Source of the DNA: an uncultured Candidatus Saccharibacteria bacterium | GTDB taxonomy: Bacteria; Patescibacteriota; Minisyncoccia; Phycocordibacterales; Phycocordibacteraceae | Assembly: GCA_964469405.1 (NCBI GenBank) | Contig: CAYXYP010000004.1 | Span: forward strand, 7,717 to 71,716 | Direction: 5' to 3' | DNA: 64,000 nt | In this document: positions 1-64,000 of the stretch, piece after piece | Layout: the number at the start of each line of letters is the position of its first letter | How positions within the stretch are numbered: position 1 is the stretch's first letter | Notes under the pieces: generated by a model | The model's input: the letters and a program-made list of their open reading frames with translations, nothing else | Database searches by the model: none | Told to the model about the DNA's origin: nothing | Program-made: the position numbers and the translations under genes

Positions 1-980
1 CGCGTATTCGGTGTAAGAGAATGTGTTTCGAGGAAGTCGGCAAGGGTGACGTCGCCGAGCGCAAAGCCGACTGCAGGAATCGGGTCGCCACCAAAGAGGG
101 CGACGAGCTGGTCGTAGCGCCCGCCACCGAAAATGGCACGAGGATTCTCAATGTTCGTGTCGTAAACTTCGAAGACCATTCCGGTGTAGTAATCAAAGCC
201 ACGCGTGATGCTCGAATCGAAGACGACATTGCCGACACCATAGGTTGCGAGCACTTCAATGTGATTGAGCAACCGACTTTTCTCAAGGGCCACTTCAGGC
301 GGAGCGCTCGTATCTCCGATAATTGAGAGGGGATCTGTCTCCGAAATCGTGCTCGATGCCGCCGCAAAAGCTTCAAGGGTCATCTTTGATTTCTTGTCGA
401 GGAGTCGTAAGTACTGTCGGATACTTTCGCCCTTTAGTCCCGCTGCGGTACAAGCGGCGTTCAGAAGTGGTCGTGAATTTATCCGAATGACGAAGTCGCT
501 TTCTGTGGCGCCAAAAGATTTGAGTATGGTCGATGCGAGCCGCACGATCTCAATATCGGCTTCGCCTTCGGGAAGTCCAATGAGGTCAATGTCTGCTTGA
601 TAAAATTCGCGCAGGCGACCTTTCTGTGGTCGTTCGTAGCGGAAACGATTGCCGATAGAGAACCATCGCAATGGATAGCTGAGTTCGCGACGTTTTGCCG
701 CGACCATCCGAGCCAGAGTCGGTGTCATTTCAGGTCGCAATGTTACGCGACGCTCGCCACGATCGGTGAATGTGTAAGTCTGTTCATTAACGATCTCCTC
801 GGAGGTTTTTGCTTCGTAGAGTTCGGAGCGTTCGAGCGGGGAAGCGTTATATTCCTCGTAGCCCCAGAGCGTAAGCGTTTTACGTATTTGCGTGAACATC
901 GCCTCGAGACGTGTCCAATCACTAGGATAAAAGTCGCGAACTCCTTTATATGAATCGGTTGATAGTGGTGAGTCGAACAT
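1..980 (-). CDS. hisS: histidyl-tRNA synthetase, N-terminal ~326 codons; the 3' end lies beyond the window edge
   Basis: Own minus-strand translation from the ATG at the complement of 978-980 gives MFDSPLSTDSYKGVRDFYPSD. It continues to ITRGFDYYTGMVFEVYD (complement of about 170-215) and GGGRYDQLVALFGGDPIPAVGFALG. This is the HisRS class II motif 3 region. There is no in-frame stop before position 1, so it is absent from the ORF track. Confidence 0.8.
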   Translation of the reverse strand, partial: MFDSPLSTDSYKGVRDFYPSDWTRLEAMFTQIRKTLTLWGYEEYNASPLERSELYEAKTSEEIVNEQTYTFTDRGERRVTLRPEMTPTLARMVAAKRRELSYPLRWFSIGNRFRYERPQKGRLREFYQADIDLIGLPEGEADIEIVRLASTILKSFGATESDFVIRINSRPLLNAACTAAGLKGESIRQYLRLLDKKSKMTLEAFAAASSTISETDPLSIIGDTSAPPEVALEKSRLLNHIEVLATYGVGNVVFDSSITRGFDYYTGMVFEVYDTNIENPRAIFGGGRYDQLVALFGGDPIPAVGFALGDVTLADFLETHSLTPNT

Positions 981-993
981 AGGTCCGATTGTA

Positions 994-1746
994 TCAGATA
1001 CCAATAATTTTTGGCTTAGTCGAGACGTAGATAATGCGGGGTTTCCCGTATTGGTCGGTGCGTATTTCGGCCAAAAGACCTCGTGTCGCAAATATCCTTT
1101 GAGTCTCCTCAGCTTGAGAACTATCGCACTCAATCCATGCCTCACCGTCTTTGGAGAGGTATTTCGGGAGTTCCTTCGCGATGCGGCGAATGGTATCGAG
1201 TCCATCCGCTCCGGAATAGAGCGCGCGGGCCGGCTCGTAGAGAGCAACGCTTTCCGGTAGCACACGACCGGCCGGAATATAGGGAGGATTTACGGCGATG
1301 ACATTGAACTGCATGTCGCTGAATGGCTCAAATAAGTCACCGATGCGGATATCGGCGCGCATAGCATCAAGATTATTTTCTCGAATATTTTTTTGAATAG
1401 TCGCTTTGTGCGCCGAGTCGATTTCGCCGAAAGATACCTGCATGTGCGGGAGTTTCGAGAGCACGGCACAGCCAATAGCGCCAGAGCCTGCGCAGAGATC
1501 AAGAAAGCCCATGTAGGACGTACGACGTCCTACATGGGTAAGGAGTTGCTCCGTCCACCATTCTGTTTCGGGGCGGGGAATGAGTGGCTTCGAGTCGAGA
1601 TGGATTTTCAATCCAAGAAATGGTTGCCAGCCAATGACGTAACCAAGCGGCTCGCTAGAAGCGAGCCGCTTCTTATCGATTTCGTAGGCCGCTGTTTCTT
1701 TCCCAGCGTATTTTTCATCTAGGAGCCATTGCTCATCGCGAGTCAT
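994..1746 (-). CDS. prmC: release-factor glutamine N5-methyltransferase (HemK/PrmC family)
   Basis: The 250-aa ORF has a SAM-binding LDLCAGSGAIG motif and the NPPY catalytic motif (VNPPYIP). Confidence 0.85.
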   Translation of the reverse strand: MTRDEQWLLDEKYAGKETAAYEIDKKRLASSEPLGYVIGWQPFLGLKIHLDSKPLIPRPETEWWTEQLLTHVGRRTSYMGFLDLCAGSGAIGCAVLSKLPHMQVSFGEIDSAHKATIQKNIRENNLDAMRADIRIGDLFEPFSDMQFNVIAVNPPYIPAGRVLPESVALYEPARALYSGADGLDTIRRIAKELPKYLSKDGEAWIECDSSQAEETQRIFATRGLLAEIRTDQYGKPRIIYVSTKPKIIGI

Positions 1747-1770
1747 AAGGGAACGCTAGCATATAAGAAG

Positions 1771-1802
1771 AAAGCCCGCCCTCCGAAGGAGGGCGGGCTT
1801 TC
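1771..1802 (-). terminator. intrinsic terminator hairpin downstream of the RRM-protein gene
   Basis: A perfect 14-bp stem aaagcccgccctcc / ggagggcgggcttt has a GAAG loop. On the minus strand it is followed by a T-rich tract. Confidence 0.7.
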
Positions 1803-1827
1803 CCCAAGTCTGTTTGACGATAAGGGA

Positions 1828-2223
1828 TTAGTATCCGCCGCGACCGTATCCGCCGCCGCCGTTACCACCACCAAAACCGCCACGATCACCACCGCGGTCA
1901 CCGCCGCCAAATCCACCCTCGCGGCGTGGAGGACGATCACCTTGTGGGCGAGCGAAGGAAACTGAGAGCGTACGCCCATCAAGTTCCTTGCCGTCCAAAC
2001 GGTCGATTGCCGCCTGAGCTTCCGCTTCAGTGGCCATCTCGACGAAGCCGAAGCCTCGTGAGCGACCCGTCATGCGATCACTAATAATGCTCGCGGAAAC
2101 GACATTTCCGGCCTCACCGAAGGCCTTCTTGATATCATCTTCCGTCGAACGATAAGGAATACCACCTACGTAAAGCTTGTTCCCTTGCACCGATGCTCCT
2201 GCTGCTGGCTGCTGATTGTCCAT
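1828..2223 (-). CDS. RNA-binding protein with a single RRM domain and a glycine-rich RGG/GGY tail
   Basis: RNP-2-like KLYVGGIPY and RNP-1 RGFGFVEM are present. The C-terminus reads GGFGGGDRGGDRGGFGGGNGGGGYGRGGY. Confidence 0.85.
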   Translation of the reverse strand: MDNQQPAAGASVQGNKLYVGGIPYRSTEDDIKKAFGEAGNVVSASIISDRMTGRSRGFGFVEMATEAEAQAAIDRLDGKELDGRTLSVSFARPQGDRPPRREGGFGGGDRGGDRGGFGGGNGGGGYGRGGY

Positions 2224-2412
2224 GTATTGGATCTAACTGATTAACCTCGCCGAAACTGAAAACTTTGCTTGCTCTTGTGGAGGGCGAAGCTCTAATACTC
2301 TGCGAGTGGGGACAGTATGCCAGAAATGTGTAGGAAACACAAGGCAAGGTGGGGATATTAGAAAATTGCGGTACGATTTGCGAAATTAACCATATCGGCA
2401 TATTGTGCCTTC

Positions 2413-3213
2413 ATGAAAACCGCCAAGAAAGTTAGCTGGGTCGCCGTGTCAGGAGGATTCGACCCTATACATATCGGCCACGTTCGCATGTTTGAGAAGG
2501 CAAAGAAATTTGGCGATAAACTTGTGGTTATCGTCAACAACGATAATTGGCTTCTCGCCAAAAAGGGCTACGTATTTATGTCCGAAAAGGAACGTTGCGA
2601 AATTATTGCATCGTTTCCTTCCGTCGACAAAGTCATTTTGACCTCACATAAGCCAAACGATCCAGACAGAAGTGTTTGTCGCGAACTCACGAAATTAAAA
2701 CCCGCAATATTTGCAAATGGAGGTGACCGCAAAAGTACGAAAGATATTCCTGAAGCCGTCGTCTGCGAGAAGTACGGAATAAAGATGGTCTTTAATATCG
2801 GTCACGGCGGTAAAGTCCAGTCATCCTCGTGGCTTGCGCGCGATGCGAGTCGTAACTTCGCTCGCTCGGTGCGCCCATGGGGTGAATTCTACGGATGGGA
2901 TTCTGGGAAGGAGTGGAAACTGAAGACTCTCTATGTGAAAGCCGGACAACGTCTGAGTCTGCAGTATCATCATCATCGGACCGAACATTGGATTCTCGTT
3001 GAGGGCGATGTAACTGCGACACTACAAAAACCAGGCGGAATCTCAAAGCGTATGTCGCTCAAGAAAGGGGAGGTTATATTTGTCGATCGAAAGGATGTGC
3101 ATCGACTCGAATCGAAGAAAGGTGGAATCGTTGTCGAGATCGGATTTGGGAATTTTGACGAGAACGACATCGTGCGGCTTGAGGACGATCATGGTCGCGC
3201 AGCAGAACAATAG
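2413..3213 (+). CDS. bifunctional-looking protein: N-terminal sugar-phosphate nucleotidyltransferase (cytidylyltransferase-like, HldE-domain-II/TagD type) fused to a C-terminal cupin (type II phosphomannose-isomerase-like)
   Basis: GGFDPIHIGHVRMFEKAKKFGDKLVVIVNNDNWL resembles the (H/T)xGH nucleotidyltransferase motif of the cytidylyltransferase family. The C-terminal SLQYHHHRTEHWILVEGD...VEIGFGNFDENDIVRLED is a metal-binding cupin signature, as in ManC C-terminal PMI domains. Confidence 0.7.
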   Translation: MKTAKKVSWVAVSGGFDPIHIGHVRMFEKAKKFGDKLVVIVNNDNWLLAKKGYVFMSEKERCEIIASFPSVDKVILTSHKPNDPDRSVCRELTKLKPAIFANGGDRKSTKDIPEAVVCEKYGIKMVFNIGHGGKVQSSSWLARDASRNFARSVRPWGEFYGWDSGKEWKLKTLYVKAGQRLSLQYHHHRTEHWILVEGDVTATLQKPGGISKRMSLKKGEVIFVDRKDVHRLESKKGGIVVEIGFGNFDENDIVRLEDDHGRAAEQ

Positions 3214-3241
3214 CTCTAGTCCAAGATTAGCCAAATTATTT

Positions 3242-4549
3242 CTATTGCGTTTTCAGTTGAAGTTTTTTGTATAGATACGCACGCACTTTGTACCACCAGT
3301 CGGGGTTAATCGGTTTAAGGTGCACATCCTGTCTAACGATAGTGGTTGTTGCGTTTTCAGGCATGTGAAGCGTTACAGGATCATAGCCGTCTGCCTGCAC
3401 CGTTACTTCTTTATATTGTCTCGGTACGAATATTTGGTAGGTTCCATCCGACACAGTCGCATAATTGGTACCATTCACATTCACCCTCACTCCGCCCATG
3501 CTCTCGCCGAGAGAGTCATAGATTACTCCTTGTAGGTTGAATGCTTTGAAATAATTTTGCACGGTGAAATACGCCGCACGCGGCGTGCCGTCGTCGTTTA
3601 GAAGTGCTGTCGATCCTCCGCTGAGGGTCCAGTAATTCACGACAGGAATATGTGCGCGCTCCAGATACATTGCTTTGAAAAGAGAGTCAATATAATTTGC
3701 TTGTTCGGTTTGCGTCATCCATCCGTTCAAGTCGGGGATCGGTGCGCCAAATTCACCGAGTCCCACATTGGCTTTCAATTGCTCGGGGATGGCTTTGATA
3801 TCGCCTGCAAATTGTTCCGGCGTGTGCACGTAATGATCGATAAGAATTGTCCCGCCAAAAGCTCGAACAGTTGCTGGAGTAATAATTTGTCGAGCAATAT
3901 CGGCGTTCATAGAGGGGTATACGGCGACATGTTTGTCTTGTAGCGCAAATTCGTTGTCGGCAATTGTTTTTTCATCTCTAAGAAATGCATTGTACCCAGC
4001 TACATCACCCGTCTGGCGTGGATCACCTGGTCCGCCATTTTCGCACTCTGGACAAGGGCTAAAAACGTCTCCATTCTGAAAGAGTTCGGTATTATCATCT
4101 AAAAAGATTACTAGTAACTGCGTATGTGCAGTACGGTCAACTTTGGGATAATTAAACCACCCCTCCCATCCCGAGAAATTACCTCTGAACCACACTGAGA
4201 GGTGGTGTGATCGAGCGGATGCGACCCATAGTCTTAGGACGGGAAGAAACTCAGTGTCATAGGGGGTAGCAATCGCTACGTGCGTGGCACCCGCATCTGC
4301 GATACGGGCCATTTGCTTGTCTACCATTGGTTTGAATGCATTTGGATTATTGAGCATTTGTCTCGACATGTCGCGCGAGGATTTCATCGTGTCGATGGAC
4401 TGCACGCTAAAAAGATTTCCGGTAGTGGTTGGGGCGAAATAATATAAAGTGTTTCCGTGATAGGACAGGAGGAACATATATAATGCGAAAACGATTACCG
4501 AGGAAGATACGGCAAGTGTGATGAATGTGCGGAATAAAAATTTGCGCAT
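3242..4549 (-). CDS. membrane-anchored/secreted protein, possible glycoside-hydrolase-like TIM-barrel domain plus C-terminal beta-sandwich; last gene of the glycan operon
   Basis: It has an N-terminal TM helix (LAVSSSVIVFALYMFLL) and a 435-aa extracytoplasmic body. It sits at the 3' end of the minus-strand glycosyltransferase operon. The hydrolase assignment is by weak resemblance only. Confidence 0.4.
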   Translation of the reverse strand: MRKFLFRTFITLAVSSSVIVFALYMFLLSYHGNTLYYFAPTTTGNLFSVQSIDTMKSSRDMSRQMLNNPNAFKPMVDKQMARIADAGATHVAIATPYDTEFLPVLRLWVASARSHHLSVWFRGNFSGWEGWFNYPKVDRTAHTQLLVIFLDDNTELFQNGDVFSPCPECENGGPGDPRQTGDVAGYNAFLRDEKTIADNEFALQDKHVAVYPSMNADIARQIITPATVRAFGGTILIDHYVHTPEQFAGDIKAIPEQLKANVGLGEFGAPIPDLNGWMTQTEQANYIDSLFKAMYLERAHIPVVNYWTLSGGSTALLNDDGTPRAAYFTVQNYFKAFNLQGVIYDSLGESMGGVRVNVNGTNYATVSDGTYQIFVPRQYKEVTVQADGYDPVTLHMPENATTTIVRQDVHLKPINPDWWYKVRAYLYKKLQLKTQ

Positions 4550-4552
4550 TGT

Positions 4553-6235
4553 CTAATTCGATGCGGGTACATCATTCCTTTCGAATATAAGGACTTCATT
4601 TGAAGTATATGCTTTATTGAAATATTTATATAGTCGCGCATTGATTTTTGGGTTATCGTTTATGCTCGTCCATACGGTGTCGTTTTTCTGCATGACTATC
4701 CAGCGCGCGTATTTCTCGGGTGTGATGAGCGATTCTTCCCAGTATGGCTTGTTACCGATGTAGATAATGTCCTTCATTTTGATGGGCGAACGAATGATGC
4801 TGATTGTTCGCGCAAAATCATCTGTTAATACCATGCCGCGATCGTAGTGAGATTCAAGCCAGAGTTGTGCATCAGGTATTTTTGCTGTTGCAGATGATAG
4901 GCCTGCAATACCATCTTGCAAGGCAAGCACCGGGGTGAATCCGATGAAGAAGAAAATGCACTGCAACGCGAGCAATCCCCCGATGAGTGTACGACCAAAA
5001 GTCCCACTACGAGAAAACAGATATCCTATGAAGAGCGCAATAACGGGCACCATCATAGCGCCGTAGCGCACATTGAAAAGTGTCCATTCAAAAGTAATCG
5101 GCGTGATGCCTGGTAGGAATATGACCGACTGGCCTAGGAATAAGGTGAGGACATTAAAAAATAATGGGACGAGAAGTACCAATAATATGAGCCATCGGTA
5201 GCGCATTTTTCTACTGAATCCAAACATAAATAGCCCCACAAGTGCGATGCACGCTAGGAGTGTTCCAACGCTCTGCATACTCGTGACCGTGTAATAAAGC
5301 AGCGCTACAAGGATATTGTGGTATGCGGGCAGCTCGCCTCTAACGAGCCAACTATTTTGTTGCGAGCTGGCTGAGAATTGACTGTGAGTGAAATAGAGTG
5401 GATCGCCGAGAATGAGAGCTCCCCATGAGAGCCAGAGGAAAATGCCAAAGAACGCTAATGTTATGAACAATATTTCGCGCCCCTCGAGTCGGTGCCATAG
5501 TTCCAAGAGCGTGCGCTTGCTCTTATGTATGAAGAGAGGCACTCGCTTACTCTGCAATCGAAACCAGGTGAGATTAAATCTCAAAGGAAAATAGTAGAGA
5601 AAGAGCACTCCTGCTTCCATCATCACGAGCGCCCAGCCGTCGTAGCGTGAGAGGGAAGCGCAGAATCCAAATCCTGCCGCTGCGATAAGCATGAGCAGTT
5701 TCGTATCATCGAGGAGAAACCGTATGAAGAAATAGCTTGAGAGAATGAAGAAGACGACCAGTGGGAGCTCGGTCATCGGTGTTGATTGTAGATAGAGGAT
5801 GTTGGGATTCGACATGAACACTATCGCTGCAAAAAAGGCTGCGCTCTTATTTCTGGTGAGAAGGTGAACGAGTTTGTATATATAAAGACTCGAAATAACA
5901 AAAGCAATGCCAGATATGATTGATCCCGCGAGTCCAGTACGCCAAAGGAAATCAAAGTATACGAATGGTATGAGCAATACGTGCGGCAAGGGCAACCAAA
6001 TACCGCCAAGCTGGGCAAAGCCAGGGGTGAGACTGTCTACGACGCGCTTGGCGATGTTGAGGTGCGACTCTGCATCCCCGTAGGCAGCGATGTATCCGTG
6101 AGTAAACGAATATGCCGTCGCGAGTATCGCGACGAATACGGCGAGTATAACGACCCACCACTCGGGAGTGAGCCATATACTCGGACGAAGTATCCATTCA
6201 AAATATTTCTTTCTGATGACAAAGGTGCTATTCAT
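4553..6235 (-). CDS. GT-C superfamily membrane glycosyltransferase (ArnT/PMT-like, polyprenyl-phosphate-sugar dependent)
   Basis: The 560-aa ORF has about 11 TM helices followed by a soluble C-terminal domain. The architecture is typical of GT39/GT83-like enzymes. It overlaps the upstream gene by 8 nt. Confidence 0.6.
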   Translation of the reverse strand: MNSTFVIRKKYFEWILRPSIWLTPEWWVVILAVFVAILATAYSFTHGYIAAYGDAESHLNIAKRVVDSLTPGFAQLGGIWLPLPHVLLIPFVYFDFLWRTGLAGSIISGIAFVISSLYIYKLVHLLTRNKSAAFFAAIVFMSNPNILYLQSTPMTELPLVVFFILSSYFFIRFLLDDTKLLMLIAAAGFGFCASLSRYDGWALVMMEAGVLFLYYFPLRFNLTWFRLQSKRVPLFIHKSKRTLLELWHRLEGREILFITLAFFGIFLWLSWGALILGDPLYFTHSQFSASSQQNSWLVRGELPAYHNILVALLYYTVTSMQSVGTLLACIALVGLFMFGFSRKMRYRWLILLVLLVPLFFNVLTLFLGQSVIFLPGITPITFEWTLFNVRYGAMMVPVIALFIGYLFSRSGTFGRTLIGGLLALQCIFFFIGFTPVLALQDGIAGLSSATAKIPDAQLWLESHYDRGMVLTDDFARTISIIRSPIKMKDIIYIGNKPYWEESLITPEKYARWIVMQKNDTVWTSINDNPKINARLYKYFNKAYTSNEVLIFERNDVPASN

Positions 6236-9200
6236 GGCGACGAATGTATGACAAGAGGAGTACGATTGCTGCGATAACTGCTATCACCACATATATGATG
6301 AGGAAATATTCCATCAAGGTGAGATGGATATACATATACGTCTTGTACACAAAGCTGCCACTTATATTGTCTTGCAGGAGTGGAATATCTTTCAAATAAT
6401 TGTATGTCTTTATTGGAAGTAATATTGCCTCAGATTTTTTTGGAATAGCATTTGATGTTAATGCTCCAAGAAGTGCTATGGCTGATGAGAAGAGGAACAG
6501 TGCGAATGCGGCGATTTTTTTTGGACCAAGAAATCGCCCATAGGAAAGTGCTATACCCACAAAAAGCGCGAGCCATGGCATTGCGGGGATGAGGTATCGC
6601 GGACCATACGCTGACCCTCCCCACGGATCACCCCATGCGCAGTACAGAAATATATTCGTCGCAATGAGAGCAATTGGTACGATATATATAGTACGATAGG
6701 TCTTCTTCCTGCGGAGAACATACATGATGCCAAGGAGCGAAAAAATAAATATCGGCGAGAAAAAGAATAGACCCCGCTCGTCAGAAAATAAGAGGACATA
6801 AAAACTGTTTGGTATGGATTTCTCATGGAAAAATCCAACAGCAGTTTTATCTTTTATTGGGACAGTGCTTGTGGCTGTTGCCGAAGTTGTAGTCGAGGAC
6901 GCCTTCGCAATTGCTGGCGTACTTGTCGCAGTGACAACTTTGTATCCTTTTAACTCTCCTGCAAGATGGCTCCATCCGCCGTAGTACGTGGCATTGTGCC
7001 AGAAATGTAGGCTGGTAACGAAAGCGAATACCACAAATGTCGCAATCGCACTCCATTGTATCGATATCGCAATACCCTCACGAATTTTTTTGAACGAGAA
7101 TGTCGAGACCGCGAGATAGATCATGACCGGTAGCATAAGTACGGCATTTGGGTAGTCGACGAAGATTGCAAGCGCATACGCGAGCCACACATACGCCGCA
7201 TAGAGGAATCTATATCGAGCGTCGCTTTGTGAGAAGCGCCATGCTGCATAAAATGCGGTGACGATAAAACATGCCGTAAAAGCGTTTTGATAGAGAGTGA
7301 TGGCATAGCTCCATGAGGTTGATCCAAATGCGTAGACAAGGACGGCGAATAATGCAGCCCATCGCGGTAATGCGAAGATACGTAGCCCGATGAGATATAT
7401 GAAAACGAGCGTAACGATGCTTATGAGGGATTCTGCAGAAAAGGTAGCAACTTGTCCGAGTCCATATTGCGCACCAAAAAGATAGAAGGGAAGAGTAAAA
7501 TACGAAACACCCGGGGCGAAATAGCTGTCTAATTTTCCATCAGACGACACGCCAACATCAGGATAGGCGATATCAGCCCATGTTTTCGAGAGATTATAGA
7601 CTCCATTCTCAGCCATGTTTGCGACTTGGGTATAGCGGCCACGCTCAGGGGACAATTCAAAAGCGTTTGTTGGTTGGTCTAAATTATTCTTGAATTGATC
7701 TTCGGTTGGATTTCCTGGTGCGCCACGCAACGTCAGTCCGTACATGACGAGACCAAGCATGACGATTGCTATGATGATGGCCGTATCTTTCTTTATAGTT
7801 ATTTTGCTCAGCCAGCTACTTTTTTTGGGAGTTTCTTTCCGCGGCGAGTAATACACTTCTGGTACTAAGGGAATATTCCCATCGGGAAACATCATTTTGG
7901 TCTGACTTGTGTATTCTTTGATCATCCCGAGTTTCATCTCCGGCTCTTCCTCGAAACGAAATACTTCAGTCGCGAGAGGATTGTCATCTTTCGAACCTAG
8001 AACGTTCTTCATATTGTAAGGGAAATCCTTCCACAGAATTACATTTTCGAAATTTTTGAGGCATACATCGCGGACGATCACGTGATCAATGTGTGATTTC
8101 AGAGCGAGCGGGCAGAAAATGACGAATTGTTTCTCATTCGCAATGAGCGCCCTTAATTCTTCCCCGAGGGAACGCATAAGATCTGTGTCGTGGGATGAAA
8201 TTGCTCCGCGGGCGATGTGTAATTGGTGTATCGGATACAAGTGCAAAAATTCCGGAAGAATACGGGAGAGTAGTTGGCGGAACTTACTCGGAGACGTTAT
8301 TTTTCTCCATGAAGCATCGATATATCCAAGATGGTGTGGAGTAATCCCGATACGTGAGTATGCTTTGCGGTCCTCTTCTTTTCGATCAATAAGGAGTTGA
8401 TTAGTATCCGTATACCCACACCGGTACAAGAATCGTAGGACGGAAAGCGTGTATGGTGGCGTCGACGCAGCGGTAAAAACGCTTATAACTTCGACTTGCG
8501 TATGCTTCGACAGGTGCGTAATTAAACCACCCGCCGATAGAGCAGCATCATCCAAGTGTGGAGAAATAAAATAGCACGGGATTTTCCCCGTAATTATTTT
8601 CTGCAAAAAATGAGTGTCGCCCATACTCGCCCGTATTTTTTTAGAGCTTTCTGCCATCTCCCACAATGAAGTAAACTTGTCGGTTTTGTGCAAGCGAACA
8701 TATAACAATATCAGAATAAAATTTATGGAAAAAATAGGGTGCGTGAAAAATTCTTTTACCATTTCCCTGAGTATGAGTCCGGGTGGAATAGCATATGCTT
8801 TTCTGGCCTCATCGCCAAATATATCAATCACAGCCTCTTTGCCTGCAGCAAAACGAGAACTCTGTTTTATATGGTCGCGGAGATTTGTTGGGCAACGAAA
8901 TATCGCTCGAGGATATTTTACGGAAACAAAATGCATTTTGTTTCCCATACAAAACATATACGACATAGCATCATACGGAGTATTGTCTGGGTACTGAATC
9001 GTTGCATATAATTTCTTTGAGAATGCCTGAGCAGGACCGAAACAAGTGTAAAGATTGTTCCCACTTCCTATCGATAAAAATAATTTCTGTTTCAATTCAT
9101 GATTCCAGACAAGAACCTTTTCAGTAAATGTTTTTGGGTTTGAAGGAAGAAGTGCCGCGCTCGTTAGTCCGACGGAGGAGTCATTAATAATTGGGCGTAT

Positions 9201-9533
9201 CAGTTCCTCTACAAAAAACTCATTTTCAGGCAAAATATCCGCATCGAGCATTACCATGATGTCGACTGTGGCATGTCGCAATAGCATATTTTTAGCTCGA
9301 ATGGCTCCGCCTCTTGTCTCAGAGCGGATAAGTTTTACTTTTTCTCCTGCGAACGAACGAACGATAGCGTCTGTCTCATCCGTACTGGCGTCGGATACGA
9401 CCACTATTTCAACTAGGTCTGCAGTATCGATCTTCTGACGAAGGAGTTCAGTCAGAAGCACCCCGATATTTTCGGCTTCATTATATGCAGCTATGGTAAT
9501 AGTGAGTGTAGGTTTCATATTTTTGGCATACAA
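6228..9533 (-). CDS. tri-domain fusion: GT2 glycosyltransferase + LmbE/PIG-L family N-deacetylase + multi-TM GT-C-like glycosyltransferase
   Basis: The N-terminus reads TITIAAYNEAENIG...VVVSDASTDETD...LDAD, a GT-A/GT2 DxD fold. The middle section has ISPHLDDAALSAGGLI, the PIG-L/LmbE HxDD zinc-deacetylase signature. The C-terminal ~550 aa carries about 13 TM helices of PMT/ArnT-like type. Confidence 0.7.
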   Translation of the reverse strand: MYAKNMKPTLTITIAAYNEAENIGVLLTELLRQKIDTADLVEIVVVSDASTDETDAIVRSFAGEKVKLIRSETRGGAIRAKNMLLRHATVDIMVMLDADILPENEFFVEELIRPIINDSSVGLTSAALLPSNPKTFTEKVLVWNHELKQKLFLSIGSGNNLYTCFGPAQAFSKKLYATIQYPDNTPYDAMSYMFCMGNKMHFVSVKYPRAIFRCPTNLRDHIKQSSRFAAGKEAVIDIFGDEARKAYAIPPGLILREMVKEFFTHPIFSINFILILLYVRLHKTDKFTSLWEMAESSKKIRASMGDTHFLQKIITGKIPCYFISPHLDDAALSAGGLITHLSKHTQVEVISVFTAASTPPYTLSVLRFLYRCGYTDTNQLLIDRKEEDRKAYSRIGITPHHLGYIDASWRKITSPSKFRQLLSRILPEFLHLYPIHQLHIARGAISSHDTDLMRSLGEELRALIANEKQFVIFCPLALKSHIDHVIVRDVCLKNFENVILWKDFPYNMKNVLGSKDDNPLATEVFRFEEEPEMKLGMIKEYTSQTKMMFPDGNIPLVPEVYYSPRKETPKKSSWLSKITIKKDTAIIIAIVMLGLVMYGLTLRGAPGNPTEDQFKNNLDQPTNAFELSPERGRYTQVANMAENGVYNLSKTWADIAYPDVGVSSDGKLDSYFAPGVSYFTLPFYLFGAQYGLGQVATFSAESLISIVTLVFIYLIGLRIFALPRWAALFAVLVYAFGSTSWSYAITLYQNAFTACFIVTAFYAAWRFSQSDARYRFLYAAYVWLAYALAIFVDYPNAVLMLPVMIYLAVSTFSFKKIREGIAISIQWSAIATFVVFAFVTSLHFWHNATYYGGWSHLAGELKGYKVVTATSTPAIAKASSTTTSATATSTVPIKDKTAVGFFHEKSIPNSFYVLLFSDERGLFFFSPIFIFSLLGIMYVLRRKKTYRTIYIVPIALIATNIFLYCAWGDPWGGSAYGPRYLIPAMPWLALFVGIALSYGRFLGPKKIAAFALFLFSSAIALLGALTSNAIPKKSEAILLPIKTYNYLKDIPLLQDNISGSFVYKTYMYIHLTLMEYFLIIYVVIAVIAAIVLLLSYIRRHE

Positions 9534-10717
9534 TCTCTATATACGGTATCCATTTTCCGGGCGACATCTTTCCATGATTGTCCTTTGCCAAAAATGGCGT
9601 TCGCCTCTTTTATTTTCTGTACGCTTGTTGCATTGCTCGGATCAAGAAGCCACAAAACTTTTTCGGCAACTTTTTTATCATCGTGTACCGGAAGACAAAA
9701 ACCATTCACGCCGTCTTTGATAAGTCCAGGGAGGCCATACACATCGGATACAACACAGGGAATCCCTTGGCTCATTCCTTCGCGTACGACATTGCAACCA
9801 CTCTCCCATAATGCCATGTGTACCATGGCAACGGCATGTCGCATGAGATAATATTTATCAATTCCGCGGACGACACCAGTGAATACAATACGCTTTCCAA
9901 GCCGAAGCTCTGCTATAAGGTTTTTCAGTTTTTGTTCATATGTCGCATCTTGCAATTGACCAATGACCACAAACTTCATGTTCTCCGGTAGATGCGCGAG
10001 TGCTCGAATCGTTGTTTCGATATTTTTGATCGGGTACACTCGTGCGACTTGAATGATATATCTGCCGTACGTTGCAACCGCTTTTTTAACATCTGCGCTC
10101 GCTAAAGCGTCAATATCTCCATACGCTTCATCTTCGAGCCCGTTGTCTATCAAGTGAACCTTTTCGGGCCTAATATATTTCACTTCTTCCGTTCGTTCCC
10201 ACTCCGATACTGCGCGCACGCCATCAACGGTGGCGTTTATAAGCCATGCACCAAGTGTGTGAGTGTATATCTTTTTTACGAAACGACTTACGGGAGGGAA
10301 CATTGACCATTCGGGACTAAAACCACCATGCGGGGTGAGTATAAGCGCAAATTCTTTCTTCCCAATTATTTTAAATAAAAGCGCATAAAAGAGATACCGC
10401 ACAAAGAATATGTCAAAATTATGAAGTGCGATGACATCAGTCTCTCCCCAATGTAGTTCAGGAGAAAATCCGAATACGCCACTCTCGTATCTTTTTACGC
10501 GGAGGCCATTCATGATCTCTTCTGCTACGAGTATATTTTTCTCAGTGTATGTATCTCTGAGTGTATGTATGGTTACATCCCAGCCGAGCGTATTCTGCAA
10601 GGCGACATACGTCTGCATAATGTTATTCTCGATACCTCCTGCAACGGGGTAGAAATACTTCGTGATAACGTCCACGTGTTTTTTTGGCACATTTACGAGA
10701 GTAGTCATGGCTGTCAT
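9515..10717 (-). CDS. GT4 (GT-B, group 1) glycosyltransferase
   Basis: The C-terminal EGMSQGIPCVVSDVYGLPGLIKDGVNGF matches the EX7E-type GT4 donor-binding motif. The ORF is 400 aa. It overlaps both neighbours by 19 nt and 4 nt. Confidence 0.8.
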   Translation of the reverse strand: MTAMTTLVNVPKKHVDVITKYFYPVAGGIENNIMQTYVALQNTLGWDVTIHTLRDTYTEKNILVAEEIMNGLRVKRYESGVFGFSPELHWGETDVIALHNFDIFFVRYLFYALLFKIIGKKEFALILTPHGGFSPEWSMFPPVSRFVKKIYTHTLGAWLINATVDGVRAVSEWERTEEVKYIRPEKVHLIDNGLEDEAYGDIDALASADVKKAVATYGRYIIQVARVYPIKNIETTIRALAHLPENMKFVVIGQLQDATYEQKLKNLIAELRLGKRIVFTGVVRGIDKYYLMRHAVAMVHMALWESGCNVVREGMSQGIPCVVSDVYGLPGLIKDGVNGFCLPVHDDKKVAEKVLWLLDPSNATSVQKIKEANAIFGKGQSWKDVARKMDTVYRDCMPKI

Positions 10718-12450
10718 TTTATTATTACAGCAGTTGAAATCACCGCATATCGCGGATCATTAAACAAAAGATCCTCATCGGCGAGCTCTTCTTTTGCGAG
10801 CCCAACCCAAAACGCTTGTCCAGAAAGGACATTCCCATACGAAGAAACAAGTATATGTTCCGGTGAGACACATTTCCCAAAAAGATATTTGAGCGAGGTG
10901 GGAGTATATCTCCAATAGCATCGTTCCGGATTTTGCATTACTCCCATAGACGAGACGGTGACGAGAAGCACACCTCCTGGTTTCAATATGCGAACAGCTT
11001 CCCGCGCCGCAGACTCGTGATCGTCAATGACCCCGAGCGTGTGCGTAAGAATGATGCAGTCGTAGGTATTTTCCGGAATATGACTCATATTTCTCAAATC
11101 ACCATACAAATTCGCCCTCTTATTTTTTATATCTACATCAAGCACATCACTTTTTGTCACTTTGGCACCACCGAAACGGGCGGTGTAGTCGTTAGTACAT
11201 ATTTCAAGACAGTAACCACGTATATATGCCGCATTAGTTTCTAAAAATAACTCGATGTAGTGACGATCAATCGGAGTGCCTCGGTCAAAACCAAATTTTT
11301 TGCTTATTGGGAAAAGGGAGTATTTTGATTTTGGTCGAAAAAAACGCATGAAAAGAGTACGAATTCTCCCAAGAAGAGAGACGAACATGTCTATAATGGT
11401 CGACCTTGGATAGACCGATTGGCTTCGCAAGGCATCTCCCGATAAATCATGAGATATATCACTCCACTCATATACAACAGCATTAAAGCATCGAAAGTTT
11501 AATTTGAGGCGTTCTTCACTCTCTGTATCGTGGAGTAATTGGACGGCGGATATTGCAAAAAGCGCACGAAATATTTTTGCAGTTTCTTGCGATTTGCCAT
11601 ATAGCGATGCGACACCATTTAGAACGACCTTTCGAGATTCATCGTTATCCCACTCCCAATGCAATGAGTTGGTAAATATTTGGAGCAAACTTGTAAAAGC
11701 ATTATCGCCAAAATCAATGATAACAACCCCTTCTTTGTTTACGAGGACATTCTCAAAATGAAAATCTCGATGAACTAACCCTTCATGCCAATGTGAGGCA
11801 AGAGGTGGAACTGCTTGCAGAACCATCGGTATTGTTCGTATGAGAGTCGGTATTTCTCGAGGATATCGGATAGCGGCGTATACAAGACTGACACCATAAG
11901 CAAATAGCGTGTCGGATAGTGTACGTCTGGGAATCTGGCTTTTTTCAGAGGCGTTGAATTGGTCACCAATATATTTCCAAAAATCAATTGCGAGATTAAA
12001 GGTTTCGTATTTTTTTGAAAATGGAGTGACATCTTTTAAATGTATACAATTTTCTATATACTCAAAGACCGCCAGAATATGCGTAGGAGATATTTCCTTT
12101 TCTAAAAGGCGAGGGATGCATATGTGCCGGTATTTCTCTTCAAGTGAGGACCCAATGCGATCCAGCACCCCATGGAGAAGCATGTACAACCGAATCTCGT
12201 TCATGAGTTGGTAGTATTCGTATGTTTGAACTGGCCCCCTCCATATTTTGATAAGAACTTTGTGTCCCTGATTATTTTCGTATACACCAATACCGCGCGG
12301 AGAACTTACGAGAACGGTGTGCAATCGAAAGCCATTGTATTCCGCAGGAAGTGATGTGTCAGAGTCAATTCGCTTGAACAAGCTTACTACGCTAGTTTTT
12401 AATACTAGAGATATGTGCCAGAAAATGTTTGTTTGCTTTATAATAGTCAT
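10714..12450 (-). CDS. fusion of a protein-kinase-like/aminoglycoside-phosphotransferase-like kinase domain and a class I SAM-dependent methyltransferase
   Basis: HRDFHFENVLVNKEGVVIIDFGD gives an HRD catalytic loop plus a DFG motif. The C-terminal DCIILTHTLGVIDD...ILKPGGVLLVTVSS is a Methyltransf_11-type fold. Confidence 0.65.
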   Translation of the reverse strand: MTIIKQTNIFWHISLVLKTSVVSLFKRIDSDTSLPAEYNGFRLHTVLVSSPRGIGVYENNQGHKVLIKIWRGPVQTYEYYQLMNEIRLYMLLHGVLDRIGSSLEEKYRHICIPRLLEKEISPTHILAVFEYIENCIHLKDVTPFSKKYETFNLAIDFWKYIGDQFNASEKSQIPRRTLSDTLFAYGVSLVYAAIRYPREIPTLIRTIPMVLQAVPPLASHWHEGLVHRDFHFENVLVNKEGVVIIDFGDNAFTSLLQIFTNSLHWEWDNDESRKVVLNGVASLYGKSQETAKIFRALFAISAVQLLHDTESEERLKLNFRCFNAVVYEWSDISHDLSGDALRSQSVYPRSTIIDMFVSLLGRIRTLFMRFFRPKSKYSLFPISKKFGFDRGTPIDRHYIELFLETNAAYIRGYCLEICTNDYTARFGGAKVTKSDVLDVDIKNKRANLYGDLRNMSHIPENTYDCIILTHTLGVIDDHESAAREAVRILKPGGVLLVTVSSMGVMQNPERCYWRYTPTSLKYLFGKCVSPEHILVSSYGNVLSGQAFWVGLAKEELADEDLLFNDPRYAVISTAVIIK

Positions 12451-12453
12451 ATT

Positions 12454-15400
12454 TTATGTTCGATTTACCAAAGAAGCTTCGTGGTGGGATATAAATTCCC
12501 GACTGGAAATTGCCTCAATAAATTTTTGACTGCTCTTGCTCCACTCAAAATTCTGTGACCATACAATCGCGTATCTTGAGAGAATCTTCCGGAGTGTCCC
12601 ATCAACGAGCACTAGAATTATCTTTTCTGCGAGAGCTCCAGTATCACCATACGGGACCAGGAGTCCCGTCTCGCCATCGCGTACAGAATCGCGAAGGCCG
12701 GAGACATCTGACGCAATGACGGGCGTACCGCAGGCATTCGCTTCAATCGTAGTTATTCCCCAGCCCTCAATCATAGATGGAGTGACAAAAACCCAGGATG
12801 TTCGCAAAATATCACGCTTCTCTTCCTCGGATACCTTTCCACGAAAAGAAACTGAATTTCCGAGGTCGAGTTTCTGCGTCAATCTCTTCAAATTATTTTC
12901 TTCCTCACCATCCCCAGCAATAATAAGCTCTGCATCGGGAACACGAGCCAGAACTTCTTTGAATGCCTCGATGAGCACATGGACAGACTTGTGTTCTTTC
13001 AGTCTTCCAACATAGGACACTGTTGGCACGAATGCTTTCTTTCCAGGAGTTAGGAAATTTGTATCAATGCCCGGATTTACCACCTGAATATCTTTGGTCG
13101 TTATGTTGAGCGTCTCCATAGCCTGTTTTGAAGAATCTGACACCGTAATGAAGTTGCAGTTGCGATACACAAGCGGCATAAAATCTCTTTCGAGGAAGCA
13201 AGCAAAACTGGAAAGTGGCCACACGAGCGATTTGCGGAATACGTCTTGATGAATGTGGTGTACCAGGCAATACACGGGTTCTGTAGCATACAGCGGAGTA
13301 AAGAAGGGGATACCATTTTCACTATCTACGATAACGTCGAATGTCCCTCTGAAATGAAATAGATAATAGAGCGAGGCGATGACATAGGTCGCATAGAATC
13401 CACCACGGCGTATGATGCGGACACCATCAGTCTCTCCGTTTGGGGGTAAATGACCGTCATTACTTGTGAACAGGGTCACGGAGTGACCATCCTTTACCCA
13501 CCGTGATGCAAGAGCTTGCACGTATGTCTCGGCGCCGCCGGCAAACACACTTTTGGTATCGCGCCAATTGAAGACAAGAATATTTTTTTTGCCCGGAATA
13601 TGAGGGCGTGCGGGAGGCAATGGTTTATAGATAATAAGGATGTCATAGAGGTTACGATAGGCGTAGAGAAGCTGGTTGTAGAAAATATGTGAAGCCGCAA
13701 TAATTAGGAAATATATGATATTAAACGCTACTGCCGTCTGCACAAATACCGCTACGGAAGAATGGTAGAACACCATACTTGTAAGCATGGAGAGAGATAA
13801 CACTAAAGATATGGCGGGGAAAAAATATCGTTCCCGCGCAAGCTGGTAGAGAACGACGGTTGTTGCAAGCGTGAATAATGTCATGGCGATAGAGTAGGGA
13901 ATGAGATACGGGACAATCATCAGCGCCGATGCGCCAAGAAGAAGCGGTGCAAGAAACCACCCGAACAAAGAGAGGCCGAGCCCTGCCGAAATGCTGAGGA
14001 ATGCCGTACCGACAAAAATCTTCCCAAATTCTTTCTCCGGATCTCTGCCTTTTCCCATCGCACGACTCACCATTGACACGATAAATACATTGAGAAGAGA
14101 ACCGAAAAAATAAATCATTTTCCCGATGGTGGAGAGGAGAGCATAGACGCCGGCGTCATAGGGACTTAAATAATGTTTCGCCAGAATTACGTCGACGCTC
14201 AGAACCATCGCAATCGAAAATCCCTTCATGAGTGATGCTGCATAAAAATCAAGCGAAAATTTCGTTTCCGTCTGGGCCGTTCTTTGGGCAGCTGGAATTT
14301 TTCGGTACACGAGGGCGGCGCAAGCGGTTGAACCAGCCCAACCAAGAAAGATAGAAATAGGTATGGCAAGTGAAGAGAATTCGTATGCACTCATGGAGAC
14401 GAGAATCATGGCTGCGGCGAGTCTCGAACTGGATTCAAAAAGGGCTAGAAACGCAAGCATGCCGAAGCTCCACATGCCTTGCAAGTACCCGGCGTTATAC
14501 GCATTAAGCGATCCGAAGAAAATCGCTGGAGCGAAGGCTGCTATTACCACGTATCCTGACATGTGGAAGAAATCGGAGATAAACGGGACGGAAGCAAACC
14601 ACACGATGCTCCCAATCATGCTCGGAATAAAAATGTGTAGCCATGTGTGACGGAAAAAGAGACTTCCTTTTCCGGGAGCGATTCCTTCAAGATACGAAAC
14701 GGTGTGGTTGAGTGTGGTGCCGACACCGTTAACAAAAAGATTGAGCAGATACACAAACGTGCTTACGAGCGTGATAGTGCCGAAGTCTTCGAAATTAAGA
14801 TGTCTGCCGAGATACGCATTGAATGCAAAGTTGATGATGTTTGCGACTACCGAAGACATCACCAGGAGTCCTGCGCTTGAAGTGATGAATTTTCGTGTCT
14901 TTACGAACCATGTTTCTTTTTCGGTATTGTCACTCAGAATATGGATCAGCTCTGGTTCGTTGTCGGGTACAGCATTTGCCGCCATATCGATGGATGCCGG
15001 TAACGCGGGATTCTTTACGGGTATGAGTGTCAAGACGGTCCGTGGAGGCTGTTTCGCCATGACGGCTTTCATATCGAAAGCGATTTGCGGTACTGGGACG
15101 CGCATCGTCCATGGTATTTGCGGGATAATTTTCACCGGGGCGAGGTGAAGCCCATGAACTGTCTTCGCCCAGTAGTGTGGCTTCACAATTATTTCGTACA
15201 GCGCTTGCCATGCGGCGAAACTCATACCGAGCCAATAGAACGGGATGAGGAAAACGTATTTGATGAGTCCGTCGTATTCGCGCTTCACACAACCGATCAT
15301 GTAGTAGTAGAGATAGAGGAAGTTTCCAAATACAAGCGAAAAGACTCCGATATAGAGTATCGGTCCCGGGAAGAAGGCCTCTATAAAGAGGCCGATCTTT

Positions 15401-16662
15401 GCGCGGAAAAGAAAGTAACAAATCGTCGTCACCCACATGATGGGATTGATGAAAAGCGAAAGTATCTTTCCGCCAACGATGAGCTGGAAAAGAAAAAAAT
15501 CTTTTCCTTTCCCCGCTGTGAAATACTCCTGCGGATTACGCATGTGCACGAAATAGGTCTGGATGTAGCCTTTGATCCACCTGCTGCGCTGGTTGTACCA
15601 ATTCAGGACGTCCGAGTTGGCCTCCTCGTGTGTGGTCGAATCGACGATTGCCGTTTTGTAACCGCGCTTGGCGAGGCGCATACCGAGGTCACAATCCTCG
15701 GTGACGTTAAACGCATCCCAGCCCCCGAGCTCACGGAGCGTGTCTCTGCGGAAATGGTTGGAAGTTCCGCCAAGCGGAATAGGCGCCCCGATTGATTGAA
15801 AGCCGGGGAGAACCAAGTCGAACCAGAGTGAATATTCCGCGCTAAAGAGTCTCGTGAGAATGTTCTGTTGCGGATTATAGAAATTGAGTTTGGCTTGGAT
15901 GCAGGCCACGCTCGCATCTACTTTTTTGAATGCGAGAACCGCCTTCTTAAGTTGGTCGACTTCGGGGACATCCTCGGCGTCGTATATAACGACATACTCG
16001 CCGCTCACATAATTAAGGCCGTAGTTCATCGCCTTCGGCTTGGTCTTCGGCTTTGAGTGCGGCACGACCACGATGTGGAAGTGCTCGGGCAGGGAGGACG
16101 TGCTTATTTTCTGTATGGTTTCCGTATCGTTCTCCTCGAGAAGAAAAAGGACCTGAAGTTTCTCGTGCGGGTAATCAAGTTTCTGCATCGCTTCGACGAA
16201 CTGAGGTACCACCTGCCATTCTTTATAGAGCGGACAGAAGATCGTGTAGGTCGGGCAGTTCTCGTCGCGGAGTCCCGCTATCTCTGATGCGCTGATGCGT
16301 ATTTCGGGGAGCGCTTTGTAGCTTTGGAAAATAATGAACGCACTAAATAGAAGATCGAAAAAATAGAGCACGGTCATCACGCCGAACAGCGCGATGGCGG
16401 TCATCTGCCAATTGAGAACAAATGCAAATGCAAGGAGTCCGATAGCTGTTCCTAAAAATATTTTCTGATGTCTAAGTAAATTGAAAAACGCTGATTCTGT
16501 CACATGCAAATCTGCATGATGAATGAATTCGGCACCCTTGTAATGGAAGCCCGTCTGCATCGTGTTAGACATAATGGGCGACATGTGTGGATCATGCTCC
16601 GGCCCGAAGATGAAACCACGCACTTTCCGGGACAGGTTCGTGTACGCATCAACGTATCTCAT
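12454..16662 (-). CDS. 1402-aa tri-module protein: processive GT2 synthase (cellulose/chitin/PNAG-synthase-like, QxxRW) + about 12-TM Wzx/MOP-flippase-like module + C-terminal GT4 glycosyltransferase
   Basis: The N-terminal domain has DAEDVPE, TEDCDLGMRL and QRSRWIKG (D, D, D, QxxRW) flanked by TM helices. The central ~450 aa is highly hydrophobic and polysaccharide-biosynthesis/flippase-like. The C-terminus reads EGWGITTIEANACGTPVIASDVSGLRDSVRDGETGLLV, a GT4 signature. Confidence 0.75.
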   Translation of the reverse strand: MRYVDAYTNLSRKVRGFIFGPEHDPHMSPIMSNTMQTGFHYKGAEFIHHADLHVTESAFFNLLRHQKIFLGTAIGLLAFAFVLNWQMTAIALFGVMTVLYFFDLLFSAFIIFQSYKALPEIRISASEIAGLRDENCPTYTIFCPLYKEWQVVPQFVEAMQKLDYPHEKLQVLFLLEENDTETIQKISTSSLPEHFHIVVVPHSKPKTKPKAMNYGLNYVSGEYVVIYDAEDVPEVDQLKKAVLAFKKVDASVACIQAKLNFYNPQQNILTRLFSAEYSLWFDLVLPGFQSIGAPIPLGGTSNHFRRDTLRELGGWDAFNVTEDCDLGMRLAKRGYKTAIVDSTTHEEANSDVLNWYNQRSRWIKGYIQTYFVHMRNPQEYFTAGKGKDFFLFQLIVGGKILSLFINPIMWVTTICYFLFRAKIGLFIEAFFPGPILYIGVFSLVFGNFLYLYYYMIGCVKREYDGLIKYVFLIPFYWLGMSFAAWQALYEIIVKPHYWAKTVHGLHLAPVKIIPQIPWTMRVPVPQIAFDMKAVMAKQPPRTVLTLIPVKNPALPASIDMAANAVPDNEPELIHILSDNTEKETWFVKTRKFITSSAGLLVMSSVVANIINFAFNAYLGRHLNFEDFGTITLVSTFVYLLNLFVNGVGTTLNHTVSYLEGIAPGKGSLFFRHTWLHIFIPSMIGSIVWFASVPFISDFFHMSGYVVIAAFAPAIFFGSLNAYNAGYLQGMWSFGMLAFLALFESSSRLAAAMILVSMSAYEFSSLAIPISIFLGWAGSTACAALVYRKIPAAQRTAQTETKFSLDFYAASLMKGFSIAMVLSVDVILAKHYLSPYDAGVYALLSTIGKMIYFFGSLLNVFIVSMVSRAMGKGRDPEKEFGKIFVGTAFLSISAGLGLSLFGWFLAPLLLGASALMIVPYLIPYSIAMTLFTLATTVVLYQLARERYFFPAISLVLSLSMLTSMVFYHSSVAVFVQTAVAFNIIYFLIIAASHIFYNQLLYAYRNLYDILIIYKPLPPARPHIPGKKNILVFNWRDTKSVFAGGAETYVQALASRWVKDGHSVTLFTSNDGHLPPNGETDGVRIIRRGGFYATYVIASLYYLFHFRGTFDVIVDSENGIPFFTPLYATEPVYCLVHHIHQDVFRKSLVWPLSSFACFLERDFMPLVYRNCNFITVSDSSKQAMETLNITTKDIQVVNPGIDTNFLTPGKKAFVPTVSYVGRLKEHKSVHVLIEAFKEVLARVPDAELIIAGDGEEENNLKRLTQKLDLGNSVSFRGKVSEEEKRDILRTSWVFVTPSMIEGWGITTIEANACGTPVIASDVSGLRDSVRDGETGLLVPYGDTGALAEKIILVLVDGTLRKILSRYAIVWSQNFEWSKSSQKFIEAISSREFISHHEASLVNRT

Positions 16663-17395
16663 TTTGTGCGGTAGGAAGAGCGCTATAGCGTCCCAGAATG
16701 CGGTTCCACGATATGTGTGCGAGCTCGCCGAGCGTTTGGAAATAAGAAACAGCGGTAACTTTGGATCCGGCGGGATTGTCCCATACGACGGGAAGTTCCT
16801 TTATCTTGAAGTCATTTTTGCGAGCGATGACTAAAACCTCGATATCAAATCCAAAACGCTCGATAGTCTGTCGCGGGAAAATCGCGTCGGCCGCCTTTGC
16901 GGAAAATAGTTTGAATCCGCGCTGAGTGTCTTCAATTCCCGGCACCGCTAAGAGCTGTACGAGCATGTTTGCACCTGAACCGAGTATTCTGCGGTGCCAG
17001 CCATTATGCTCGGATACGTCGGTGGTATCAGTGATGTGTATAGAACCGATAGCAACGTCGAACCCATTTGAGAGAGAGCGCATGAACATATCGAGGTGTG
17101 AGATATCTACTGAGTTGTCAGCGTCCATAAACAGTCGATAGTCGCCCGTCGCGGCGAGCATTCCGCGCTTGACGGAGAAACCCTTTCCGCTATTTTTTTC
17201 ATTTATTAGAACCTGCAGGTTTTTTATTCTTGACGCATAGCGTCCGGCCACAAAGGCGGTGCCGTCAGTCGAGCCATCGTCGACCACGATCACTTCGACG
17301 GGCATGTCATTATGGGCGAAATATCGTTCGATGCTCTCGAGTGTATTCCCGATACGCGTCGCTTCGTTGTAAGCCGGTATGACTATGGAAAGCAT
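16649..17395 (-). CDS. GT2 polyprenyl-phosphate glycosyltransferase (Dpm1/GtrB-like)
   Basis: MLSIVIPAYNEATRIGNTL...VIVVDDGSTDGT...DADNS is present. I place the start at the ATG at the complement of 17393-17395, just after the GtrA stop. The ORF track extends it to 17455. Confidence 0.75.
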   Translation of the reverse strand: MLSIVIPAYNEATRIGNTLESIERYFAHNDMPVEVIVVDDGSTDGTAFVAGRYASRIKNLQVLINEKNSGKGFSVKRGMLAATGDYRLFMDADNSVDISHLDMFMRSLSNGFDVAIGSIHITDTTDVSEHNGWHRRILGSGANMLVQLLAVPGIEDTQRGFKLFSAKAADAIFPRQTIERFGFDIEVLVIARKNDFKIKELPVVWDNPAGSKVTAVSYFQTLGELAHISWNRILGRYSALPTAQNEIR

Positions 17396-17399
17396 ATTT

Positions 17400-17813
17400 T
17401 TATCCATGAGATTTTTTGAACACCAGGAATCGATAGCCGAGGAAGTTCCATCCAAGCACGACGAAGGTGCCCATCAATGCTCCAATGTTTGCCGCAAGTT
17501 GCGGGGAAGCCTGCTGCACGAAGAGGGTGAAGACGGCAAACGAAATTGATACGTTTATCCAGAAGCCTACCGCGGATATGATGAAGAAAAGTAGTGGCTC
17601 TTTCACGTTTGTCGGCGTGTCGTGCCTAAAGACCCACCATTTATTCAATATGTAGCTATTGGCGACAGCCGCGAGGAAAGAGATGCTCTTGAATACGACG
17701 AAAAGTTCACCATGGACACCGGTACCAAAAAAGTATATTAAAATGTTGAGCACCATTAAATCGAGTGCTGTGTTAAGCACTCCGACACAGAAGAATTTAA
17801 AAAATGTATACAT
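17400..17813 (-). CDS. GtrA-family small membrane protein (polyprenyl-P-sugar translocation partner of GtrB-like GT2)
   Basis: The 137-aa ORF has 4 TM helices. FFKFFCVGVLNTALDLMVLNILIYF is GtrA-like. It is the first gene of the operon. Confidence 0.7.
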   Translation of the reverse strand: MYTFFKFFCVGVLNTALDLMVLNILIYFFGTGVHGELFVVFKSISFLAAVANSYILNKWWVFRHDTPTNVKEPLLFFIISAVGFWINVSISFAVFTLFVQQASPQLAANIGALMGTFVVLGWNFLGYRFLVFKKSHG

Positions 17814-18206
17814 ACGTAAGTACTACGCCGGCCAACCAAGTTGGGCATTACTCCGAGGAGTAATGCCCAGTCAAAACACATATAAGGAAGGAAAGAACGC
17901 GGAGGATTCCCAATGTGACGAGGAAGCGACGCACCAGAACCCTAACATATAGACTGAGGGTATGTCAAATTTCCGTCGCGGAGCATATATAAGGAGTGTT
18001 TTCCCGATTTAAGCTAGACATCCATTGGATGTTTAGTGTATTTCAACCCTGCAATAGAGAGCAAAGTCGATGATATTTTGCACTACAGTATATTGATCAA
18101 GAAAAAATGTCCGTGGGAGCACAACAGTGTATTGAAAATATATGTTTTCGACTCCTCATCACCCGATAAAATACACCCTAATTAAATAGTTATCCCCACG
18201 AATTTT

Positions 18207-19559
18207 ATGGACAGTGCTGCGAAGATGACTATAATGAATTTTGTGGTAACGCTCTCTCGCACATTTTCAGTAACACTCGCAAGTATTTTTATTTTCAGCA
18301 TAGTTTTGTTTGGTGGGGCGGGGAACTCTCTCGCACAAACCACTTCCACCTCACAGCCGGGTGTCGTCCTTCTCGCAACGGTAAACGTCGTCGATGTAAA
18401 GATCATCTCTCAGGAGGGTAGTACGTTCCGTATTTCTTTCAATCTCACAAATCGTCAAGGTATACAGACAGGAGTTAAATATGGCGTTCGGCTCGTATCG
18501 AACGTTAAAGGGGCAGCTATCGCCGACGAAAAAGTATATCCAGCGACACTGACACTTGCGGAGAACAGCTCTGTGATCAAAGAAATCACCTACACAGCCC
18601 CAGAAAACTTAAGTGGCGCCTACACGCTCTACATCACCAGCAGAAATGAAAGTGGTCTCCCTCTTGCCCTTACTCCAGCTGGCAAGGTTACTCTCACTGC
18701 AACTACAAAAGGTCTTGCGGTCGATCCCACCTCCTGTTATTTGAAGATCGTAGGTGAAAAAGGCAGCCCTCACTACAATCTCGTTCAAGGTGTCGATATT
18801 GCAAGTACTGAAAATCTAGTGCTGACCTGCACAGCGACTAATGGAGAGTCGACAGCGCTTTCCGCAGTACCGTCTTTCGAAACTCACTATCGCACCATAT
18901 ATGGAGCCATAGTTAAGCAAGTCGGAGGAGATTCGACACCGATTTCTTTTGCTGCAGGTGAGAAAAAGACTTTTTCCATCACACTTCCTAAGGCGGGAGA
19001 ACCTCAAGCATATGACGTCTCGACCGTGCTCAAGTCGGGGAGTATTTCATCAAACGCCATCATTGCTCACTACGTGATCAGCGGATCAAGTGCGACCGTG
19101 CAAAGTATTTCTCTCGACAAGAATTTCTATATGAAAGGTGATACCGCAACACTGTCTTTCGCATGGTCGCCATCAGCTGATGACTTCCCTAACTCACGCA
19201 TCGGGGAAAGCTCCCTCTCTGTTACGAGCGCTAGTGTGTCTATGACCGATGCGAGTGGAAACGCCTGTATAACGCCGACTCAAAAGTCTCTGTCAGGGGG
19301 TGTCAAAATAAACATCGCGCTCCTTCTCGAGAAGGACTGCAATAATCCTCATGTATCCCTGTCGCTCGTAGACGCAGCAGGGCACCCTCTCGCTCAGAAG
19401 GATCTAGCTATTATCAGTCCTGCGACAGCTCCTGAGGCGACATCGTCGACATCATCTCCTGTCTCTGTGCTCATTGCTCTTGGCGTCATTGTGATTATTG
19501 GATTGGGAGCATACATCATGCACCGGAAGAAAGAAGTCGTAATACAACAACTACCATGA
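18207..19559 (+). CDS. cell-surface protein with N-terminal signal/anchor and C-terminal TM anchor, hypothetical
   Basis: The 450-aa ORF starts with a hydrophobic N-terminus. The C-terminus is SVLIALGVIVIIGLGAYIMHRKKE, a TM helix plus a basic tail. The body is Ser/Thr-rich and beta-rich. Confidence 0.55.
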   Translation: MDSAAKMTIMNFVVTLSRTFSVTLASIFIFSIVLFGGAGNSLAQTTSTSQPGVVLLATVNVVDVKIISQEGSTFRISFNLTNRQGIQTGVKYGVRLVSNVKGAAIADEKVYPATLTLAENSSVIKEITYTAPENLSGAYTLYITSRNESGLPLALTPAGKVTLTATTKGLAVDPTSCYLKIVGEKGSPHYNLVQGVDIASTENLVLTCTATNGESTALSAVPSFETHYRTIYGAIVKQVGGDSTPISFAAGEKKTFSITLPKAGEPQAYDVSTVLKSGSISSNAIIAHYVISGSSATVQSISLDKNFYMKGDTATLSFAWSPSADDFPNSRIGESSLSVTSASVSMTDASGNACITPTQKSLSGGVKINIALLLEKDCNNPHVSLSLVDAAGHPLAQKDLAIISPATAPEATSSTSSPVSVLIALGVIVIIGLGAYIMHRKKEVVIQQLP

Positions 19560-21046
19560 GTAACACCACCTCAAGGACGTTTCTCTCTCTGGCTATTTTT
19601 GTTGCAGCGACAGGTTTTGTGATGCCTCAACAAGCGAAGGCGGATACTTTTATAGTGAGCGGATGGGACGGACCGCTTTTTACTTCCTTCACCTTCAATG
19701 TTGGTCTAGATAAATCTGTATACAAACCGGGTGAAAGAGTAATTGCGACTGCAGAGTCTTTATATTTGTCATGCTCTAATTACAATTTCGCAACGATAAA
19801 GGCGACTATTAGTGGAGCAACACAGACGGTACTCAACATATATGGCGTCAGTGGATCTATGAATTTTACTGCACAAAGTACTTCAGGAAATTATTTTGCT
19901 GTCTTTACCGGGACTGCCGTACGCGAGAGAGATCGTCGAACTTTGATTAGTGCGGACGCAGCACTTACAACACCACTCGTAGCAACAATGAGTATTCCAT
20001 ACACTGTGTCGGCTGTTACCGGAGGCACCACCGGCGGTACTAATACCGGAGGCCCTATCCCAGGCGGTACTAATACCGGAGGTTCTACGGTAGGAGGTAA
20101 TGTTGCGGGAGGTGCCATCACAGGAACTACTATCACCGGCGGTACCATCACAGGAACTACTATCACGGGAGGTACTAATGGAGTAGGTACCATTACCGGC
20201 GGCACAATTACGACGGGTCCTAACACAGGACGTACCATCACCGGGGCTACCATCACCGGAGGTACTATTACAGGCGGCACCATTACGGGGGGCACGGTCA
20301 CGGGAGGTACGGTATCAGGAGGCACGGTCACGGGAGGTACGGTATCAGGTGGCACGGTCACGGGAGGTGTGATTTCGACTGGAGGCACCACCGGCGGTAC
20401 TAATACCGGAGGCCCTATCCCAGGCGGTACTAATACCGGAGGTTCTACGGTAGGAGGTAATGTTGCGGGAGGTGCCATCACAGGAACTACTATCACCGGC
20501 GGTACCATCACAGGAACTACTATCACGGGAGGTACTAATGGAGTAGGTACCATTACCGGCGGCACAATTACGACGGGTCCTAACACAGGACGTACCATCA
20601 CCGGGGCTACCATCACCGGAGGTACTATTACAGGCGGCACCATTACGGGGGGCACGGTCACGGGAGGTACGGTATCAGGAGGCACGGTCACGGGAGGTAC
20701 GGTATCAGGTGGCACGGTCACGGGAGGTGTGATTTCAGGTGGTCTCCCTACTCCTACTCCAACTCCTCCTCCAACAGTTTCTATCAGCGCTACACCTAAT
20801 CGTGTCATTGCTGGCAATGAAACCACAGTGTCGTGGAATGCTTCTAATGTGACCTCCTGTAGCGTCACAAAAAATGGCGCACCGTGGCAGACGGTTCTCT
20901 CAGATCCTAATACCAGAACGCAATTTAAATCCTTTGTAGAGACTATCAATGTTCAGACCACATATGTTGTTACTTGTGCCAATGGTGCCAGTCAGAATGT
21001 AGCGTCAGCAATCGTAAACGTCACCTCTGTCTTCCAAGGATTTTAA
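19556..21046 (+). CDS. secreted repeat protein: signal peptide, long GGT(I/V)TG-type glycine/threonine repeat region, PT linker, C-terminal Ig-like domain
   Basis: The signal peptide is MSNTTSRTFLSLAIFVAATGFVMPQQAKA. About 240 aa consist of GGTxTG-like repeats. TPTPTPPPT precedes a C-terminal beta domain. The gene overlaps the upstream gene by 4 nt. Confidence 0.7.
   Translation: MSNTTSRTFLSLAIFVAATGFVMPQQAKADTFIVSGWDGPLFTSFTFNVGLDKSVYKPGERVIATAESLYLSCSNYNFATIKATISGATQTVLNIYGVSGSMNFTAQSTSGNYFAVFTGTAVRERDRRTLISADAALTTPLVATMSIPYTVSAVTGGTTGGTNTGGPIPGGTNTGGSTVGGNVAGGAITGTTITGGTITGTTITGGTNGVGTITGGTITTGPNTGRTITGATITGGTITGGTITGGTVTGGTVSGGTVTGGTVSGGTVTGGVISTGGTTGGTNTGGPIPGGTNTGGSTVGGNVAGGAITGTTITGGTITGTTITGGTNGVGTITGGTITTGPNTGRTITGATITGGTITGGTITGGTVTGGTVSGGTVTGGTVSGGTVTGGVISGGLPTPTPTPPPTVSISATPNRVIAGNETTVSWNASNVTSCSVTKNGAPWQTVLSDPNTRTQFKSFVETINVQTTYVVTCANGASQNVASAIVNVTSVFQGF
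20021..20736 (+). repeat. perfect tandem duplication, 2 x 360-bp period (about 356 bp identical), in frame (120 codons each) inside the repeat-protein gene
   Basis: Lines 20021-20376 and 20381-20736 are identical base for base. Each copy also contains a doubled 30-bp sub-unit ggcacggtcacgggaggtacggtatcagg(a/t). Confidence 0.9.
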
Positions 21047-21067
21047 ACCTGTGCTATCATCGAGGGA

Positions 21068-21319
21068 ATGAAAAAGAATATACATCCAGCGGATTATCGC
21101 GATGTCCTCTTCGAGGATATTGCGTCAGGGGCACGTTTCCTTATTGGTTCTACGGTCCATACAACCGAAACCGCGAAGTGGGAAGATGGTAAGGAATATC
21201 CTAAACTTATTGTGGAAATATCTTCAAAATCACATCCTTTTTACACTGGTGAAGACCGTACGCTCGATAAGGCAGGTCGTGTGGAACGTTTCAAGCAGCG
21301 TGCCGCCAAGAAGAAGTAG
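21068..21319 (+). CDS. rpmE: 50S ribosomal protein L31 (Cys-less, type-B-like)
   Basis: [24 protein letters not shown]...SKSHPFYTG is L31-like. No CxxC zinc-ribbon motif is present. Confidence 0.85.
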
Positions 21320-21325
21320 GCTTCG

Positions 21326-21468
21326 CAAAAGGACGAATTGAGAGCACACGGCGTCCCGTCCAGCGATGGGACGCGTTCACTCTCGACTCGCAAATTCCTG
21401 CGCAGCCCCCTTCGGCGCAGGAATTACCATGCTGCTTCGTCTCCGAGAGTCTCTCAATTCGTCCTTTT
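21326..21468 (+). ncRNA. structured RNA element between rpmE and prfA (multi-helix; possible complex terminator or cis-regulatory leader)
   Basis: An 18-bp closing helix pairs aaaaggacgaattgagag (21327-21344) with ctctcaattcgtcctttt (21451-21468). It encloses a 7-bp hairpin gcgtccc/gggacgc and an 11-bp hairpin aattcctgcgc/gcgcaggaatt. The element ends in TTTT. Confidence 0.35.
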
Positions 21469-21497
21469 GCTATCGCGGAGGATGTTAGAGTAACACC

Positions 21498-22436
21498 ATG
21501 GAATATTTGCCTGAATTTAAAAAGAACTTTGCAACCGCGTATCTCGCGGAGGAGTATGAACGTCTCGATAAAGAGGCTGCTGAGGCACTTGGAGCCGCAG
21601 GAGGGGATGCCGAGCTTATGCGAATGGCGAAGGAAGACGAGTCGCGCGTCCGCGCGCGACAGGCGGGCATTCTCACCGAAATAGAGCAAATCCTTGCGAA
21701 AGAAAAAGAAGAAGTCGCTCGACCGAGTTCGGTCGTGATGGAGCTACGCGCTGCTGCGGGTGGGGACGAAGCGACCATCTTCGCCACCGATCTAAAAGAA
21801 ATGTATCAAAAATATGCTGAACGTCGTGGATGGAAGACGCGCGTTGTCGATGATCTCACTATTGAGATCATAGGTGCTGATGCGTACGATGCTCTGCGCT
21901 TCGAAACTGGCGTACATCGAGTCCAGAGGGTGCCACTCACTGAGAAGTCGGGGCGTATTCATACCTCCACCGCCTCAATAGCTGTATTGCCTATCCGCTT
22001 AAAATCGAAGGTAGATATCAATCCAGCCGATATCCAGATGGAATTTTCGAGAAGTGGCGGAGCAGGAGGACAGAATGTGAACAAGGTCGAGACGGCTGTT
22101 CGGCTCGTCCATATACCTACCGGAATTGATGTACGCTCTTCTTCCGAGAGAAGTCAGTTGGCGAATCGCGAAAAGGCGATGCAAATTCTATCCGCGAAGC
22201 TTGAACAATTGCATGAAGAACAGGAAGCGAAGAAACATGCGGCAGAGCGTAAAGAACAGATAGGTACGGGCGATCGTTCGGAAAAGATTCGCACGTATAA
22301 CTACCTGCAAGATCGTGTTACCGACCATCGGCTGAAGGAATCCTGGCACAATCTGCCGAAGATCCTCGCGGGAGGCATAGATGACATTATCGATGCATTA
22401 CACGCGGCAACCACCTCGCCAACCCATTCCGGCTAA
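21498..22436 (+). CDS. prfA: peptide chain release factor 1
   Basis: It has the GGQ motif [11 protein letters not shown]. The codon-recognition tripeptide is PLT ([14 protein letters not shown]), which is the RF1 P-x-T type. The ORF is 312 aa. Confidence 0.85.
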
Positions 22437-22555
22437 TTGCGACTTGTCCGTATTGTCGTATCCAGTAGCATGCGTCGTCAGCCTTACTTCGATGGTATAA
22501 TTCAGCTGCGATGGCAATCGATTTCGGCGAAGTATAGAGAGTATGTTTAAATACG

Positions 22556-23521
22556 ATGATTCCCGCATTCCCTGAATTTAAAAAGATTAGTACCGATGAT
22601 AGGGAAGCAGTCGAGTCCTATACACGTCGATACCAACCCTATTCAGATTTTAACTTCACAAATTTGTGGGCCTGGGATACAAGTGGAGAACGCATGATTT
22701 CAGAATTAAAAGGGAACTTCGTCGTGCGCTTCACTGACTATAAGACTTGTGAACATCTGCTCTCTTTCCTAGGAAGTAATGAATCTGAAAGTACGGCGCG
22801 TCAACTCCTACATTTTGCTGAAGCGTCGGGAGTGTCTCCAATACTTCGCTTTATCACAGAAGAATCAATGCAGAATTTACAAAACTCCAATCTGTATGTA
22901 GAGGAAGATCAAGATAATTTTGATTATATATTCTCTGTTTCAGAGTTGGTTGCCTTGCAAGGTTCAAAATTTAAAGGGAAAAGACATCTTGCGGAGGGAT
23001 TCTTACGTGAGTATCCAGACGTACTTTTTGAATCAAGAGAGCTTAGCGATGTATTTGTACAAGAGCAAATCATCTCGGTACTTCGTCGGTGGGAGGACAA
23101 GAAGAAATTAGATAACAAAACGTATGACCTGGGACATGAGAAGAAAGCGCTTAGCCGCTTATTAGAAACCGCTAACAAGCACAAACTCATTTTGTCGTGC
23201 ATCTTTTTGCATGATGCCATGATTGGTTTTAGTATTGATGAGATAGTGCCACACCAATACGCAATATCACATTTTTTCAAAGCGGATAATTCCTTCAAGG
23301 GCATATCTGAATTCCTCAATGAAAAAGTGGCGCAGTATCTGGTAGTGCATGATGTTGTGTTATGGAACTGGCAGCAAGACCTAGGCATTGAAGATTTAAG
23401 GAGATCAAAAATGAGTTATCGCCCTGTTAATTTTCTTAAAAAATATCGAGTTTCTTTTGGTCCGCAGAAAATAAAGCATGGGGAAGAAAAGAACGCTATA
23501 GAACATACTTCAGTTGTATGA
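22556..23521 (+). CDS. hypothetical protein, possible dupli-GNAT fold (MprF C-terminal / DUF2156-like aminoacyl-lipid synthase type)
   Basis: The 321-aa soluble protein has an N-terminal ...YSDFNFTNLWAWD... pattern resembling the DUF2156 family. This assignment is tentative. The gene overlaps the downstream transporter gene by 4 nt. Confidence 0.4.
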   Translation: MIPAFPEFKKISTDDREAVESYTRRYQPYSDFNFTNLWAWDTSGERMISELKGNFVVRFTDYKTCEHLLSFLGSNESESTARQLLHFAEASGVSPILRFITEESMQNLQNSNLYVEEDQDNFDYIFSVSELVALQGSKFKGKRHLAEGFLREYPDVLFESRELSDVFVQEQIISVLRRWEDKKKLDNKTYDLGHEKKALSRLLETANKHKLILSCIFLHDAMIGFSIDEIVPHQYAISHFFKADNSFKGISEFLNEKVAQYLVVHDVVLWNWQQDLGIEDLRRSKMSYRPVNFLKKYRVSFGPQKIKHGEEKNAIEHTSVV

Positions 23522-24435
23522 GCTGGTTCTTTTTAACATTGATTGGTCCGTTTCTATATGCATTAACAAACCATATAGACAAGATTCTCCTTGAGAAGTA
23601 TTTCAAAGAGAGTGGCGTCGGCACGCTCATGCTCTTCTCGTCGCTTCTTTCCGCGCTTGCGTTACCGTTCCTATTTCTGGCTGATCCAATGGCATTGAGT
23701 GTGGGTAGTATAAGCATCCTCGTGCTCGCGGTAGTGGGAATCCTAAACATATTGGTGTTATGGTTTTACCTTCTTGCTCTTAGAGACGAAGAAGCATCGG
23801 TCGTGATTGTATTCTATCAACTTGTCCCAGTGTTTGGACTAGGGCTCGGCTACTTCATTCTCGGCGAAACTCTCACACAGATGCAACTTATCGCAATGGC
23901 AATCATCATTCTCGGCACGACAATTATCTCCTTTGAGATAGATGTGGAGAATAATTTTAAGCTTCGTCGGCAAACCATCGTACTTATGCTCGCAGCTTCC
24001 TTCTGTTGGGCACTTGGGTCAGTCATCTTCAAGGCGGTAGCACTTGAAGAAAATGTCTGGCGCTCGCTCTTCTGGGAGTACCTCATGCTCACGCTTGTGG
24101 GTATCGGTATTTTCATATTCGCGCGCTCCTATCGTACCCACTTTCTTTCTGCGATACGAAATAATTCCAAAGCAATCATATCGCTCAATTTTGCAAACGA
24201 AGTCTTGTACATGCTTGGGAATCTCGTATTTTCGTTTGCGTATCTACTTGCTCCTATCTCCCTCATTCTTCTTGTGGATTCTTTTCAACCGATTTTCGTT
24301 CTGGCTATTGGCATATTTTTGACGGTTCTCTTTCCAAAAATATCGGTCGAAAAGATATATGCGAAGCATCTCTGGCAAAAAATTATTGCAATCTGTATAA
24401 CCGGAGTTGGTACGTATCTCCTCCTCATCTCATAA
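23518..24435 (+). CDS. EamA/DMT-superfamily transporter
   Basis: The 305-aa ORF has 10 predicted TM helices with two-repeat EamA-like organisation. Confidence 0.7.
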   Translation: MSWFFLTLIGPFLYALTNHIDKILLEKYFKESGVGTLMLFSSLLSALALPFLFLADPMALSVGSISILVLAVVGILNILVLWFYLLALRDEEASVVIVFYQLVPVFGLGLGYFILGETLTQMQLIAMAIIILGTTIISFEIDVENNFKLRRQTIVLMLAASFCWALGSVIFKAVALEENVWRSLFWEYLMLTLVGIGIFIFARSYRTHFLSAIRNNSKAIISLNFANEVLYMLGNLVFSFAYLLAPISLILLVDSFQPIFVLAIGIFLTVLFPKISVEKIYAKHLWQKIIAICITGVGTYLLLIS

Positions 24436-24495
24436 GTGGTATACGCCTACCCGTGCTCTACTTAGTTTTGCTATACTCTACGTACCTACTCGTCT

Positions 24496-24903
24496 ATGAA
24501 ATTTCGCGACAATATATTTCTCTACGTGCTCGTCCCGCTCATCATTTTTCTTGTGAGCTTCTCCTACCTTCGCTTCATTGTCGCGCATGATTATATGGTT
24601 GCGTATGAAGGCGCATGTGACCCAGTCACAAATAATTGCTTCATTGGCTGCGAGGACGATGTATGTACGAAGGAGTATTACTACACTAAAGTGCAGAAGT
24701 ATGCGGCTGACTTGTACGCTCAATGTAGTGAGGATATAACAGGCTGCGAAGCTGCCAATGAATGTTTCCCCATCAATGATAGGAAGTGTTCTGTAACCTA
24801 CTGCGATCTGGAGATTGACGGCACGGCCTGCAAGGTGCAGGTAGAGAAGCCGAGTGTGTTAAGTAATGACCAAGTACAATCTGGTATCTTGAGTAATTCA
24901 TAG
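24496..24903 (+). CDS. small membrane-anchored cysteine-rich exported protein, hypothetical
   Basis: An N-terminal TM helix (IFLYVLVPLIIFLVSF) is followed by about 100 aa containing 13 Cys (CDPVTNNCFIGCEDDVCTKEY...CSVTYCDLEIDGTAC). Confidence 0.5.
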   Translation: MKFRDNIFLYVLVPLIIFLVSFSYLRFIVAHDYMVAYEGACDPVTNNCFIGCEDDVCTKEYYYTKVQKYAADLYAQCSEDITGCEAANECFPINDRKCSVTYCDLEIDGTACKVQVEKPSVLSNDQVQSGILSNS

Positions 24904-24906
24904 CTT

Positions 24907-26550
24907 ATGATTTGCAACTTATTTCCTGAACCAACATATTTTTTCTTCTCCGCTAATCTACCGGAACTTCTCTATTATTCACATATACCAGCAACTGCAG
25001 TCGCGCTCCTGGTCGGCTTATTCGTTTTCTTGAATGGTAGACAATTTCTACTTAATCGCCTCCTTTTCATCATTTCTGTCTGCTTCTCGCTCTGGACACT
25101 TTCGAACCTAATTTTGTGGACCAATATCCATAGCGATTTTCTACTCCTCATCTGGACATTCTACGTAGTACTTTTTAGTTTTATATCGATCTTTTGCGTC
25201 TACTTCGTCTATGTATTCCTAGAGAAGAAAGATATCTCACTCTTACTCAAGAGTGTACTTCTAGCGCTCCTAGCTCCAACTATTATCTTTGCGCCGACCT
25301 ACTTAAATCTGAGTGGATTCAATATTGCCAGCTGTGATGCGTTTATATTTGAAGGATTTTGGTACAAGCTTTATTACCTTTCACTTGGTGTGCTAGCGAT
25401 GGTCTGGATTCTCGTCCTGCTTATTCGGCGGTACCGGAGCGCAACGCCTGCTTTTCGAAAGCAGATAGTGCTCATGGGGGTGGGAATCGAGTTCTTTCTT
25501 TTCTCCTTCTTCACGATGACATCTTTGGCAGCTTATCTTACAAGCATAGGCATATTGCAGGATTCGAGTCTTGAATTTTATGGGCTGTTCGGGATGATGG
25601 TATTCATGGTCTTTATCGGAATTCTCATGGTCCGGTTCAAGACCTTTAACGTTGGCCTCATCGCATCTCAAGCGCTTGTTGTCGCTCTTGTGGTACTTGT
25701 CGGATCCCAGTTTACGTATGTGGATTCAATTACAGGTACTATCCTTACGTCCATAACACTTTTACTTACTGCTGCGGCCGGTCTTATTTTGATACGAAGT
25801 GTTAAAAAGGAGGTACGTCAGCGCGAACGTATTGAAGTGCTTGCAGGAGAACTTCAGGAGACCAATGAGCGGCAGGAGGGGCTCATCCACTTTATCGGGC
25901 ATGAAGTGAAAGGGTTTTTGACCAAGGATGCTAATGCTTTCGCTGCACTTTCTGATGGCGATTTTGGTGTGTTGCCGAGGTCGCTAAAACCATTTGTCGA
26001 ACAGGCGCTCCAGCAGTCGCGTAATGGCGAGAGTTCAGTGACGGACATTTTAAAAGCTTCGAATCTAAAGAAGGGTACGGTTACGTATGCGAAAGAACCG
26101 TTCGATTTGAAAGCACTTGTAGCGGAGGTGGTTGAAAAGGCGAAGCAGGCAGCAGAGCAAAAAGGACTGGTACTTTCTTTTGCTGTCGATGAATCGTCGT
26201 ATCAGATGGTCGGAGACAGGGTACAGATTAGTGATCATGTCCTGCGCAATCTGATCGATAACGCGATCAACTACACGCCTTCTGGTTCCATCATCGTCTC
26301 GCTCAAGAAAGAGAACGGCAAAATTATTTTTGCAGTGAAGGATACCGGCGTTGGCATCACCGAAGAGGATAAGAAGCATCTCTTTACCGAGGGCGGCCAC
26401 GGTAAGGATTCGCAAAGGGTGAATGTGCATTCCACGGGCTATGGTCTCTATATCGCGAAGAACATTGTTGAAGCGCATGGCGGCACCATCCGTGTTGAAT
26501 CTGATGGAGCAGGGAAGGGTTCAATCTTCGTTGTCGATCTACCAGTTTAA
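24907..26550 (+). CDS. sensor histidine kinase with about 7-TM N-terminal sensor module
   Basis: The H-box is IHFIGHEVKG. The HATPase_c region is DTGVGITEEDKKHLF...STGYGLYIAKNIVEAHGGTIRVES. Confidence 0.8.
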   Translation: MICNLFPEPTYFFFSANLPELLYYSHIPATAVALLVGLFVFLNGRQFLLNRLLFIISVCFSLWTLSNLILWTNIHSDFLLLIWTFYVVLFSFISIFCVYFVYVFLEKKDISLLLKSVLLALLAPTIIFAPTYLNLSGFNIASCDAFIFEGFWYKLYYLSLGVLAMVWILVLLIRRYRSATPAFRKQIVLMGVGIEFFLFSFFTMTSLAAYLTSIGILQDSSLEFYGLFGMMVFMVFIGILMVRFKTFNVGLIASQALVVALVVLVGSQFTYVDSITGTILTSITLLLTAAAGLILIRSVKKEVRQRERIEVLAGELQETNERQEGLIHFIGHEVKGFLTKDANAFAALSDGDFGVLPRSLKPFVEQALQQSRNGESSVTDILKASNLKKGTVTYAKEPFDLKALVAEVVEKAKQAAEQKGLVLSFAVDESSYQMVGDRVQISDHVLRNLIDNAINYTPSGSIIVSLKKENGKIIFAVKDTGVGITEEDKKHLFTEGGHGKDSQRVNVHSTGYGLYIAKNIVEAHGGTIRVESDGAGKGSIFVVDLPV

Positions 26551-26623
26551 TCAATCTCATGAACAAGAAACTTCGCTTCCACGGGCTCATTTTTGTGTAA
26601 TCGGTTAAGTTTGGGATGAGTTA

Positions 26624-27262
26624 TTGTATGATTACCACATGCTCAAATATTATTTTCCGCACCTATTATTGGGAATCTACATAGTCGAATTTATCATTGC
26701 CGGCGTTTATCCCTATTCTCGCGATGTCTGGTACGTCGAGAATGGGCCAATTGTTGCGCTCGTTGTCTTCATTGCTATTCTGTACATCAAGAATGTTCGC
26801 TTCTCTAACGGCGCATACGCCCTCATGTTTATCCTGCCATTCTTGCATACGGTAGGCGGTCACTACACGTTTGAGCTCGTTCCATTCGATTGGTTTAATA
26901 ATCTTTTTGGATTTGAGCGGAATATGTTCGATCGCGTCGCGCATTTTGCAGTCGGTTTCTACGCCTTGCCAGTCATCGAATACTTAGTTGGAAAGGGATT
27001 AGTCGCGAAGAAATGGATCGCCGTCACGTATGCGATATTTGCTGTAGCGTTTGTTGCGGTTTTCTATGAATGGATCGAATGGTGGTATGCGGAACTACAG
27101 GGCGGGGAGGCCGGTGCGGCGTTTCTTGGGTCACAGGGCGACATTTGGGACGCACAGAAGGACATGTTTATGGATGTATCAGGTGCTGTTTTCTCCGCGA
27201 CTGTCTACCTCGCACTCGGGTTTTTAAAAGTAAAAGATAGAGTACCGAAAATTGTGTTATGA
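26624..27262 (+). CDS. integral membrane protein (DUF2238/YjdF-like), hypothetical
   Basis: It is a 212-aa multi-TM protein. The family call rests on weak resemblance. Confidence 0.5.
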   Translation: MYDYHMLKYYFPHLLLGIYIVEFIIAGVYPYSRDVWYVENGPIVALVVFIAILYIKNVRFSNGAYALMFILPFLHTVGGHYTFELVPFDWFNNLFGFERNMFDRVAHFAVGFYALPVIEYLVGKGLVAKKWIAVTYAIFAVAFVAVFYEWIEWWYAELQGGEAGAAFLGSQGDIWDAQKDMFMDVSGAVFSATVYLALGFLKVKDRVPKIVL

Positions 27263-27561
27263 AATCAAATCGATTCAAAATACAATCAGGTGTATGGATT
27301 TATCCGGGAATGGCTGGGTGGCACTTTATCGCAGTTCCTAAAAAGGAATCCGAGGAGATTACGAGAAAATTCGGCAGTCTGAAAAGAGGTTGGGGCTCAC
27401 TTCCCGTAGCTGTGACGGTAGGTAAAACAAGCTGGGAGACCTCTATTTTCCCAGAAAAGAAATCGGGAGTATATCTGTTGCCGTTGAAAGCTGCTGTACG
27501 AAAAAAGGAAGGGATTTTTGATAAGGACAAGATTGATGTACTACTAGAGATCAAAGCGTAA
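27259..27561 (+). CDS. DUF1905-like small protein
   Basis: WHFIAVPKK...GSLPVAVTVGKTSWETSIFPEKKSGVYLLPLKAAVRKKEGI fits the DUF1905 pattern. It overlaps the upstream gene by 4 nt. Confidence 0.5.
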   Translation: MKSNRFKIQSGVWIYPGMAGWHFIAVPKKESEEITRKFGSLKRGWGSLPVAVTVGKTSWETSIFPEKKSGVYLLPLKAAVRKKEGIFDKDKIDVLLEIKA

Positions 27562-27650
27562 ACCGGTAATCAACAGACGACATTTATCAGGTATTTGGCG
27601 TGATACACTTTACTAGTTACCTAGTTAATCAACATACTAACCACTAGCGC

Positions 27651-27920
27651 ATGAATGAAAAAGAGCAGTACTCGGCACTCATAAGCGAGATCATCAAGAA
27701 ACAATCGCTAATTCTGGGGCCTGAAATAGCAATACTGAAGGCACGCAGTGTCCCCGGTCTCATGGTCGATAATGATGGCAAGGTGACTGGAGTTGGTGAA
27801 AATCCAAAAGATACACTTCAGAACCTTGTCGATCAGTACGTCGAACTTTCCGGTCTCATCGTCAAGAATGCTCTCGGCTCTATCTTCGCGAAGTACCCGA
27901 ATATCGAATTAAATAAATAA
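27651..27920 (+). CDS. hypothetical 89-aa protein
   Basis: It is an ORF of plausible context with no recognisable motif. Confidence 0.4.
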   Translation: MNEKEQYSALISEIIKKQSLILGPEIAILKARSVPGLMVDNDGKVTGVGENPKDTLQNLVDQYVELSGLIVKNALGSIFAKYPNIELNK

Positions 27921-27923
27921 AAT

Positions 27924-28658
27924 ATGAGCGCAGACACATTAATTACAACTGGGTATTACCTATCTTCTGTCGGGTTTCTTGCCGCCTTTATTACTATGGG
28001 TGTAGCGGTTCAGAAGTTCGGAAAGTCCAGTCTCGCGTCTATTTTCTACTATCTGTTCATCGGAACGGGTATATTCTTCGTCATTACTGTTTTCCAGAAG
28101 CTCGGAGGAGATTTCTTCGGAATTGGAGATACATCGATGGATTTTTGGTGGCACCTCATGTTCTATATGGCGTTCTTCTTTTATTTCCAGGGTATCAAAT
28201 TACTCGTTAATCTGGGAAATGCCGATGCACAGCAGAATCAGATGGCTCAGATTGATGGGGAACGGAAGTGGGGGGTGGGGGCGCTGCTTGTCTTAGTAGT
28301 AGTATTTATTATCCCAAAATTTGCTGACGGTATAGTTACGGCATACATGTCGTCACCGTTTGCGGACTTTGGACTGCATCATTTCCTTGCGTTCGCTGTT
28401 GCGGCCGCTGTCGGTTTCTATCTGCTGCACGCTGAAAAGAATCTTGGTCAGATAGGGAAGGCTATTGCGAATCCGATGATTGTGGCAATGTGGGCATTTG
28501 CCGGGCAACACTTTTGGGAATTGTTGGTCGAAAGTTGGAAAGTTATACAGGTGACAAGCGAAACGGGCGAAGGTGTCGAAAAAATCTTCTTGGTCATAGC
28601 AGCAATCAGTATTACTTATGCTGCATGGCGGCTCAACTCTTTCGCTAAGGCGTCATAA
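27924..28658 (+). CDS. hypothetical polytopic membrane protein
   Basis: The 244-aa ORF has about 7 TM helices. It lies immediately upstream of a histidine kinase gene. Confidence 0.5.
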   Translation: MSADTLITTGYYLSSVGFLAAFITMGVAVQKFGKSSLASIFYYLFIGTGIFFVITVFQKLGGDFFGIGDTSMDFWWHLMFYMAFFFYFQGIKLLVNLGNADAQQNQMAQIDGERKWGVGALLVLVVVFIIPKFADGIVTAYMSSPFADFGLHHFLAFAVAAAVGFYLLHAEKNLGQIGKAIANPMIVAMWAFAGQHFWELLVESWKVIQVTSETGEGVEKIFLVIAAISITYAAWRLNSFAKAS

Positions 28659-28685
28659 CATCAAAACTGTGGAGGCATATCACCC

Positions 28686-30443
28686 ATGATAACTATCGCG
28701 TCCATAGTTATCGCATGTGCCGCCGTTGCAGTAAGTGTGTATCTCGGAATCAAAGATTACAAAGCAAAAGGAATACTCGAGAAGAGGGAGAAGGATGTGA
28801 GTCGTAGGATGTATGAGCTCGCTATTCTTAAAGAGCTCGGTGACCGCATCGGTTATTCGCTGGACGTCCAGCAAATAATCGACATCATCACGAATTCCCT
28901 ACATCAATTCATAGAATATTCGGCCGTCTCCTACATGTTGCTCGAACCGGAGAAGGTCATATTTAAGATGCATTTGGAAAATTCTGTGCATCGAAGGTTC
29001 GTAAACGACGTGCGGGATAGAATGCTCGGTTCGCTTGGAGCTCTGCTCGATCGAGAATTTGATAAGAAAAATGTAGAGGAAATCCTTTCGGGGGCGATCA
29101 TCATCGAAGAATTGGAAGAGCCGGTGCGATCATTCTTCAACATTCCTTTGGTTATCGACGAAAAAGTAGTCGGCGTATTGACGGTCGCTGATACGAAAGA
29201 GGGTTTGTACAAGGAAGAAGAAATGACCATCTTGTACAAGATTATTCAGCAAGCATCGAAGGCGGTGACGAGTCTACAGGGAGTCGTAAAGACGGAACAG
29301 GAAAAGGTGAATGCGATGGTCGAGAGTATGGAGGATGGTGTCGTGATGACTGACGCTGATTATCGCATTTTGGTCATTAATCCCGCAGCGAAACGGGTCA
29401 TTGGGCAGGAAAAGAAGACAGACATAACAATCTTCGATTTCATAGATAATCTGGGTGGGAAAATGGATATCCGTGGACGACTTGAGGAAAGCGTGAAGCT
29501 GAAGAAGACCTATGCGTCAGAGCGATTTCAAATGAGAGAAAAATTTTACCAATCGTTTGTTTTTCCGGTGAAAACCATGTCAGTCTTGAACGAGGGCGAT
29601 GTGCTTGGTGGCGTTGTCATTTTCCATGACGTGACGCGTGAAGTAGAGCTGGAGCGTGTGCGGGACGACTTCACGTCAATGATCGTCCACGAGCTGCGAA
29701 CGCCGCTCAGTGGCATTCAGAAGGCGAGCGAACTCTTACAAACGCCTACCAAGAAGAAAAAAGTGGCAACAAAGCAATACGTCGACATCATTTATCAGAA
29801 TTCTTCCTCAATGCTGGATCTTGTAAATGATATTTTGGATGCTGCGAAATTGCAGGCCGGCAAATTTGAAATCAATCGTGAATCGGCAAATATTACGGAC
29901 GTTATAGAGAACAGAGTTTCTTTCTTTAATATATCGGCGGCTGAAAAGAAGATTCGTTTCGTGGTAGCGGTGAGCGATGATGTACCAAAAGATGTCCATT
30001 TTGATATTCAGAGAATTAAGCAAGTTCTTAATAATCTTATCTCGAATGCCCTTAAGTTTACTGCTGCAGGAGGTTCGGTTTCGGTCGTCGCCTTTATGCA
30101 TGAAGTAGGTATATCGGTAAATATGGAAATAGATAAAATGGGCGTATCGTTGCCAGAACCTCTTTCGGAAGAACAGTTTGTGACCTTACCGAAATCGCTT
30201 GTCGTCGCGGTTGTTGACACTGGTGTGGGAATTTCGGCTGCAAATATCCCAGTTCTTTTCAGTAAGTTCAAACAACTTGATAACAAAGCAATCGTTCCGA
30301 GCATTAGGGGGACCGGATTGGGACTTGCAATTGCCCGGGGTATACTAGAGGGGCATGGTGGGGTTGTGGGCGTCGTGTCCAAGATGGATGCGGGAAGTGC
30401 GTTTTATTTCGCGCTACCGCTCACGAAACAAGAGCTACAATAA
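28686..30443 (+). CDS. sensor histidine kinase (TM anchor, GAF/PAS-like region, HisKA, HATPase_c with an insertion)
   Basis: The H-box is MIVHELRTPLSGI. The N/G boxes are LNNLISNALKFT...DTGVGIS...GTGLGLAIARGILEGHGG. Confidence 0.8.
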   Translation: MITIASIVIACAAVAVSVYLGIKDYKAKGILEKREKDVSRRMYELAILKELGDRIGYSLDVQQIIDIITNSLHQFIEYSAVSYMLLEPEKVIFKMHLENSVHRRFVNDVRDRMLGSLGALLDREFDKKNVEEILSGAIIIEELEEPVRSFFNIPLVIDEKVVGVLTVADTKEGLYKEEEMTILYKIIQQASKAVTSLQGVVKTEQEKVNAMVESMEDGVVMTDADYRILVINPAAKRVIGQEKKTDITIFDFIDNLGGKMDIRGRLEESVKLKKTYASERFQMREKFYQSFVFPVKTMSVLNEGDVLGGVVIFHDVTREVELERVRDDFTSMIVHELRTPLSGIQKASELLQTPTKKKKVATKQYVDIIYQNSSSMLDLVNDILDAAKLQAGKFEINRESANITDVIENRVSFFNISAAEKKIRFVVAVSDDVPKDVHFDIQRIKQVLNNLISNALKFTAAGGSVSVVAFMHEVGISVNMEIDKMGVSLPEPLSEEQFVTLPKSLVVAVVDTGVGISAANIPVLFSKFKQLDNKAIVPSIRGTGLGLAIARGILEGHGGVVGVVSKMDAGSAFYFALPLTKQELQ

Positions 30444-30457
30444 TATATACATACCAT

Positions 30458-30826
30458 ATGAAGAATATACTGGTGATAGATGATGATATGACTTTTGTGG
30501 CGATGATGAAGGCATCGCTTGATCCAATAGAATATTCGGTTACCTCTGCGGGGAATGGCATAGAGGGCCTGGAAGCCATGGAAGAATCTGTACCCAATCT
30601 CATATTGCTCGATATCATGATGCCGAAAATGGGTGGTATCGAGTTTCTCAAAAAAGTGAATGAAAAATACGGTGAGGGGAATATTCCCGTTCTCATTACT
30701 TCAAATGTTTCGTCCCTGGATAAGATTAGTGAGGGAATATCGCTGGGCGTTCGCGGGTATTTTGTAAAATCTGACGAGTCATTGGAGGGGATCGGTAAAA
30801 TAATCAGCGACGTGTTCAAGAAATAG
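30458..30826 (+). CDS. stand-alone response-regulator receiver (CheY-like)
   Basis: VIDDDMTF...LILLDIMMPKMGG...ITSNV is present. The phospho-acceptor Asp lies in LLDIMMP. There is no output domain. Confidence 0.8.
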   Translation: MKNILVIDDDMTFVAMMKASLDPIEYSVTSAGNGIEGLEAMEESVPNLILLDIMMPKMGGIEFLKKVNEKYGEGNIPVLITSNVSSLDKISEGISLGVRGYFVKSDESLEGIGKIISDVFKK

Positions 30827-30883
30827 CCATTCAATAGCTAGGTTTTTATAAACAAGAATCGTTGATTGGGAGATTTGCAATCT

Positions 30884-31639
30884 CTAGGCTGCAAGTCCGA
30901 TTTTTGATAGGAATGTCGTAAGCTCTTCTCCTTCGATTGCTCGCCATGCTCCCGGTTTAAGGTTTTCGAGCCGGATGTTTAGTATGCGCGTGCGCTCCAA
31001 GTCGACGACGGTGTTATGCATTGCCGAGACCATTCGGCGTATCTGATGCTTCTTGCCCTCGGTGAGCGTAATGTTGAAGCTCTTTGGGCCAGTTTTTCGT
31101 ACGGTACAGTGTTTCGTCAGGTACCCCTCAATATCGACACCCGCCTCCATGGTTTTCTTAAAACTATCACGGATTGAATCCTGCGTTCGTACGCGGTATT
31201 CCTTGTCGTGGTCGTACTCCGGATTTAGGAGTCTGTCGGTCACGCGGCCGTCGTTTGTGAGAATGATCAGGCCGCTCGAATCCTTGTCGAGCCTTCCTAT
31301 GGGGAAAACGTCTTGCATTTCTGTCGCTGTCTCTACACTTTGCTTGATATCCTTTTCGCCGAGTTGTGGCGAGTGGGTGATGACACCAACGGGCTTGTTG
31401 TAAGCGAAATACAGGTATTTTTTCGGAGAGCGTTTGCCGCGCAACTCGACTTTGTCTCCCTCGTTGACTTTATCGCCTAACACGGCGACTTTACCATTGA
31501 GAAGTATTTTCCCTTGGATTATGAGCTCGTCCGCTCCACGGCGGGTGGAGGTACCCTGTTTCGCAAGGTATTTATTGATGCGCATCGGATACTCATCCGA
31601 GACCTTTTGTGGCGTTTTTGGCATGAAGGCACTATACAC
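30884..31639 (-). CDS. rRNA pseudouridine synthase, RsuA/RluB family (S4 domain + catalytic domain)
   Basis: The S4 domain is INKYLAKQGTSTRRGADELIIQGKILLNGK. The catalytic motif is GRLDKDSSGLIILTNDG. Confidence 0.8.
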   Translation of the reverse strand: MYSAFMPKTPQKVSDEYPMRINKYLAKQGTSTRRGADELIIQGKILLNGKVAVLGDKVNEGDKVELRGKRSPKKYLYFAYNKPVGVITHSPQLGEKDIKQSVETATEMQDVFPIGRLDKDSSGLIILTNDGRVTDRLLNPEYDHDKEYRVRTQDSIRDSFKKTMEAGVDIEGYLTKHCTVRKTGPKSFNITLTEGKKHQIRRMVSAMHNTVVDLERTRILNIRLENLKPGAWRAIEGEELTTFLSKIGLAA

Positions 31640-31673
31640 GATTTTTTCGATAGATTATTTATCCAACAAAAGA

Positions 31674-31708
31674 AATAGCCCCTGCGCACAAGGCGCAGGG
31701 GCTATTTG
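31674..31708 (-). terminator. intrinsic terminator after the M23 peptidase gene
   Basis: A perfect 15-bp stem aaatagcccctgcgc / gcgcaggggctattt has an ACAA loop. Confidence 0.7.
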
Positions 31709-31735
31709 AAAGAACTGTGGTGAGATCTGCCGCTA

Positions 31736-32452
31736 TTATGGCTGGCAGGTGGTTACAGGATAGTGCATATTGAAGCCTGGACGAAGCGGATCAGATACCC
31801 ATGCCCAATCGTACCAATAGTCCCACGTCTGCGTACTTGCTGTACCACCGAAAGGATCATAGCTCATACTTGTACCCGAGAGATCATTTATGCGGAGTTC
31901 AAAATGTAGGTGCGCTCCACTAGAGCTTCCTGAATTACCGGAAACACCGACCGTTTTCCCTCCCGGACCGCTTATGCAAGTGATCGATCCGCTGAATACG
32001 GATACCGAACTTAGGTGAGCGTAGATACTTACCATGTTGTCTGCATGCTTGATGGCAACAAATCTGCCGAAGCCTGATCCACACGGATTGCCGAGGTAGC
32101 CGCCGTTCGGGGCACAGACATTGTTTGTTGAGTACACCGTTCCTCTCGCCGAAGCGTATACGGTGGTACCGTAAGGAGCAGCGAAATCAGTTCCACGATG
32201 TCCGTCGTAGTAGAACGAGCCGGATGGAATAGTGATGTTGTCGTACCGAACATCAACACCTGTTGTCGCCGAAGCATCCTTCCAAGCGTTGATGTTGTAT
32301 GGCACGTACGCAAGCGGCAATCTATGAAGGGTTGCTGCTTGAGCCGTATCAATGCCTATCAGTGCAAAGAGTATCGCTGCACATATTGCATGAAGCATTT
32401 GGTCTCTCCTTTTTTGGGTTGTGAATTTCAACGAGCGGTGAGCACACTCCAA
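31736..32452 (-). CDS. secreted M23-family (LytM-type) metallopeptidase
   Basis: A signal peptide is present. HxxxD is seen in YDGHRGTDFAAPYGT, and HxH in SSGAHLHFE. Confidence 0.8.
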   Translation of the reverse strand: MECAHRSLKFTTQKRRDQMLHAICAAILFALIGIDTAQAATLHRLPLAYVPYNINAWKDASATTGVDVRYDNITIPSGSFYYDGHRGTDFAAPYGTTVYASARGTVYSTNNVCAPNGGYLGNPCGSGFGRFVAIKHADNMVSIYAHLSSVSVFSGSITCISGPGGKTVGVSGNSGSSSGAHLHFELRINDLSGTSMSYDPFGGTASTQTWDYWYDWAWVSDPLRPGFNMHYPVTTCQP

Positions 32453-33549
32453 ATCTTGCTAGAAACACTCTCATCGCTTGAACGCGCGAGAAGCGTATTG
32501 CCGGTACCAACTCGAAGCACATCGATTACTTTGGGGAAAGTTTGGACACTGCCCGTTTGAGTGTTAACGACCCACGTAGTGTCCTCAGCGGACAGCGCCA
32601 AAAGACGTGAGCCGGAGAGGTATTCTACGCGAGTGTAATCCATGTATGGAAGCTTCTGTATTCCCGTCGTGACAAGCTGCGGTACAGCCCCTTCCGAAAC
32701 CAAGAGTGAATACAAATCAACACGATTCTGGTTGGATGGATCACTATTCTGCAAAGCGGCTGTATTAATAGCCGCGAAATAGAGAACGTTACCATCTTCA
32801 GAGAAAGCGAGTGGTATGTATTCAGCACCGTCTGGCTTGTATGTCATCAACGTCTTGCCCGAAGCAATGGCGATGATGCTGATGCCACCAGCATCCCCGA
32901 TGCTATAGGGGATTGCATTTAAGAAGGCGAGTCTGGTTCCATCGGGAGAGAATATGGCATAGGTTGCTTTTCCCAAGACGGCGCGTTCCTCGCCTTTCAG
33001 ATCGATGATGCGAAGCATTCCGTTCTCATCGGTTGCGGTGATATAGGAACCTCCTGGGGAAAGCTTCACATAGCCTCCTCCAGTATATACACGAGTCACT
33101 TTACCGCTCGCATCGCCAAGCCATGTTGTGACGTTTGCCACGCTTTCCCGGTTTGTACCCTCTATCGTTTGGTAGAGATATTCTCCAGTCTGACGGTTCA
33201 CGTCTGCGAGACGATAGACATTGTCCGCGATGATCCGTCGCGAAACTTCCGTAGTCGTTGTCGCTCCTTCCATTGGCTTCTTCACATGCGATAGAAAAAG
33301 CGTACCTTCTCGAAAGAATGGAATGGCAATGGTTGGTGCACCCTGATCATACGTGGACAAAGCGATAGACTCTGGAGGAATCGCTTGAGCCCATCCATGC
33401 GTAGACATGGCTAGCCATATGGTGAAAGAAAGTACCACCACACTCGCAAGAACGAGTGTGGAGAATACCTTCTTCCGCTTCTGTTGAGGGCATTGTTGCA
33501 TATTCATTCGATGACTCCTTGTTTTTTGGTGAGGGATGATTCTAAACAC
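32428..33549 (-). CDS. membrane-anchored beta-propeller protein (TolB/PD40-like repeats)
   Basis: It has an N-terminal TM helix. Repeated FSPDGTRLAF / PDGAEYIPLAFSEDGNVLYF-type PD40 blades are present. Confidence 0.55.
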   Translation of the reverse strand: MFRIIPHQKTRSHRMNMQQCPQQKRKKVFSTLVLASVVVLSFTIWLAMSTHGWAQAIPPESIALSTYDQGAPTIAIPFFREGTLFLSHVKKPMEGATTTTEVSRRIIADNVYRLADVNRQTGEYLYQTIEGTNRESVANVTTWLGDASGKVTRVYTGGGYVKLSPGGSYITATDENGMLRIIDLKGEERAVLGKATYAIFSPDGTRLAFLNAIPYSIGDAGGISIIAIASGKTLMTYKPDGAEYIPLAFSEDGNVLYFAAINTAALQNSDPSNQNRVDLYSLLVSEGAVPQLVTTGIQKLPYMDYTRVEYLSGSRLLALSAEDTTWVVNTQTGSVQTFPKVIDVLRVGTGNTLLARSSDESVSSKIWSVLTAR

Positions 33550-33606
33550 TTGTGTACTGATACACGCAATCCTACATGATGATCTCCTTTTCTGTTAAAG
33601 AACAAT

Positions 33607-33659
33607 TTGCGCAACTATTGCGCAACTATTGCGCAACTATTGCGCAACTATTGCGCGAC
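33607..33659 (+). promoter_or_regulatory. tandem array of about 4.8 copies of an 11-bp unit ttgcgcaacta containing the 8-bp palindrome TTGCGCAA, in a divergent promoter region
   Basis: ttgcgcaacta is read four times exactly, followed by ttgcgcgac. It sits between the divergent starts at 33549 (minus) and 33758 (plus). Confidence 0.6.
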
Positions 33660-33757
33660 ATTAGCTACGATGTAGCCGCCGTGCGGCGTATCACATACGA
33701 TGCATCGAATCGCAGGCTCTGTTTTTCATTTCATAAGAAATGAGTTAGGGTGGATGT

Positions 33758-35302
33758 ATGGCTCGCGAAGAAAGCGTCATACGCTTTGAAGAAGTTACGT
33801 TTGAATACGGGCACAACAAACCAATCCTTGATGAGGTGGATTTTGCGTTACGCCGGGGGATGAAGATGGCGGTAATGGGCCAGAACGGTGCAGGGAAGTC
33901 GACACTATTCGCTCTGATGACTGGCGAACTTACACCAGAGTCAGGAGAGGTACATATGTCGCATGGCATGAGGGTAGCGACCGCGGCGCAAGTAATTCCG
34001 CGCGACCGCCTTGAACTCACTGTGCGTGAATTCTTCCAGAAATGCTTTACAGAGCCGATATATGACATCGACCCCCGTATCGACGAGGTACTGGAGGTCG
34101 TGAACTTAGAACACCATCAGAAGCTTCATGATCGTATCGTGAAGAGCTTCTCGGGCGGTCAGCAGGCGCGACTCCTCCTTGCCTCGGCGCTTATCCAGAA
34201 CCCCGACCTACTTCTCCTCGATGAGCCGACGAACAACCTTGATACGGCAGGCATTGAGCATCTCACGAAGTTTCTCGTCGAGTATCCGAAGACGGTCGTC
34301 GTCATCTCGCACGATGCTGATTTCTTGAATGCATTCACAACTGGCGTCCTCTATCTGGATATCTTCACGCGCAAAATCGAACAGTATCCGGGGAATTATC
34401 ATGATGTGCAGCGCGATATATTAATGCGTATCGAAAAAGAGAATCGTAAGAATGCCCAGCTCGAAAAAAAGATTCAGGAGAACAAAGATAAAGCCAACTT
34501 CTTCGCGCAGAAAGGAGGGAAGATGCGTCTCGTGGCAAAGAAGATGCGCACAGAAGTCGAAGAGATGGAGGAGGCGAAGGTGGATGTACGCAAAGAGGAT
34601 CGGACCATCCGGCCGTTCACGATTCCCGCACAAGATAATCTCGGTGGTACGGTGCTTACGCTCACGTCCTATACGGTTTTGAAGGGGAGGAAGCCGGTGA
34701 TAAAGAAAGCGAACATCTCTCTCCGGAAGAATCAACATCTACTCCTTCGCGGCCCAAATGGTATTGGGAAAAGCACGTTACTCGAGGCTATCGCACGAGG
34801 TGTCGCTGACGATTTTTTCGTTGGTAATCCGACGAGCAAAAATCGCGTCGGGAATGAGCACATTTCCGACGCCTCTCAGTCTCGAGGAAAAGTTACGTTG
34901 ACTGCTGCATCTGGGCTAAAGGTCGGTTACTACCGGCAAGATTTCTCCACGCTAGATTTTGAGCAGACTGTTTATAAGGCGCTCGAACATGCGATGGGCA
35001 AGCCAGACGAGGAGCGGTTACGCGCGACCGCTGCCGGATTTCTTCTCAGTGCAGATGTCATGCAAACAAAGATCGGGAATCTTTCTGAAGGGCAGAAGGG
35101 TCTCGTTGCTTTTGCTTCACTCGTGCTTGAGCGCCCAGGGCTTCTCATTCTCGATGAGCCGACGAATCATATAAACTTCCGTCACTTGCCCGTCATCGCG
35201 AAAGCACTCGACGCGTACGCAGGTACGATGATTCTCGTTTCCCACGTACCGGAATTTGTTACTCAAATCCGCATAGACGAAATCCTTGATCTTGAGAAAT
35301 GA
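33758..35302 (+). CDS. ABC-F family ATPase (tandem ABC domains, no TM domain)
   Basis: There are two Walker A motifs (GQNGAGKST, GPNGIGKST) and two signature/Walker B sets (LSGGQQARL...LLLDEPTNNLD, LSEGQKGLV...LILDEPTNHI). The inter-domain linker is charged. Confidence 0.85.
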   Translation: MAREESVIRFEEVTFEYGHNKPILDEVDFALRRGMKMAVMGQNGAGKSTLFALMTGELTPESGEVHMSHGMRVATAAQVIPRDRLELTVREFFQKCFTEPIYDIDPRIDEVLEVVNLEHHQKLHDRIVKSFSGGQQARLLLASALIQNPDLLLLDEPTNNLDTAGIEHLTKFLVEYPKTVVVISHDADFLNAFTTGVLYLDIFTRKIEQYPGNYHDVQRDILMRIEKENRKNAQLEKKIQENKDKANFFAQKGGKMRLVAKKMRTEVEEMEEAKVDVRKEDRTIRPFTIPAQDNLGGTVLTLTSYTVLKGRKPVIKKANISLRKNQHLLLRGPNGIGKSTLLEAIARGVADDFFVGNPTSKNRVGNEHISDASQSRGKVTLTAASGLKVGYYRQDFSTLDFEQTVYKALEHAMGKPDEERLRATAAGFLLSADVMQTKIGNLSEGQKGLVAFASLVLERPGLLILDEPTNHINFRHLPVIAKALDAYAGTMILVSHVPEFVTQIRIDEILDLEK

Positions 35303-36162
35303 ATATTTCACGCTCGCTCTCGGCCACCTTCAAAGCGAAAGATACGCTTGAAGGCGCAGGAGTGCATCTGAAGCGCGGGTTCTCAAATATCGAAGCGTCA
35401 CGCTTTGACCCGTTTCTCTTGTTTGATGATTTCAGTTCGAATATTCCGGAGCATTACCGCGCCGGATTCCCGTGGCATCCGCATCGTGGTATGGAGACGG
35501 TCACGTATATCCTCGACGGTGCAGTACGGCATAAAGACAGTCTAGGGAATGAAGGGGTGATTGAGAGTGGTGCCATTCAGTGGATGACCGCAGGTAGTGG
35601 AATCATTCATGAAGAGATGCCTGAGAGCGCGAATGGTATTCGAGGCTTTCAATTATGGGTGAATCTACCGAAGAGAAATAAGATGACGCCGCCTCGGTAT
35701 CAAGATCTCAAAGGGGCGACGGTCCCAGTGGTTGATCTCGGCTCACATGCGCGAGTGCGCGTCATTTCGGGGGAGATTTCTGGCATAGCCGGCCCGCTCA
35801 AATCGATTGCCGGAAATCCGCTGTATGCGGACATAACTCTTTTGCCGAACGGGATAGTTTCAGTTCCTGTGCCTTCAGGAGACACAGTTTTCGCCTATGT
35901 AGTCGAAGGAGCACTTGGTGTGGACGAAATCGAACCGACGTACTTTGCGCCGGGAACCATTCTACTTTTCGAGCGTCAAGGCGACGTCGTCAGTTTGCGT
36001 GCGCCCGTTATGGGCGCACGATTCCTTCTCATATCCGGCGCTCCGCTTAATGAGCCGATCGCCTGGCATGGTCCCATCGTAATGAATACAGACGAAGAGT
36101 TGCGCACGGCATTTCGAGAATTGAATGAAGGTAGTTTTCTTCGAAGAGATACTTTCCAATAA
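35299..36162 (+). CDS. pirin-family cupin protein
   Basis: HPHRGMETVTYILDG is present, along with a bicupin architecture. Confidence 0.85.
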   Translation: MNISRSLSATFKAKDTLEGAGVHLKRGFSNIEASRFDPFLLFDDFSSNIPEHYRAGFPWHPHRGMETVTYILDGAVRHKDSLGNEGVIESGAIQWMTAGSGIIHEEMPESANGIRGFQLWVNLPKRNKMTPPRYQDLKGATVPVVDLGSHARVRVISGEISGIAGPLKSIAGNPLYADITLLPNGIVSVPVPSGDTVFAYVVEGALGVDEIEPTYFAPGTILLFERQGDVVSLRAPVMGARFLLISGAPLNEPIAWHGPIVMNTDEELRTAFRELNEGSFLRRDTFQ

Positions 36163-36242
36163 GTGTTTTGAGGCGGGAGACTGTTGAAGTAATCATTAGA
36201 TTCTCGTTTTATGCGCCGAGCAGGTATAATGAACTTATTGAT

Positions 36243-37625
36243 ATGAATGATAAGAAGTTTCAAAATGAAGCCGAGCACCTATTTGAAGCGCCCGCGAAAC
36301 TTCTAGAGGAGAGTGTTGTTTTCGTGAAAAAGGAAGAGCGTACTCTAGCAAAAAAGAAACCACTCAAGCTTGCAGAGGAATATTGGGATACTCTCGGCCC
36401 TGGACTTACGACGGGTGCTGCCGATGATGATCCTTCCGGAATAGCCACGTATTCGCAGGCAGGAGCCAAGTACGGTCTGCAGCTTATCTGGCTCTCGCTC
36501 TTCACGTATCCCTTCATGGCTACGGTGCAAGAGATGTGTGCGCGCATCGGTCTCGTTTCGGGTCAGGGGCTCGCAGCGAACATTCGGAATCAATATTCCA
36601 TGAGCGTACTATATGCGGTGACCGCGCTACTCTTTTTTGCGAATGTGTTTAATATCGCTGCCGATCTCGGCGCCATGGCGGCAGCGTCGCGCCTTTTATT
36701 TCCAGGCTTCGGGTTGGAACTGCTTGTTATATTTTTTGCCCTCGTGAGCCTTGCACTCCAAATATTCACCACCTATGCGCACTATGCAAAATATTTGAAG
36801 TATTTAGCGCTCGCCCTGCTCTCGTATGCCGCAGTTGCATTTGCAGTGGGTCTTGATTGGAGCGACGTTCTCTATCACACATTCGTCCCCTCGATAACTT
36901 TTTCTAAGGATCAACTATTCCTCATCTGCGCTATTTTAGGAACCACCATTTCCCCTTATCTTTTCTTCTGGCAGACTTCTCAAGAAGTCGAAGAGAGAAT
37001 ATTGAAAGGCGAGACGACTATTGAGGCGCGCCGAGAACAGGTGAGTAAGCACTCTTTACGCCGTATGCGCACCGATGTATGGAGTGGAATGTTCTTCTCA
37101 AACCTCATCGCGTTCTTCATTTTTGCTGCGTGCGCAGGTACTTTGTATGCGAATGGCATAACAAATATTGCTACGGCAGATCAGGCAGCTCTGGCTCTTA
37201 AACCCTTTGGAGAATTTGCTTTTTTGCTCTTTGCCATTGGTATTGTCGGCACAGGGCTTCTCGCGGTACCGGTTTTAGCGGGTTCAACCGCGTATGCAAT
37301 TAGTGAAAGTTTCGGATGGAAACACGGTCTTCATCTTAAATTAAAACAGGCGTACGCGTTTTACGGAGTCATTATTGTATCGATGGTACTCGGCATTGCA
37401 GCAAATTTTGCGCATCTTGATCCCATACAGGGACTTATTTATGCCGCAGTCGCAAATGGCATCATTGCACCATTCATCCTCTTCTTTGTCGTACGCCTCT
37501 CGAGTAGTCGGAATCTTATGGGAGAATACGCAAACCGACCGCTCGTTTCATTCATCGGGTGGATTACAATCGCTATCATGGCTATTTCGGGCATTGCGGC
37601 CATTACAACTTTGTTTTGGCATTAA
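36243..37625 (+). CDS. mntH: NRAMP-family divalent-metal transporter (MntH-like)
   Basis: GPGLTTGAADDDPSGIATYSQAGAKYGLQLIWL is an NRAMP signature. About 11 TM helices are predicted. The ORF track starts at 36168; I prefer the ATG at 36243 (MNDKKF). The start is uncertain. Confidence 0.7.
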   Translation: MNDKKFQNEAEHLFEAPAKLLEESVVFVKKEERTLAKKKPLKLAEEYWDTLGPGLTTGAADDDPSGIATYSQAGAKYGLQLIWLSLFTYPFMATVQEMCARIGLVSGQGLAANIRNQYSMSVLYAVTALLFFANVFNIAADLGAMAAASRLLFPGFGLELLVIFFALVSLALQIFTTYAHYAKYLKYLALALLSYAAVAFAVGLDWSDVLYHTFVPSITFSKDQLFLICAILGTTISPYLFFWQTSQEVEERILKGETTIEARREQVSKHSLRRMRTDVWSGMFFSNLIAFFIFAACAGTLYANGITNIATADQAALALKPFGEFAFLLFAIGIVGTGLLAVPVLAGSTAYAISESFGWKHGLHLKLKQAYAFYGVIIVSMVLGIAANFAHLDPIQGLIYAAVANGIIAPFILFFVVRLSSSRNLMGEYANRPLVSFIGWITIAIMAISGIAAITTLFWH

Positions 37626-37800
37626 TCAGTGATGCAGTAATTTCATCTGAACGGGATTGGATTGTCTGAATGGGATGTGTTTGGTAGTGTGTCAATACCG
37701 AGTCGGGCGAATCGCCGTAGTAAGCGTTCCTTGCACGCTTTCCCTCGGCTCGCTCGGAGTACATACGTATACGAAGACGTACACATATGTCTCCTCACTC

Positions 37801-37871
37801 GCCGGTGTAGTTCAATGGTAGAACGAAGGACTCATAAGCCTTAGACAGTGGTTCGATTCCACTCATCGGCA
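37801..37871 (+). tRNA. tRNA-Met (anticodon CAT); elongator type, or tRNA-Ile2 if lysidinylated
   Basis: The cloverleaf is acceptor GCCGGTG/CATCGGC (one G-U), D arm GTTC-AATGGTA-GAAC, anticodon loop CTCATAA, and T arm AGTGG-TTCGATT-CCACT. The 1:72 base pair is G-C, so it is not an initiator. The 3' CCA is not encoded. Confidence 0.8.
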
Positions 37872-38097
37872 CACACGACATTTTGGGAAAATTTTGGTAG
37901 GATGGGAAAACGAGCGCTTGCTGAGATAGTCAGGCTTACAGTAGTAAGCCTGAGACAGGCTTCTCACGCGGCGCTCGGAGAAAATACAAGCTCGCTTGTA
38001 TTTTACTCCTCGCTTGCGGGAGCAAGCTTAAGAGAGCATGCTCCCGGCGCGTTCGCTCACATAAGAAAATCTGATACTTTTCTTAGTTTCCTCACTT

Positions 38098-38171
38098 GCG
38101 GGAGTAGCTCAACTGGTTAGAGCGCCGCCCTGTCACGGCGGAGGTTGCGGGTTCAAGTCCCGTCTCTCGCG
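38098..38171 (+). tRNA. tRNA-Asp (anticodon GTC)
   Basis: The cloverleaf is acceptor GCGGGAG/CTCTCGC, anticodon stem-loop CCGCC-CTGTCAC-GGCGG, and T arm GCGGG-TTCAAGT-CCCGT. Confidence 0.85.
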
Positions 38172-38215
38172 CAGAATAGAAAAGCCGGCGAAAGCCGGCC
38201 TTTTCTTTATTCTGC
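38171..38215 (+). terminator. composite intrinsic terminator after tRNA-Asp
   Basis: An inner stem gccggc-gaaa-gccggc is followed by cttttctt. An outer stem pairs gcagaata with tattctgc. Confidence 0.65.
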
Positions 38216-38367
38216 TGACGAGAGACGGGACTTGAACAGCTCGGCTATGTTTTGCTAGCGAGCAAAACCGCCGAGCCAGGGCCGAGCGGAGTGAGGAGCG
38301 TCGGCGACGAATGAGCGCTTGGCCAAGCCCGTCTCTCGTTCAAAAATGCATAACTAAAATATAAAAA

Positions 38368-39327
38368 GTGTGTGGTAAGGTTCTATTGATTCTTACTATG
38401 ACAGTATCTACCGACCTTATTATAGGAATAATTTCTCTCTACGCGATTATTTTATTAGGCTATCTTGCGGGCAAACGGTGTAACGTCAGTAAAGAATCCA
38501 TAGCCGCTCTTCTGATTTATTTCATATCACCGATCGTTATTTTCAATGGTGTTGCTACTGCGCTTCCCAATGCCTCAGTTATTCTTTTGCCATTACTTTT
38601 CTTTGCTTTGGCAACAATCATAAGCGCCACATTCTATCTCATCGGAAAATTTTTCTGGCAGGGTGCTGAAAGAAACGTTCTGGCGTTTACATCTGGAGTT
38701 GGAAACGTTGGGTACTTCGGCCTGCCCCTCATCATTGTACTTTTTGGGGAACAGTATCTTCCGGAAGCGGTACTTTCGATTCTTGGCTTTATCCTCTATG
38801 AAAATTCCGTAGGGTATTATCTCGTCGCACGCGGCCATTTCAAACCAAGAGATGCGTTTATAAAAATGTGCAGATTGCCATCGATGTATGCATTTATACT
38901 CGGCCTATTGTTTCTCACTCTGCACCTCTCGATACACGAGAGTGTCTCAGCACTTTTCGCAAACTTTCGGGGAGCATATTCGATACTCGGTATGATGCTA
39001 GTCGGGCTTGGACTCGTCGGCGTCACCGCAAATTCTTTGGACATAAAATTTCTGTCAGCGACTTTTATTGCCAAATTTCTCGTCTGGCCTATCGCAATCT
39101 CCTCATTCATTTTATTGGATACTCATATCTTTCATATCTTTGCGTCGTCAGTATATCCAATCATGCTCGTTCTTTCTATCGTTCCGCTTGCGTCAAATAC
39201 CGTTGCCTTCGCGGCAGAGCTGAATGTGGTTCCCGGGAAGGCGGCAATTGCAGTTCTTGCGAGTACCATCTTTGCACTCCTCTACATCCCATTATTTATA
39301 GCGACGGTATTTCCTTTAATTTTGTAG
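38368..39327 (+). CDS. AEC-family (auxin-efflux-carrier-like) membrane transporter
   Basis: The 319-aa ORF has about 10 TM helices, an N-terminal LGYLAGKR motif and a two-repeat topology. Confidence 0.6.
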   Translation: MCGKVLLILTMTVSTDLIIGIISLYAIILLGYLAGKRCNVSKESIAALLIYFISPIVIFNGVATALPNASVILLPLLFFALATIISATFYLIGKFFWQGAERNVLAFTSGVGNVGYFGLPLIIVLFGEQYLPEAVLSILGFILYENSVGYYLVARGHFKPRDAFIKMCRLPSMYAFILGLLFLTLHLSIHESVSALFANFRGAYSILGMMLVGLGLVGVTANSLDIKFLSATFIAKFLVWPIAISSFILLDTHIFHIFASSVYPIMLVLSIVPLASNTVAFAAELNVVPGKAAIAVLASTIFALLYIPLFIATVFPLIL

Positions 39328-39366
39328 TTTTTCACACGATGTCTATGTTGTATGAATGAAACAGGT

Positions 39367-40086
39367 TTAGTGTGAGTGTAAACCGTAGCCTAATTGTGAC
39401 GCATGCGCAGAATGGTTCCGATGGATAAGTTCGTCGTTACGAATGAGCTCAAACAGCTCGTATTCATTTCGAACATTTCTTCCATAGAATGCAAGGAAGT
39501 CGGAGGTGACGGGAGTCTGTTTCAGGTGCTCGCCTTCGTTCTCAAGAAATTGTGAGTATTGCTCATACGCATGCGACTCAAAGAGGTAATTGAGGTCGAG
39601 TGCCGCTCGTCGGGAAACGAGGAAGAGGATATATACCGTCCAGAAATAGAAGAATGAGAAGAGAAACGGGATGAACGTATGACGAATGAAGCTTTGGCAG
39701 CGGAGGCGTTGCACAATCTGCGAAAGGACGACGACGTGCATCGTTTCATTGTCCTGAGCCATTCGACTGAACGCATTTAGCTTTGTAAGCTCGATGGCCC
39801 GGTGCTCATTCGAATAGAGCGCAGTTAGGATGGTGTACGCCGCGATTTCCCATGATTGGTAGGGGATTCGGGCGATAACCTCTATCGCTTTGAACTTAGC
39901 ATAGGACGGTGTGCGACCATAGATAAAAGTGCCTGAATGTACAAGAAGCGATCCGAGTAGTCGTGATATGAGCAACGGACGGTAGTGGTCAAAGGGCGCC
40001 GCATATTCAGCCCGGAGAGCAGAATCATTAAGCGACCGAGCAAGTTCTTCACTGATTGTAAATTCGTCGTTCATTTTTCCGAGCAT
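39367..40086 (-). CDS. di-iron carboxylate protein of alternative-oxidase (AOX/PTOX) type
   Basis: IEVIARIPY, NEHRAIE, LFESHAYEQY and IRNDELIHRNHS parallel the four AOX iron-binding helices (LETVA, NERMHL, LEEEAIHSY, RADEAHHRDVNH). There is a central hydrophobic membrane-dipping segment. Confidence 0.5.
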   Translation of the reverse strand: MLGKMNDEFTISEELARSLNDSALRAEYAAPFDHYRPLLISRLLGSLLVHSGTFIYGRTPSYAKFKAIEVIARIPYQSWEIAAYTILTALYSNEHRAIELTKLNAFSRMAQDNETMHVVVLSQIVQRLRCQSFIRHTFIPFLFSFFYFWTVYILFLVSRRAALDLNYLFESHAYEQYSQFLENEGEHLKQTPVTSDFLAFYGRNVRNEYELFELIRNDELIHRNHSAHASQLGYGLHSH

Positions 40087-40439
40087 TATGTGCGGCCGTA
40101 TCGATCTTCGAGACGTTGGATATCGTTTTCGTTGAATTCACCAAACGCAATTTCAAGAAAGGTGAGACCTTCGGGGCCTCCCAGAGCTCGATGTTTCGTA
40201 TGGCGTGGGCTGAAGAAAGTATCGCCTTCCTTCGCGTTATGGTCTGTATCATCGATATGTATCACGCCAGAACCTTTGAGTACGCGCCAGAATTCGTCGC
40301 GGTGTTCATGGGTCTGCAGACTGAAGGCCTCGCCGGCATCAACGGTGATTATTTTTACCGTCGTCTGCTCGTTCAGAGTGAAGCGTTCAAAGTCTCCCCA
40401 CGGGCGTTTCTCCTTTTCGTAGTGCGACAGACCTTCCAT
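40086..40439 (-). CDS. stand-alone cupin (type II phosphomannose-isomerase-like), paralog of the C-terminal domain of the 2413-3213 protein
   Basis: RPWGDFERF...SLQTHEHRDEFWRVLKGSG...LEIAFGEFNENDIQRLEDRYGR is present. Its stop overlaps the start of the AOX-like gene. Confidence 0.65.
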   Translation of the reverse strand: MEGLSHYEKEKRPWGDFERFTLNEQTTVKIITVDAGEAFSLQTHEHRDEFWRVLKGSGVIHIDDTDHNAKEGDTFFSPRHTKHRALGGPEGLTFLEIAFGEFNENDIQRLEDRYGRT

Positions 40440-40566
40440 AGGATATCCTCAGTATACTGTATTTTTATGGGTTATCATAAGCGCTATGCATGGGGGTTTT
40501 CATCATCTACGTAAACGCATTCGCGTTGCTCAAGGCATTGAGCCATTTCCTGCGCGTTCGATTGGG

Positions 40567-40818
40567 ATGCGCGCGTTCGATTACCTCATGTATGTCGTAG
40601 GAATTCTTGCGCCATTTGCACTCTTGCCGCAGACATTTCAAATTTACAATACGAAGAGTTCCGAAGGAGTATCCCTCCTTACTTGGATTTTGTTGACGAT
40701 TGCGAGCATCCTCTGGACCATTTATGCGGCTGTACATAAAGACAAACATCTTCTTTTTGCCAGCGGACTTATGATTATTTCTCATCTGGCGATCGTTATA
40801 GGCTTGCTAATCTATTGA
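40567..40818 (+). CDS. SemiSWEET/PQ-loop 3-TM sugar transporter
   Basis: The 84-aa protein has a PQ motif in FALLPQTFQIYNTKSSEGVSLLTWIL and three TM helices. The ORF track begins at 40486; I prefer the ATG at 40567. Confidence 0.5.
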   Translation: MRAFDYLMYVVGILAPFALLPQTFQIYNTKSSEGVSLLTWILLTIASILWTIYAAVHKDKHLLFASGLMIISHLAIVIGLLIY

Positions 40819-40893
40819 AAGGGAGGCGAAGATAGCGTAGTCTCGTAGAACAAGGAAATATATGTGCGTAGGAATTTCTTTGTATCCTCAGTC

Positions 40894-40966
40894 GCCGAGA
40901 TAGCTCAGTTGGTAGAGCACGTCCATGGTAAGGACGAGGTCGTCGGTTCAATCCCGACTCTCGGCT
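40894..40966 (+). tRNA. tRNA-Thr (anticodon GGT)
   Basis: The cloverleaf is acceptor GCCGAGA/TCTCGGC, D arm GCTC-AGTTGGTA-GAGC, anticodon CGTCC-ATGGTAA-GGACG, and T arm GTCGG-TTCAATC-CCGAC. Confidence 0.85.
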
Positions 40967-41101
40967 CAAAATTGGGAAAAGTAAAGACATGATGTATTCT
41001 AGTCTGAGTTGCTAGTGTCACCAAAGTTCAGCTGGTGGGTTGTCGACGATTGGTATCGTGACAAAAAATTCTTGTTCTGTAAACGTAATCGAATACCGTA
41101 A

Positions 41102-41174
41102 GCCGCCTTAGCTCAGTTGGTAGAGCGACTGCATCGTAAGCAGTAGGTCCCCAGTTCAAGCCTGGGAGGCGGCT
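41102..41174 (+). tRNA. tRNA-Thr (anticodon CGT)
   Basis: The cloverleaf is acceptor GCCGCCT/AGGCGGC, anticodon ACTGC-ATCGTAA-GCAGT, and T arm CCCAG-TTCAAGC-CTGGG. Confidence 0.85.
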
Positions 41175-41233
41175 CATTCAGTAGAATCTATGTCCAAAGA
41201 CACGAATTTGTAAATTCGCCTACTGGGTCAAAA

Positions 41234-41923
41234 ATGGAAATCCAAACAACGACCCCAGACGACAATGCTTCACAGAAGGAGGCACGTCGCGATGCGTTTA
41301 AAAATTTAGCCTTCATCTTACTTACCGTCGGTGCCGCATACGTGCTGACTGTCTCAATCGGAATTGATGGTCTTGAGCGGCTTGTGGAACGAGTAGGTAT
41401 ATGGGGTCCGCTTGCGATTATTGCGCTTAAGATGACAACGATTATCATTGTGCCGCTCTCCGGTGGCCCCGTCTATGCAGTCGCGGGAGCTGCGTTCGGT
41501 TTTTGGCAGGGACTGGGGATCACATTTATTGGTGACGTGCTCGGGTTTTCCGTTGCGTTTTATTTGAGTCGTTTTTTTGGTCGGAAAATAATTGACGTGT
41601 TTGTCCCGCGCACCCAGTTTCCTTTTATAGAAAAGTTTCTCACGCAAGGGTCGGTGCTCAAATCGTTCCTCAAGGCGCGTCTCGCGTTCACCGGATTTCC
41701 CGAAGTTTTTGCCTACGCCGCGGGCCTTACAGAGGTCTCATTCCTCGTTTTTATAGTCGCACAAATGGCGCTCCACACGCCGGTAGTTGCGCTTGTGGTT
41801 TTGTTCGGGAATGCGCTGCTCACGGGCAACCCACTTTTCTTTATTTGTGCGACGGTTGTTGGCGTTCTCTTGGCTATAATTGGCGGATGGTGGTTTAAGC
41901 GCGATCTCATCCATGAGGCCTAG
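41234..41923 (+). CDS. DedA/TVP38 (SNARE-associated) family membrane protein
   Basis: LAIIALKMTTIIIVPLSGGPVYAVAGAAFGFWQGLGITFIGDVLGFSVAFYLSRFFGRK is the family core. Confidence 0.75.
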   Translation: MEIQTTTPDDNASQKEARRDAFKNLAFILLTVGAAYVLTVSIGIDGLERLVERVGIWGPLAIIALKMTTIIIVPLSGGPVYAVAGAAFGFWQGLGITFIGDVLGFSVAFYLSRFFGRKIIDVFVPRTQFPFIEKFLTQGSVLKSFLKARLAFTGFPEVFAYAAGLTEVSFLVFIVAQMALHTPVVALVVLFGNALLTGNPLFFICATVVGVLLAIIGGWWFKRDLIHEA

Positions 41924-41941
41924 GGTTCAGAGATATAAAAT

Positions 41942-41971
41942 AGGGGCTCCTTGAGGTGTCTCAAGGAGCCC
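41942..41971 (+). terminator. bidirectional intrinsic terminator between the convergent DedA and NUDIX genes
   Basis: The stem is gggctccttgag / ctcaaggagccc with a gtgt loop. T-rich tracts follow on both strands. Confidence 0.7.
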
Positions 41972-41978
41972 GCTTTGT

Positions 41979-42422
41979 TCATGCTGGTCTCGCAAATACT
42001 TCTGCAATGAGGATTTTGTGCCGACCAAGAAGATCGGGTATCTCCAGGACTTTGGCAGTTGGGAATGCTTCGATCAACAAAGTTTGGTCGTCCTCTCGGC
42101 CGAATTTGTGTCGCGTGTTGAACTTTTTTTGCGTTACCTTTGCGATGCAGAGATGGGGAATATATAAAGCGCCATTATGTCGGTGCCACGAATGAAACGA
42201 CATTTCTTCCTGAAGGAGGCGGATACCAGTCTCTTCTCTGCATTCCCGTATTGCTGCGGCGGCAACACTCTCACCTTCTGGGTTAATATGACCTCCCGGC
42301 AGTTTCCAAAAAGGTTTCTTAAACCCCTCATTCTTAACCAGAATGATTTCCCCATTCGGTGAGAGTATGCACGTCATAACCGATCCTTTATCCGGACCTA
42401 TCTTTTGTGGGTCCATAGACAT
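41979..42422 (-). CDS. NUDIX hydrolase
   Basis: The Nudix box is [25 protein letters not shown]. The start is ambiguous; the ORF track extends to 42473 into the prfB promoter. Confidence 0.7.
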
Positions 42423-42507
42423 CTCCTGTCTGATTGTGGGGTACGTGAACGTTCTTCTATACCTACAATACAAATTATTTGATATATGTCAAGTACCGGA
42501 TAAAATC

Positions 42508-42516
42508 TGGTACAAT
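42508..42516 (+). promoter_or_regulatory. extended -10 element (TGgTACAAT) placed so that transcription would start at or next to the prfB ATG (possible leaderless mRNA)
   Basis: tggtacaat ends 6 nt before the ATG at 42523-42525. No Shine-Dalgarno sequence lies between them. Confidence 0.35.
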
Positions 42517-42522
42517 TCTTCG

Positions 42523-43398
42523 ATGTCTGAGAGAGAGCAGCGGCTGGCAGAGCTTGAGGCGATGATGGCATCACCTGACTTCTGGCTGGACAAGGAGCAG
42601 GCACAGATTTTCATACAGGAGTATCAAGCGCTTAAAGAGGGTGGCGAGGACGATCCGCATGATCGAGGCGATGCGACGCTCGCTATTCTTGCAGGAGCCG
42701 GGGGTGATGATGCCGAGGATTTCGCACGAATGCTCCGTCGGATGTATGAAGGATATGCGACGAAGCAGGGTTGGCGCGTGCGCGAGCTCCACGCGAACGA
42801 GAATGATCAGGGCGGCTATCGTAATGTCATGCTCGAATTCAGTGGTACAGGCGTATACGGGCGTTTGAGACATGAAGCGGGGGTGCATCGTTTGGTGCGC
42901 CAGTCGCCTTTTAATGCGAACGCCAAACGGCAGACGAGTTTTGCCCTCATCGAAGTGCTTCCGGTCCTGATTGCGACCGACAAGGTCGAACTAAGGCCGG
43001 ATGATATTGAGATACAGTTTGCCCGCGCAGGCGGCGCAGGCGGGCAGAATGTTAATAAGCGCGAGACGGCGGTGCGCATCCTCCATAAGCCAACTAATCT
43101 CTCTGTGCATATCTCAAGCGAGCGCAGCCAGCTCGCTAATCGCGAGAAGGCGCTTGAGCTCCTGAAAGCGAAGATTTTTGCCAAAGAAGAGGCCGAGCGT
43201 CAGGCAGTAGCAAAAGGTCGTTCTATTGCAGCAACGACCGCGAATGAATGGGGGAGTCAAATGCGCTCCTACGTGCTCCACCCATATAAGATGGTCAAAG
43301 ATCATCGTACGAATTATGAATCTTCCAACCCGGAGAAAATCCTTGATGGAGACCTTGATGGGTTTATAGACGCATCTGCCAAGGGTGGGGTACAATAG
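42523..43398 (+). CDS. prfB: peptide chain release factor 2, contiguous (no programmed frameshift), short N-terminal domain
   Basis: The SPF codon-recognition motif ([15 protein letters not shown]) and GGQ ([11 protein letters not shown]) are present. The ORF-track N-terminal extension from 42343 has no RF2 similarity, so the start is taken at [12 protein letters not shown]. Confidence 0.8.
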
Positions 43399-43407
43399 AA
43401 AACGACA

Positions 43408-44085
43408 ATGATTTATTTCGACAAGGTGACGAAGCGATATGGAGACGCGGTGGCACTCGAGGAAGTCACACTCTCGGTCGCGCCTAAAGAATTCATCTCC
43501 ATCGTCGGTCATTCGGGTGCGGGGAAAACAACACTCCTGAAACTCCTTCTCGCCGAAGAAAAACCGACTGACGGTACCGTTTTTTTTGAATCAATTGATG
43601 TAAACGACCTACCGAGCTCGGCGTTGCATTATTATCGGCGCAAGATAGGGATGGTTTTCCAGGATTTTCGTCTCATTCCTAACAAGACTGCTTATGAAAA
43701 CATCGCTTTTGCGATGGAAGCCGCAGGTCGCTCAGACACCGAGATCGCAAGTGATGTGCCCTACATTCTTGAATTGGTTAATCTTGCCGATAAAGCCTCA
43801 CATTTCCCTGATCAGCTCTCAGGAGGCGAGAAACAGCGTATTGCCATCGGTCGGGCCATTATCAATCAGCCAGATCTCATAGTTGCTGATGAGCCGACCG
43901 GCAATCTTGATCCGATCAATACATATGAAGTCGTTGAAATACTCAAGAAAATAAATGAGCTTGGTACGACCATTATCATCACGACGCACAACAAGGGTGT
44001 GGTTGACGCTATCGGGAAACGAGTCATTACCATCGATCGCGGGAAGTTAGTGCGAGACGATGCGGGCGGAAAATATTCCTTATGA
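43408..44085 (+). CDS. ftsE: cell-division ABC ATPase FtsE
   Basis: Walker A GHSGAGKTT, signature LSGGEKQRIAIGRA and Walker B LIVADEPTGNLD are present. It is 225 aa. Confidence 0.85.
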   Translation: MIYFDKVTKRYGDAVALEEVTLSVAPKEFISIVGHSGAGKTTLLKLLLAEEKPTDGTVFFESIDVNDLPSSALHYYRRKIGMVFQDFRLIPNKTAYENIAFAMEAAGRSDTEIASDVPYILELVNLADKASHFPDQLSGGEKQRIAIGRAIINQPDLIVADEPTGNLDPINTYEVVEILKKINELGTTIIITTHNKGVVDAIGKRVITIDRGKLVRDDAGGKYSL

Positions 44086-44122
44086 ATATAAAAAATTGTG
44101 CACCTGATATACTAGTCACATT

Positions 44123-45049
44123 ATGATCTGGATGGTTATAAAACGAGTCCTTGTGGGTGGTGGCAAGAACTTTGCCCGTGGCGGAGCAGTCTCGGCCGCG
44201 ACCGTGCTTATTATGACCGTGACACTTGCGATTATTGGCTCATTGATTTTCCTTTCAGCGCTCCTGACTTTTACTTTGGATACGATTAAAGACAAGGTCG
44301 ACGTCTCGGTGTTTTTTGTTACGACAGCCAGTGAGGCAGATATTCTCGCTGTGAAGGACCAGCTTGAGAAATTGCCGCAAGTATCGAGTATCGTTTATAC
44401 CTCAGCTGACGACGCTCTCACGGCCTTCCGTGCCCGACATGCGAATGATCAGCTGACTCTTCAGGCGCTTAACGAGCTTGGCGGTAATCCTCTTGACGCC
44501 TCGCTTGAAGTACAGGCGAAAGATCCTTCCGGATACGAAAGCATAGTGAATTTTCTCGAGGCATCACCGACACTATCTGCTGGTGGGACATCTCTGGTTG
44601 ACCGCATAAATTATGCGCAGAATAAAGAAATAATTGATCGTCTTTCGCTCGCGATACGAGCGACGCGTGAAATTGGTTTCGCCATCATTGTCCTTTTTGC
44701 AATCGCTTCGATTCTTATCGCATTTGCGACCGTCCGTCTCGCGATTTATAGCGCGAAGGAAGAAATTTCGGTCATGAGGCTCGTGGGCGCCAGCAACACC
44801 TATATCCAAGGACCATTTATAGTTACGGGAGTCATTACGGGTGTTATTGCGGCAACTATTGTTTTATTGCTCTTGTGGCCAGCAACATGGTACGCCGGAA
44901 TTAAAACTGTAGGATGGTTTGGCGGCTTCAATCTGGCGGATTATTACAGTACCCATTTTCCTGTCGTCTTCTCCATACTGATGCTCTCGGGTGTTTTGCT
45001 CGGAGCGGTCGCCTCGATGCTCGCTATCCGTAGATATTTGAAAGTCTAG
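44123..45049 (+). CDS. ftsX: cell-division permease-like protein FtsX
   Basis: It has 4 TM helices with a large first extracytoplasmic loop. It lies immediately after ftsE. Confidence 0.8.
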   Translation: MIWMVIKRVLVGGGKNFARGGAVSAATVLIMTVTLAIIGSLIFLSALLTFTLDTIKDKVDVSVFFVTTASEADILAVKDQLEKLPQVSSIVYTSADDALTAFRARHANDQLTLQALNELGGNPLDASLEVQAKDPSGYESIVNFLEASPTLSAGGTSLVDRINYAQNKEIIDRLSLAIRATREIGFAIIVLFAIASILIAFATVRLAIYSAKEEISVMRLVGASNTYIQGPFIVTGVITGVIAATIVLLLLWPATWYAGIKTVGWFGGFNLADYYSTHFPVVFSILMLSGVLLGAVASMLAIRRYLKV

Positions 45050-45056
45050 TTCCTGT

Positions 45057-46715
45057 ATGGCAAAAGAAGGTCATAAATACATATTTGTTCTTGGTGGAGT
45101 CATGAGTGGTGTAGGGAAGGGTGTCGTTACGAGTTCCATTGGATTATTGCTCCAACAGAAAGGCTATAAGATGAATCTGGTAAAAGTCGATCCGTATCTT
45201 AATGTTGATGCGGGCACGATGAATCCAACCGAGCATGGGGAGGTGTTTGTGCTTCGAAGCGGGCTTGAGACAGATCAAGATATGGGGAATTACGAACGTT
45301 TCCTTGGGCGCGATCTCACGAACGAAGATTACATGACGAGCGGCATGGTGTATCAATCGGTCATCGCTCGCGAGCGAGCACTCGAGTATGGCGGTAGATG
45401 TGTGGAAGCTATTCCTCATGTGCGCGATGAGATCTTGAGGCGTATCGAATCTGCGTCCGACTACAACGGCAGCCAGGTCTCAGTCATCGAGATCGGTGGA
45501 ACAATCGGCGATTTTCAGAATGCTCTCTTTATCGAAGCGGCACGTGTGCTAAAGATGAAGCACCCAGAGGACGTGCTTTTCGTTATGGTGTCATATTTGC
45601 CTACACCGGGGACTCTCGGCGAGATGAAGACGAAGCCAACTCAGATGGCGGTACGCGACCTCAATTCTTACGGGGTACAGCCAGATTTTATCGTCGCGCG
45701 CTCAAAAGAGCCCGTTGATGAGAAGCGGAAGGAGAAGCTGGCTATTTGGTGCAATGTGCGCAAGGACCGCATCATCAGCGCGCCAGATATCAGTAGTATC
45801 TACGAAGCTCCGCTCAACTTCGAGAAAGATAATCTCGGTGACGCTATGCTTGATGCGCTCAAATTGCCGGAGAAGAAAAAAGCATCCCTTGCCGCGTGGA
45901 AGAAGTTCGCACGCGCGGCCGCACATACAAAAGCACCAGAAGTAACTGTCGCGATCGTCGGGAAATATTTTGATACTGGCGATTTCATGCTCTCAGACGC
46001 GTATCTTTCAGTTATTGAAGCAATTAAGTTTTCTGCGGCCAAGCTCGGCCATCGTGCGAAAATAGCTTGGGTTAATTCAAAAGATATTGAGAAGGGCGGT
46101 GCAAAAGCAGCTGCCGTGCTCGGGGAATATGATGGCATCATCGTTCCTGGAGGCTTTGGCGAGACTGGTATCGAAGGTAAGATTAAAGCGATACAATTCG
46201 CACGCGAAAATAAGATTCCGTACTTCGGTCTCTGTTACGGCATGCAGCTCATGGTAATCGAGTACGCACGCAATGTGCTTGGGCTGAGGGATGCGCACAC
46301 GACCGAAATCAAGAAGACTGCCGAACATCCTGTCGTTGATGTGATGTTGGAACAGAAAAAGCATCTCGCTGATAACAAATATGGCGGGACCATGCGTCTC
46401 GGCGTGTACACGGCACATCTTAAGAAGGATACTATTGCTCGTGCTGCGTATAAGAAAGAATTAGTTGAGGAACGTCACCGTCACCGCTACGAAATAAATT
46501 CGTCGTACGTTAAGAAACTTGAAGATGTCGGTCTTGTCTTCTCCGGCACCTCTCCTGATGGCGTTCTGATGGAGATTGCTGAGCTCCCGCGCTCGGTGCA
46601 TCCTTTTATGCTGGGCACCCAGTTCCATCCCGAATTCCAGGCGCGTCCTTTGGATCCACACCCGCTTTTTACCGAGTTTCTTCGGGCCGCTATCGATCGA
46701 AAGAAAAGAAAATAA
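45057..46715 (+). CDS. pyrG: CTP synthase
   Basis: The N-terminal synthetase domain is VLGGVMSGVGKG. The C-terminal class I glutamine amidotransferase has GLCYGMQ and HRHRYE. Confidence 0.9.
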   Translation: MAKEGHKYIFVLGGVMSGVGKGVVTSSIGLLLQQKGYKMNLVKVDPYLNVDAGTMNPTEHGEVFVLRSGLETDQDMGNYERFLGRDLTNEDYMTSGMVYQSVIARERALEYGGRCVEAIPHVRDEILRRIESASDYNGSQVSVIEIGGTIGDFQNALFIEAARVLKMKHPEDVLFVMVSYLPTPGTLGEMKTKPTQMAVRDLNSYGVQPDFIVARSKEPVDEKRKEKLAIWCNVRKDRIISAPDISSIYEAPLNFEKDNLGDAMLDALKLPEKKKASLAAWKKFARAAAHTKAPEVTVAIVGKYFDTGDFMLSDAYLSVIEAIKFSAAKLGHRAKIAWVNSKDIEKGGAKAAAVLGEYDGIIVPGGFGETGIEGKIKAIQFARENKIPYFGLCYGMQLMVIEYARNVLGLRDAHTTEIKKTAEHPVVDVMLEQKKHLADNKYGGTMRLGVYTAHLKKDTIARAAYKKELVEERHRHRYEINSSYVKKLEDVGLVFSGTSPDGVLMEIAELPRSVHPFMLGTQFHPEFQARPLDPHPLFTEFLRAAIDRKKRK

Positions 46716-46717
46716 AT

Positions 46718-47524
46718 ATGGAAGCTATCATTGAGGTGAAGAATCTCACAAAAAAATTTGGCGATTTTGTTGCCGTACAGGACGTCTCATTTTCGGTTGA
46801 GGAGGGAGGTATCTTTGCATTTCTCGGACCTAATGGAGCGGGCAAATCGACGACGATTAAAATGATCACAACGCTGCTGCGCCCGACTTCAGGAACTATC
46901 ATTATCAATGGCCACGATCCCGCTATCAATCCCGATTTTGTACGAACATCCTTCGGTATCGTCTTCCAGGATCCTTCGCTTGACGATGATTTGACTGCAC
47001 TTGAGAATCTACATTTGCACGGAATTCTCTACGGCGTACCGAAAGACATGTTGAAGAGACGCATTGATGAGATGCTTACGCTTGTCGAGCTCACGGATCG
47101 TCGGCACGACTTTGTGCGTGATTTTTCGGGCGGGATGAAGCGTCGTTTGGAGATAGCTCGTGGACTTCTGCATCATCCGAAAATCATTTTTCTCGATGAG
47201 CCGACCTTGGGTCTCGACCCGCAGACGCGTAATCATCTCTGGAGTTATGTACAGAAGCTAAATGCCGATGAAGGTATAACCGTTTTCTTTACCACGCACT
47301 ACATGGAAGAAGCCGAGCGCGTCGCAAAAAAAATCGCCATCATTGATCATGGTGTCATTATTGCTCAAGGAAGTAATGATGAATTGAAGAAACAGACAAG
47401 TACAACAACGCTCGAGGAGGCTTTTTTGAAGCTTACCGGAAGCGATATCAGGCACGAAGCGGGTAATGCTCTCGAACTGTCACGCGCGCATCAACGGATG
47501 TGGCAAGGCACCAATCGTCGCTAA
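46718..47524 (+). CDS. ABC transporter ATP-binding protein (ABC-2 type)
   Basis: Walker A GPNGAGKST, signature FSGGMKRRLEIA and Walker B IIFLDEPTLGLD are present. Confidence 0.85.
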   Translation: MEAIIEVKNLTKKFGDFVAVQDVSFSVEEGGIFAFLGPNGAGKSTTIKMITTLLRPTSGTIIINGHDPAINPDFVRTSFGIVFQDPSLDDDLTALENLHLHGILYGVPKDMLKRRIDEMLTLVELTDRRHDFVRDFSGGMKRRLEIARGLLHHPKIIFLDEPTLGLDPQTRNHLWSYVQKLNADEGITVFFTTHYMEEAERVAKKIAIIDHGVIIAQGSNDELKKQTSTTTLEEAFLKLTGSDIRHEAGNALELSRAHQRMWQGTNRR

Positions 47525-47528
47525 TTGT

Positions 47529-48281
47529 ATGCATATGAACGCTGTGTACGTCATGTGGCTTAGAGAAATGAAGCGATTTATCCGCTCCCGGAGTCGTATC
47601 GTGGGTGCTTTGGGTCAACCCCTCCTCTTTCTTATTGCGTTTGGTTACGGGTTTGGTCCCGTGTTCGCAAAAGCAGGGCAAGGGAATTATCTGGAGTTTA
47701 TCGCACCGGGCATCATCGGCATGTCGATTATTTTTACCGCGATTTTCAACGGGATGCAGGTTATCTGGGATCGACAGTTCGGATTCCTGAAAGAGACGAT
47801 GGTTGCACCGGTCTCCAGGCTTTCTATCATGTTCGGACGTACGCTTGGCGGAGCAACGGTTGCGAGTATTGAAGGCATGCTCGTACTTATTATCGCCGTC
47901 ATAGTCGGTTTCCGACCCTCGTCGTGGGCTGGCATTGTACCGGCGATTCTTGTGATGTTGCTTATAGCCCTTCTCTTCAGTGCTCTCGGAATCATGGCCG
48001 CTTCGCGGCTGAAAGATATGCAAGGTTTCCAGATCATTATGAATTTTCTTGTGATACCACTCTTCTTTCTTTCGGGAGCTCTCTTCCCTTTGAATACGGT
48101 CCCGTCCGCTCTGCTTTTTGTTGCGCGACTTGACCCTTTGTCATATGGCGTCGATGCGCTGCGCTATTTTCTTATCGGCGTTGCGACATTCCCGATCGCG
48201 CTTGATATCGGCGTTCTCGTTGGGATTACGGCACTCTTCCTCGCGGTTGGTTCGTATTTTTTCTCCCGGATGGAAGTTTAG
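47529..48281 (+). CDS. ABC-2 family transporter permease
   Basis: About 6 TM helices are predicted. The start is taken at ATG 47529/47535, just after the ATPase stop. The ORF track gives 47466. Confidence 0.75.
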   Translation: MHMNAVYVMWLREMKRFIRSRSRIVGALGQPLLFLIAFGYGFGPVFAKAGQGNYLEFIAPGIIGMSIIFTAIFNGMQVIWDRQFGFLKETMVAPVSRLSIMFGRTLGGATVASIEGMLVLIIAVIVGFRPSSWAGIVPAILVMLLIALLFSALGIMAASRLKDMQGFQIIMNFLVIPLFFLSGALFPLNTVPSALLFVARLDPLSYGVDALRYFLIGVATFPIALDIGVLVGITALFLAVGSYFFSRMEV

Positions 48282-49021
48282 GATATCGCACGGATAGCAT
48301 CGGTCAATGTATCGACCTGTTTGAAGAATTTAGTATCACGAACATCGCGCGGGCGTAGAAGGTCGACATCAAGCGTCATTTCTATACGTCCCGGATGTGC
48401 CCCCATGACAATAATCTTGTCGGAGAGCTCGATGGTGTCGGGGATAAGGTGATTCACCATAAGGATGGTCATGTTGTAGGAGTGCCATATGTTAATCAGG
48501 TCTGCTTTGAGTGCTTCAGAGGTGATGGTATCAAGATTCGAGAATGGTTCGTCCATGATGAGGAAATCAGGAGAGATTGCGAGAGCTCGCGCGAGGCCAA
48601 CTCTCTGACGCTGACCGCCCGAGAGGGTTGCGGGAAAATGGTTTTCGAGATGTGCGAGGCCAACCTCTTTCAATTTCTCGCGCGCAATACTTTCCCGCTC
48701 TTTGCGTCGCATACCATCCATGTGGAGACCGAAAGCAACATTATCGAGAGCAGAGAGCCAAGGAAAGAGTGCATAGCTCTGGAATACCATCGCAGGTCGT
48801 GAAAAATTTCGCACAATATTGCCACTAGTCTGAGGGAGAAGTCCGAGGATGATGCGCATGAGGGTCGATTTCCCGGCGCCTGATGGGCCGATAACTGATA
48901 CGAATGCACCAGTAGGGACAGAGAATGAAATATCCCTCAAGATAGGTACGCTCACTTCTTCATCACTAAAATTGGCGGAGACGCGCGAGAGGACGAGTGC
49001 CGTTTTGTCAGAGTCAATCAT
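48278..49021 (-). CDS. ABC transporter ATP-binding protein (NitT/TauT-like)
   Basis: Walker A GPSGAGKST, signature LSGGQRQRVGLARAL and Walker B LIMDEPFSNLD are present. Confidence 0.8.
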   Translation of the reverse strand: MIDSDKTALVLSRVSANFSDEEVSVPILRDISFSVPTGAFVSVIGPSGAGKSTLMRIILGLLPQTSGNIVRNFSRPAMVFQSYALFPWLSALDNVAFGLHMDGMRRKERESIAREKLKEVGLAHLENHFPATLSGGQRQRVGLARALAISPDFLIMDEPFSNLDTITSEALKADLINIWHSYNMTILMVNHLIPDTIELSDKIIVMGAHPGRIEMTLDVDLLRPRDVRDTKFFKQVDTLTDAIRAIS

Positions 49022-49024
49022 AGT

Positions 49025-49774
49025 TTATTCAGCGTATCGCCGGCTGCTTTCGGCGAGGAGTGGGGTCCAAACGAGGCGATTCACTGCAAATACGATGACG
49101 AGAATAGCGAGCATCCCGGCAATCATGGCCTGACTCATACCCGAGACGCTCGCTTCTTTTATAAAGTCGCCGAAACCGGCGATATTCGTAATAATCTCGG
49201 CGCCGATGACCGCTTCCCATCCGATAGCAATGCCAACGATTGATCCGGTAAGTACGGCAGGGAAGGAGAGTGGAGCGAGATAATAGCGGATGCGTTTCGG
49301 TCCTCGCGCGCCAAAAATAGTTGCCGCGTCATTTAAATCTACGTGCGCGCTTTTAATTGCAGTCAGGACGGCGAAGAGGATTGGCCAGACTATGGAGCTC
49401 ACGGCAAAGAAAACGATCATTTCGCTTGTAAAACCGAAAAAGTAGATGAAAAGCGGTATGAGTGCAAATGAAGGAATGTTTTGTAAAACATCAAAAATTG
49501 GGAAAAGCATTTCGCCAAATCGGCCCCAGCCTACGAGGAGCGCGATGGAGACGCCGAGTATGAGTGCAATACCGTAGGCCAATACAAGGCGGTAGGTGGT
49601 CTGCAGGACGGCTTCCCCGATCATCACCCACGTATCGCCTCCGAAGTAGCCAAAGGACGTGAAAAGGACAGCAGCACAAATAATGCCCGTCACGATGAAC
49701 CATGCACGTCGGTGTCGCTTTAGATGAACACGATGCATGGCACGCGTTTGTGGGTGTATGACACTGCGAATCAT
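49025..49774 (-). CDS. ABC transporter permease (binding-protein-dependent inner-membrane component, SsuC/TauC-like)
   Basis: It has 6 TM helices with an EAA-like loop. It is coupled to the ATPase gene. No substrate-binding protein gene is adjacent. Confidence 0.75.
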   Translation of the reverse strand: MIRSVIHPQTRAMHRVHLKRHRRAWFIVTGIICAAVLFTSFGYFGGDTWVMIGEAVLQTTYRLVLAYGIALILGVSIALLVGWGRFGEMLFPIFDVLQNIPSFALIPLFIYFFGFTSEMIVFFAVSSIVWPILFAVLTAIKSAHVDLNDAATIFGARGPKRIRYYLAPLSFPAVLTGSIVGIAIGWEAVIGAEIITNIAGFGDFIKEASVSGMSQAMIAGMLAILVIVFAVNRLVWTPLLAESSRRYAE

Positions 49775-49928
49775 AGTTCCAAGTATATCTTAGTCGGGAG
49801 CCCGCTGATTTTCGATCGTGCGAACAGCGCATAGTGCACACTCATTGCCAAAGGATGGTGTGGGCCATGATACAATTGCTCTCGATAGCGGGCAGACGTT
49901 ACATATTAAGTATAATTATCTTTAATTC

Positions 49929-50717
49929 ATGAGTATATTTCGAACTATTGGAATCGTCGGCAGCGCTTCTGCACTTCTCTTTTCGGCGACGGTTGCGTTC
50001 GCTCAAGATCGGCCCGTGAATGTAAGAGAGGGTATGAATGAGCCTGCGAAGAATCCGATTAATATGCGTCGCGCGGTAGCTACATCGACAACCGCAACGA
50101 CGACTCGTCGAGAAATCGGCAAAGATTCACTCGAGCATATGAAAACGGTGCGTGAAGAAGCTCAAACGCGCATCAAGGAGCAACAAGAGAAAGCGCAACA
50201 ACGTTTAGGGGATATCAAGGAAAAAGCAAAGCAACAGATGGCAGATCGACTCATCAAGCAGTTCGCAAAAGAAAATGTAAGATGGACCGATCATTTTATG
50301 AAGATGCAGGATCGCCTCGATGCCATCTTGAAGAAGATTCAGGACCGAGCAACCATTGCTGCGAGCAAAGGGAAAGACATTTCTGCAGTCACGGCAGCAA
50401 TTGCATCAGCACAAACTGCAATCGCAACTGCTCGTACTGCGGTAACTACACAGGCTGCTAAGACCTATGCGGTAGATCCATCAGCTATTGTCGTGACAAC
50501 TTCAACTACGACTCCAAGCGGGCAGGAAGAGCTTATGCGAGGCCTACGAGCTTCGTTCAAGAATCTTCACACCGCTTTGTTTAAGGACCTCTTTGCCCTA
50601 CGCGATGGCCCGGTAACGGATGCACGGAAAGCGGTATATAACGCAGCTCAAGTATTGGGTAAAATCCACGGGGTTGATGAAGGGAGTGCGACCTCAACAG
50701 CAAATACGAATCAATAA
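49929..50717 (+). CDS. secreted coiled-coil/low-complexity protein, hypothetical
   Basis: The signal peptide is MSIFRTIGIVGSASALLFSATVAFAQ. The body is Ala/Thr/Lys-rich. Confidence 0.5.
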   Translation: MSIFRTIGIVGSASALLFSATVAFAQDRPVNVREGMNEPAKNPINMRRAVATSTTATTTRREIGKDSLEHMKTVREEAQTRIKEQQEKAQQRLGDIKEKAKQQMADRLIKQFAKENVRWTDHFMKMQDRLDAILKKIQDRATIAASKGKDISAVTAAIASAQTAIATARTAVTTQAAKTYAVDPSAIVVTTSTTTPSGQEELMRGLRASFKNLHTALFKDLFALRDGPVTDARKAVYNAAQVLGKIHGVDEGSATSTANTNQ

Positions 50718-50735
50718 TCTCTAATTGAAATATCT

Positions 50736-51104
50736 ATGGACAATCAACCAGTAGTAAATGAGCCCGTGAATCAGCCAGTATATGAGCCAGTAAATCAACC
50801 GATACTTCAAGTAATCGACCAAGGTTCCTCACACAATATGTGGTACATCACGGGCGCAGTCGTCGTTATCGCTGGACTCGCTCTATGGTACTACTTGACA
50901 CCGTCTCCGATTATCGTAGATGATACACCCCCGACTATTACGGTGGGTGCAGAGACTTCGGTTGTCGATGTGACGCAGGCCGTACCACTAGTAAGTGGCA
51001 ATTCTGTTGCGAATATTTTGACTGATCTCAGTCAAACTTCGGACGGTTCTGCTGCGCTCAATCAGGCGGCTGCTTCCTCCGCTGAGGCTGTTCAGGGATT
51101 TTAA
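50736..51104 (+). CDS. single-pass membrane protein, hypothetical
   Basis: The N-terminus has a proline-rich repeat (NEPVNQPVYEPVNQP). It is followed by one TM helix and an extracytoplasmic tail. Confidence 0.45.
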   Translation: MDNQPVVNEPVNQPVYEPVNQPILQVIDQGSSHNMWYITGAVVVIAGLALWYYLTPSPIIVDDTPPTITVGAETSVVDVTQAVPLVSGNSVANILTDLSQTSDGSAALNQAAASSAEAVQGF

Positions 51105-51117
51105 GAAAAAATATAGC

Positions 51118-51153
51118 AACGAACGATCGCCGGCTAGCCGGCGATCGTTCGTT
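51118..51153 (+). terminator. bidirectional intrinsic terminator
   Basis: A perfect 16-bp stem aacgaacgatcgccgg / ccggcgatcgttcgtt has a CTAG loop. It lies between convergent genes. Confidence 0.75.
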
Positions 51154-51172
51154 TGTATAGAGAAAATCTAAC

Positions 51173-51421
51173 TCAGAGTTCTCCGACGATTCCTACAATC
51201 CACTTTTCAACCTTCTGTATTGTCGCATGGATCTTCGGGTACTTCACGGTGTGGGTATCAGTCCATGCGCGGATTTTTGGCGAATGGAGGGAAAGGAGAA
51301 TTACGCCAATAGCAAGGAAGAGGAATCCTTGGAGAAAAGGTAGCACGAGACCAACGAGACCGAGAATAATGAAAAGAATGCCTGCCACAAGCACCAACTT
51401 CTTTTTAATTTTTTTGTACAT
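51173..51421 (-). CDS. YbaN/DUF454-like small inner-membrane protein
   Basis: The 82-aa ORF has two TM helices. LLSLHSPKIRAWTDTH resembles the YbaN family. Confidence 0.55.
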   Translation of the reverse strand: MYKKIKKKLVLVAGILFIILGLVGLVLPFLQGFLFLAIGVILLSLHSPKIRAWTDTHTVKYPKIHATIQKVEKWIVGIVGEL

Positions 51422-51827
51422 GATGGCTCCGAGGTCGTTTTTTTGCCAAGCTTTTTTTCAGTTTCTTTAAATCCGAATCTATCACCTCAAGTTCTTCAAC
51501 CACATGCTGCAGAGCACTTTGTTCAGAGTGTACCTCGCTCTCGGTTTTCTCGGTAAGCTTTTTTTCTCGATTAACACCTGACATGATGATGCTGTCTCCT
51601 ATAAAAACTGAAACGAGGAGTCCGGTGAGAAGAAGGATTACGGTGCCGACTACAATAGATATCGGTCCGGAAAACCAAGGAAACAGGTTTGCCGTTTCCC
51701 ACACCCCCCTCCAAAACAGGACAACACCAATACCGCCAATGAATGCATACGGAATTGGGTAGTGACTGAGCGAAATCCGTATCCTATCTTCAAGTTTATC
51801 GAAATAACAAATGATGCTGTTGAGCAT
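51405..51827 (-). CDS. hypothetical membrane protein with C-terminal coiled coil
   Basis: The 140-aa ORF has two TM helices. It overlaps the downstream gene by 17 nt. Confidence 0.45.
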   Translation of the reverse strand: MLNSIICYFDKLEDRIRISLSHYPIPYAFIGGIGVVLFWRGVWETANLFPWFSGPISIVVGTVILLLTGLLVSVFIGDSIIMSGVNREKKLTEKTESEVHSEQSALQHVVEELEVIDSDLKKLKKSLAKKRPRSHHVQKN

Positions 51828-51831
51828 GTCC

Positions 51832-52197
51832 TTATACTACCACCGGTTTGTTAGCGTATAGGAAGCCGAGTAATAGTGCGGAGAGTACTACGGCCGGTAG
51901 CATCAGCGAGAGAGGGTCAAACATGAGGTGAGAGCCGATTGCTCCTGTCATAACGATGAGTAATCCGATTGCAGCCATACGCGGCAGACGCGCATCAATG
52001 AGTCGTCCGCACACAAGCCCAAGTGCTCCGGCAAGTTCGATAGTACCAATAACATACATGAACCAAAGCGGATAGCCGAAGTGCGTAAACACCGCCACTT
52101 CCATTGGGCTAGTAGATAATTTCAAAAAACCGACAAAACCGAATGCAAGCGCAAGCAGTCCTGCAAGAACCCAAGACGCAACATTACTTTTTGGCAT
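51832..52197 (-). CDS. DoxX-family membrane protein
   Basis: The 121-aa ORF has 4 TM helices with DoxX-like spacing. Confidence 0.65.
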   Translation of the reverse strand: MPKSNVASWVLAGLLALAFGFVGFLKLSTSPMEVAVFTHFGYPLWFMYVIGTIELAGALGLVCGRLIDARLPRMAAIGLLIVMTGAIGSHLMFDPLSLMLPAVVLSALLLGFLYANKPVVV

Positions 52198-52282
52198 GAA
52201 TACGGTAAGTTACTATTATCTGCTAATAATAACATCCCCTATTGGTTAGAAATCGCTTCCAGTATGCCAGTGTCCCTGCATG

Positions 52283-54067
52283 TTAAACATGCAAACCAAT
52301 CTGTAATTCATAAAGTCTTCGGTATTCTCCACCCTCAATCATGAGGAGCTCTTGATGGGTTCCTGACTCAGTTACCCGGCCTTCTTTGAAGACGAGGATG
52401 ATATCTGCTTTTCGAACTGTACTCAGGCGGTGCGCAATGATAAAAGTGGTTTTGCCTCGCATAAGTTCGTCTAATGATTCGGTGATGATCTTCTCCGAGC
52501 CCGCATCAAGGGCTGAGGTCGGTTCATCGAGGATGAGAATACGTGGATTACGCAGGATCGCTCGAGCGATGGCTACGCGCTGTTTCTGGCCGACGGATAG
52601 TTTTACGCCTCGCTCTCCGACCATTTGCTCCCATTTCTGTGGAAATTTTTCTATAAAAGCTAAAGCATGAGCTTTTACGGTGGCTTGTTGTATTTCTTCA
52701 TCTGTGGCTTCGAAGTTTCCATATTGGACATTCATCCTGATGGAGTCATTGAAAAGAACAACTTCTTGTGGGACGACGCCGATCTGACTACGAAGGCTTC
52801 GAAGGTTAATGTCCCGAATGTCATGACCATCAATAAGCACCTCTCCTTTAGTAGGGAAATGATAGGCTGAAATAAGGTCAATAAGTGTGCTCTTCCCAAC
52901 ACCGGATTCCCCGACAAGAGCCACCACCTGGCCTCCCTTGATAGAGAAAGAAATATCTTCCAATACTCCTTTGCCTTCTTCATACTGGAAAGAGACATTC
53001 TTGAATGTGATGTCCCCTCTGACGGTAAGTTTGATGGATCCCTCTTTATTATAGGGTTCGGTGGGAATCTGAAGAATTTTTTCCGTCTCTTGAATATTTA
53101 CAATGCCATTCTGAATAATCTGCCAGTTTCGGGCGATGGTAGTGAAGGGGCCGAAGACCATCGCCGCATACGCATTGAAAGCAATCAATTCGCCAAGGGT
53201 CATGGTGCCGTGCTGAATATAGGAAACAGACATGATGAAAATAACGATTTGTGTCGTAAGAATCGTCATGCGTTGGTAGAGGGTCAGACTGCTCCAGAGA
53301 TTGGTGAGGCGCATCCAGAGAGGGACCGCACTCTTCATCTTTACGGAGAGCCTGTTTCTCTCATAGTCTTCAGCAGTGGCTTGTTTAATAGCTAATGCAT
53401 TACCGACGACATCAAACGACTCTCCGAAGACGAAATTGAGAACATCCCAGTATTCTTTCTGATAGATAGCAGTGTGCTGTATTTTCGATGAGAATATAAA
53501 AATATAGATAGACACGCCGAGAAGAAGCATGAGTGCTAGAAGTGGCTGCAGATAAAATGCAATAATAAAAGCAATAATGATACTTAGTATCTGAGGAGAG
53601 AGATCGATAACGATACGTCCGGCGATAGTTTCGAGGGCGCTTGCCGCTACGTTGATCTTGCTGCTCACCTCGCCTATTTTATTGGTTTTGTGAAATGAAA
53701 CGGGGAGAAGGAGAAGATATCCGAAGCCGTTACTTAGGTAATCGAGCCAGATAATATTTGAAAATTTCTCACTTAAAATATTAATGCGCCAGTCAAGGGT
53801 GTACGTGATCATTTGGATGATGGCCCACAAGATAAGGATCGCTGCGTAGAGAGGAACAGCGTACGAAAGCAGGTCGACCGTCGCGTGACTGGTAATGACG
53901 TCGAAGAATCTACCGGCGATATAGGGGATGACGCCGTTTCCGATGGCCGAGAAAATGCCCATGACACTAAGAGCTGTAATCTCTTTTTTGTACTGACTAA
54001 TGTATTTCCACAGTACGCGGAGACCGGTATAGAGGTTTTCTTTGCTTATTTTTTCTGCGGTTTCCAT
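52283..54067 (-). CDS. ABC exporter, fused transmembrane and ATP-binding domains (MsbA/type I exporter-like)
   Basis: It has 6 TM helices followed by GESGVGKSTL, LSVGQKQRVAIARAIL and ILILDEPTSALD. Confidence 0.85.
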   Translation of the reverse strand: METAEKISKENLYTGLRVLWKYISQYKKEITALSVMGIFSAIGNGVIPYIAGRFFDVITSHATVDLLSYAVPLYAAILILWAIIQMITYTLDWRINILSEKFSNIIWLDYLSNGFGYLLLLPVSFHKTNKIGEVSSKINVAASALETIAGRIVIDLSPQILSIIIAFIIAFYLQPLLALMLLLGVSIYIFIFSSKIQHTAIYQKEYWDVLNFVFGESFDVVGNALAIKQATAEDYERNRLSVKMKSAVPLWMRLTNLWSSLTLYQRMTILTTQIVIFIMSVSYIQHGTMTLGELIAFNAYAAMVFGPFTTIARNWQIIQNGIVNIQETEKILQIPTEPYNKEGSIKLTVRGDITFKNVSFQYEEGKGVLEDISFSIKGGQVVALVGESGVGKSTLIDLISAYHFPTKGEVLIDGHDIRDINLRSLRSQIGVVPQEVVLFNDSIRMNVQYGNFEATDEEIQQATVKAHALAFIEKFPQKWEQMVGERGVKLSVGQKQRVAIARAILRNPRILILDEPTSALDAGSEKIITESLDELMRGKTTFIIAHRLSTVRKADIILVFKEGRVTESGTHQELLMIEGGEYRRLYELQIGLHV

Positions 54068-54128
54068 AGTGTTGTAAGTCTAAAATAATTTACCACATCA
54101 AACGTTGAGTAAGAAATATCCTTGCGTG

Positions 54129-55418
54129 CTATCGCCCGGCAAGCTTCGATTTTTGTGATGCGTGGGTTCCGGCGACATACCCAGTCGTCCAGCAAAGTTG
54201 CAGCGAATAACCGCCCGACGGCCGAGTAATATGCAGCAGATCTCCCGTGACGAATAGGTTCTCATAGAGCCGACTTCGCATGGTCCGTGTATCAATTTCG
54301 GTAAGAGAGAGCCCTCCATCAGCCACTACCGCCCGATCGAAGCCCATGAGCCCCGTGATAGTTACTGGAACGTGTTTCAGAAGCTCAATGATCTCTCGCC
54401 GATATTCTTTTGTAACGCTATGGACTTTTGTATCGGGGTTGATATTCGGAAGAAGCGATAGAAGAATTTCGGCTGTACCAGGAGGCGCGATATCTTTGAA
54501 AACGTTTTTGAGCCGTTTATTTTTATTGGTATCAAAAAGTTTAGTGATCTTTTGGTCGAGCGCACCTACATCCAAATCAGGGCACGTGTCGATGGCGGCA
54601 GTGACGTTTCCTTCTTGAAGCATATCAGCCACTTTCCCTGCGCTGTTGAGGATAGTCGGACCGGATATTCCAAAATGGGTGAAAAGAAGTGTCCCCACAG
54701 TCGAAAATTTCTTTGTGCCATGCACAGAGAACGAAATTCTCATCGAAGGAAGGGAAGTACCCGCAAGCCGTTTGACCCACCCCTCTTTCACTTTGAGCGG
54801 AACGATGGTTGGGGTTGGTTTCGCTGTAGCATGTCCAAGCTCGGCGAGCCATGAGAATCCGTCTCCAGTCGAGCCGGTCTCAGGGTGCGAGGCGCCTCCA
54901 GTTGCGAGTATGTAAGAGCTTGCTGAGAAATCTCCTACGCTCGTCTGAACTTTAACTATGCGTCCGTGTGTGCCGACGATCTTTCTTACAGTGATGCCCG
55001 TGCGCACCTCGACATGCGTTTCTGCGAGATACTTTTCGAGTATAGCGACTACGTCAGGTGCGCGCTCGTTTACCGGAAAGACTCGTTTTTGCGCCTCGAC
55101 TTTCAGGGGCAATCCCCGAGATTCAAAAAATGAAAAAGTGTCTGATACTCCAAATTGCGCGAATGTTGAATGGAGAAATTTATCCATCTTTCCGTATTTG
55201 GAGAGGAAGATTCGTACGTCTGCTTCGGCATTCGTGATGTTGCAACGACCACCGCCAGTGATAGCGAGTTTCTCGCCAAGCCGCACATTCTTCTCGAGGA
55301 GTAGAACACGTTTTCCATTTTCGGCGGCGTGGCCGGCCGCCATCATGCCGGATGCTCCACCGCCAATCACGATCACGTCGTAGTGAGAAGTAGACCTCAT
55401 TGGGGCTAATGAACGCAC
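54129..55418 (-). CDS. HI0933-like (BaiN/aminoacetone-oxidase family) FAD-dependent flavoprotein
   Basis: YDVIVIGGGASGMMAAGHAAENGKRVLLLEKN...GGGRCNITN is the family signature. Confidence 0.8.
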   Translation of the reverse strand: MRSLAPMRSTSHYDVIVIGGGASGMMAAGHAAENGKRVLLLEKNVRLGEKLAITGGGRCNITNAEADVRIFLSKYGKMDKFLHSTFAQFGVSDTFSFFESRGLPLKVEAQKRVFPVNERAPDVVAILEKYLAETHVEVRTGITVRKIVGTHGRIVKVQTSVGDFSASSYILATGGASHPETGSTGDGFSWLAELGHATAKPTPTIVPLKVKEGWVKRLAGTSLPSMRISFSVHGTKKFSTVGTLLFTHFGISGPTILNSAGKVADMLQEGNVTAAIDTCPDLDVGALDQKITKLFDTNKNKRLKNVFKDIAPPGTAEILLSLLPNINPDTKVHSVTKEYRREIIELLKHVPVTITGLMGFDRAVVADGGLSLTEIDTRTMRSRLYENLFVTGDLLHITRPSGGYSLQLCWTTGYVAGTHASQKSKLAGR

Positions 55419-55421
55419 GGG

Positions 55422-55781
55422 CTACTTCTCGGTCGAGGAAAGCGCACGAGTTTGAGTCTCGACGAGCGCGATGAGTCGGTCGAGTTTTGTGCTGAGGATA
55501 CCAAATTGCTTTTTCATATCGCCGGTGCCCATGTCTTCGTTATGGGTATTTGGTTCGCGCACGGATGGCGTGAAGGATGGCGTCGGCATATTACTCTTGA
55601 AACAATCGTGGCAGTAGACAGGCTTTTTACCATTCGGGCGAAAGGGAACTTCGCACATCTTGTGGCAGCTATTGCAGGATGCTCTATGCTTTTCAGTTGG
55701 ACGATCGGCATTAAGCGCGGGTGAGCGTTTGCCGCCGAAATTTGTGCGTGGGCCGAAATGTGGTTTCTTAAAATCTTTCAT
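55422..55781 (-). CDS. small zinc-ribbon protein, hypothetical
   Basis: CNSCHKMCEVPFRPNGKKPVYCHDCF gives a CxxC...CxxC arrangement. It is followed by a coiled-coil tail. Confidence 0.45.
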   Translation of the reverse strand: MKDFKKPHFGPRTNFGGKRSPALNADRPTEKHRASCNSCHKMCEVPFRPNGKKPVYCHDCFKSNMPTPSFTPSVREPNTHNEDMGTGDMKKQFGILSTKLDRLIALVETQTRALSSTEK

Positions 55782-55928
55782 AATGAGGTACTTGTAACCT
55801 GTAGAATAACATGATTTTTAGAAAAAGGCAACCCATCCCAAAATCACAAAACAAAAGGTTGACCATTTGTTTTGTGAGGTGTTATTGACTGAGTCAAACC
55901 TAGAACAAGTTATTACTACGAAATCTGA

Positions 55929-56618
55929 CTATATTTCTATAATTGTATAAATAGGGAGATGGTCAGACGCTTGAGAGTCTATGGTTCCGCTTGAGAGTAC
56001 TTTTATATCTGATGTGCAGAATATATAGTCTATTTTTTTTCCGTCAGCGCTGAACTTAGTTGGGTCCCCCTCGGTGTTCACCATGACTTTACCCATATCC
56101 TCTATGATTTTAGTATCAGGCGTTGCATTGAAATCACCCATGACCAACCCGTTTTCTTTTGGTAATACCTTTATCAAATTCTGCACCTGGGTAGTCTGTA
56201 TTTGAGAAGGTTGTTCGGTCGCATATACGAGATGAGTTGAGAAGACTTGTAGGTTCTTACCCTCGATTTTCACCGTTGCTTCGAGTGCAGTCCTCTTCCG
56301 GTCTCCAGATAGGACGTGCACGTTTCTGTCCGAGATCGCATATTTGCTCAATATTGCATTTCCCCACTCCATATTATTCTCTATTTTGTGTTTCTCCAAA
56401 AGGTGAGATATCGAGGGGATCAAGAGGGTAGTAGTCTCGTACACATAGGTATATCCCAGGACGTCCGCGATAGCTTTGGCGCTGTTATTAGCGCCACCTT
56501 CATCTTGTAGGACCTCTTGTAGTCCGATAATGTCTGGTTTTGCCTCGCTTAAGCATTTTATAATTTCTGGTAACTTTCTTCCGCCCCAAATATTCCAAGA
56601 TACGATTTTTAATTGCAT
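55929..56618 (-). CDS. endonuclease/exonuclease/phosphatase (EEP) family protein
   Basis: VSWNIWGG...IIGLQEV...GDFNATPD...SDHLPIY are the EEP catalytic motifs. Confidence 0.75.
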   Translation of the reverse strand: MQLKIVSWNIWGGRKLPEIIKCLSEAKPDIIGLQEVLQDEGGANNSAKAIADVLGYTYVYETTTLLIPSISHLLEKHKIENNMEWGNAILSKYAISDRNVHVLSGDRKRTALEATVKIEGKNLQVFSTHLVYATEQPSQIQTTQVQNLIKVLPKENGLVMGDFNATPDTKIIEDMGKVMVNTEGDPTKFSADGKKIDYIFCTSDIKVLSSGTIDSQASDHLPIYTIIEI

Positions 56619-56731
56619 TGCCCCTGATTATAGCAAATCCTATCCTGAGTCAAGGACCAGTTATGTATAGTGATATATAGTGTCATATGCCCTTGACGGA
56701 GTTTAAATTGCTTAGTGGCACGACGTGGCAA

Positions 56732-57364
56732 CTATCGTAAGAGTGGGAGCAGTACCTGATATACGCGATCAGCAATAAATTTGTTCCCAGCATCATTCGG
56801 GTGGACCGAATCTTCCATGAATTCTTCCTTTCCGAAGAGACTTTGGAGAACATTAGAAACGTAAGCCGTCTGATATTTTTTATGAAGTGCCTCAAATTCG
56901 GACGCAAACTGGTCGCCAAAGAGACTCCCTTTCACTCCAAGCAGCAAAACGATTGCACCCCTTGCGTGGATGTACTCGATAATTTTCGCCAGATTCTGAA
57001 ATGTTGTTTGGATCGGGACCCGTTTAAGATGGTCATTACCGCCCAAGAGAAGAAGCACGACCTTAGGATGGTACCGATCCAGCTCATGGATGCGCGCGAG
57101 CCCGTCTGCAGTTGTGTCGCCAGGAACTCCTAAATTTATAATGGTGCGCCCTGTTCGACGGGACAAAAGCGAGACAAAATCATTCTTACTGGTAGCTCCG
57201 CTTCCCGCCACTAGACTATCCCCGAAGGCAATAATGTCTGTACCTGAGGAAGGGAAATTCGTGATATTTTCGTTGGGATCCGGAGAGAAAAAGAAATACC
57301 AACCAACACCAACAACACAGATGAATGCTACTACCGAAACCCATAGTATGGTCGGACGGCTCAT
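56732..57364 (-). CDS. SGNH/GDSL-family hydrolase, membrane-anchored
   Basis: IIAFGDSLVAGSGA is block I. LLGGNDHL is block III. DSVHPNDAG is block V. Confidence 0.75.
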   Translation of the reverse strand: MSRPTILWVSVVAFICVVGVGWYFFFSPDPNENITNFPSSGTDIIAFGDSLVAGSGATSKNDFVSLLSRRTGRTIINLGVPGDTTADGLARIHELDRYHPKVVLLLLGGNDHLKRVPIQTTFQNLAKIIEYIHARGAIVLLLGVKGSLFGDQFASEFEALHKKYQTAYVSNVLQSLFGKEEFMEDSVHPNDAGNKFIADRVYQVLLPLLR

Positions 57365-57455
57365 GTCCCCATCATAACCTCTTTCCTTTTCAATGGCTGA
57401 CGAACTGAGAGTTTAGCTGATCATGTCGTACGGTGGGAATCGTGATCAGACCCGG

Positions 57456-58019
57456 TTAGTTTTCTATGAACGAAATTGAAGTAGGGGGAACGAAGATTTT
57501 TGCATCCATTGTCCACGGACTGCAAGAGAAGGAAAGATCTGTAGCAAGATCTACTCCACCCCTGCTCGCTATCACACTGCCGCTCACACTTGAAGACGCA
57601 GGAAGTTTGATTCCCGTGGCCGCACTTGTTGTCCACGCATAGAGATAGTTACTATCATCTATCATCGTCGAATTAGTAAAGTTGGCACGTGCCATCCCTG
57701 CCACAACATACAATGTTCCCGAACGCATGACACCGCTCGCAGTTTTAATTGAGCAGACCAAAGGTTGTCTCAGATTGAGAAGATATGAGAGCGAACCGAT
57801 TCCGACGGTATTTACAGTGGTTTTCGTCGGCTTGGCTGCTGTATATGAAGATGTCTTGGTCGTCGTTTTTTCCGGTACAGTTGCCGATGGTGTGGTCGTC
57901 GCACTTGGTCCCCTTGTATCCTCACTCTCTATCTTTAATGTGAGATATGCTACACCGCCGACCAAAACTAGTACTATAATTACCCCCAAAATCGTGTTGG
58001 TATTCATTAGGAATAGCAT
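57456..58019 (-). CDS. hypothetical membrane-anchored exported protein
   Basis: The start is taken at MLFLMNTNTILGVIIVLVLV (complement of 58017-58019). The longer ORF-track version runs into tRNA-derived sequence. The body is Thr-rich. Confidence 0.45.
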   Translation of the reverse strand: MLFLMNTNTILGVIIVLVLVGGVAYLTLKIESEDTRGPSATTTPSATVPEKTTTKTSSYTAAKPTKTTVNTVGIGSLSYLLNLRQPLVCSIKTASGVMRSGTLYVVAGMARANFTNSTMIDDSNYLYAWTTSAATGIKLPASSSVSGSVIASRGGVDLATDLSFSCSPWTMDAKIFVPPTSISFIEN

Positions 58020-58186
58020 AGCATCGAAAGAACAAGTTACGCGGGTTGCGGACTCTATATTTCGGCTGCCAGACTTGGATTCGCCTCTCGCCGTGCTCGG
58101 CTCGAAACCTACGACGTCTCTTCGACGCCTGCGGCCCGCGGTTCGAATCCAAGTCTGTGTGCGCAAAAACTGCTACGCACTTTTTG

Positions 58187-58257
58187 CTGCCAGACTTGGA
58201 TTCGAACCAAGATACTCAGATTCAGAGTCTGAGGTCCTACCATTAGACGATCTGGCA
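58187..58257 (-). tRNA. tRNA-Gln (anticodon CTG)
   Basis: The minus-strand sequence is TGCCAGA-TC-GTCT-AATGGTA-GGAC-C-TCAGA-CTCTGAA-TCTGA-GTAT-CTTGG-TTCGAAT-CCAAG-TCTGGCA-G. All stems are perfect. Confidence 0.8.
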
Positions 58258-58519
58258 TAACTGTACCTTATTGCCAGACGTTAATGGGAGGACGTTGTCC
58301 TACTGCAAGCGAAGCAAGGCAAAGAAGGAATGTCTGCATTCATTCTTTCCGAGCGAGCGTAGCAGAAAGCCCGAAGGGCTTACCATTAGACGATCTGGCA
58401 ATAGTACGACACAGGAGTGTCGTACTATCTAGACGATACGTTATCAAGCAGGTTTGTTCAATACATAGAATTGCGGCAGATGTTTAGTAGAAAAAAGGTT
58501 GAGCATGTAGGATTGTCTG

Positions 58520-60061
58520 ATGCCACACGAAATTACGTCGTTATCTGACGCGGAGCATCGCAATATTATGGTCATCATGGCCGCGCTCATGCTCGCGCTT
58601 CTCTTGGCTGCGCTTGATCAGACAATTGTTTCGACCGCACTGCCGCGTATCGCGAGTGATTTCAACGCACTTTCCGAGTTGCCCTGGGTGGTAACGGCAT
58701 ACCTGCTTGCGACTGCAGTCTCGACACCGCTCTACGGCAAGCTGAGTGATCTCTATGGTCGCAAGCACGTGCTTTCGGTTGCTATCGTCATATTCCTCAT
58801 TGGGTCGGCGCTATCAGGTATGGCGCAGAACATGCTTGAGTTAATCGTCTTTCGCGGTGTCCAAGGTATCGGAGCCGGAGGTTTGATGACGCTCGTATTT
58901 GCAGTAATTGGGGACGTTGTTCCCTCGAGACATCGTGGACGTTATCAGGGGTACTTCGGAGCAGTCTTCGGTCTCGCAAGTGTGGCGGGCCCGCTCCTTG
59001 GCGGAGTATTTACTGACCATCTTTCGTGGCGCTGGATCTTTTATATCAATATTCCGCTTGGGCTTCTTGCTCTTGCTGCAATCTATATCCGGCTTCCGGA
59101 ACACCAGCACCATCGGAAACACTCGATCGATTATGTGGGCGCTTTTATTCTCTCGGTTGCCATTATCTCACTCCTGCTCGTGATGATGTGGGGCGGGGTG
59201 ACTTATGCTTGGAGCTCTTTGCCTATACTTGCGCTCGGTGCAGTTGGCGTCTTTGGGGCGGGGCTGTTTGTCTGGTGGGAATCGTATACGACAGAGGCAC
59301 TCATTCCGCTCCCTCTCTTTAGAAACTCAATCTTCCGTGTTTCTGCATTGCTCTCTCTCGTGTCGGGGGTGGCGATGTTTGCAGCCCTCATTTTCTTGCC
59401 GGAATATCAGCAAGTAGTGCGCGGCTACTCGGCGACGAAATCGGGCCTTCTAATGCTCCCGCTTATTTTCGGTCTATTGGTTGCGTCGATTGGTTCGGGA
59501 CGGGCCATTTCCCATACGGGCAAGTATCGCGTATTTCCGATTATTGGCTCAATTCTCGTGATATGTGGCGTCTGGCTCTTGAGTCATGTTGACGTTACAA
59601 CTCCGCAATGGCTACTCTCAATCTGGATGTTCATCGTGGGTCTTGGTATCGGCTCTTCGTTGCAAGTAACGACGATCGCCGCACAGGACACTGTCCATCC
59701 GCGGGATCTTGGTACCGCTACTTCAACTATCGTTTTCTTCCGCACTATTGGGAGCACCATTGGGACCGCCATTCTGGGTGCAATACTTACCACGCGTTTT
59801 GCGGCGCATCTTGCCGAACTCATGCCCGGTGGAACGAATAGTTTTTCGATACACGATGGCTTGGACTTCGCACAAATACACAATCTCCCGCCCGCTTTGG
59901 CCGCCAACGTGCTCCAAGCCTTTAACGCGGCATTTCAGGACGTATTTTTGTGGACGCTGCCGTTTGCCGTGCTTGCGCTTCTAGTCGCACTATTTCTCAA
60001 GGATCAGCCGCTCCGCTCTGATGCCCGCGAATTCGCCAAGGGCGAAGCGTTGGGTCTGTGA
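58520..60061 (+). CDS. MFS transporter, 14-TM DHA2 (EmrB/QacA-like) subfamily
   Basis: The 513-aa ORF has [13 protein letters not shown] and [10 protein letters not shown] motifs and 14 hydrophobic segments. Confidence 0.85.
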
Positions 60062-60100
60062 ACTTATCACGAAGACAGCGCGAGTGATATAGTCATCTAC

Positions 60101-61108
60101 ATGATAGACAAATCGCCGTCGCTATTTCGTTTTTTTCTTGTTCCCAGCGTGGTTTCAATCGCGATACTTGCAGGAGTGGGTATTTTTTTAGGACCAGTCG
60201 CTCTCTTTACGGCAGTGCTGCTTGTCGTGCTTGAAATAACTCTTTCTTTTGACAATGCCGTCGTAAATGCACGAGTGCTTCAGAAGATGAATCCTCTATG
60301 GCAACATCGTTTTCTTACCTGGGGTATCTTTATTGCGGTATTTCTCACGCGCGTAGTGCTCCCGGTCCTCATCGTCGCCGCTTCAGTCGCTATGTCTCCT
60401 TTAGTGATTGCGTCTATTGCTTTGTTTGACCCTGCACAATACGCAGAATTACTACATGGTGCGGAGCACATCATCGCTTCATTTGGAGGGATGTTTCTCA
60501 CCATGGTAGGACTTAAATATTTTTTTGATGAGGCGAAAGAAGTACACTGGATTCATCACATTGAACGACATTTCGCCCGGTGGGGGAGCATAGAAGCGCT
60601 TGAGATTGCCATTGCCCTCAGTCTTCTTACTGGCATAGCTCTCTTTTTGCCTGCGGACAGCACCGGTATTTTCTTTGCGGGCATCATTGCAATCGTGCTC
60701 TTTATTATCGTGCAGGGAATCGCGAATTCTTTCGATATCTCGACAAACAGCGTTGCTGCATCAGGTCTTGCATTGTTCGTCTATCTTAACGTTCTCGATG
60801 CAGCATTCTCGCTCGATAGTGTCGTGGGGGCGTTCGCTCTTTCGACGAGTATCCCAATCATTATCGTCGGTCTTGGCATCGGAGCATATTTCGTACGCAT
60901 GCTCACTCTCTATATGGTGCACAATGGTACGCTCTCTCGAATCATGTACATAGAGCACGGCGCACATTGGGCGATCCTCGGACTTGCGGGAGCGATGTTC
61001 GCAGGCATGTTTGTGCATGTCCCTGAACCAATTATTGGCCTCGTAGGGCTCCTTTTTGTGGGTGGGGCATACATATCGTCTATTCGCTCCGTGTCAGTCC
61101 GTGCATAG
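60101..61108 (+). CDS. TerC/DUF475-like integral membrane protein
   Basis: EITLSFDNAVVNA resembles the TerC-family ELSLSVDNA motif. About 9 TM helices are predicted. Confidence 0.6.
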   Translation: MIDKSPSLFRFFLVPSVVSIAILAGVGIFLGPVALFTAVLLVVLEITLSFDNAVVNARVLQKMNPLWQHRFLTWGIFIAVFLTRVVLPVLIVAASVAMSPLVIASIALFDPAQYAELLHGAEHIIASFGGMFLTMVGLKYFFDEAKEVHWIHHIERHFARWGSIEALEIAIALSLLTGIALFLPADSTGIFFAGIIAIVLFIIVQGIANSFDISTNSVAASGLALFVYLNVLDAAFSLDSVVGAFALSTSIPIIIVGLGIGAYFVRMLTLYMVHNGTLSRIMYIEHGAHWAILGLAGAMFAGMFVHVPEPIIGLVGLLFVGGAYISSIRSVSVRA

Positions 61109-61252
61109 GGATTGATATCCACCACTATACACTTGCATTTTCTGGACGGTGTCGCATGTAGGGTATACTCAGGGATGTAAGACAGTATCTGTCGCAACGT
61201 CTATAGTGAGCTGTGCTCAGGTACGTTACATAATTAACCTTATTTAAAATCC

Positions 61253-62284
61253 ATGTCAGCATGTAAGAAAATACTAGCAATCGTGATTGCGCTCGGCGTC
61301 TTTGCACCGGCGTCCGCCTTTGCACAGACAGCCTCTACAACGACTTCTACGACGAGTCCGGCAGCAGTTATCGGCCAGATTCAAGCATTGCAGACGCAAA
61401 TCAACTCGTTGCAGCTGCAACAGCAGCAAAATATCGCAATGCTCGTGACGACCCTTCGGCGAGGCTCAACCGGAGATCAGGTGTTGATATTACAGGCTCT
61501 CCTTGCGGCGGATTCAGTTATCTATCCGGAAGGTTTGATTTCCGGATTTTTTGGTCCCTTGACTGCAAAAGCAGTGAAGCGATTCCAGAAGAAGCACGGT
61601 TTCGAGCAAGTAGGGCTAGTCGGCCCGAAGACTCTTAAGAAACTACAAGAGCTTCTACAAAAAAATCCACTTGCTTTCAGCACCCTGACTTCTACCTCCA
61701 CGGCGACGTCGACCTCAAGTCAACTTTCAAGAGGTGATACAAAACGTTTGTGCGCCGTCATATCTTCTCTCACCAAAGATCTACTTCCAGAAGGATGGAA
61801 CAAGAAGGGTAAAGGTGATAATAAGCAAATTATAGCTGGATGCGACAAACGTTCCGAAAAACATGATGAGGATGACGAGGACGATGATCATCGAGGCACA
61901 CCTACGCCAACACCGACTTCTTCTCCTACGCCTACTCCAACCACTTCACCAACACCAACACCAACACCAACACCAGTACCTACTGACATCACACCACCTG
62001 TAAATTCTTCGGTGAGCGTGACGAATATTGCTACTACGACAGCTACTATCTCGTGGGTGACCGACGAGGCGGCTACGAGCAAGATCTACTACAGCACGGC
62101 AACACCAGTAAATCTTCTCTCGGCGCTTACAGTGAGCAATAGTTCGCTTGTGACGAGTCACATTCTTGGCCTCACAGGTCTCACTGCCTCGACGACGTAT
62201 CACTACATCCTAGAATCTAAGGATGCGATTGGGAACACAACGACGACCACCCCTTCGACGCAGATCTTCACCACTGCAAATTAA
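61253..62284 (+). CDS. secreted protein with peptidoglycan-binding domain, PT-rich linker and C-terminal fibronectin-III-like domain
   Basis: A signal peptide is present. The PG_binding_1-like segment is STGDQVLILQALLAAD...GFFGPLTAKAVKRFQKKHG. The linker is (TPTP)n. The ending ISWVTDEAATSKIYYS is FN3-like. Confidence 0.65.
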   Translation: MSACKKILAIVIALGVFAPASAFAQTASTTTSTTSPAAVIGQIQALQTQINSLQLQQQQNIAMLVTTLRRGSTGDQVLILQALLAADSVIYPEGLISGFFGPLTAKAVKRFQKKHGFEQVGLVGPKTLKKLQELLQKNPLAFSTLTSTSTATSTSSQLSRGDTKRLCAVISSLTKDLLPEGWNKKGKGDNKQIIAGCDKRSEKHDEDDEDDDHRGTPTPTPTSSPTPTPTTSPTPTPTPTPVPTDITPPVNSSVSVTNIATTTATISWVTDEAATSKIYYSTATPVNLLSALTVSNSSLVTSHILGLTGLTASTTYHYILESKDAIGNTTTTTPSTQIFTTAN

Positions 62285-62389
62285 ACGCGACTCAAACGCA
62301 TACAAAACCGCCCCTTTGGGGGCGGTTTTGTATTATACTAGGGAGCACGAACGTTCAGTAAGGAAATCGTCCCTACCACGTCATAACCT

Positions 62390-62884
62390 ATGAAGGACGA
62401 ATCTTTGGAAATAAAACTGCTTGCTGCTTACGATGCTCACGCTGACGCCATTTTTCGGCACTGCTATTTCAAGACGAGTCAACGAGAGATTGCAGAGGAC
62501 ATGATGCAGGATGTATTTCTCAAAGCGTGGTCCTATATGCAGTTAAAACGCCCGATACTCAACATGCGCGCCTTCCTGTATCGACTTGCCGATAATCTGG
62601 TGATCGACTGGTATCGCAAACACAAGTCCCAGTCACTTGATGCTCTGATGGACGATGGTTTCGAACTGGTTGAAGGAGATACCAGCATCGAGGAACAGAC
62701 GGAAATATCACTCGCGCTCGCAAAGCTCAAGGAGCTCAGTGAAGACGAGCAGAAGCTCATCACGCTACGTTTCGTAGAAGGATTGTCACCTAGCGAAATA
62801 GGGGAAATCCTCGATGAGAATGAAAATACGATTTCAGTACGGATTCACCGAGCTCTGAAGCGATTACGAATACTCTTTAAATAA
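62390..62884 (+). CDS. ECF-type RNA polymerase sigma factor
   Basis: Region 2 is DVFLKAWSYM...YRLADNLVIDWYRK. Region 4 is LITLRFVEGLSPSEIGEIL...ISVRIHRALKRLR. Confidence 0.8.
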   Translation: MKDESLEIKLLAAYDAHADAIFRHCYFKTSQREIAEDMMQDVFLKAWSYMQLKRPILNMRAFLYRLADNLVIDWYRKHKSQSLDALMDDGFELVEGDTSIEEQTEISLALAKLKELSEDEQKLITLRFVEGLSPSEIGEILDENENTISVRIHRALKRLRILFK

Positions 62885-62891
62885 TCTGCGT

Positions 62892-63749
62892 ATGGAACTA
62901 CCACCAAAAAAATTCATTGAACAACTTCGCTCAATAGCGCTCTCTCATACAGAGCGTTCCACACTGCGCTCGGCGCTTATTGCGCATATGAGTGAGCACG
63001 GTGCGCGACAGGCGGCACCTTCTCCCTGGTCTTCATTTTATTTCGCAAAGCGTATTCAGGTAGTGTCCCTATCCCTCGTCATCGTTATCAGCTACGGAAG
63101 CTCGGTAACTTTTGCCGCAGAGGGTTCCTTGCCAGGGGATATGTTGTATCCCGTTAAAACGTATGTGAATGAGCCGATAGTGCGGGTAGTAACGGTGACC
63201 TCTCCGGCTTCAGAAGCGGCGTTTGAAACAAAACTGCTTGAGAAACGCCTCGAGGAAGCCGAGACTCTTGATGCCGAGGAAAGCTTTAACCCAGAGCTCA
63301 AACTGTCTGTGCGCGAGGGCATACACGAGCAAAGCATCAAAGCGAAAGAGAAAATCAATGATGCCGAAAATTCTTCTGGCGCCAACGTATCCTCCACCAC
63401 AATATCTATAACTGGTGAGATCAGCACAAGCTCTCCCGAAAGTATTTCGGAGAAGGGAGATCAGTCTCACGATAATCTAGGCAGCGATAAAAAGAATCTC
63501 GATAATGAACATCCGGTATTGCGTGCTACTGAATCTGTAACTGACGCGGTCAATATCAGCTCTCCCGAAAACACCTCGGGGAGTAGTGGGTCGTCTAATG
63601 TAAATTCGGGCAGTAGCAAAAGTGACAGCGAGAGCTCTCTGAAAGATATACAACAAAAGCACAAAGATATTCTCGAGAAATTAGACCTTACTTTCGAAGA
63701 AGGCGATAACGATGATAATGAAACAGAAGAGCGTAGGAGGGGAGAATAG
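62892..63749 (+). CDS. putative anti-sigma factor / single-pass membrane protein with extracytoplasmic domain
   Basis: It lies immediately downstream of the ECF sigma gene. It has an N-terminal cytoplasmic segment, one TM helix (VVSLSLVIVISYG) and an acidic Ser-rich C-terminus. Confidence 0.5.
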   Translation: MELPPKKFIEQLRSIALSHTERSTLRSALIAHMSEHGARQAAPSPWSSFYFAKRIQVVSLSLVIVISYGSSVTFAAEGSLPGDMLYPVKTYVNEPIVRVVTVTSPASEAAFETKLLEKRLEEAETLDAEESFNPELKLSVREGIHEQSIKAKEKINDAENSSGANVSSTTISITGEISTSSPESISEKGDQSHDNLGSDKKNLDNEHPVLRATESVTDAVNISSPENTSGSSGSSNVNSGSSKSDSESSLKDIQQKHKDILEKLDLTFEEGDNDDNETEERRRGE

Positions 63750-63819
63750 TCACTGGACTATCATCTCTACTACATAAACTATGTTACCAAAGCAACATAG
63801 TTTATGTTCATAGAAGATA

Positions 63820-63841
63820 CCCGCTACGTAGTAGCGGGTTA
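63820..63841. terminator. hairpin terminator, usable from both strands
   Basis: The stem is acccgcta / tagcgggt with a CGTAG loop. A 13-bp inverted repeat cataaactatgtt/aacatagtttatg at 63773-63806 lies just upstream. Confidence 0.55.
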
Positions 63842-64000
63842 TAGATTGCCAGGAAGGAACATCCCGACCATGCTAAGGGCAAGCAGGATGACGAAAATGA
63901 TGGTAAATGCGCGTTTCATTGCTGTAGCATAGCAGATTTTTATAAAAATGGATTATACTCTACCTACATGAACTTTCTCGTGCGGTACAAGCACTCAGGA

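Follow-up and report, generated by a model that had tools for sequence, protein, structure and literature searches.

A synthase-like GT2, a Wzx-like MOP module and a GT4 transferase fused in one chain in a conserved Patescibacteria protein family, with a possible role in envelope glycan assembly

Gene content of the locus

An ATG-started ORF of 1402 codons fills exactly positions 12454..16662 of the minus strand in the analysed window, the whole 64,000-nucleotide stretch of DNA. The host of this large membrane protein is a groundwater Patescibacteria (CPR) bacterium. The initial annotation had reported a continuous reading frame, which is confirmed; the strand, which it left unstated, is minus. 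The operon contains the following genes:

17400..17813, minus strand: GtrA-family small membrane protein, first operon gene (PF04138, 66 bits)
16649..17455, minus strand: GT2a, 268-aa ORF, soluble GT2 of the polyprenyl-phosphate sugar synthase class (PDB and NCBIfam matches, homolog identity)
12454..16662, minus strand: 1402-aa fusion, GT2b (synthase-like) - linker - MOP (Wzx-like) - GT4 (ORF listing and translation)
10714..12450, minus strand: 578-aa protein, kinase-like (APH/Pkinase) domain plus SAM methyltransferase (PF01636, PF08241)
9515..10717, minus strand: second GT4 glycosyltransferase, 400 aa (PF00534, PF13439)
6228..9533, minus strand: 1101-aa protein, GT2 (aa 1-300), PIG-L-family deacetylase (aa 322-490) and polytopic membrane domain (aa 560-1101, X515) (Pfam)
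4553..6235, minus strand: 560-aa polytopic GT-C-type glycosyltransferase, PMT_2/ArnT-like (PF13231, 30.9 bits against a cut-off of 26.1)
3242..4549, minus strand: 435-aa extracytoplasmic protein anchored in the membrane, CarboxypepD_reg (Ig-like) domain at its C-terminus (weak PF13620 match)

These neighbors were compared with 80 related loci sampled from species genomes with 6-kb flanks. The set comprising the PMT_2-type GT-C, a second probable GT-C, PIG-L and additional GT2 and GT4 enzymes is syntenic in loci L002-L007. The GtrA gene occurs only in the 5 closest of the 80 loci and is thus no core partner. The APH domain is fused or adjacent to the family protein in relatives (P0041, L006 and P0166), and relatives of the second GT4 are found in 18 of the 80 loci. 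CE4 deacetylases are present in 22 loci and PIG-L in 13.

The membrane domain of the 1101-aa protein is probably GT-C-like. This weak assignment comes from a comparison with the family of its PMT_2 neighbor (hhalign probability 58%, E 1e-4); each of the two proteins has nine hydrophobic segments, and the 1101-aa protein also weakly matches the NCBIfam LA_3751/LA_3752 putative glycosyltransferase family. Its three parts are separate genes in locus L006. A gene similar in size to the 560-aa GT-C occupies the same position in L002, L003, L005, L006 and L007. GT-C partners were counted in 8 to 16 of the 80 loci, a frequency that is under-sampled because the loci carried just 6-kb flanks. The 435-aa protein, with one N-terminal TM segment and no match in a PDB sequence search, is the last conserved operon gene, its position being kept in L002, L003, L006 and L007. 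Neither a phosphoglycosyl transferase nor Wzy_C was matched by any gene of the operon or by the ~20 further ORFs scanned in the window, which fits polyprenyl-monophosphate priming by GT2a.

Domain architecture of the 1402-aa protein

The protein resolves into the following elements:

16312..16473, minus strand: predicted N-terminal TM hairpin of GT2b, aa 64-117 (hydrophobic stretches 66-86 and 88-112; hydropathy scan)
15544..16254, minus strand: GT-A catalytic domain of GT2b, aa 137-373 (D179; DAED, 228-231; TED, 321-323; QRSRW, 358-362)
15184..15507, minus strand: two TM helices (386-418, 433-460) and an amphipathic IF3-like interface helix (464-493), aa 386-493 (AlphaFold2 secondary structure)
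15151..15180, minus strand: gating-loop-like motif PHYWAKTVHG, aa 495-504, directly after IF3 (W498-x-K500-T501-x-H503-G504)
14893..15150, minus strand: Pro-rich, K/R-rich variable cytoplasmic linker from GT2b to MOP, aa 505-590 (least conserved part of the family alignment, ~50% gaps)
13633..14892, minus strand: 12-TM MOP-superfamily (Wzx/PST-like) module, aa 591-1010, predicted N-in/C-in (AlphaFold2 model)
12493..13584, minus strand: GT4 (GT-B fold, retaining), aa 1027-1390 (PF13439 and PF00534 above cut-offs; EX7E, E1299...E1307)

The N-terminal module was correctly called a GT2 synthase in the initial annotation, and the motifs quoted there are all present (DAEDVPE, aa 228-234; TEDCDLG, aa 321-327; QRSRWIKG, aa 358-365). 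Pfam GT2 models match aa 137-418 above their curated cut-offs (PF13632, 96 bits; PF13641, 82 bits), and an alignment of 121 homologs shows D179, D228/E230/D231, T321-E322-D323 and Q358-R359-x-R361-W362 conserved in at least 97% of them. QRSRW sits on an interface helix (aa 352-373), the NCBIfam CelA score is 95 bits, and both in sequence and in fold the module is matched best by true polymer synthases. GT2b is confirmed as a BcsA/HAS-like membrane GT2. The further label "processive" goes beyond the GT2 fold, as QxxRW and D,D,D motifs alone are no proof of processivity. GT2b also exceeds the Pfam cut-off for GT21, the ceramide glucosyltransferase family (PF13506, 28.9 bits against 21.7).

AlphaFold2 draws aa 64-117 as one long helix; the two adjacent hydrophobic stretches are taken as a TM hairpin, because in four-domain relatives a cytoplasmic GT2a precedes this segment and the cytoplasmic GT2b catalytic domain follows it. 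The assignment of aa 386-493 also draws on hydropathy, hydrophobic moment and conservation; conserved polar and aromatic residues here are K399, N406, W410, T413, Y416, N447, Y452, Y454, Y476 and W477. Helix 464-493 cannot span the bilayer, since both the linker and the start of MOP lie on the cytoplasmic side. The WxKTxHG motif that follows, also conserved in at least 97% of the 121 homologs, shares its pattern (aromatic, x, x, T, x, basic) and its place after IF3 with the gating-loop patterns FxVTxK of cellulose synthases and WGTR/KG of HAS/CHS (PMC10592267). It probably represents a gating-loop-like element, the likeness being one of position and pattern rather than of aligned structures. 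GT2b stops right after this motif; unlike in BcsA, CesA and HAS, where TM helices come after the gating loop (PMC10592267), no further TM helices follow, so GT2b may form no complete channel alone. The NCBIfam PgaC_IcaA model likewise ends at about residue 512 of the 1402.

In length, the linker equivalents (aa 508-577) range from ~9 to ~100 residues across homologs, 11 K/R residues lie in aa 494-590, and the ORF boundaries of split forms place the gene split point of some relatives here.

The central ~450 aa have no Pfam or NCBIfam match of their own, even at E<=10. The AlphaFold2 model nevertheless contains 12 TM helices (pLDDT 86.7, pTM 0.85) and a short amphipathic C-terminal helix, and its closest solved structure by Foldseek is WzxE (9g95_A, E 8.6e-7, TM 0.71/0.76), followed in the PDB by MurJ and MATE transporters. 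Among 27 orthologous modules, 12 match the Wzx-type PF01943, 3 MatE and 2 PF13440; PelG and MurJ Pfam models were matched by none. The loops of the model hold 17 K+R residues on the cytoplasmic side and 0 outside. The predicted topology is N-in/C-in, placing all three catalytic domains and the linker at the cytoplasmic face.

The likeness to oligosaccharide flippases claimed in the initial annotation therefore stands. Its reservation, that the region might be just the C-terminal TM bundle of the synthase, is answered by a stand-alone form (~420 aa) and by fusions to soluble GT2, GT4+GNAT, GT4+GT2 or APH+GrpB: the module is a genuine, separable MOP/Wzx-like domain. Such occurrence alone or with various cytoplasmic enzymes is expected if the attached enzyme makes the flippase's substrate. 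MOP identity among homologs is 29-54%, much below the 54-89% of GT2b; low conservation of this kind is typical of Wzx flippases.

The GT4 domain and the upstream GT2a

Only ~15-20 residues join the end of MOP to GT4. The C-terminal GT4 call was also right, with Pfam matches at aa 1042-1366 (PF13439, 55 bits; PF00534, 151 bits) and E1299 and E1307 of the EX7E motif conserved in at least 97% of the 121 homologs. The best NCBIfam similarities are MshA, EpsE, BshA and Agl16, all under cut-off, and PelF scores 42.9 bits against a cut-off of 100.

The three domain calls were sound, but the annotation missed a fourth member of the unit. The GT2a ORF, whose probable start is M17, overlaps the start of the 1402-aa ORF by 14 nt and is 68-76% identical to the N-terminal ~245 aa of longer homologs (P0004-P0018). 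Judged by these alignments, the unit is really four-domain, GT2a forming the N-terminal domain in many relatives. Its best PDB match is the Pyrococcus furiosus Dol-P-Man synthase 5mlz (58.5 bits, whole catalytic domain); ArnC was likewise matched. Full-length NCBIfam matches are Dol-P hexose transferase, PpgS and AglJ, all under their cut-offs. As GT2a, GT4 and MOP all score under every curated NCBIfam cut-off, their substrates are stated conditionally below.

Conservation of the fusion

Homolog searches provide evidence for both the reality and the spread of the fusion. The GT2-MOP-GT4 order, for which a search had been suggested, is kept in the best 120 homologs listed, the exceptions being two that lack part of the MOP module and one that is truncated. 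The fused GT2b-MOP-GT4 form is present in 50 of the 80 related loci, with GT2a fused as well in 23 of these 50. Of 25 split loci, 19 have the GT2b and MOP ORFs directly adjoining, with a 4-nt overlap in one example, and GT2b and MOP are fused or directly abutting in about 70 of the 80 loci overall. Two-domain MOP-GT4 proteins are also common in relatives, and the MOP module is encoded in more than 500 species genomes, mostly titled Patescibacteria.

Split versions in some genomes could suggest that a frameshift or assembly error had joined three or four separate genes here. This is effectively refuted: 17 contigs, each assembled independently, code for one and the same 1402-aa protein, and the fused form recurs in the best 120 homologs listed and in the 50 species-genome loci. 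A literature search found no description of a single chain that carries both a synthase-type GT2 and a Wzx-type flippase. The combination is indeed unusual against textbook systems, as had been remarked, but it is no singular oddity; it marks a widespread, conserved Patescibacteria family, common in related genomes and so far unstudied.

A proposed role in envelope glycan assembly

The domain identities, the membrane topology and the conserved fusion and adjacency are what the analysis shows, and they form the basis of a functional proposal. The best explanation, to which we give somewhat less than an even chance, is that the fusion protein forms the center of an operon, conserved in Patescibacteria, that builds an envelope glycan, with a synthase and a Wzx-type system in one chain. 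GT2b would be an inverting backbone synthase that uses a UDP-sugar on the cytoplasmic side to polymerise a beta-linked chain, which it also moves outward; that this polymer is of GlcNAc type is a guess, made because deacetylase neighbors are frequent. What MOP carries would be a sugar or short oligosaccharide linked to polyprenyl phosphate. GT2a would charge polyprenyl phosphate with the first sugar, the MOP-tethered GT4 with the extra operon GTs and deacetylase would extend or modify it on the cytoplasmic side, and MOP would flip the lipid-linked glycan across the membrane. Its transfer to the backbone, or to a different acceptor in the envelope, may then fall to the GT-C-type enzymes, namely the PMT_2 protein of 560 aa and the C-terminal half of the 1101-aa protein. 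We infer the substrates, the order of steps and the status of backbone and flipped glycan as different molecules.

This proposal follows the dual-chain, multicomponent transmembrane glycosylation logic of Gram-positive rhamnose polysaccharides, with a synthase replacing their ABC-transporter route; in those systems the backbone is exported separately, and GacI/J-GacK(Wzx)-GacL or WpsA/B-WpsC-F-WpsG(Wzx)-WpsI/J add its decorations (PMC9574508). The initial annotation had GT4 priming the synthase, or the synthase product being handed to the flippase in cis. Both are possible, but a Wzx-type lipid-phosphate-sugar system is the better operon fit because all of its components (a GT-A charger, cytoplasmic GTs, a Wzx-type module and GT-C enzymes) lie beside the synthase. 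Since the fusion or side-by-side genes occur in many related genomes, the protein probably makes one of the major glycans on the surface of these little-studied cells.

Several observations run against two machines in one chain. The GT2b-MOP adjacency is tighter than mere co-localisation needs, and GT2b, ending after the gating-loop-like motif, may lack a full channel of its own. The NCBIfam scores of GT2a, GT4 and MOP are under cut-off, the second GT-C is weakly assigned (58%), the count of GT-C partners (8 to 16 of 80 loci) is under-sampled with 6-kb flanks, and GtrA (5/80) is not conserved in the family.

Alternative explanations

A single lipid-linked pathway, with all four fused domains acting on the same molecule, is possible though somewhat unlikely. 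GT2a would charge polyprenyl phosphate, GT2b, as a channel-less minimal fold of the cellulose-synthase kind, would add one or a few beta-sugars at the inner leaflet and GT4 an alpha-sugar, MOP would flip the finished oligosaccharide, and GT-C enzymes would polymerise or transfer it. A four-domain fusion whose order is conserved is explained most economically in this way, and the pathway accommodates the missing TM helices past the gating-loop-like motif and the lack of PGT or Wzy matches in the ORFs scanned; the two GT-C-like proteins could be polymerase and transferase, like WpsI/WpsJ (PMC9574508). However, a conserved polar/aromatic stripe (K399 through Y454 of the residues above) spans the whole of TM 386-418 and TM 433-460 and resembles a path for conducting sugar more than it does a mere anchor. 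The closeness of GT2b to true polymer synthases and the occurrence of the MOP subfamily without GT2b also speak against it. We regard as improbable a version of the handover in cis in which GT2b is a PgaC-size minimal synthase dependent on a membrane partner, and MOP, whether fused or encoded by the next gene, completes the path or forms the conduit on its own, the polymer leaving via or alongside MOP. The linker between them is long, variable, poorly conserved and often the site of gene splitting, MOP diverges far more than GT2b, in the manner of Wzx flippases, and 0 of 27 MOP modules match PelG or MurJ models. Only lipid-linked units are known as cargo of MOP transporters. What favors this version is the fusion or direct adjacency in about 70 of 80 loci, the end of the PgaC_IcaA model near aa 512, and MOP TM1 being the next TM in the chain after IF3 and the motif, the place where a TM helix follows in BcsA and CesA (PMC10592267). 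In addition, PgaC activity needs the small membrane protein PgaD, and a precedent proposed for MOP in polymer export is the MOP-like PelG, which pairs with the GT4 PelF (PMC8461298).

The core of the Pel inner-membrane complex is itself a GT4 with a 12-TM MOP/PST protein (PMC8461298), a pairing that MOP-GT4 resembles, and two-domain MOP-GT4 proteins are common among relatives. That MOP-GT4 is a PelG-PelF equivalent, making and exporting a second, alpha-linked polymer without a lipid carrier beside an independent GT2b, is nevertheless highly improbable: the PelF score is less than half of that needed, 12 of 27 MOP modules match Wzx-type PF01943 and none the PelG family, and neither the operon here nor the related operons inspected showed genes like PelD or PelE. 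A PIM/LM- or GPI-like lipoglycan or glycolipid-anchor pathway is quite improbable. GT2b and/or GT4 would glycosylate diacylglycerol, phosphatidylinositol or a similar lipid, PIG-L would deacetylate a GlcNAc-lipid, MOP would flip the product, and GT-C enzymes would extend it outside with polyprenyl-phosphate sugars from GT2a. The operon does combine PIG-L, a Dol-P-Man-synthase-like GT2a and GT-C genes, GT2b passes the GT21 cut-off, and MshA and BshA are among the best GT4 similarities. In both the MshA and BshA pathways a PIG-L-family deacetylase acts next, and the PIG-A/PIG-L pair of GPI synthesis is similar. Yet PIG-L is found in just 13 of the 80 loci, neither an acyltransferase nor a domain specific to lipids was seen, GT21 scores far lower than the synthase-type models (PF13632 and CelA), and the gating-loop-like motif and fold matches favor polymer synthases.

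An uninterrupted gene for the fusion protein

The initial annotation had proposed, as something unusual, that a synthase-type GT2, a Wzx/MOP-like membrane module and a GT4 transferase share one chain. Translation of the window gives a single ATG-started open reading frame of 1402 codons (12454-16662, minus strand), in which the quoted motifs lie at aa 228-234 (DAEDVPE), 321-327 (TEDCDLG) and 358-365 (QRSRWIKG). Genes for the identical 1402-aa protein lie on 17 contigs of separate assemblies, among them ENA records Hain_H41/H51_02um and one Logan assembly. Because these contigs were assembled separately, the continuous frame is not an assembly artefact, and an assembly or frameshift error is ruled out. 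Public records label proteins of this family simply 'glycosyltransferase' or 'hypothetical protein'. The G+C content of the window is 47%.

The fusion gene and the neighbors discussed here are as follows.

Genes of the glycan locus in the window
3242-4549, minus strand: 435-aa membrane-anchored, extracytoplasmic protein with a C-terminal CarboxypepD_reg domain, the last conserved operon gene
6228-9533, minus strand: 1101-aa protein with a GT2, a PIG-L-family deacetylase and a ~540-aa polytopic domain
10714-12450, minus strand: 578-aa kinase-like (APH/Pkinase) and SAM methyltransferase protein, directly downstream of the fusion gene
12454-16662, minus strand: 1402-aa fusion protein
16649-17455, minus strand: GT2a, a 268-aa GT2, probable start M17, overlapping the ATG of the fusion gene by 14 nt
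18207-19559, plus strand: Ser/Thr-rich 450-aa protein with an N-terminal hydrophobic segment and a C-terminal TM anchor
19556-21046, plus strand: Gly/Thr-rich 496-aa protein (GGTITGGTVTGG...), divergent from the glycan operon

A synthase-like GT2 that ends after a gating-loop-like motif

The first module, GT2b (aa ~60-504), contains a Pfam GT2 domain at aa 137-418 that scores above the curated cut-offs. The D,D,D and QxxRW motifs named in the initial annotation are all present: at least 97% of the 121 aligned sequences (the protein and 120 homologs) share D179, D228/E230/D231, T321-E322-D323 and Q358-R359-x-R361-W362. These GT-A motifs (D, DxD, TED, QxxRW) align with those of E. coli BcsA, and among solved structures GT2b is nearest in sequence to cellulose synthases. 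BcsA matches GT2b with 60.8 bits as a single sequence and 74.7 bits against the family profile; the profile alignment spans DxD, TED, QxxRW and the first TM helix thereafter, and the BcsA sequence alignments end before the gating-loop-like region. The Foldseek ranking of families is the same as in the comparison below.

Comparison of GT2b with related enzymes
BcsA (389 residues aligned): 30.4
PcManGT: 28.3
Chlorella virus HAS: 25.2
Xenopus HAS1: 23.0
CesA1: 21.5
CslF6: 19.8
Cyclic beta-1,2-glucan synthase: 19.3
Soluble GT-A enzymes: 18.8 or lower

In its overall fold, the catalytic domain packs on amphipathic interface helices and TM helices. The QRSRW helix (352-373) is followed in the model by TM helices 386-418 and 433-460, then by a less hydrophobic, amphipathic helix (464-493) and, directly after it, by the conserved stretch P495-H-Y-W498-A-K500-T501-V-H503-G504. 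In known enzymes the gating loop follows the interface helix IF3 and reads FxVTxK in cellulose synthases and WGTR/KG in hyaluronan and chitin synthases (PMC10592267). From the helix order and motif pattern, we infer that the W498-x-K-T-x-H-G stretch is a gating-loop-like motif.

GT2b shares its GT-A domain and the D, DxD, TED and QxxRW motifs with BcsA, CesA, class I HAS, CHS and PgaC/IcaA, its helix order (IF2, TM, TM, IF3, then the putative gating-loop-like motif) with processive GT2 synthases, and its approximate overall size with PgaC/IcaA. These synthases also provide its top matches in both sequence and fold. In contrast to BcsA, CesA and HAS, which carry TM helices after the gating loop, GT2b has four TM helices plus interface helices and lacks such later ones; its channel may be incomplete. 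No hydrophobic segment was found between aa 504 and the first MOP helix (~596), and the GT2b genes of split relatives stop at the same point as the module. Unlike processive synthases, GT2b is continued covalently by a MOP flippase and a GT4, and often has another GT2 ahead of it. Pfam detected no PilZ domain in the protein, and a search for partners yielded neither BcsB nor PgaD nor IcaD. Scores against the NCBIfam synthase equivalogs (CelA/BcsA, PgaC/IcaA, NodC) fall far below their cut-offs (CelA, 95.2 against 699.1 bits; PRK11498, 68.5 against 992; PgaC_IcaA, 62.4 against 422.3). Processive polymerization coupled to translocation is a putative activity of GT2b.

The central module has a Wzx-like MOP fold

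The central MOP module (aa ~591-1010) had been described as resembling oligosaccharide flippases, and comparison with family models and structure prediction had been suggested as checks. The family models agreed in part. The central 450 residues of the protein gave no Pfam or NCBIfam match of their own, even at E<=10, being too divergent for these models, and the module profile matched no PDB sequence. When 27 orthologous modules were aligned and each was scanned individually with Pfam, 12 matched PF01943 (Polysacc_synt, the Wzx family; best E 3.6e-10), two matched PF13440 (8.3e-13) and three matched MatE (PF01554), whereas none of the 27 matched the PelG or MurJ families.

Structure prediction bore out the resemblance. 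The AlphaFold2 model (pLDDT 86.7, pTM 0.85) contains 12 TM helices in two 6-helix bundles, and its best PDB match in Foldseek is the lipid III flippase WzxE (9g95_A, E 8.6e-7, TM 0.71/0.76), followed by MurJ and many MATE transporters; for WzxE, MurJ and MATE together the probability is 1.00 and TM 0.66-0.78. The predicted cytoplasmic loops hold 17 Lys and Arg residues and the predicted outer loops none, which places both termini inside. The linker and the GT4 are therefore cytoplasmic, and GT2b helix 464-493 cannot span the membrane. Judging from its fold and the operon content, the module is predicted to flip a polyprenyl-(di)phosphate-linked glycan.

GT4 and an upstream fourth domain

The last part of the protein proved to be a canonical GT4, as had been read from the sequence. 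PF13439 (55.3 bits) and PF00534 (151.4 bits) both score above their cut-offs over aa 1042-1366, and the EX7E motif (E1299...E1307) is conserved in at least 97% of the 121 sequences. The best family similarities, to MshA, EpsE, BshA, Agl16 and PglH/J, are all far below curated cut-offs, and the PelF equivalog reaches 42.9 bits against a cut-off of 100. Only ~15-20 residues join the GT4 (aa ~1027-1390) to the end of the MOP module, so that the GT4 is placed at the membrane surface.

The three domains of the initial annotation thus stand, but a fourth functional member, the separately encoded GT2a, had been missed. With the N-terminal ~245 residues of longer homologs, GT2a shares 68-76% identity, and because it is orthologous to their N-terminal domain, the functional unit comprises four domains rather than three. 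Among solved structures it is closest to the Pyrococcus Dol-P-Man synthase (5mlz, 58.5 bits, residues 6-227 against 25-241), a match that covers the whole catalytic domain; ArnC was matched too. The full-length NCBIfam matches of GT2a (Dol-P hexose transferase, PpgS, AglJ) are all below cut-off, and it contains neither TM nor interface helices. These results establish the domain identities and the topology. Each module belongs to a known superfamily, and all of them score below the cut-offs of the curated functional families.

The fusion recurs across Patescibacteria

A search of 5.8 billion proteins with the fusion protein returned 2615 matches at E<=1e-5. The best 120 of these all score above 1279 bits and are about 1000-1900 aa long (most 1300-1900). 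The search for the same domain order, as had been suggested, found GT2-MOP-GT4 kept in these best 120; in two of them the MOP module is incomplete, and another is N-terminally truncated. Nearly all of their named hosts are Parcubacteria, Patescibacteria, Roizman-, Doudna-, Niyogi- or Falkowbacteria. One near-identical relative aside, identity to the fusion protein is 54-89% in GT2b and 49-91% in GT4, but only 29-54% in the MOP module, a degree of divergence that is typical of Wzx proteins.

A profile of the MOP module was searched against 1.84 billion cluster representatives and gave 8593 matches at E<=1e-3 (1314 at E<=1e-30). The best 150 of the 8593 include MOP alone (~420 aa), MOP-GT4 (~800-840 aa), MOP with a soluble GT2 (~730 aa), MOP-GT4-GNAT, MOP-GT4-GT2, MOP-APH-GrpB and long fusions. 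Since the module exists alone and fused elsewhere, it is not the synthase's own C-terminal TM bundle. In a scan with one genome per species, relatives are encoded in at least 526 genomes; the best 80 loci have the following architectures.

Architectures at the best 80 loci
GT2a-GT2b-MOP-GT4: 23 loci
GT2b-MOP-GT4: 27 loci
MOP-GT4: 22 loci
MOP alone: 7 loci
GT2b-MOP, cut by the contig end: 1 locus

Where the fusion is split, the open reading frame directly upstream on the same strand is a GT2b orthologue (53-65% identical) in 19 of 25 complete loci, and one further split locus has it within 3 kb. At locus L004, the genes for a 740-aa GT2a-GT2b protein and an 816-aa MOP-GT4 protein overlap by 4 nt. 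The four domains are strongly linked in evolution.

Metagenome-assembled genomes at L018, L019, L021-L025, L038, L047, L075 and other loci carry a Patescibacteria-type gene under other titles (Gammaproteobacteria, Bdellovibrionales, Pseudomonadales, Verrucomicrobiia, Bathyarchaeia, Fimivivens). One 'Gammaproteobacteria'-titled contig with a family gene is 954 kb, equal to a CPR genome. These off-group titles are probably taxonomic mislabels or binning contamination.

Content of the glycan operon

The window and loci L002-L007 share a syntenic operon, with the following order.

Conserved order of the operon
1: GtrA, confined to the closest relatives (5 of 80 loci)
2-3: GT2a, then GT2b-MOP-GT4
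4: variable GT4, GT2, kinase-like/methyltransferase and PIG-L genes
5: ~515-aa polytopic protein
6: ~555-aa polytopic protein passing the PMT_2 (GT-C) cut-off
7: ~430-aa membrane-anchored protein with a CarboxypepD_reg domain

GtrA was rejected as an obligatory partner because it occurs at only those five loci. In the window, a 560-aa protein matches PF13231 (PMT_2) with 30.9 bits against a cut-off of 26.1 and is thus classed with the GT-C polytopic membrane transferases. The ~515-aa protein corresponds to the C-terminal half of the 1101-aa GT2-PIG-L fusion. This half has a weak NCBIfam match (28 bits) to a Leptospira putative glycosyltransferase family and pairs with the profile of its PMT_2 neighbor in hhalign (probability 58%, E 1e-4); it is probably, not certainly, GT-C-like. 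By analogy, the 1101-aa protein would hold ArnC/ArnD/ArnT-type logic in one chain with only the flippase missing; its three parts are encoded separately at locus L006. Neither the 435-aa nor the 560-aa operon partner matched a PDB sequence.

Within 6-kb flanks, small CE4 deacetylases occur at 22 of 80 loci and PIG-L at 13 of 80, which hints weakly at N-acetyl-hexosamine chemistry. The CE4 proteins of loci L008-L087 are ~270 aa long (for instance L023 8107-8976, L076 5938-6777 and L049 4224-5048) and begin with a conserved Arg-containing amphipathic helix (..RRxVY..) and no clear signal peptide; in homologs P0023 and P0033 the family protein itself ends in a fused CE4 domain. By analogy with NodB or ArnD, the CE4 protein may act at the cytoplasmic face.

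The 578-aa protein recalls WbdD, a kinase/methyltransferase chain terminator, but its domain order differs. In relatives (P0041, P0166, L006 14625-17564), the family protein or a neighbor of it carries a fused APH domain. The CarboxypepD_reg protein might be the glycan-processing hydrolase of the system, in the manner of BcsZ, PgaB or PslG.

Comparison with known systems and possible modes of action

Synthase-dependent and Wzx-dependent export are usually taught as alternatives. The classical Wzx/Wzy pathway was rejected, since no phosphoglycosyltransferase or Wzy (Bac_transf, Glycos_transf_4 of the MraY/WecA type, Wzy_C) was found in the operon genes and ~20 other ORFs of the window; Wzy proteins are often undetectable by sequence. 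The MOP module shares the 12-TM, N-in/C-in fold of Wzx proteins (WzxE; GacK, WpsG), with TM scores of ~0.71-0.78 to WzxE, and keeps the operon company of GacK and WpsG (a GT-A lipid-phosphate sugar synthase and GT-C transferases). Unlike Wzx, it is not free-standing in this protein and has glycosyltransferases fused at both ends.

The set of roles is that of GtrA/B/C, CsbB-GtcA-YfhO, GacIJKL, WpsA-J and ArnC-ArnD-ArnE/F-ArnT: a GT-A enzyme of the Dol-P-Man synthase/ArnC class, a PIG-L or CE4 deacetylase (comparable to ArnD), MOP as the flippase, joined by GtrA in the closest relatives, and transferases of the GT-C/PMT_2 type. Here these roles are fused in giant chains (GT2a-GT2b-MOP-GT4; GT2-PIG-L-GT-C), and we know of no described transmembrane glycosylation system that includes a synthase-type GT2. 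In the described systems, the GT-A enzymes GacI and WpsA charge undecaprenyl phosphate, cytoplasmic glycosyltransferases (WpsC-F) may extend the lipid-monophosphate-linked glycan, the Wzx-family flippases GacK and WpsG move it across, and GacL and WpsI/J act as GT-C enzymes in transfer or polymerization onto a backbone exported by another route (PMC9574508).

By this analogy, the operon appears to hold every role of 'multicomponent transmembrane glycosylation' systems, and this match favors a model with two chains. GT2b would make and export a beta-linked backbone, while GT2a, the GT4, the MOP module and the GT-C enzymes would make, flip and attach a lipid-linked sugar or oligosaccharide. As a whole, the model is tentative and falls somewhat short of probable. 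It is possible, but rather unlikely, that there is a single lipid-linked pathway instead, with GT2b as a minimal cellulose-synthase-like enzyme acting on a lipid-linked primer. A pathway for a glycolipid or lipoglycan anchor would agree with the score of GT2b above the Pfam GT21 cut-off, and is considered quite improbable. The Pel complex (PelD-E-F-G) also couples a GT4 to a 12-TM MOP/PST-type protein (PMC8461298), whereas here the PelF and PelG models are unmatched, no PelD or PelE was seen in the operons and a BcsA-like GT2 is added. A Pel-type system was rejected on the unmatched models, and a merely Pel-like one would be very surprising.

Other readings couple GT2b directly to its neighbor, in keeping with the lack of TM helices past the gating-loop-like motif and the tight adjacency of GT2b and MOP. 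The MOP module could complete or replace the missing part of the GT2b channel, for which PgaC, dependent on PgaD, and the PelDEFG complex offer partial precedents (PMC8461298); such a composite translocon is judged improbable. It is possible, but rather unlikely, as one joint claim, that GT2b lost its TM helices past the gating loop and that its beta-linked chain, built on a polyprenyl-phosphate primer made by GT2a or as a free polymer, leaves through or alongside the fused MOP module. Against direct coupling, the linker is variable and often split, and the MOP subfamily also occurs without GT2b, which argues for two cooperating but separate machines. Were both modules nevertheless to serve the same product, the 'synthase-dependent' and 'Wzx-dependent' paradigms would meet in a single export route, and much of the Patescibacteria would have inherited it from a common ancestor.

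Significance of the fusion

No description of a GT2 synthase-Wzx flippase fusion was found in the literature searched on CPR/Patescibacteria/Saccharibacteria; the Aravind 'lipocone' paper does not bear on it. What appears new is the joining of a synthase-type GT2 to a Wzx-type flippase, flanked by a putative polyprenyl-phosphate sugar synthase and a GT4. Much of bacterial diversity belongs to the Patescibacteria (CPR), whose cell envelope is very little known. The family is widespread among them (MOP module in more than 500 species-level genomes) and strongly conserved (GT2b 54-89% identical among the homologs compared). Its product is therefore likely to be a major glycan of the envelope in these small, host-dependent cells. 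The recurrent fusion acts as a 'Rosetta stone' for the two export logics working together, and offers a compact single-gene target for testing how they combine. The fused form should also suit structure determination because the stoichiometry of the complex is fixed.

Additional features of the window

The Ser/Thr-rich 450-aa protein, whose gene adjoins the promoter region of the operon, had no Pfam match and is probably a surface protein. The 496-aa protein has a hydrophobic N-terminal segment, and its gene contains a perfect 360-bp tandem duplication at 20021-20736 (2.0 copies, 100% identity). The PMT_2-like enzyme could use this protein as a substrate for O-glycosylation, or the repeat could be a recent duplication or an assembly feature. 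The window also encodes two class-I peptide-chain release factors with PCRF and RF-1 domains (21498-22436 and 42343-43398, both plus strand).

Follow-up and report, generated by a model that had tools for sequence, protein, structure and literature searches.

Partial copies of the tRNA-Asp gene around a conserved folded core in a stretch of Patescibacteria DNA

The tRNA-Asp gene of the DNA stretch analysed here (64 kb, hereafter the window) is flanked on both sides by partial copies of itself, which raises the question of how such copies come about and what they enclose. tRNA and tmRNA genes are classic landing sites for mobile DNA, and the reason for this is still debated. The RNA biology of Patescibacteria is, to our knowledge, almost unknown. 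A preliminary description of the locus saw in its direct repeats the classic scar of integrase-mediated insertion and named pairing of the inverted copy with the tRNA trailer as another option. The reading preferred here, which we rate about midway between right and wrong, is that 38172-38339 would belong to a family of compact modules, structured and non-coding, located 3' of tRNA and tmRNA genes in Parcubacteria/Patescibacteria, and that the module would propagate itself at the level of DNA. The partial tRNA copies are the target-derived stems of this module.

The tRNA-Asp locus and other tRNA genes of the window

The tRNA-Asp(GTC) gene is located at 38098-38171 on the + strand, where it is found by ARAGORN and matched by Rfam RF00005 at 70.2 bits; an encoded CCA is absent. 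The 3' end of the gene (D1, 38151-38169, + strand) is duplicated downstream in both orientations. D1 comprises G53, the T loop, the 3' strand of the T stem, and the 3' strand of the acceptor up to position 71. Its inverted copy (I, 38218-38237, + strand) contains an exact 19-nt reverse complement of D1 at 38219-38237, as had been described. In the 64-kb window, counting both strands, chance matches reach 10-13 nt; the repeats that flank tRNA-Asp are non-random and lie where the preliminary description had placed them. Between the gene and I is hp1 (38172-38217, + strand), a terminator hairpin of the form GCCGGC-GAAA-GCCGGC with A-rich and T-rich arms and a T-rich tail. The hp1 arms at 38171-38183 and 38203-38215 are complementary, and the terminator-like site at 38184-38199, followed by CTTTTCTTTA, puts a G+C-rich hairpin and a T-rich run straight after tRNA-Asp. 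The whole of 38151-38237 is a single near-perfect palindrome of 87 nt with hp1 at its centre.

The outer direct copy (D2, CAAG-CCCGTCTCTCGT, 38324-38339, + strand) pairs with I and closes the core as stem P1. The segment first noted, CCCGTCTCTCG at 38328-38338, lies in a stem of 12 bp with I (38218-38229 with 38328-38339), and if a 1-nt deletion is permitted, D2 reaches 16 nt (38324-38339) and begins in the T loop. Taken alone, the 11-nt match is weak, because the window contains two further 11-mers of tRNA-Asp at other places. What makes it a real copy is where it lies, that it pairs with the inverted copy, and that relatives have kept it. The direct repeats at 38159-38169 and 38328-38338 are 169 bp apart and bracket inserted DNA. 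The unit of ~170 bp over 38172-38339 thus has the order D - hairpin - I - core - D, with a core of ~90 nt. I has two pairing options, either with the tRNA end, which lengthens the terminator palindrome, or with the outer D, which closes the core. The complement of the inverted copy, which had been proposed to pair with the trailer, is the tRNA 3' end itself and not the trailer alone.

The core (38235-38334, + strand) is the only full-length match in the 64-kb window to the covariance model R1, described below. Its score of 58 bits (E 6.6e-12) is low compared with the 75-99 bits of better-scoring family members. Stem P2 (38239-38245 with 38270-38276, + strand) encloses a conserved hairpin at 38249-38268 (GTTTTGCTAGCGAGCAAAAC), and stem P3 (38280-38288 with 38316-38324, + strand) has a middle that is degenerate in the window. 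Within P3, a 10-nt patch at 38289-38298 is, on the - strand, an exact copy of the tRNA-Met leader CTCCTCACTC. A minus-strand tRNA-like gene led by this motif (38289-38298) was considered and rejected, because it is the + strand that has the conserved G.U pairs and folds better, and the patch is absent from the relative L137. The fold z-score of the window core is -5.6 on the + strand, and the fold has -71.7 kcal/mol on the + strand vs -62.9 kcal/mol on the - strand. Neither a promoter-like site between tRNA-Asp and the core nor a terminator after the outer D was found in the window.

Upstream of the gene, a partial copy at 38007-38022 (+ strand) consists of the leader motif TCCTCGCTT and the acceptor 5' strand GCGGGAG, at a period of 82 bp ahead of the true tRNA start. 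This stretch, TCCTCGCTTGCGGGAG, agrees with 38089-38104, the leader and acceptor 5' strand, in 15 of its 16 bases. The echo of the tRNA 5' end previously assigned to 38010-38022 is therefore real and was only a base or so out of place. The displaced fragment CGGGAG forms a hairpin with a downstream CTCCCG (38017-38046, + strand), whose arms at 38017-38028 and 38035-38046 are 92% complementary.

The recurrence of this architecture at tRNA-Gln, also claimed before, is confirmed at 58065-58400. The tRNA-Gln(CTG) gene (58186-58257, - strand) is followed by an 18-nt inverted copy of its 3' end (I, 58140-58157, - strand), a 56-nt core designated type 4 (58084-58139, - strand) made of GCGGGCCGCA, a hairpin, and TAGGTTTCGAG, and a 19-nt direct copy of the 3' end (D2, 58065-58083, - strand) that extends beyond the discriminator. 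The 5' end of tRNA-Gln recurs as a 20-nt direct copy 143 nt upstream of the gene (58381-58400, - strand), and a degenerate inverted copy of the 5' end (~58272-58288) adjoins the gene. Across the whole window, matches of 18-20 nt to tRNA segments are confined to the flank of the tRNA concerned, with 19 nt for Asp and 20, 19, and 18 nt for Gln. Behind tRNA-Met, a hairpin at 37930-37953 consists of two copies of a 14-nt anticodon-arm segment, one inverted and one direct. Nothing comparable was present among the flanking matches of the two tRNA-Thr genes of the window.

A family of folded cores with locally derived stems

The preliminary description proposed a search for other copies of the spacer, and these are numerous. 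Metagenome contigs scanned with the shared core hairpin (TTYTGCTAGCRAGCARAAC) yielded 104 stretches, most of which have a common flanking consensus, and the R1 model was built from an alignment of 69 copies. R1 matches 122 sequences in 88 sources, mostly metagenome loci. The core is composed of two covarying hairpins, and the apex of one of them (GCUAGCAAGC) is almost invariant across many metagenomes. In the R1 alignment, 90.7% of cells are paired, vs 68% after shuffling and ~40% with slid partners, double-change cells number 746 vs 195, and compensatory changes occur in 32 of 32 pairs; these statistics come from a structure-fitted alignment, which biases them towards structure, and an unfitted MAFFT alignment has the same covariation.

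At the base of P3, two pairs are for the most part G.U, in 79 and 46 of the 112 distinct sequences. The tRNA strand is the functional one, because of these conserved G.U pairs and the better fold of the + strand. Mismatches in P1 are G.T in 8 cases and A.C in 9, and since G.T is not in excess, the closing stem gives no hint of having been selected as a helix, whether of RNA or of a single strand. Compensatory changes and strand-specific G.U pairs would be expected as much from a folded single strand of DNA as from a functional RNA.

Searches against Rfam 15 matched only tRNA and tmRNA, and the core went unmatched in the window and in 14 canonical loci (E up to 1-5). Hammerhead and other known ribozymes, box C/D, and k-turn motifs were also discarded as candidates because there is no Rfam match and the motifs are not conserved across the alignment. 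A scan of 2.9 million viral contigs contained no family member; the sole match was a non-member sequence, the same as L037. Sequence and keyword text searches found no published description of the element. The loci were recruited via the element itself, and spread is judged by the diversity of contigs and not by their names; on this measure, the family seems to be a small folded DNA or RNA module behind the tRNA and tmRNA genes of many ultra-small bacteria of the Patescibacteria, apparently undescribed.

The genomic context was broken down for 97 well-scoring R1 copies. Most of them (59/97) are found no more than 130 nt behind a tRNA of the same strand, in at least 15 anticodon classes. Ten are in tandem after another copy, 4 are at a contig end, and 24 are elsewhere. 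Three of the copies in the last group are directly 3' of tmRNA genes, and many more follow a different core type that is itself behind a tRNA. Head-to-tail arrays contain 2-4 units, and the unit is ~170 bp in essentially all of the >90 copies.

In each copy, the order on the tRNA strand is D - hairpin - I - core - D, and the stems always follow the adjacent gene. Among 117 non-redundant tRNAs from 60 loci, scored for copies of at least 9 nt, an inverted copy of the 3' end is present downstream of 54 vs 1 in the upstream control, a direct copy downstream of 51 vs 6, and both together at 39. When the stems of 52 copies are compared with the adjacent tRNA, the inverted copy has a median of 11 nt exact and the direct copy a median of 9 nt, with up to 24. 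Repeat length varies from about 5 to >35 nt. The direct copy mostly starts within the T loop and stops within ~3 nt of the tRNA end, and the outer D often ends exactly at the discriminator. In L087, where the tRNA order is as in the window (Met, Asp, element, Thr, Thr), the stems track the unusual T loop of its own tRNA-Asp (GGTCAGCACCC). The three copies are near-identical where they overlap (205 of 217 columns, in a test that trims mismatched ends), and there are 0 sites at which I and D depart jointly from the tRNA, in local alignments that likewise trim mismatched ends.

The cores do not follow the adjacent gene in this way. Cores that are 93% identical are found behind tRNA-Arg (L090) and tRNA-Leu (L070); the similarity stops on both sides in bases derived from the T loop, and outside of these each locus follows its own tRNA. 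In L006, the spacer is clearly homologous to that of the window and the transporter is 79% identical to the window's, but the element is behind tRNA-Met rather than tRNA-Asp, and its flanks match the tRNA-Met 3' end. At least three further cores have the identical layout. One is a P3-only form (L047, L060, L076, and L095), one begins with GCCCGATTGAGCA (L132, L120, and L065), and one is the type 4 core of the window's tRNA-Gln, which is also present with a covarying hairpin behind tRNA-Leu(TAA) in L093. L135 holds an orphan copy with tRNA-Gln-derived stems and no intact tRNA-Gln. A candidate cargo-bearing version in L047, with the matching tRNA 3 kb upstream, was set aside as an orphan copy among other compact copies.

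Because the stems are local and the cores common, the repeats must have arisen at the level of DNA, and we infer that D-I-D is the target triplicated, with the middle copy inverted. The outer D of L060 and L132 runs 18-25 nt into the trailer, and the same trailer is the left arm of the 'terminator' hairpin; the triplicated unit is therefore a stretch of DNA and not an RNA domain. The best-scoring copies, of type B, have a closing stem of only 4-6 bp, made of the last few tRNA bases and trailer. A terminator-like hairpin ahead of the core is seen by eye at many loci. An automatic count placed a terminator between tRNA and core in 7 of 63 cases, a figure that is unreliable because long hairpins pair the T run with a run of A.

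Relatives and history of the tRNA-Asp copy

The window CTP synthase is 88-90% identical to proteins named Candidatus Kaiserbacteria, Parcubacteria, or Minisyncoccota, and the window organism is close to Candidatus Kaiserbacteria. The same sequence is found in several metagenome contigs from Hainich groundwater, all with the same copy of the element. Further relatives were sought by exact-protein look-ups, of which the CTP synthase homologues gave useful ones; genome contigs scanned with the neighbouring transporter protein contained no relative. Synteny through the Mem_trans gene is poorly conserved.

Two relatives, L136 and L137, carry the element behind tRNA-Asp. Their CTP synthases are 93% and 92% identical to that of the window, and third codon positions are 56% and 50% identical, respectively, so neutral sites are near saturation. 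The outer junction is the same in both as in the window, including the same missing T (the 1-nt deletion), and the insertion is therefore older than the split of the three. The tRNA-Asp sequence is 100% identical between the window and both relatives. Between the window and L137, identity is 93.6% for hp1, 18 of 19 positions for I, about 82% for D2, and 55% for the core. The complementarity of I to the tRNA stays perfect, over 18 nt in L137 and over 11 + 11 nt, split by a hairpin, in L136. In L137, P2 and P3 still form with different sequence, and a normal P3 stem is found where the window has the tRNA-Met leader patch. In L136, the core is canonical and contains a 51-nt insertion, the terminator differs, and the inverted copy is split by a second hairpin. 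The upstream partial copy is also present in both, though diverging. Taken together, this comparison shows the window copy to be, as far as sequence can tell, old, partly degraded, and inherited from the ancestor that the window shares with L136 and L137.

Comparison of homologous tRNA-Asp loci, the check put forward in the preliminary description, shows the ~170-bp segment to be discrete, and L008/L009, L006, and L138 are without core or second copy at this gene. In L008/L009, the transporter gene begins 2 nt after tRNA-Asp with no element, and in L006 another gene is directly after tRNA-Asp, again with no element there. In L138, a terminator palindrome enters the tRNA-Asp end by only ~4 nt and the core is absent. 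These loci show that the tRNA does not depend on the element. Relatives with an identical tRNA-Asp retain the element, and more distant relatives are without it. The fold that is kept across saturated divergence points to selection on the fold and not to mere spread.

Origin of the module and comparison with known systems

The direct repeats of a tRNA 3' end invite comparison with integrative elements. Williams is said to have defined in 2002 the sublocation classes of integrase sites in tRNA and tmRNA genes, with an identity block from the T loop to the 3' end. As in such elements, the target here is the 3' part of the gene, the direct repeats extend from the T loop as far as the 3' end, the gene is left intact, and a displaced fragment is found outside. 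Unlike them, the module has no integrase or cargo, is ~170 bp, has one core family at many tRNA species, always includes an inverted copy, and has an interior that is conserved as a fold. Pfam scans of the window ORFs and the gene table of L002 contained no integrase in or beside the insert. No kilobase-sized cargo or remnant of one was found, and the interior is the conserved structured core.

The system with the closest order of parts is that of the CTX phage, whose folded single strand, according to what Val et al. reportedly described in 2005, is integrated via XerCD. The product of CTX-type integration is site - cargo - inverted site - ~90-nt spacer - site. This order matches D at 38151-38169, hp1, I at 38219-38237, core, and D at 38324-38339, and in both systems inverted and direct copies fold as a hairpin that imitates a double-stranded target. 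The module differs in that the target is the tRNA or tmRNA 3' end and not dif, the 'cargo' is a mere hairpin, there are no phage genes and no genes inside, and the stems vary by locus, which those of a carried attP would not.

Integron attC sites share with the module a folded single-strand form, conserved structure, strand asymmetry, inverted and direct ends, and head-to-tail arrays. The RYYYAAC and GTTRRRY boxes of attC are absent; the window ends in ...ACTTGAAC and CAAGCCCG..., and the ends differ for each tRNA. In the module, unlike attC, the loop is conserved and the stem is variable and target-derived. Neither an integron integrase nor attI was found among the scanned ORFs of the window. 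REP/BIME and REPIN elements are likewise short, palindromic, and multi-copy in gene 3' flanks, often near terminators and often in arrays, but a REP stem has a family-wide sequence, whereas the module stems are copies of the neighbouring gene. One IS200-like Y1 transposase (Y1_Tnp) is present in 1.09 Mb of loci, in L135, and has its own unrelated flanking hairpins GGAGGTTAAACCTCC. MITEs end in terminal inverted repeats common to the whole family and duplicate a fixed length of target; the module does neither. IS110 elements with a bridge RNA have an adjacent DEDD/serine recombinase and guides in internal loops; in the module there is no gene inside, and the target-matching segments are in a terminal stem. 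DUP-TRP/INV-DUP rearrangements, MMBIR, and quasi-palindrome correction leave direct-inverted-direct products with junctions at short palindromes or microhomology and keep palindrome arms identical, as is seen here. Template-switch triplications are sporadic, however, and the module recurs at many genes, always with a conserved structured core. The facts on att islands, attC, REP/RAYT, and MMBIR used in these comparisons are general knowledge. A retroelement primer-binding site was rejected because position 72, the discriminator, and CCA are missing from the copy, which corresponds to the gene rather than to the mature tRNA. TIGR-Tas arrays were also rejected, as they have 8-12-nt repeats with 9-nt spacers, unlike the module.

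The simplest route to the D-I-D triplet would be strand or template switching, whose signature the direct-inverted-direct order bears. A fold-back at the terminator hairpin would copy the tRNA end backwards. The strand could then switch at the near-palindromic T loop, which is TTCGAA-like and common to every tRNA and tmRNA, to another locus, where the core would be copied in before a switch back, and the stems would come from the local gene. Template switching would explain the local stems, the common cores, and the junctions in the T loop. Alternatively, a folded single-stranded circle similar to that of the CTX phage might be inserted with an identical product, which would leave the target-dependent stems unexplained. 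The module would persist as a self-propagating element, either selfish or domesticated, whose fold acts as a single strand on the tRNA strand.

Propagation at the DNA level draws on stems that are local while cores are common to different tRNAs, on other cores with the same layout, and on the arrays, the patchy distribution, and the D-I-D triplet. Neither an enzyme nor an intermediate was found for it, nor a filled/empty polymorphism between near-identical strains. The invariant loop and covarying stems across many environments are instead the pattern of a functional RNA, the layout survives at the orthologous tRNA-Asp despite 50% third-position identity with P2 and P3 rebuilt in L137, and the three switches that template switching requires per new copy seem rare for so common an element. 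A host-functional RNA is a reading that we hold to be possible though less probable. It would be made by terminator read-through, its closing helix would mimic the acceptor/T-stem stack of the adjacent tRNA, and RNase P, RNase Z, or the CCA-adding enzyme would then release or mark the RNA; otherwise it would modulate maturation of that tRNA. Its conserved apex would offer a binding site for a protein or a second RNA. The covariation, the G.U pairs conserved on the tRNA strand, the better fold of the + strand, the apex invariant across many metagenomes, and the fold kept at the orthologous locus across saturation all agree with such an RNA, as does an outer D that often extends to the discriminator and a tmRNA host that also has tRNA-type end-processing. 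In the in silico fold of a read-through transcript, the outer D is preferred as the alternative 3' half of the tRNA (-138.2 vs -130.2 kcal/mol), and we treat this predicted preference as a consequence of triplication and not as functional evidence. The terminator-like hairpin before the core, with no promoter-like site in between in the window, argues against read-through, as do the type B closing stems of 4-6 bp, which mimic no acceptor, and an outer D with no terminator after it. The patchiness among close relatives, the tandem arrays, and the L135 orphan also fit an RNA poorly.

Two further explanations carry much less weight. One, which we consider distinctly unlikely, is that palindromic terminators grew by quasi-palindrome mutation and that repeats and spacer are neutral debris. 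This would suit the one long near-perfect palindrome at 38151-38237, the simple state in L138, with ~4 nt of palindrome in the tRNA end and no core, the tRNA-Met hairpin built from inverted and direct anticodon-arm copies, and the reverse-complement patch of a tRNA leader within the core. It leaves unaccounted for a core that, in >100 copies from a range of environments, keeps invariant bases and shows compensatory changes, and also the second conserved core at tRNA-Gln, common to L093; by-product formation is largely refuted for the core and is possible for the inverted copy alone. The other, which we regard as very improbable, is an attL/attR scar, left when an island or prophage entered the tRNA-Asp 3' end via a tyrosine integrase and later lost nearly all of its DNA. 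Direct repeats from the T loop to the 3' end are the usual identity block of T-loop-targeting integrases, and tRNA and tmRNA genes are their usual targets. The classic integrase scar of the preliminary description does not hold up in the scanned window ORFs, which include no integrase, transposase, or reverse transcriptase; the unit is only ~170 bp in >90 copies with no kilobase cargo, and its spacer belongs to a conserved covarying family rather than being decayed island DNA. Moreover, the same core at 15 or more tRNA species would demand a separate integrase specificity for each, the 2.9 million viral contigs contain no member of the family, and an inverted copy is foreign to att scars. A more speculative pair of ideas, somewhat less probable than the read-through RNA, is that the module could be a self-templating guided insertion element, in which the copies serve as guides and the core as scaffold for a host or element protein so that it homes to any tRNA or tmRNA gene, or that it could be a 'shadow' RNA for each tRNA, with its own acceptor/T-stem helix in tRNA end metabolism.

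The module is a very small non-coding element at tRNA and tmRNA genes, with no integrase of its own, a deeply conserved fold, and stems rebuilt from the host gene. If it is moved by strand switching at the T loop, the T-loop palindrome would itself be able to turn these genes into hot spots of recombination. Should it be an RNA, it would represent a widespread unannotated RNA class in Patescibacteria. The palindromes and repeats also break assemblies at tRNA loci, and several Hainich contigs end inside the region. The repeats of the module can be mistaken for the att sites of genomic islands.

Insertions are present on the 5' side of tRNA genes as well. Direct copies of the tRNA 5' end are found upstream of 16 of the 117 tRNAs vs 1 in the control, and some of these reflect neighbouring isoacceptors. 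A GIY-YIG gene lies between the 5' fragment and the intact tRNA in L031 and L115 (Pfam E about 1e-16), LAGLIDADG or GIY-YIG genes adjoin tRNAs in L006, L045, L047, L074, and L138, and an R1-like core is found within a 5' pseudo-copy of tRNA-Ala in L117 and L089. Because these insertions add to the 3' modules, the tRNA genes of this lineage are insertion hot spots at both flanks. CPR bacteria are known for rRNA-gene insertion sequences with LAGLIDADG and GIY-YIG homing endonucleases and many group I and group II introns (PMC11270868), and the hot-spot tRNA genes parallel these insertions: the organism group is the same, genes for stable RNAs are hot for small insertions, and LAGLIDADG/GIY-YIG enzymes are involved (PMC11270868). 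The published insertions are inside rRNA genes, whereas the elements here are non-intron by Rfam, and the text of PMC11270868 makes no mention of tRNA. In the window, the upstream units are free of genes and measure 82 bp at tRNA-Asp and 143 bp at tRNA-Gln. Upstream of tRNA-Met, L002, which is otherwise identical to the window, has two extra 5' fragments.

Copies of tRNA segments around the tRNA genes

A hypothetical read-through transcript of the tRNA-Asp locus (38098-38345, + strand) has a predicted minimum-energy fold in which the 5' strands of the tRNA pair with the outer direct copy of its 3' end, and the inverted copy pairs with the true 3' end. The predicted product is a tRNA whose T loop carries an extra 177 nt. 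The predicted energy of this fold is -138.2 kcal/mol, versus -130.2 kcal/mol for the normal cloverleaf.

The same layout of direct copy, hairpin, inverted copy, core and second direct copy is present at tRNA-Gln (58065-58400). Its core, GCGGGCCGCA - hairpin - TAGGTTTCGAG, is conserved but differs from that at tRNA-Asp. A core of the tRNA-Gln type was also found behind tRNA-Leu(TAA) in L093, one of the compared loci, where the hairpin carries compensatory changes. Upstream of tRNA-Gln is a 20-nt copy of its own 5' end.

Behind tRNA-Met, a hairpin (37930-37958; TCAGGCTTAC-agta-GTAAGCCTGA) combines two copies of the gene's anticodon-arm segment TAAGCCTTAGACAG, one inverted and one direct, with 13 of 14 positions identical. 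Upstream of this gene, the window (37690-37800) differs from the Hainich groundwater contig L002 (9170-9430), although these two Hainich sequences are otherwise identical. In L002, the 5' end of tRNA-Met recurs as two additional fragments (GCCGGTGTA), both with a hairpin after them; the window has a single degenerate 5' fragment (CGCCGTAGTA). Several contigs of the same Hainich population terminate within the region from tRNA-Met to tRNA-Asp.

A motif 5' of the tRNA genes

The motif TCCTCRCTY has 6 matches in the window, versus 2.1 expected. On the + strand, it lies immediately 5' of tRNA-Met (37792-37800), of the tRNA-Asp 5' fragment (38007-38015) and of tRNA-Asp itself (38089-38097); a further match is on the - strand (38289-38297). 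tRNA-Thr(GGT) has CCTCAGT in its place. In most cases a hairpin of 30-40 nt and CTCGYTCGGAG lie ahead of the motif, which may be a leader or promoter module of tRNA genes.

Unusual settings of the R1 core

R1, the structured core family found behind tRNA-Asp, also occurs elsewhere in the compared loci. In L117 (~5660-5790) and L089, the real tRNA-Ala(TGC) has a 5' pseudo-copy immediately upstream, and an R1-like core that lacks the usual apex hairpin separates the D arm of this pseudo-copy from its anticodon arm. The copy in L135, the closest relative (15352-15448, - strand), takes its stems from the 3' end of tRNA-Gln (TCCAAGTCTGGCAGC) and has only a degenerate tRNA remnant upstream; it is an orphan element. 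Two copies have no upstream tRNA (L046, ~3600-3650, and L052, ~3560-3610, both - strand). Both are preceded by GGTTCCAACTTCAT(C/A)CCATA(A/T)GG. No Rfam family matches this shared sequence, in which a further conserved RNA or gene may end.

Protein-coding genes at the tRNA loci and elsewhere

In related loci, small GIY-YIG genes and LAGLIDADG genes directly adjoin tRNA genes on the same strand (L031 4006-4257, L115 2981-3301 and L045 10741-11082; L006 2909-3589, L138 2724-3410, L047 216-929 and L074 14-784). In L031 and L115, the gene has a displaced tRNA 5' fragment on one side and the intact tRNA on the other. The LAGLIDADG reading frame of L006 runs into tRNA-Asp and stops within it.

L135 also encodes a 232-aa IS200-like Y1 transposase 3' of CTP synthase (6263-7030), with the hairpin GGAGGTTAAACCTCC on either side. 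This gene is missing at the corresponding window position and is unrelated to the tRNA-flank elements.

Beside the window's tRNA cluster is an alternative-oxidase-like gene (AOX; 39367-40086, - strand; weak match, E 1e-7) that keeps this position in relatives. This Kaiserbacteria-like genome also has a gene encoding an aminoacyl-phosphatidylglycerol synthase C-terminal domain (LPG_synthase_C; 22556-23521, + strand).

Follow-up and report, generated by a model that had tools for sequence, protein, structure and literature searches.

The 239-residue protein encoded on the minus strand of the DNA analysed here (the window, a stretch of 64,000 nucleotides) belongs to the AOX/PTOX family of di-iron oxidases. 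It is probably (at a rough probability of 0.6) an intact oxidase of the membrane surface, lying on the PTOX-like side of this family, which would reduce O2 to water at the expense of a scavenged quinol without conserving energy.

The gene pair

The oxidase gene follows a gene for a small cupin. Both open reading frames described in an earlier sequence-only reading were found, with the following features.

39367..40086, minus strand: gene for an AOX/PTOX-like di-iron carboxylate oxidase (open reading frame of 239 aa; Pfam PF01786, homologues, AF2 fold)
40086..40439, minus strand: stand-alone type-II phosphomannose-isomerase (PMI) cupin of 117 aa (PF01050, Cupin_2, C-terminus of TIGR01479)
40084..40088, minus strand: TAATG stop/start overlap between cupin and oxidase, read directly from the sequence
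40451..40503, minus strand: divergent short intergenic region upstream of the cupin, with two sigma-70-like sites; the sole candidate promoter for the pair

The start of the oxidase gene does overlap the cupin stop, as had been claimed: the junction is CACATAATGCTC, in which one base is common to the TAA of the cupin and the ATG of the oxidase. Alignments of the oxidase family begin at M5 (ATG at 40074), and the true start may lie 12 nt further in, giving a protein of 235 aa. The two genes are tightly packed with either start. Among the window's relatives (loci L005-L011) the overlap is of 4 nt in five of seven loci. The oxidase protein recurs in identical form on at least 24 contigs drawn from several samples, and a search gave 986 homologues, which carry precomputed PF01786 assignments; thus the oxidase is not a chance reading frame.

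Around the pair, promoter and terminator scans gave nothing exceeding chance. Three sigma-70-like sites were seen where 2.9 are expected by chance, and the evidence for a promoter is therefore weak. The local GC content (0.47-0.48) equals that of the window and gives no signal of foreign DNA. An Rfam search returned tRNAs only, and a look-up of the window protein at 54129-55418 gave no record.

Family membership and the di-iron site

The oxidase matches the Pfam AOX family, PF01786, with 32.3 bits (E=1e-7; gathering cut-off 22.7 bits), residues 63-226 covering positions 54-211 of the 216 in the profile. This is its sole Pfam match, no non-AOX di-iron family being hit, and no match to Coq7, MiaE or rubrerythrin was obtained at E<=1 in Pfam or NCBIfam, the latter holding no model for the protein. 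The family assignment made in the sequence-only reading is thereby upheld, together with the ligands and fold described below, whilst its alternative of a Coq7/MiaE-like hydroxylase finds no Pfam match and a COQ7 fold probability of only 0.21, behind 14 AOX chains. The AOX match is a remote one, the oxidase family sharing 16-19% identity with characterised AOX. Searches of PDB sequences with phmmer and with the family profile recovered no AOX chain, the trypanosome enzyme (TAO) being missed at E<=10; weak matches to a lysophospholipase and a kinesin in these searches were dismissed as chance. As TAO went undetected by sequence, the link to it was made through a PTOX-like intermediate, P0219, and by fold search.

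Four iron motifs are present.

39859..39885, minus strand: motif 1, IEVIARIPY, with ligand E69 (TAO E123); E69 invariant, aligned via P0219
39736..39756, minus strand: motif 2, QDNETMH (residues 111-117), with ligands E114 and H117 (TAO E162 and H165) and N113 (TAO N161); invariant
39556..39585, minus strand: motif 3, LFESHAYEQY, with ligand E170 (TAO E213), Y177 (TAO Y220) and the PTOX-type H172; invariant
39415..39441, minus strand: motif 4, RNDELIHRN, with ligands E219 and H222 and second-shell D218; invariant, with the Pfam match reaching 211 of 216

The six ligands thus follow the pattern E...ExxH...E...ExxH on four helices. Ten residues (E69, N113, E114, H117, E170, H172, Y177, D218, E219 and H222) are invariant in an alignment of 30 family members (A1), and the same ten in a second alignment of 19 sequences (A2), which takes in PTOX-type proteins with Pfam AOX scores of 94-110 bits. 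An alignment of the Glu and His ligands, proposed earlier as a check, therefore finds all six positions invariant, and the first three motifs map onto TAO E123, E162/H165 and E213 through P0219. Of the four motifs originally put forward, IEVIARIPY (E69), LFESHAYEQY (E170, Y177) and IRNDELIHRN (E219, H222) stand. The remaining one, NEHRAIE (93-99), is not the ExxH motif and has to be replaced by QDNETMH, on account of the invariance of E114 and H117 in both alignments and the transitive alignment, which sets it opposite AENERMH of TAO, that is, E162/H165.

The surroundings of the iron site are in part those of TAO. Y177 is invariant, lies seven residues past the third Glu and aligns with Y220, the catalytic tyrosine of TAO; N113 and D218, likewise invariant, are the equivalents of second-shell N161 and D265. 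K64, five residues upstream of E69, aligns with R118. Several positions of the TAO quinol pocket are altered in the oxidase, with Q176 in place of T219, H172 of E215 and F169 of L212.

Fold and membrane helices

A central hydrophobic region had been noted from the sequence and is borne out here; a second such stretch lies nearer the N-terminus.

39613..39675, minus strand: hydrophobic helix, residues 138-158, FIPFLFSFFYFWTVYILFLVS, at the AOX alpha-4 position (Kyte-Doolittle; model helix 133-157)
39916..39978, minus strand: N-terminal hydrophobic helix, residues 37-57, at the AOX alpha-1 position (Kyte-Doolittle; model helix 39-56)

The 19-residue Kyte-Doolittle mean reaches 2.05 at residues 138-158, which are predicted to form a membrane-dipping helix. 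At residues 37-57 it is about 1.35, and the corresponding model helix (39-56), with pLDDT above 90, is predicted to be a second membrane-binding element. The AF2 model (pLDDT 83.6, pTM 0.85) has the four-helix bundle and two hydrophobic helices of a TAO-like fold. Its top 14 PDB fold matches are all trypanosome AOX, at probability 1.0 and a TM of about 0.52, with modest E-values (3e-3) and an rmsd of about 9 A. COQ7 ranks after these 14 chains (TM 0.26). Among viral proteins the model is matched best by the plastoquinol terminal oxidases of cyanophages (E=3e-6, TM 0.60/0.70).

The cupin and its pairing with the oxidase

The cupin matches MannoseP_isomer (PF01050) with 68.3 bits against a cut-off of 23.6, and Cupin_2 with 42.4 bits. 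It aligns with the C-terminal 110 residues only (356-467) of the guanylyltransferase/isomerase (GMP/PMI) model TIGR01479. Its motifs SLQTHEHRDEFW and PRHTKHR, which hold the metal-binding His/Glu residues, are conserved in relatives. At least 800 homologues with 73-100% identity are found in Patescibacteria, named by NCBI 'phosphomannose isomerase type II C-terminal cupin domain'. In likeness to GMP/PMI enzymes of the ManC/AlgA type, it covers PF01050 end to end at 68 bits; it differs from them in standing alone, without a guanylyltransferase domain. A second PMI cupin domain is present in the window at 2413-3213, fused to a cytidylyltransferase-like domain. The cupin is probably a sugar isomerase which shares a transcript with the oxidase.

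The overlap of the two genes is found in 7 of 80 related loci, all in the shallow clade of the window (L005-L011), and in none of the remaining 73 family loci does the cupin adjoin the oxidase, although homologues lie about 5 kb away in L032 and L043. In relatives without the oxidase the cupin retains its FtsE-RF2 neighbourhood, so that the oxidase looks like an accessory insertion behind it. The coupling that had been proposed for the pair is thus plausible as co-transcription or translational coupling, being conserved in seven related species, but does not extend to a general pairing, since it is absent from the other 73 loci and cupins of this PMI type are ubiquitous. A joint function is not indicated, because the cupin is ubiquitous and occupies the same slot without the oxidase. 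The arrangement looks like shared expression rather than a shared pathway, an ordinary operon accident. The idea of a wider iron/oxidative-stress island was also rejected: Pirin and Nramp genes, which in the window lie close by at 35299-37625, and Mem_trans genes accompany the oxidase in none of the 80 loci, and PQ-loop, VTT and NUDIX genes lie near it only in the closest clade.

Distribution and host organisms

At least 185 species-level genomes, every one labelled as of Patescibacteria type, carry a member of the oxidase family, which is tightly conserved, with a mean column identity of 67% (A1). The gene is a patchy accessory one, found in different genomic slots across lineages. The organism represented by the window is a tiny groundwater bacterium. 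Its closest oxidase loci are in Kaiserbacteria, Nomurabacteria and Paceibacterota MAGs, and no genes for quinone biosynthesis, quinone reduction or respiration are present within the 64-kb window, in agreement with the reduced, fermentative lifestyle suspected from the sequence. In the prevailing view, the absence of electron-transport chains is ancestral to Patescibacteria.

Parcubacteria genomes, C7867-004 included, have been reported to be without quinone and flavin biosynthesis, and in the same study by Nelson and Stegen three of eight genomes had genes for the use of O2 as terminal electron acceptor, C7867-004 being outside those three (PMC4508563). C7867-004 carries the oxidase (L026/P0090). 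Surveys restricted to haem-copper and bd oxidases have concluded that Patescibacteria almost entirely lack O2 reductases (PMC7507113), and in a recent survey based on RefSeq genomes prokaryotic PTOX was confined to Cyanobacteria and AOX to Pseudomonadota (PMC7618691). A single CPR match to AOX has been mentioned and viewed as a transfer from proteobacteria (PMC9540462). A literature search on AOX in Parcubacteria, Patescibacteria, CPR and Paceibacteria, and on PF01786 and K17893, gave no paper describing the oxidase family. A conserved family of PTOX-like proteins, present in the genomes of at least 185 Patescibacteria species, would broaden the picture given by either survey (PMC7507113, PMC7618691).

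Proposed function and rival explanations

In the mechanism we favour, which rests on homology with AOX and PTOX, the two hydrophobic helices would fix the four-helix bundle to a single membrane leaflet. The di-iron centre, held by E69, E114/H117, E170 and E219/H222 and acting together with Y177, would draw electrons from a lipid-soluble quinol and pass them to O2, forming water without proton pumping. As the organism lacks a respiratory chain, and as published work finds no quinone synthesis in such organisms, the substrate quinone would have to be scavenged, taken up along with lipids of a host or of the environment. No source of quinones can be seen, however, and the presumed quinol substrate is accordingly a hypothetical one. 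The benefit would lie in the removal of O2 and the disposal of reducing equivalents, with no energy conserved. The gene would be co-translated, in this lineage, directly behind a resident cupin of housekeeping type. The analysis establishes membership of the family, the integrity of the active site, the fold, the distribution and the gene contexts; a quinol donor, the reduction of O2 and a physiological role of this kind are inferred, detoxification of O2 being our best guess.

A different source of electrons is suggested by the gene context elsewhere in the family. Of the 65 other family loci whose sequence extends 1.7 kb or more upstream of the oxidase, 30 encode there, on the same strand and usually some 20 nt away, a FAD-linked D-2-hydroxyacid dehydrogenase (552 aa, FAD_binding_4 and FAD-oxidase_C). 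In NCBIfam this dehydrogenase is best matched by YdiJ (residues 19-540 of 1018; 264 bits, below the cut-off), of which it resembles the N-terminal half and lacks the Fe-S/quinone-reducing half. An oxidase taking electrons directly from such a flavoprotein, the two forming a quinone-independent substrate:O2 oxidoreductase, would suit hosts that do not synthesise quinones (PMC4508563). The association is not reciprocal, the oxidase being present in only 9 of 57 metagenomic dehydrogenase loci with room downstream. Where the dehydrogenase gene is followed by a conserved gene for an RRM protein, the oxidase may or may not stand between the two, as fits an insertion into a syntenic slot, and no such dehydrogenase is encoded within the 64-kb window. 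The dehydrogenase was therefore downgraded from partner to a lead, and we regard a protein-fed oxidase as unlikely; we know of no AOX/PTOX member with a protein donor. Similarly slim are the chances that the AOX-like scaffold has been taken over by a di-iron oxygenase or hydroxylase which, like Coq7, MiaE and further di-iron carboxylate enzymes, modifies a small aromatic compound, a lipid or a base of tRNA. Many di-iron oxygenases do have the E/ExxH/E/ExxH ligands, the family is only 17-19% identical to characterised AOX, its pocket residues are unlike those of TAO and a quinone source is not evident. Against this, AOX is the only Pfam match, COQ7 trails the 14 AOX chains in the PDB fold search, cyanophage PTOX gives the best fold match, both membrane helices are kept, and there is no variation in the AOX-specific Tyr or in the N/D second shell.

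It is harder still to credit a pathway of two metalloenzymes, in which the cupin makes or processes the substrate of the oxidase or acts as its dioxygenase partner. The stop/start overlap, its presence in all seven of the closest species loci (L005-L011) and the cupin homologues some 5 kb away in L032 and L043 would speak for it, but the cupin is far commoner than the oxidase (at least 800 matches), is not beside it in the other 73 loci, has an unchanged FtsE-RF2 neighbourhood where the oxidase is missing and bears a type-II PMI signature. In L167, moreover, it overlaps GH130 mannoside-phosphorylase genes near a PMM-like gene, a mannose-related setting. That the oxidase is a decaying or non-functional remnant of horizontal acquisition is very improbable. 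Its distribution is patchy, its genomic slots are several and it has no obvious substrate pathway; yet it is complete in length, none of its catalytic residues varies, the family retains a mean identity of 67%, the identical protein recurs on at least 24 contigs and the local GC content is that of the window.

A bolder and rather doubtful reading is that a sizeable part of the Patescibacteria, at least 185 species, truly reduces O2 with this PTOX-like enzyme of one subunit, fed by quinones pirated from host membranes or directly by flavoprotein dehydrogenases such as the truncated YdiJ-like 2-hydroxyacid dehydrogenase encoded next to it elsewhere in the family. If true, this would amount to a minimal 'respiration without a chain', by which ultra-small fermenters could live in oxic groundwater. 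The family offers a single-gene, easily expressed handle on whether these symbionts consume O2 and whether they depend on host quinones.

Comparison with known oxidases

Judged by pairwise sequence match, third motif and fold match, the oxidase is nearer to PTOX than to mitochondrial AOX. BLASTP against the PTOX-like P0219 gave 28% identity (E=1e-15), and the family profile matches PTOX-type proteins with E-values of 1e-13 to 1e-9. With PTOX (IMMUTANS and the cyanobacterial and cyanophage forms) it shares one Pfam family, the identical six iron ligands and the Tyr, and its size is near that of the phage forms of roughly 200 aa. It also shares the third motif E-x-H-A-Y-x-x-Y-x-x-F-L and the ARxPY of the first, wordings which we take to be of the PTOX type. 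By contrast, its host is non-photosynthetic and probably has neither plastoquinone nor an electron-transport chain; the insertion of 20-45 residues between helices 5 and 6 of eukaryote-type, plastid PTOX is missing (A2 columns about 376-433); the family has its own conserved N-terminal helix (E13, L19, D21, R25, Y28); and the Pfam AOX score is 32 bits as against 94-110 bits in PTOX-type proteins.

Trypanosome TAO (PDB 3VV9) is the best solved structure, with 14 chains at probability 1.0. The ligands at E123, E162, H165 and E213, as well as Y220, have counterparts in the oxidase, as do the basic residue at R118 (K64), N161/D265 and the two hydrophobic membrane helices. The differences lie in the identity of 16-19%, which phmmer and the family profile both failed to detect, in ligand spacings of 45/56/49 residues as against 39/51/53 in TAO, and in a third motif that reads ESHA rather than EEEA. 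Unlike mitochondrial and proteobacterial AOX, moreover, the oxidase resides in an organism that probably lacks a ubiquinone pool.

Parallels can also be drawn with the cytochrome bo3 and bd quinol oxidases, which are known from a few members of the Parcubacteria and Saccharibacteria and which, in Patescibacteria without quinone biosynthesis, have been read as scavenging O2 or as relying on quinones from a host (PMC4508563, PMC8407418, PMC9938205). These are O2-reducing quinol oxidases of sporadic occurrence in Patescibacteria, as is proposed for the oxidase described here. They are, however, unrelated haem (and copper) enzymes of several subunits which generate a proton-motive force, whereas the present oxidase would be a single, haem-free and non-electrogenic subunit.

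A di-iron oxidase of the AOX/PTOX family

The two genes considered here are adjacent on the minus strand of the window:
39367..40086, minus: oxidase ORF, 239 aa
40086..40439, minus: cupin ORF, 117 aa

The oxidase is close to certainly an intact AOX/PTOX-family di-iron enzyme. Its sole Pfam match is AOX (PF01786, 32.3 bits; gathering score 22.7), pairing residues 63-226 with profile positions 54-211 of 216, and NCBIfam gave no match. Database searching returned 986 homologues, the best 120 of which are all about 230 aa; source names that bear an organism are all Patescibacteria, Parcubacteria, Paceibacterota or Zambryskibacteria. Some homologues are named 'alternative oxidase' or 'ubiquinol oxidase', and since databases tag homologues as AOX already, assigning the family is nothing new.

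Ten residues (E69, N113, E114, H117, E170, H172, Y177, D218, E219 and H222) are invariant in an alignment of 30 family members with a mean column identity of 67%. Extending the alignment to PTOX-type proteins scoring 94-110 bits on Pfam AOX, and to bacterial clades much further removed, leaves all ten invariant. Residues were transferred to the trypanosome enzyme (TAO) via P0219, a PTOX-type protein alignable to it: E69 is equivalent to TAO E123, E114/H117 to E162/H165, E170 to E213 and Y177 to Y220, with K64 occupying the position of R118. Three of the four iron motifs proposed in an earlier, sequence-only reading are right. The second, NEHRAIE (residues 93-99), is wrong, because this alignment puts the true ExxH motif at QDNETMH (residues 111-117). 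Hydrophobic helices span residues 37-57 and 138-158, corresponding in place to alpha-1 and alpha-4, the helices with which AOX binds the membrane in the TAO structure.

The family alignment served to build an AlphaFold2 model, which is all-helical (mean pLDDT 83.6, pTM 0.85). In a Foldseek search of the PDB the top 14 matches are all TAO chains (probability 1.0, TM about 0.52, identity 16-19%, E from 3e-3), followed by COQ7 with a probability of only 0.21. Given this value and the single Pfam match, the earlier suggestion of a diverged Coq7/MiaE-like hydroxylase is not supported, nor is a rubrerythrin identity.

The cupin and its association with the oxidase

The cupin is of the type II phosphomannose isomerase class (PF01050, 68 bits), covers no more of GMP/PMI enzymes than their C-terminal domain and is probably a real mannose-6-phosphate isomerase. 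The junction reads CACATAATGCTC; one base is common to the cupin TAA stop and the oxidase ATG, which is the overlap noted earlier. The family alignment starts at M5, so the ATG at 40074, 12 nt inward, may be the real start. Whichever codon holds, the tight packing of the genes suits co-transcription, and they are probably translationally coupled. In the 46-nt divergent spacer upstream of the cupin, a promoter scan found two sigma-70-like sites, a count not above chance. The GC content around the pair (0.47-0.48) is that of the rest of the window.

Among 80 oxidase-family loci from species-representative genomes, only the seven closest (L005-L011) have a cupin gene directly before that of the oxidase; their oxidases are at least 75% identical to that of the window. 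A dedicated cupin HMM added two cupins some 5 kb from the oxidase gene and found none in the remaining loci. The proposed co-expression is plausible and the arrangement is kept in these seven loci; the pairing is absent from the other 73. Across Patescibacteria the cupin is conserved and extremely frequent (at least 800 matches; more than 100 clusters at 73-93% identity), and in oxidase-free genomes its FtsE-RF2-...-cupin surroundings are those of the window. In one genome (L167) it overlaps two GH130 genes and a PMM-like gene comes after it, a mannose-metabolism setting. On the simplest reading the cupin is a resident gene, behind which the oxidase gene was inserted in one shallow lineage, borrowing the cupin's expression signals.

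Other features of the window and of related loci are as follows:
2413-3213, plus: CTP_transf_like + MannoseP_isomer fusion, 266 aa, with a second PMI-type cupin domain
35299-37625, plus: Pirin (two-domain Fe cupin, 287 aa) and, 5 nt on, an Nramp Mn/Fe transporter (485 aa)
37801-38172 and 40894-41175: tRNA pairs (Met + Asp; Thr-GGT + Thr-CGT)
54129-55418, minus: HI0933-like FAD flavoprotein, 429 aa
60101-61108, plus: DUF475/TerC-family membrane protein
L168:6562-8097, L169:5256-8019 and L170:5620-8354: NAD_binding_1 protein of about 500 aa, 1-3 kb past the cupin in oxidase-free relatives
L015:3559-5217 and L018:4329-5984: examples, among loci L014-L061, of a 552-aa FAD-linked oxidase

The fusion, whose other part is a cytidylyltransferase-like domain, adjoins a large glycosyltransferase cluster (3.2-17.5 kb) that includes a 1402-aa multi-GT protein. 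The tRNA pairs bracket a 2.7-kb segment with the genes for the Mem_trans, oxidase, cupin and PQ-loop proteins; relatives differ in the genes they have between RF2 and the cupin, and this region is therefore variable. The Pirin and Nramp genes, 1.7 kb from the oxidase gene, might hint at metal supply, but neither is near it in any of the 80 related loci, and an iron/oxidative-stress island was rejected. In 12 related loci a DUF475/TerC homologue is found 2-4 genes upstream of the oxidase; in the window the distance is 20 kb, and the link probably reflects synteny, not function. In L169 and L170 the NAD_binding_1 protein also resembles RnfD/NqrB, weakly or faintly, and an ApbE flavin transferase and an FMN_bind protein come next. 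The set has the look of a flavin-based module for electron transfer, in the membrane or extracytoplasmic, and is absent from the window.

Host and electron supply

Groundwater samples from Hainich yield at least 24 contigs with the identical oxidase protein, and the nearest species-level genomes with the oxidase bear the labels Kaiserbacteria, Nomurabacteria, Paceibacterota or Parcubacteria. Genes of the window code for glycosyltransferases, transporters, translation factors, FtsEX, CTP synthase, two-component signalling proteins and tRNAs, and within the 64 kb no respiratory complex, quinone-biosynthesis gene or recognisable quinone reductase was found. Quinone and flavin biosynthesis are reported absent from Parcubacteria, where bo3 or bd oxidases are only sporadic and are interpreted as O2 scavengers (PMC4508563, PMC8407418, PMC9938205). 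From this content and literature the oxidase gene is out of place, and the initial view that it is unexpected in such a host was justified. The interest of the oxidase rests on this physiological puzzle and not on its pairing with the cupin, from which the finding started. The HI0933-like flavoprotein carries the sole recognised redox domain among annotated window proteins besides Pirin and the oxidase; no exact copy of it was found in the contig index.

In the near-complete published genome of Parcubacteria bacterium C7867-004 (L026, LFCN01000006.1), the oxidase P0090 (6001-6696) is annotated as hypothetical, and upstream of it lies the gene for the FAD-linked dehydrogenase described below. 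The original paper gave only three other genomes of that set any O2-reducing capacity (PMC4508563).

By homology, the oxidase would be monotopic in the membrane, would take electrons from quinol and would turn O2 into water, conserving no energy. Scavenged host quinone would be the most economical quinol source. We give a probability of roughly 0.6 to the whole statement, namely that this is an AOX/PTOX-like quinol oxidase to which the cupin is only a co-transcribed neighbour.

Direct supply of electrons by flavoprotein dehydrogenases is an unlikely alternative on present evidence, although it has a candidate donor. In a neighbour-joining tree the cupin clade is nested within a crown group where the oxidase usually follows the 552-aa protein (FAD_binding_4 + FAD-oxidase_C). 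Of 65 loci with enough sequence, 30 encode that protein upstream on the same strand, typically across a gap of about 20 nt. In NCBIfam it best matches YdiJ, a D-2-hydroxyglutarate dehydrogenase, over the N-terminal half of that enzyme, then GlcD; PDB relatives are glycolate oxidase, LctD and D-lactate/D-2-HG dehydrogenases. Against this, the reciprocal test found the oxidase in only 9 of 57 metagenomic loci with the dehydrogenase and room downstream, and the 64-kb window has no such dehydrogenase. Between the dehydrogenase gene and a conserved gene for an RRM protein, some loci have the oxidase and others do not, and deeper clades have other neighbours. It follows that the oxidase gene is accessory and patchy in distribution, having landed behind different resident genes, at their 3' ends; the dehydrogenase is an attractive candidate donor, a lead and not a finding. 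Action of the oxidase as an oxygenase instead is similarly doubtful. A true cupin-oxidase pathway is less probable again, and a dead relic is the most improbable of all. The 552-aa protein is very widespread (at least 578 metagenomic stretches), does not have the Fe-S/CCG half of YdiJ and occurs in organisms without ETF, cytochromes or quinones.

Comparison with known oxidases

In the literature searched, no paper was found to describe a family of AOX/PTOX-type oxidases from Patescibacteria. Surveys of the O2 reductases of this group covered haem-copper and bd enzymes only (PMC7507113), a 2025 survey confines prokaryotic PTOX to Cyanobacteria (PMC7618691), and a single CPR AOX match has been regarded as a transfer from proteobacteria (PMC9540462). 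In a fold search of viral models, three of the top four matches are named or near-named cyanophage plastoquinol terminal oxidases (best E=3e-6, TM 0.60/0.70). PTOX-type proteins, but not TAO, are reached from the family by sequence (BLASTP E=1e-15, 28% identity; profile E 1e-13 to 1e-9) and share its ESHAY-type third motif, which places it on the PTOX side of the superfamily. Being short, it has no insertion of the kind present in plastid-type PTOX, and it constitutes a divergent, lineage-specific subfamily of AOX/PTOX.
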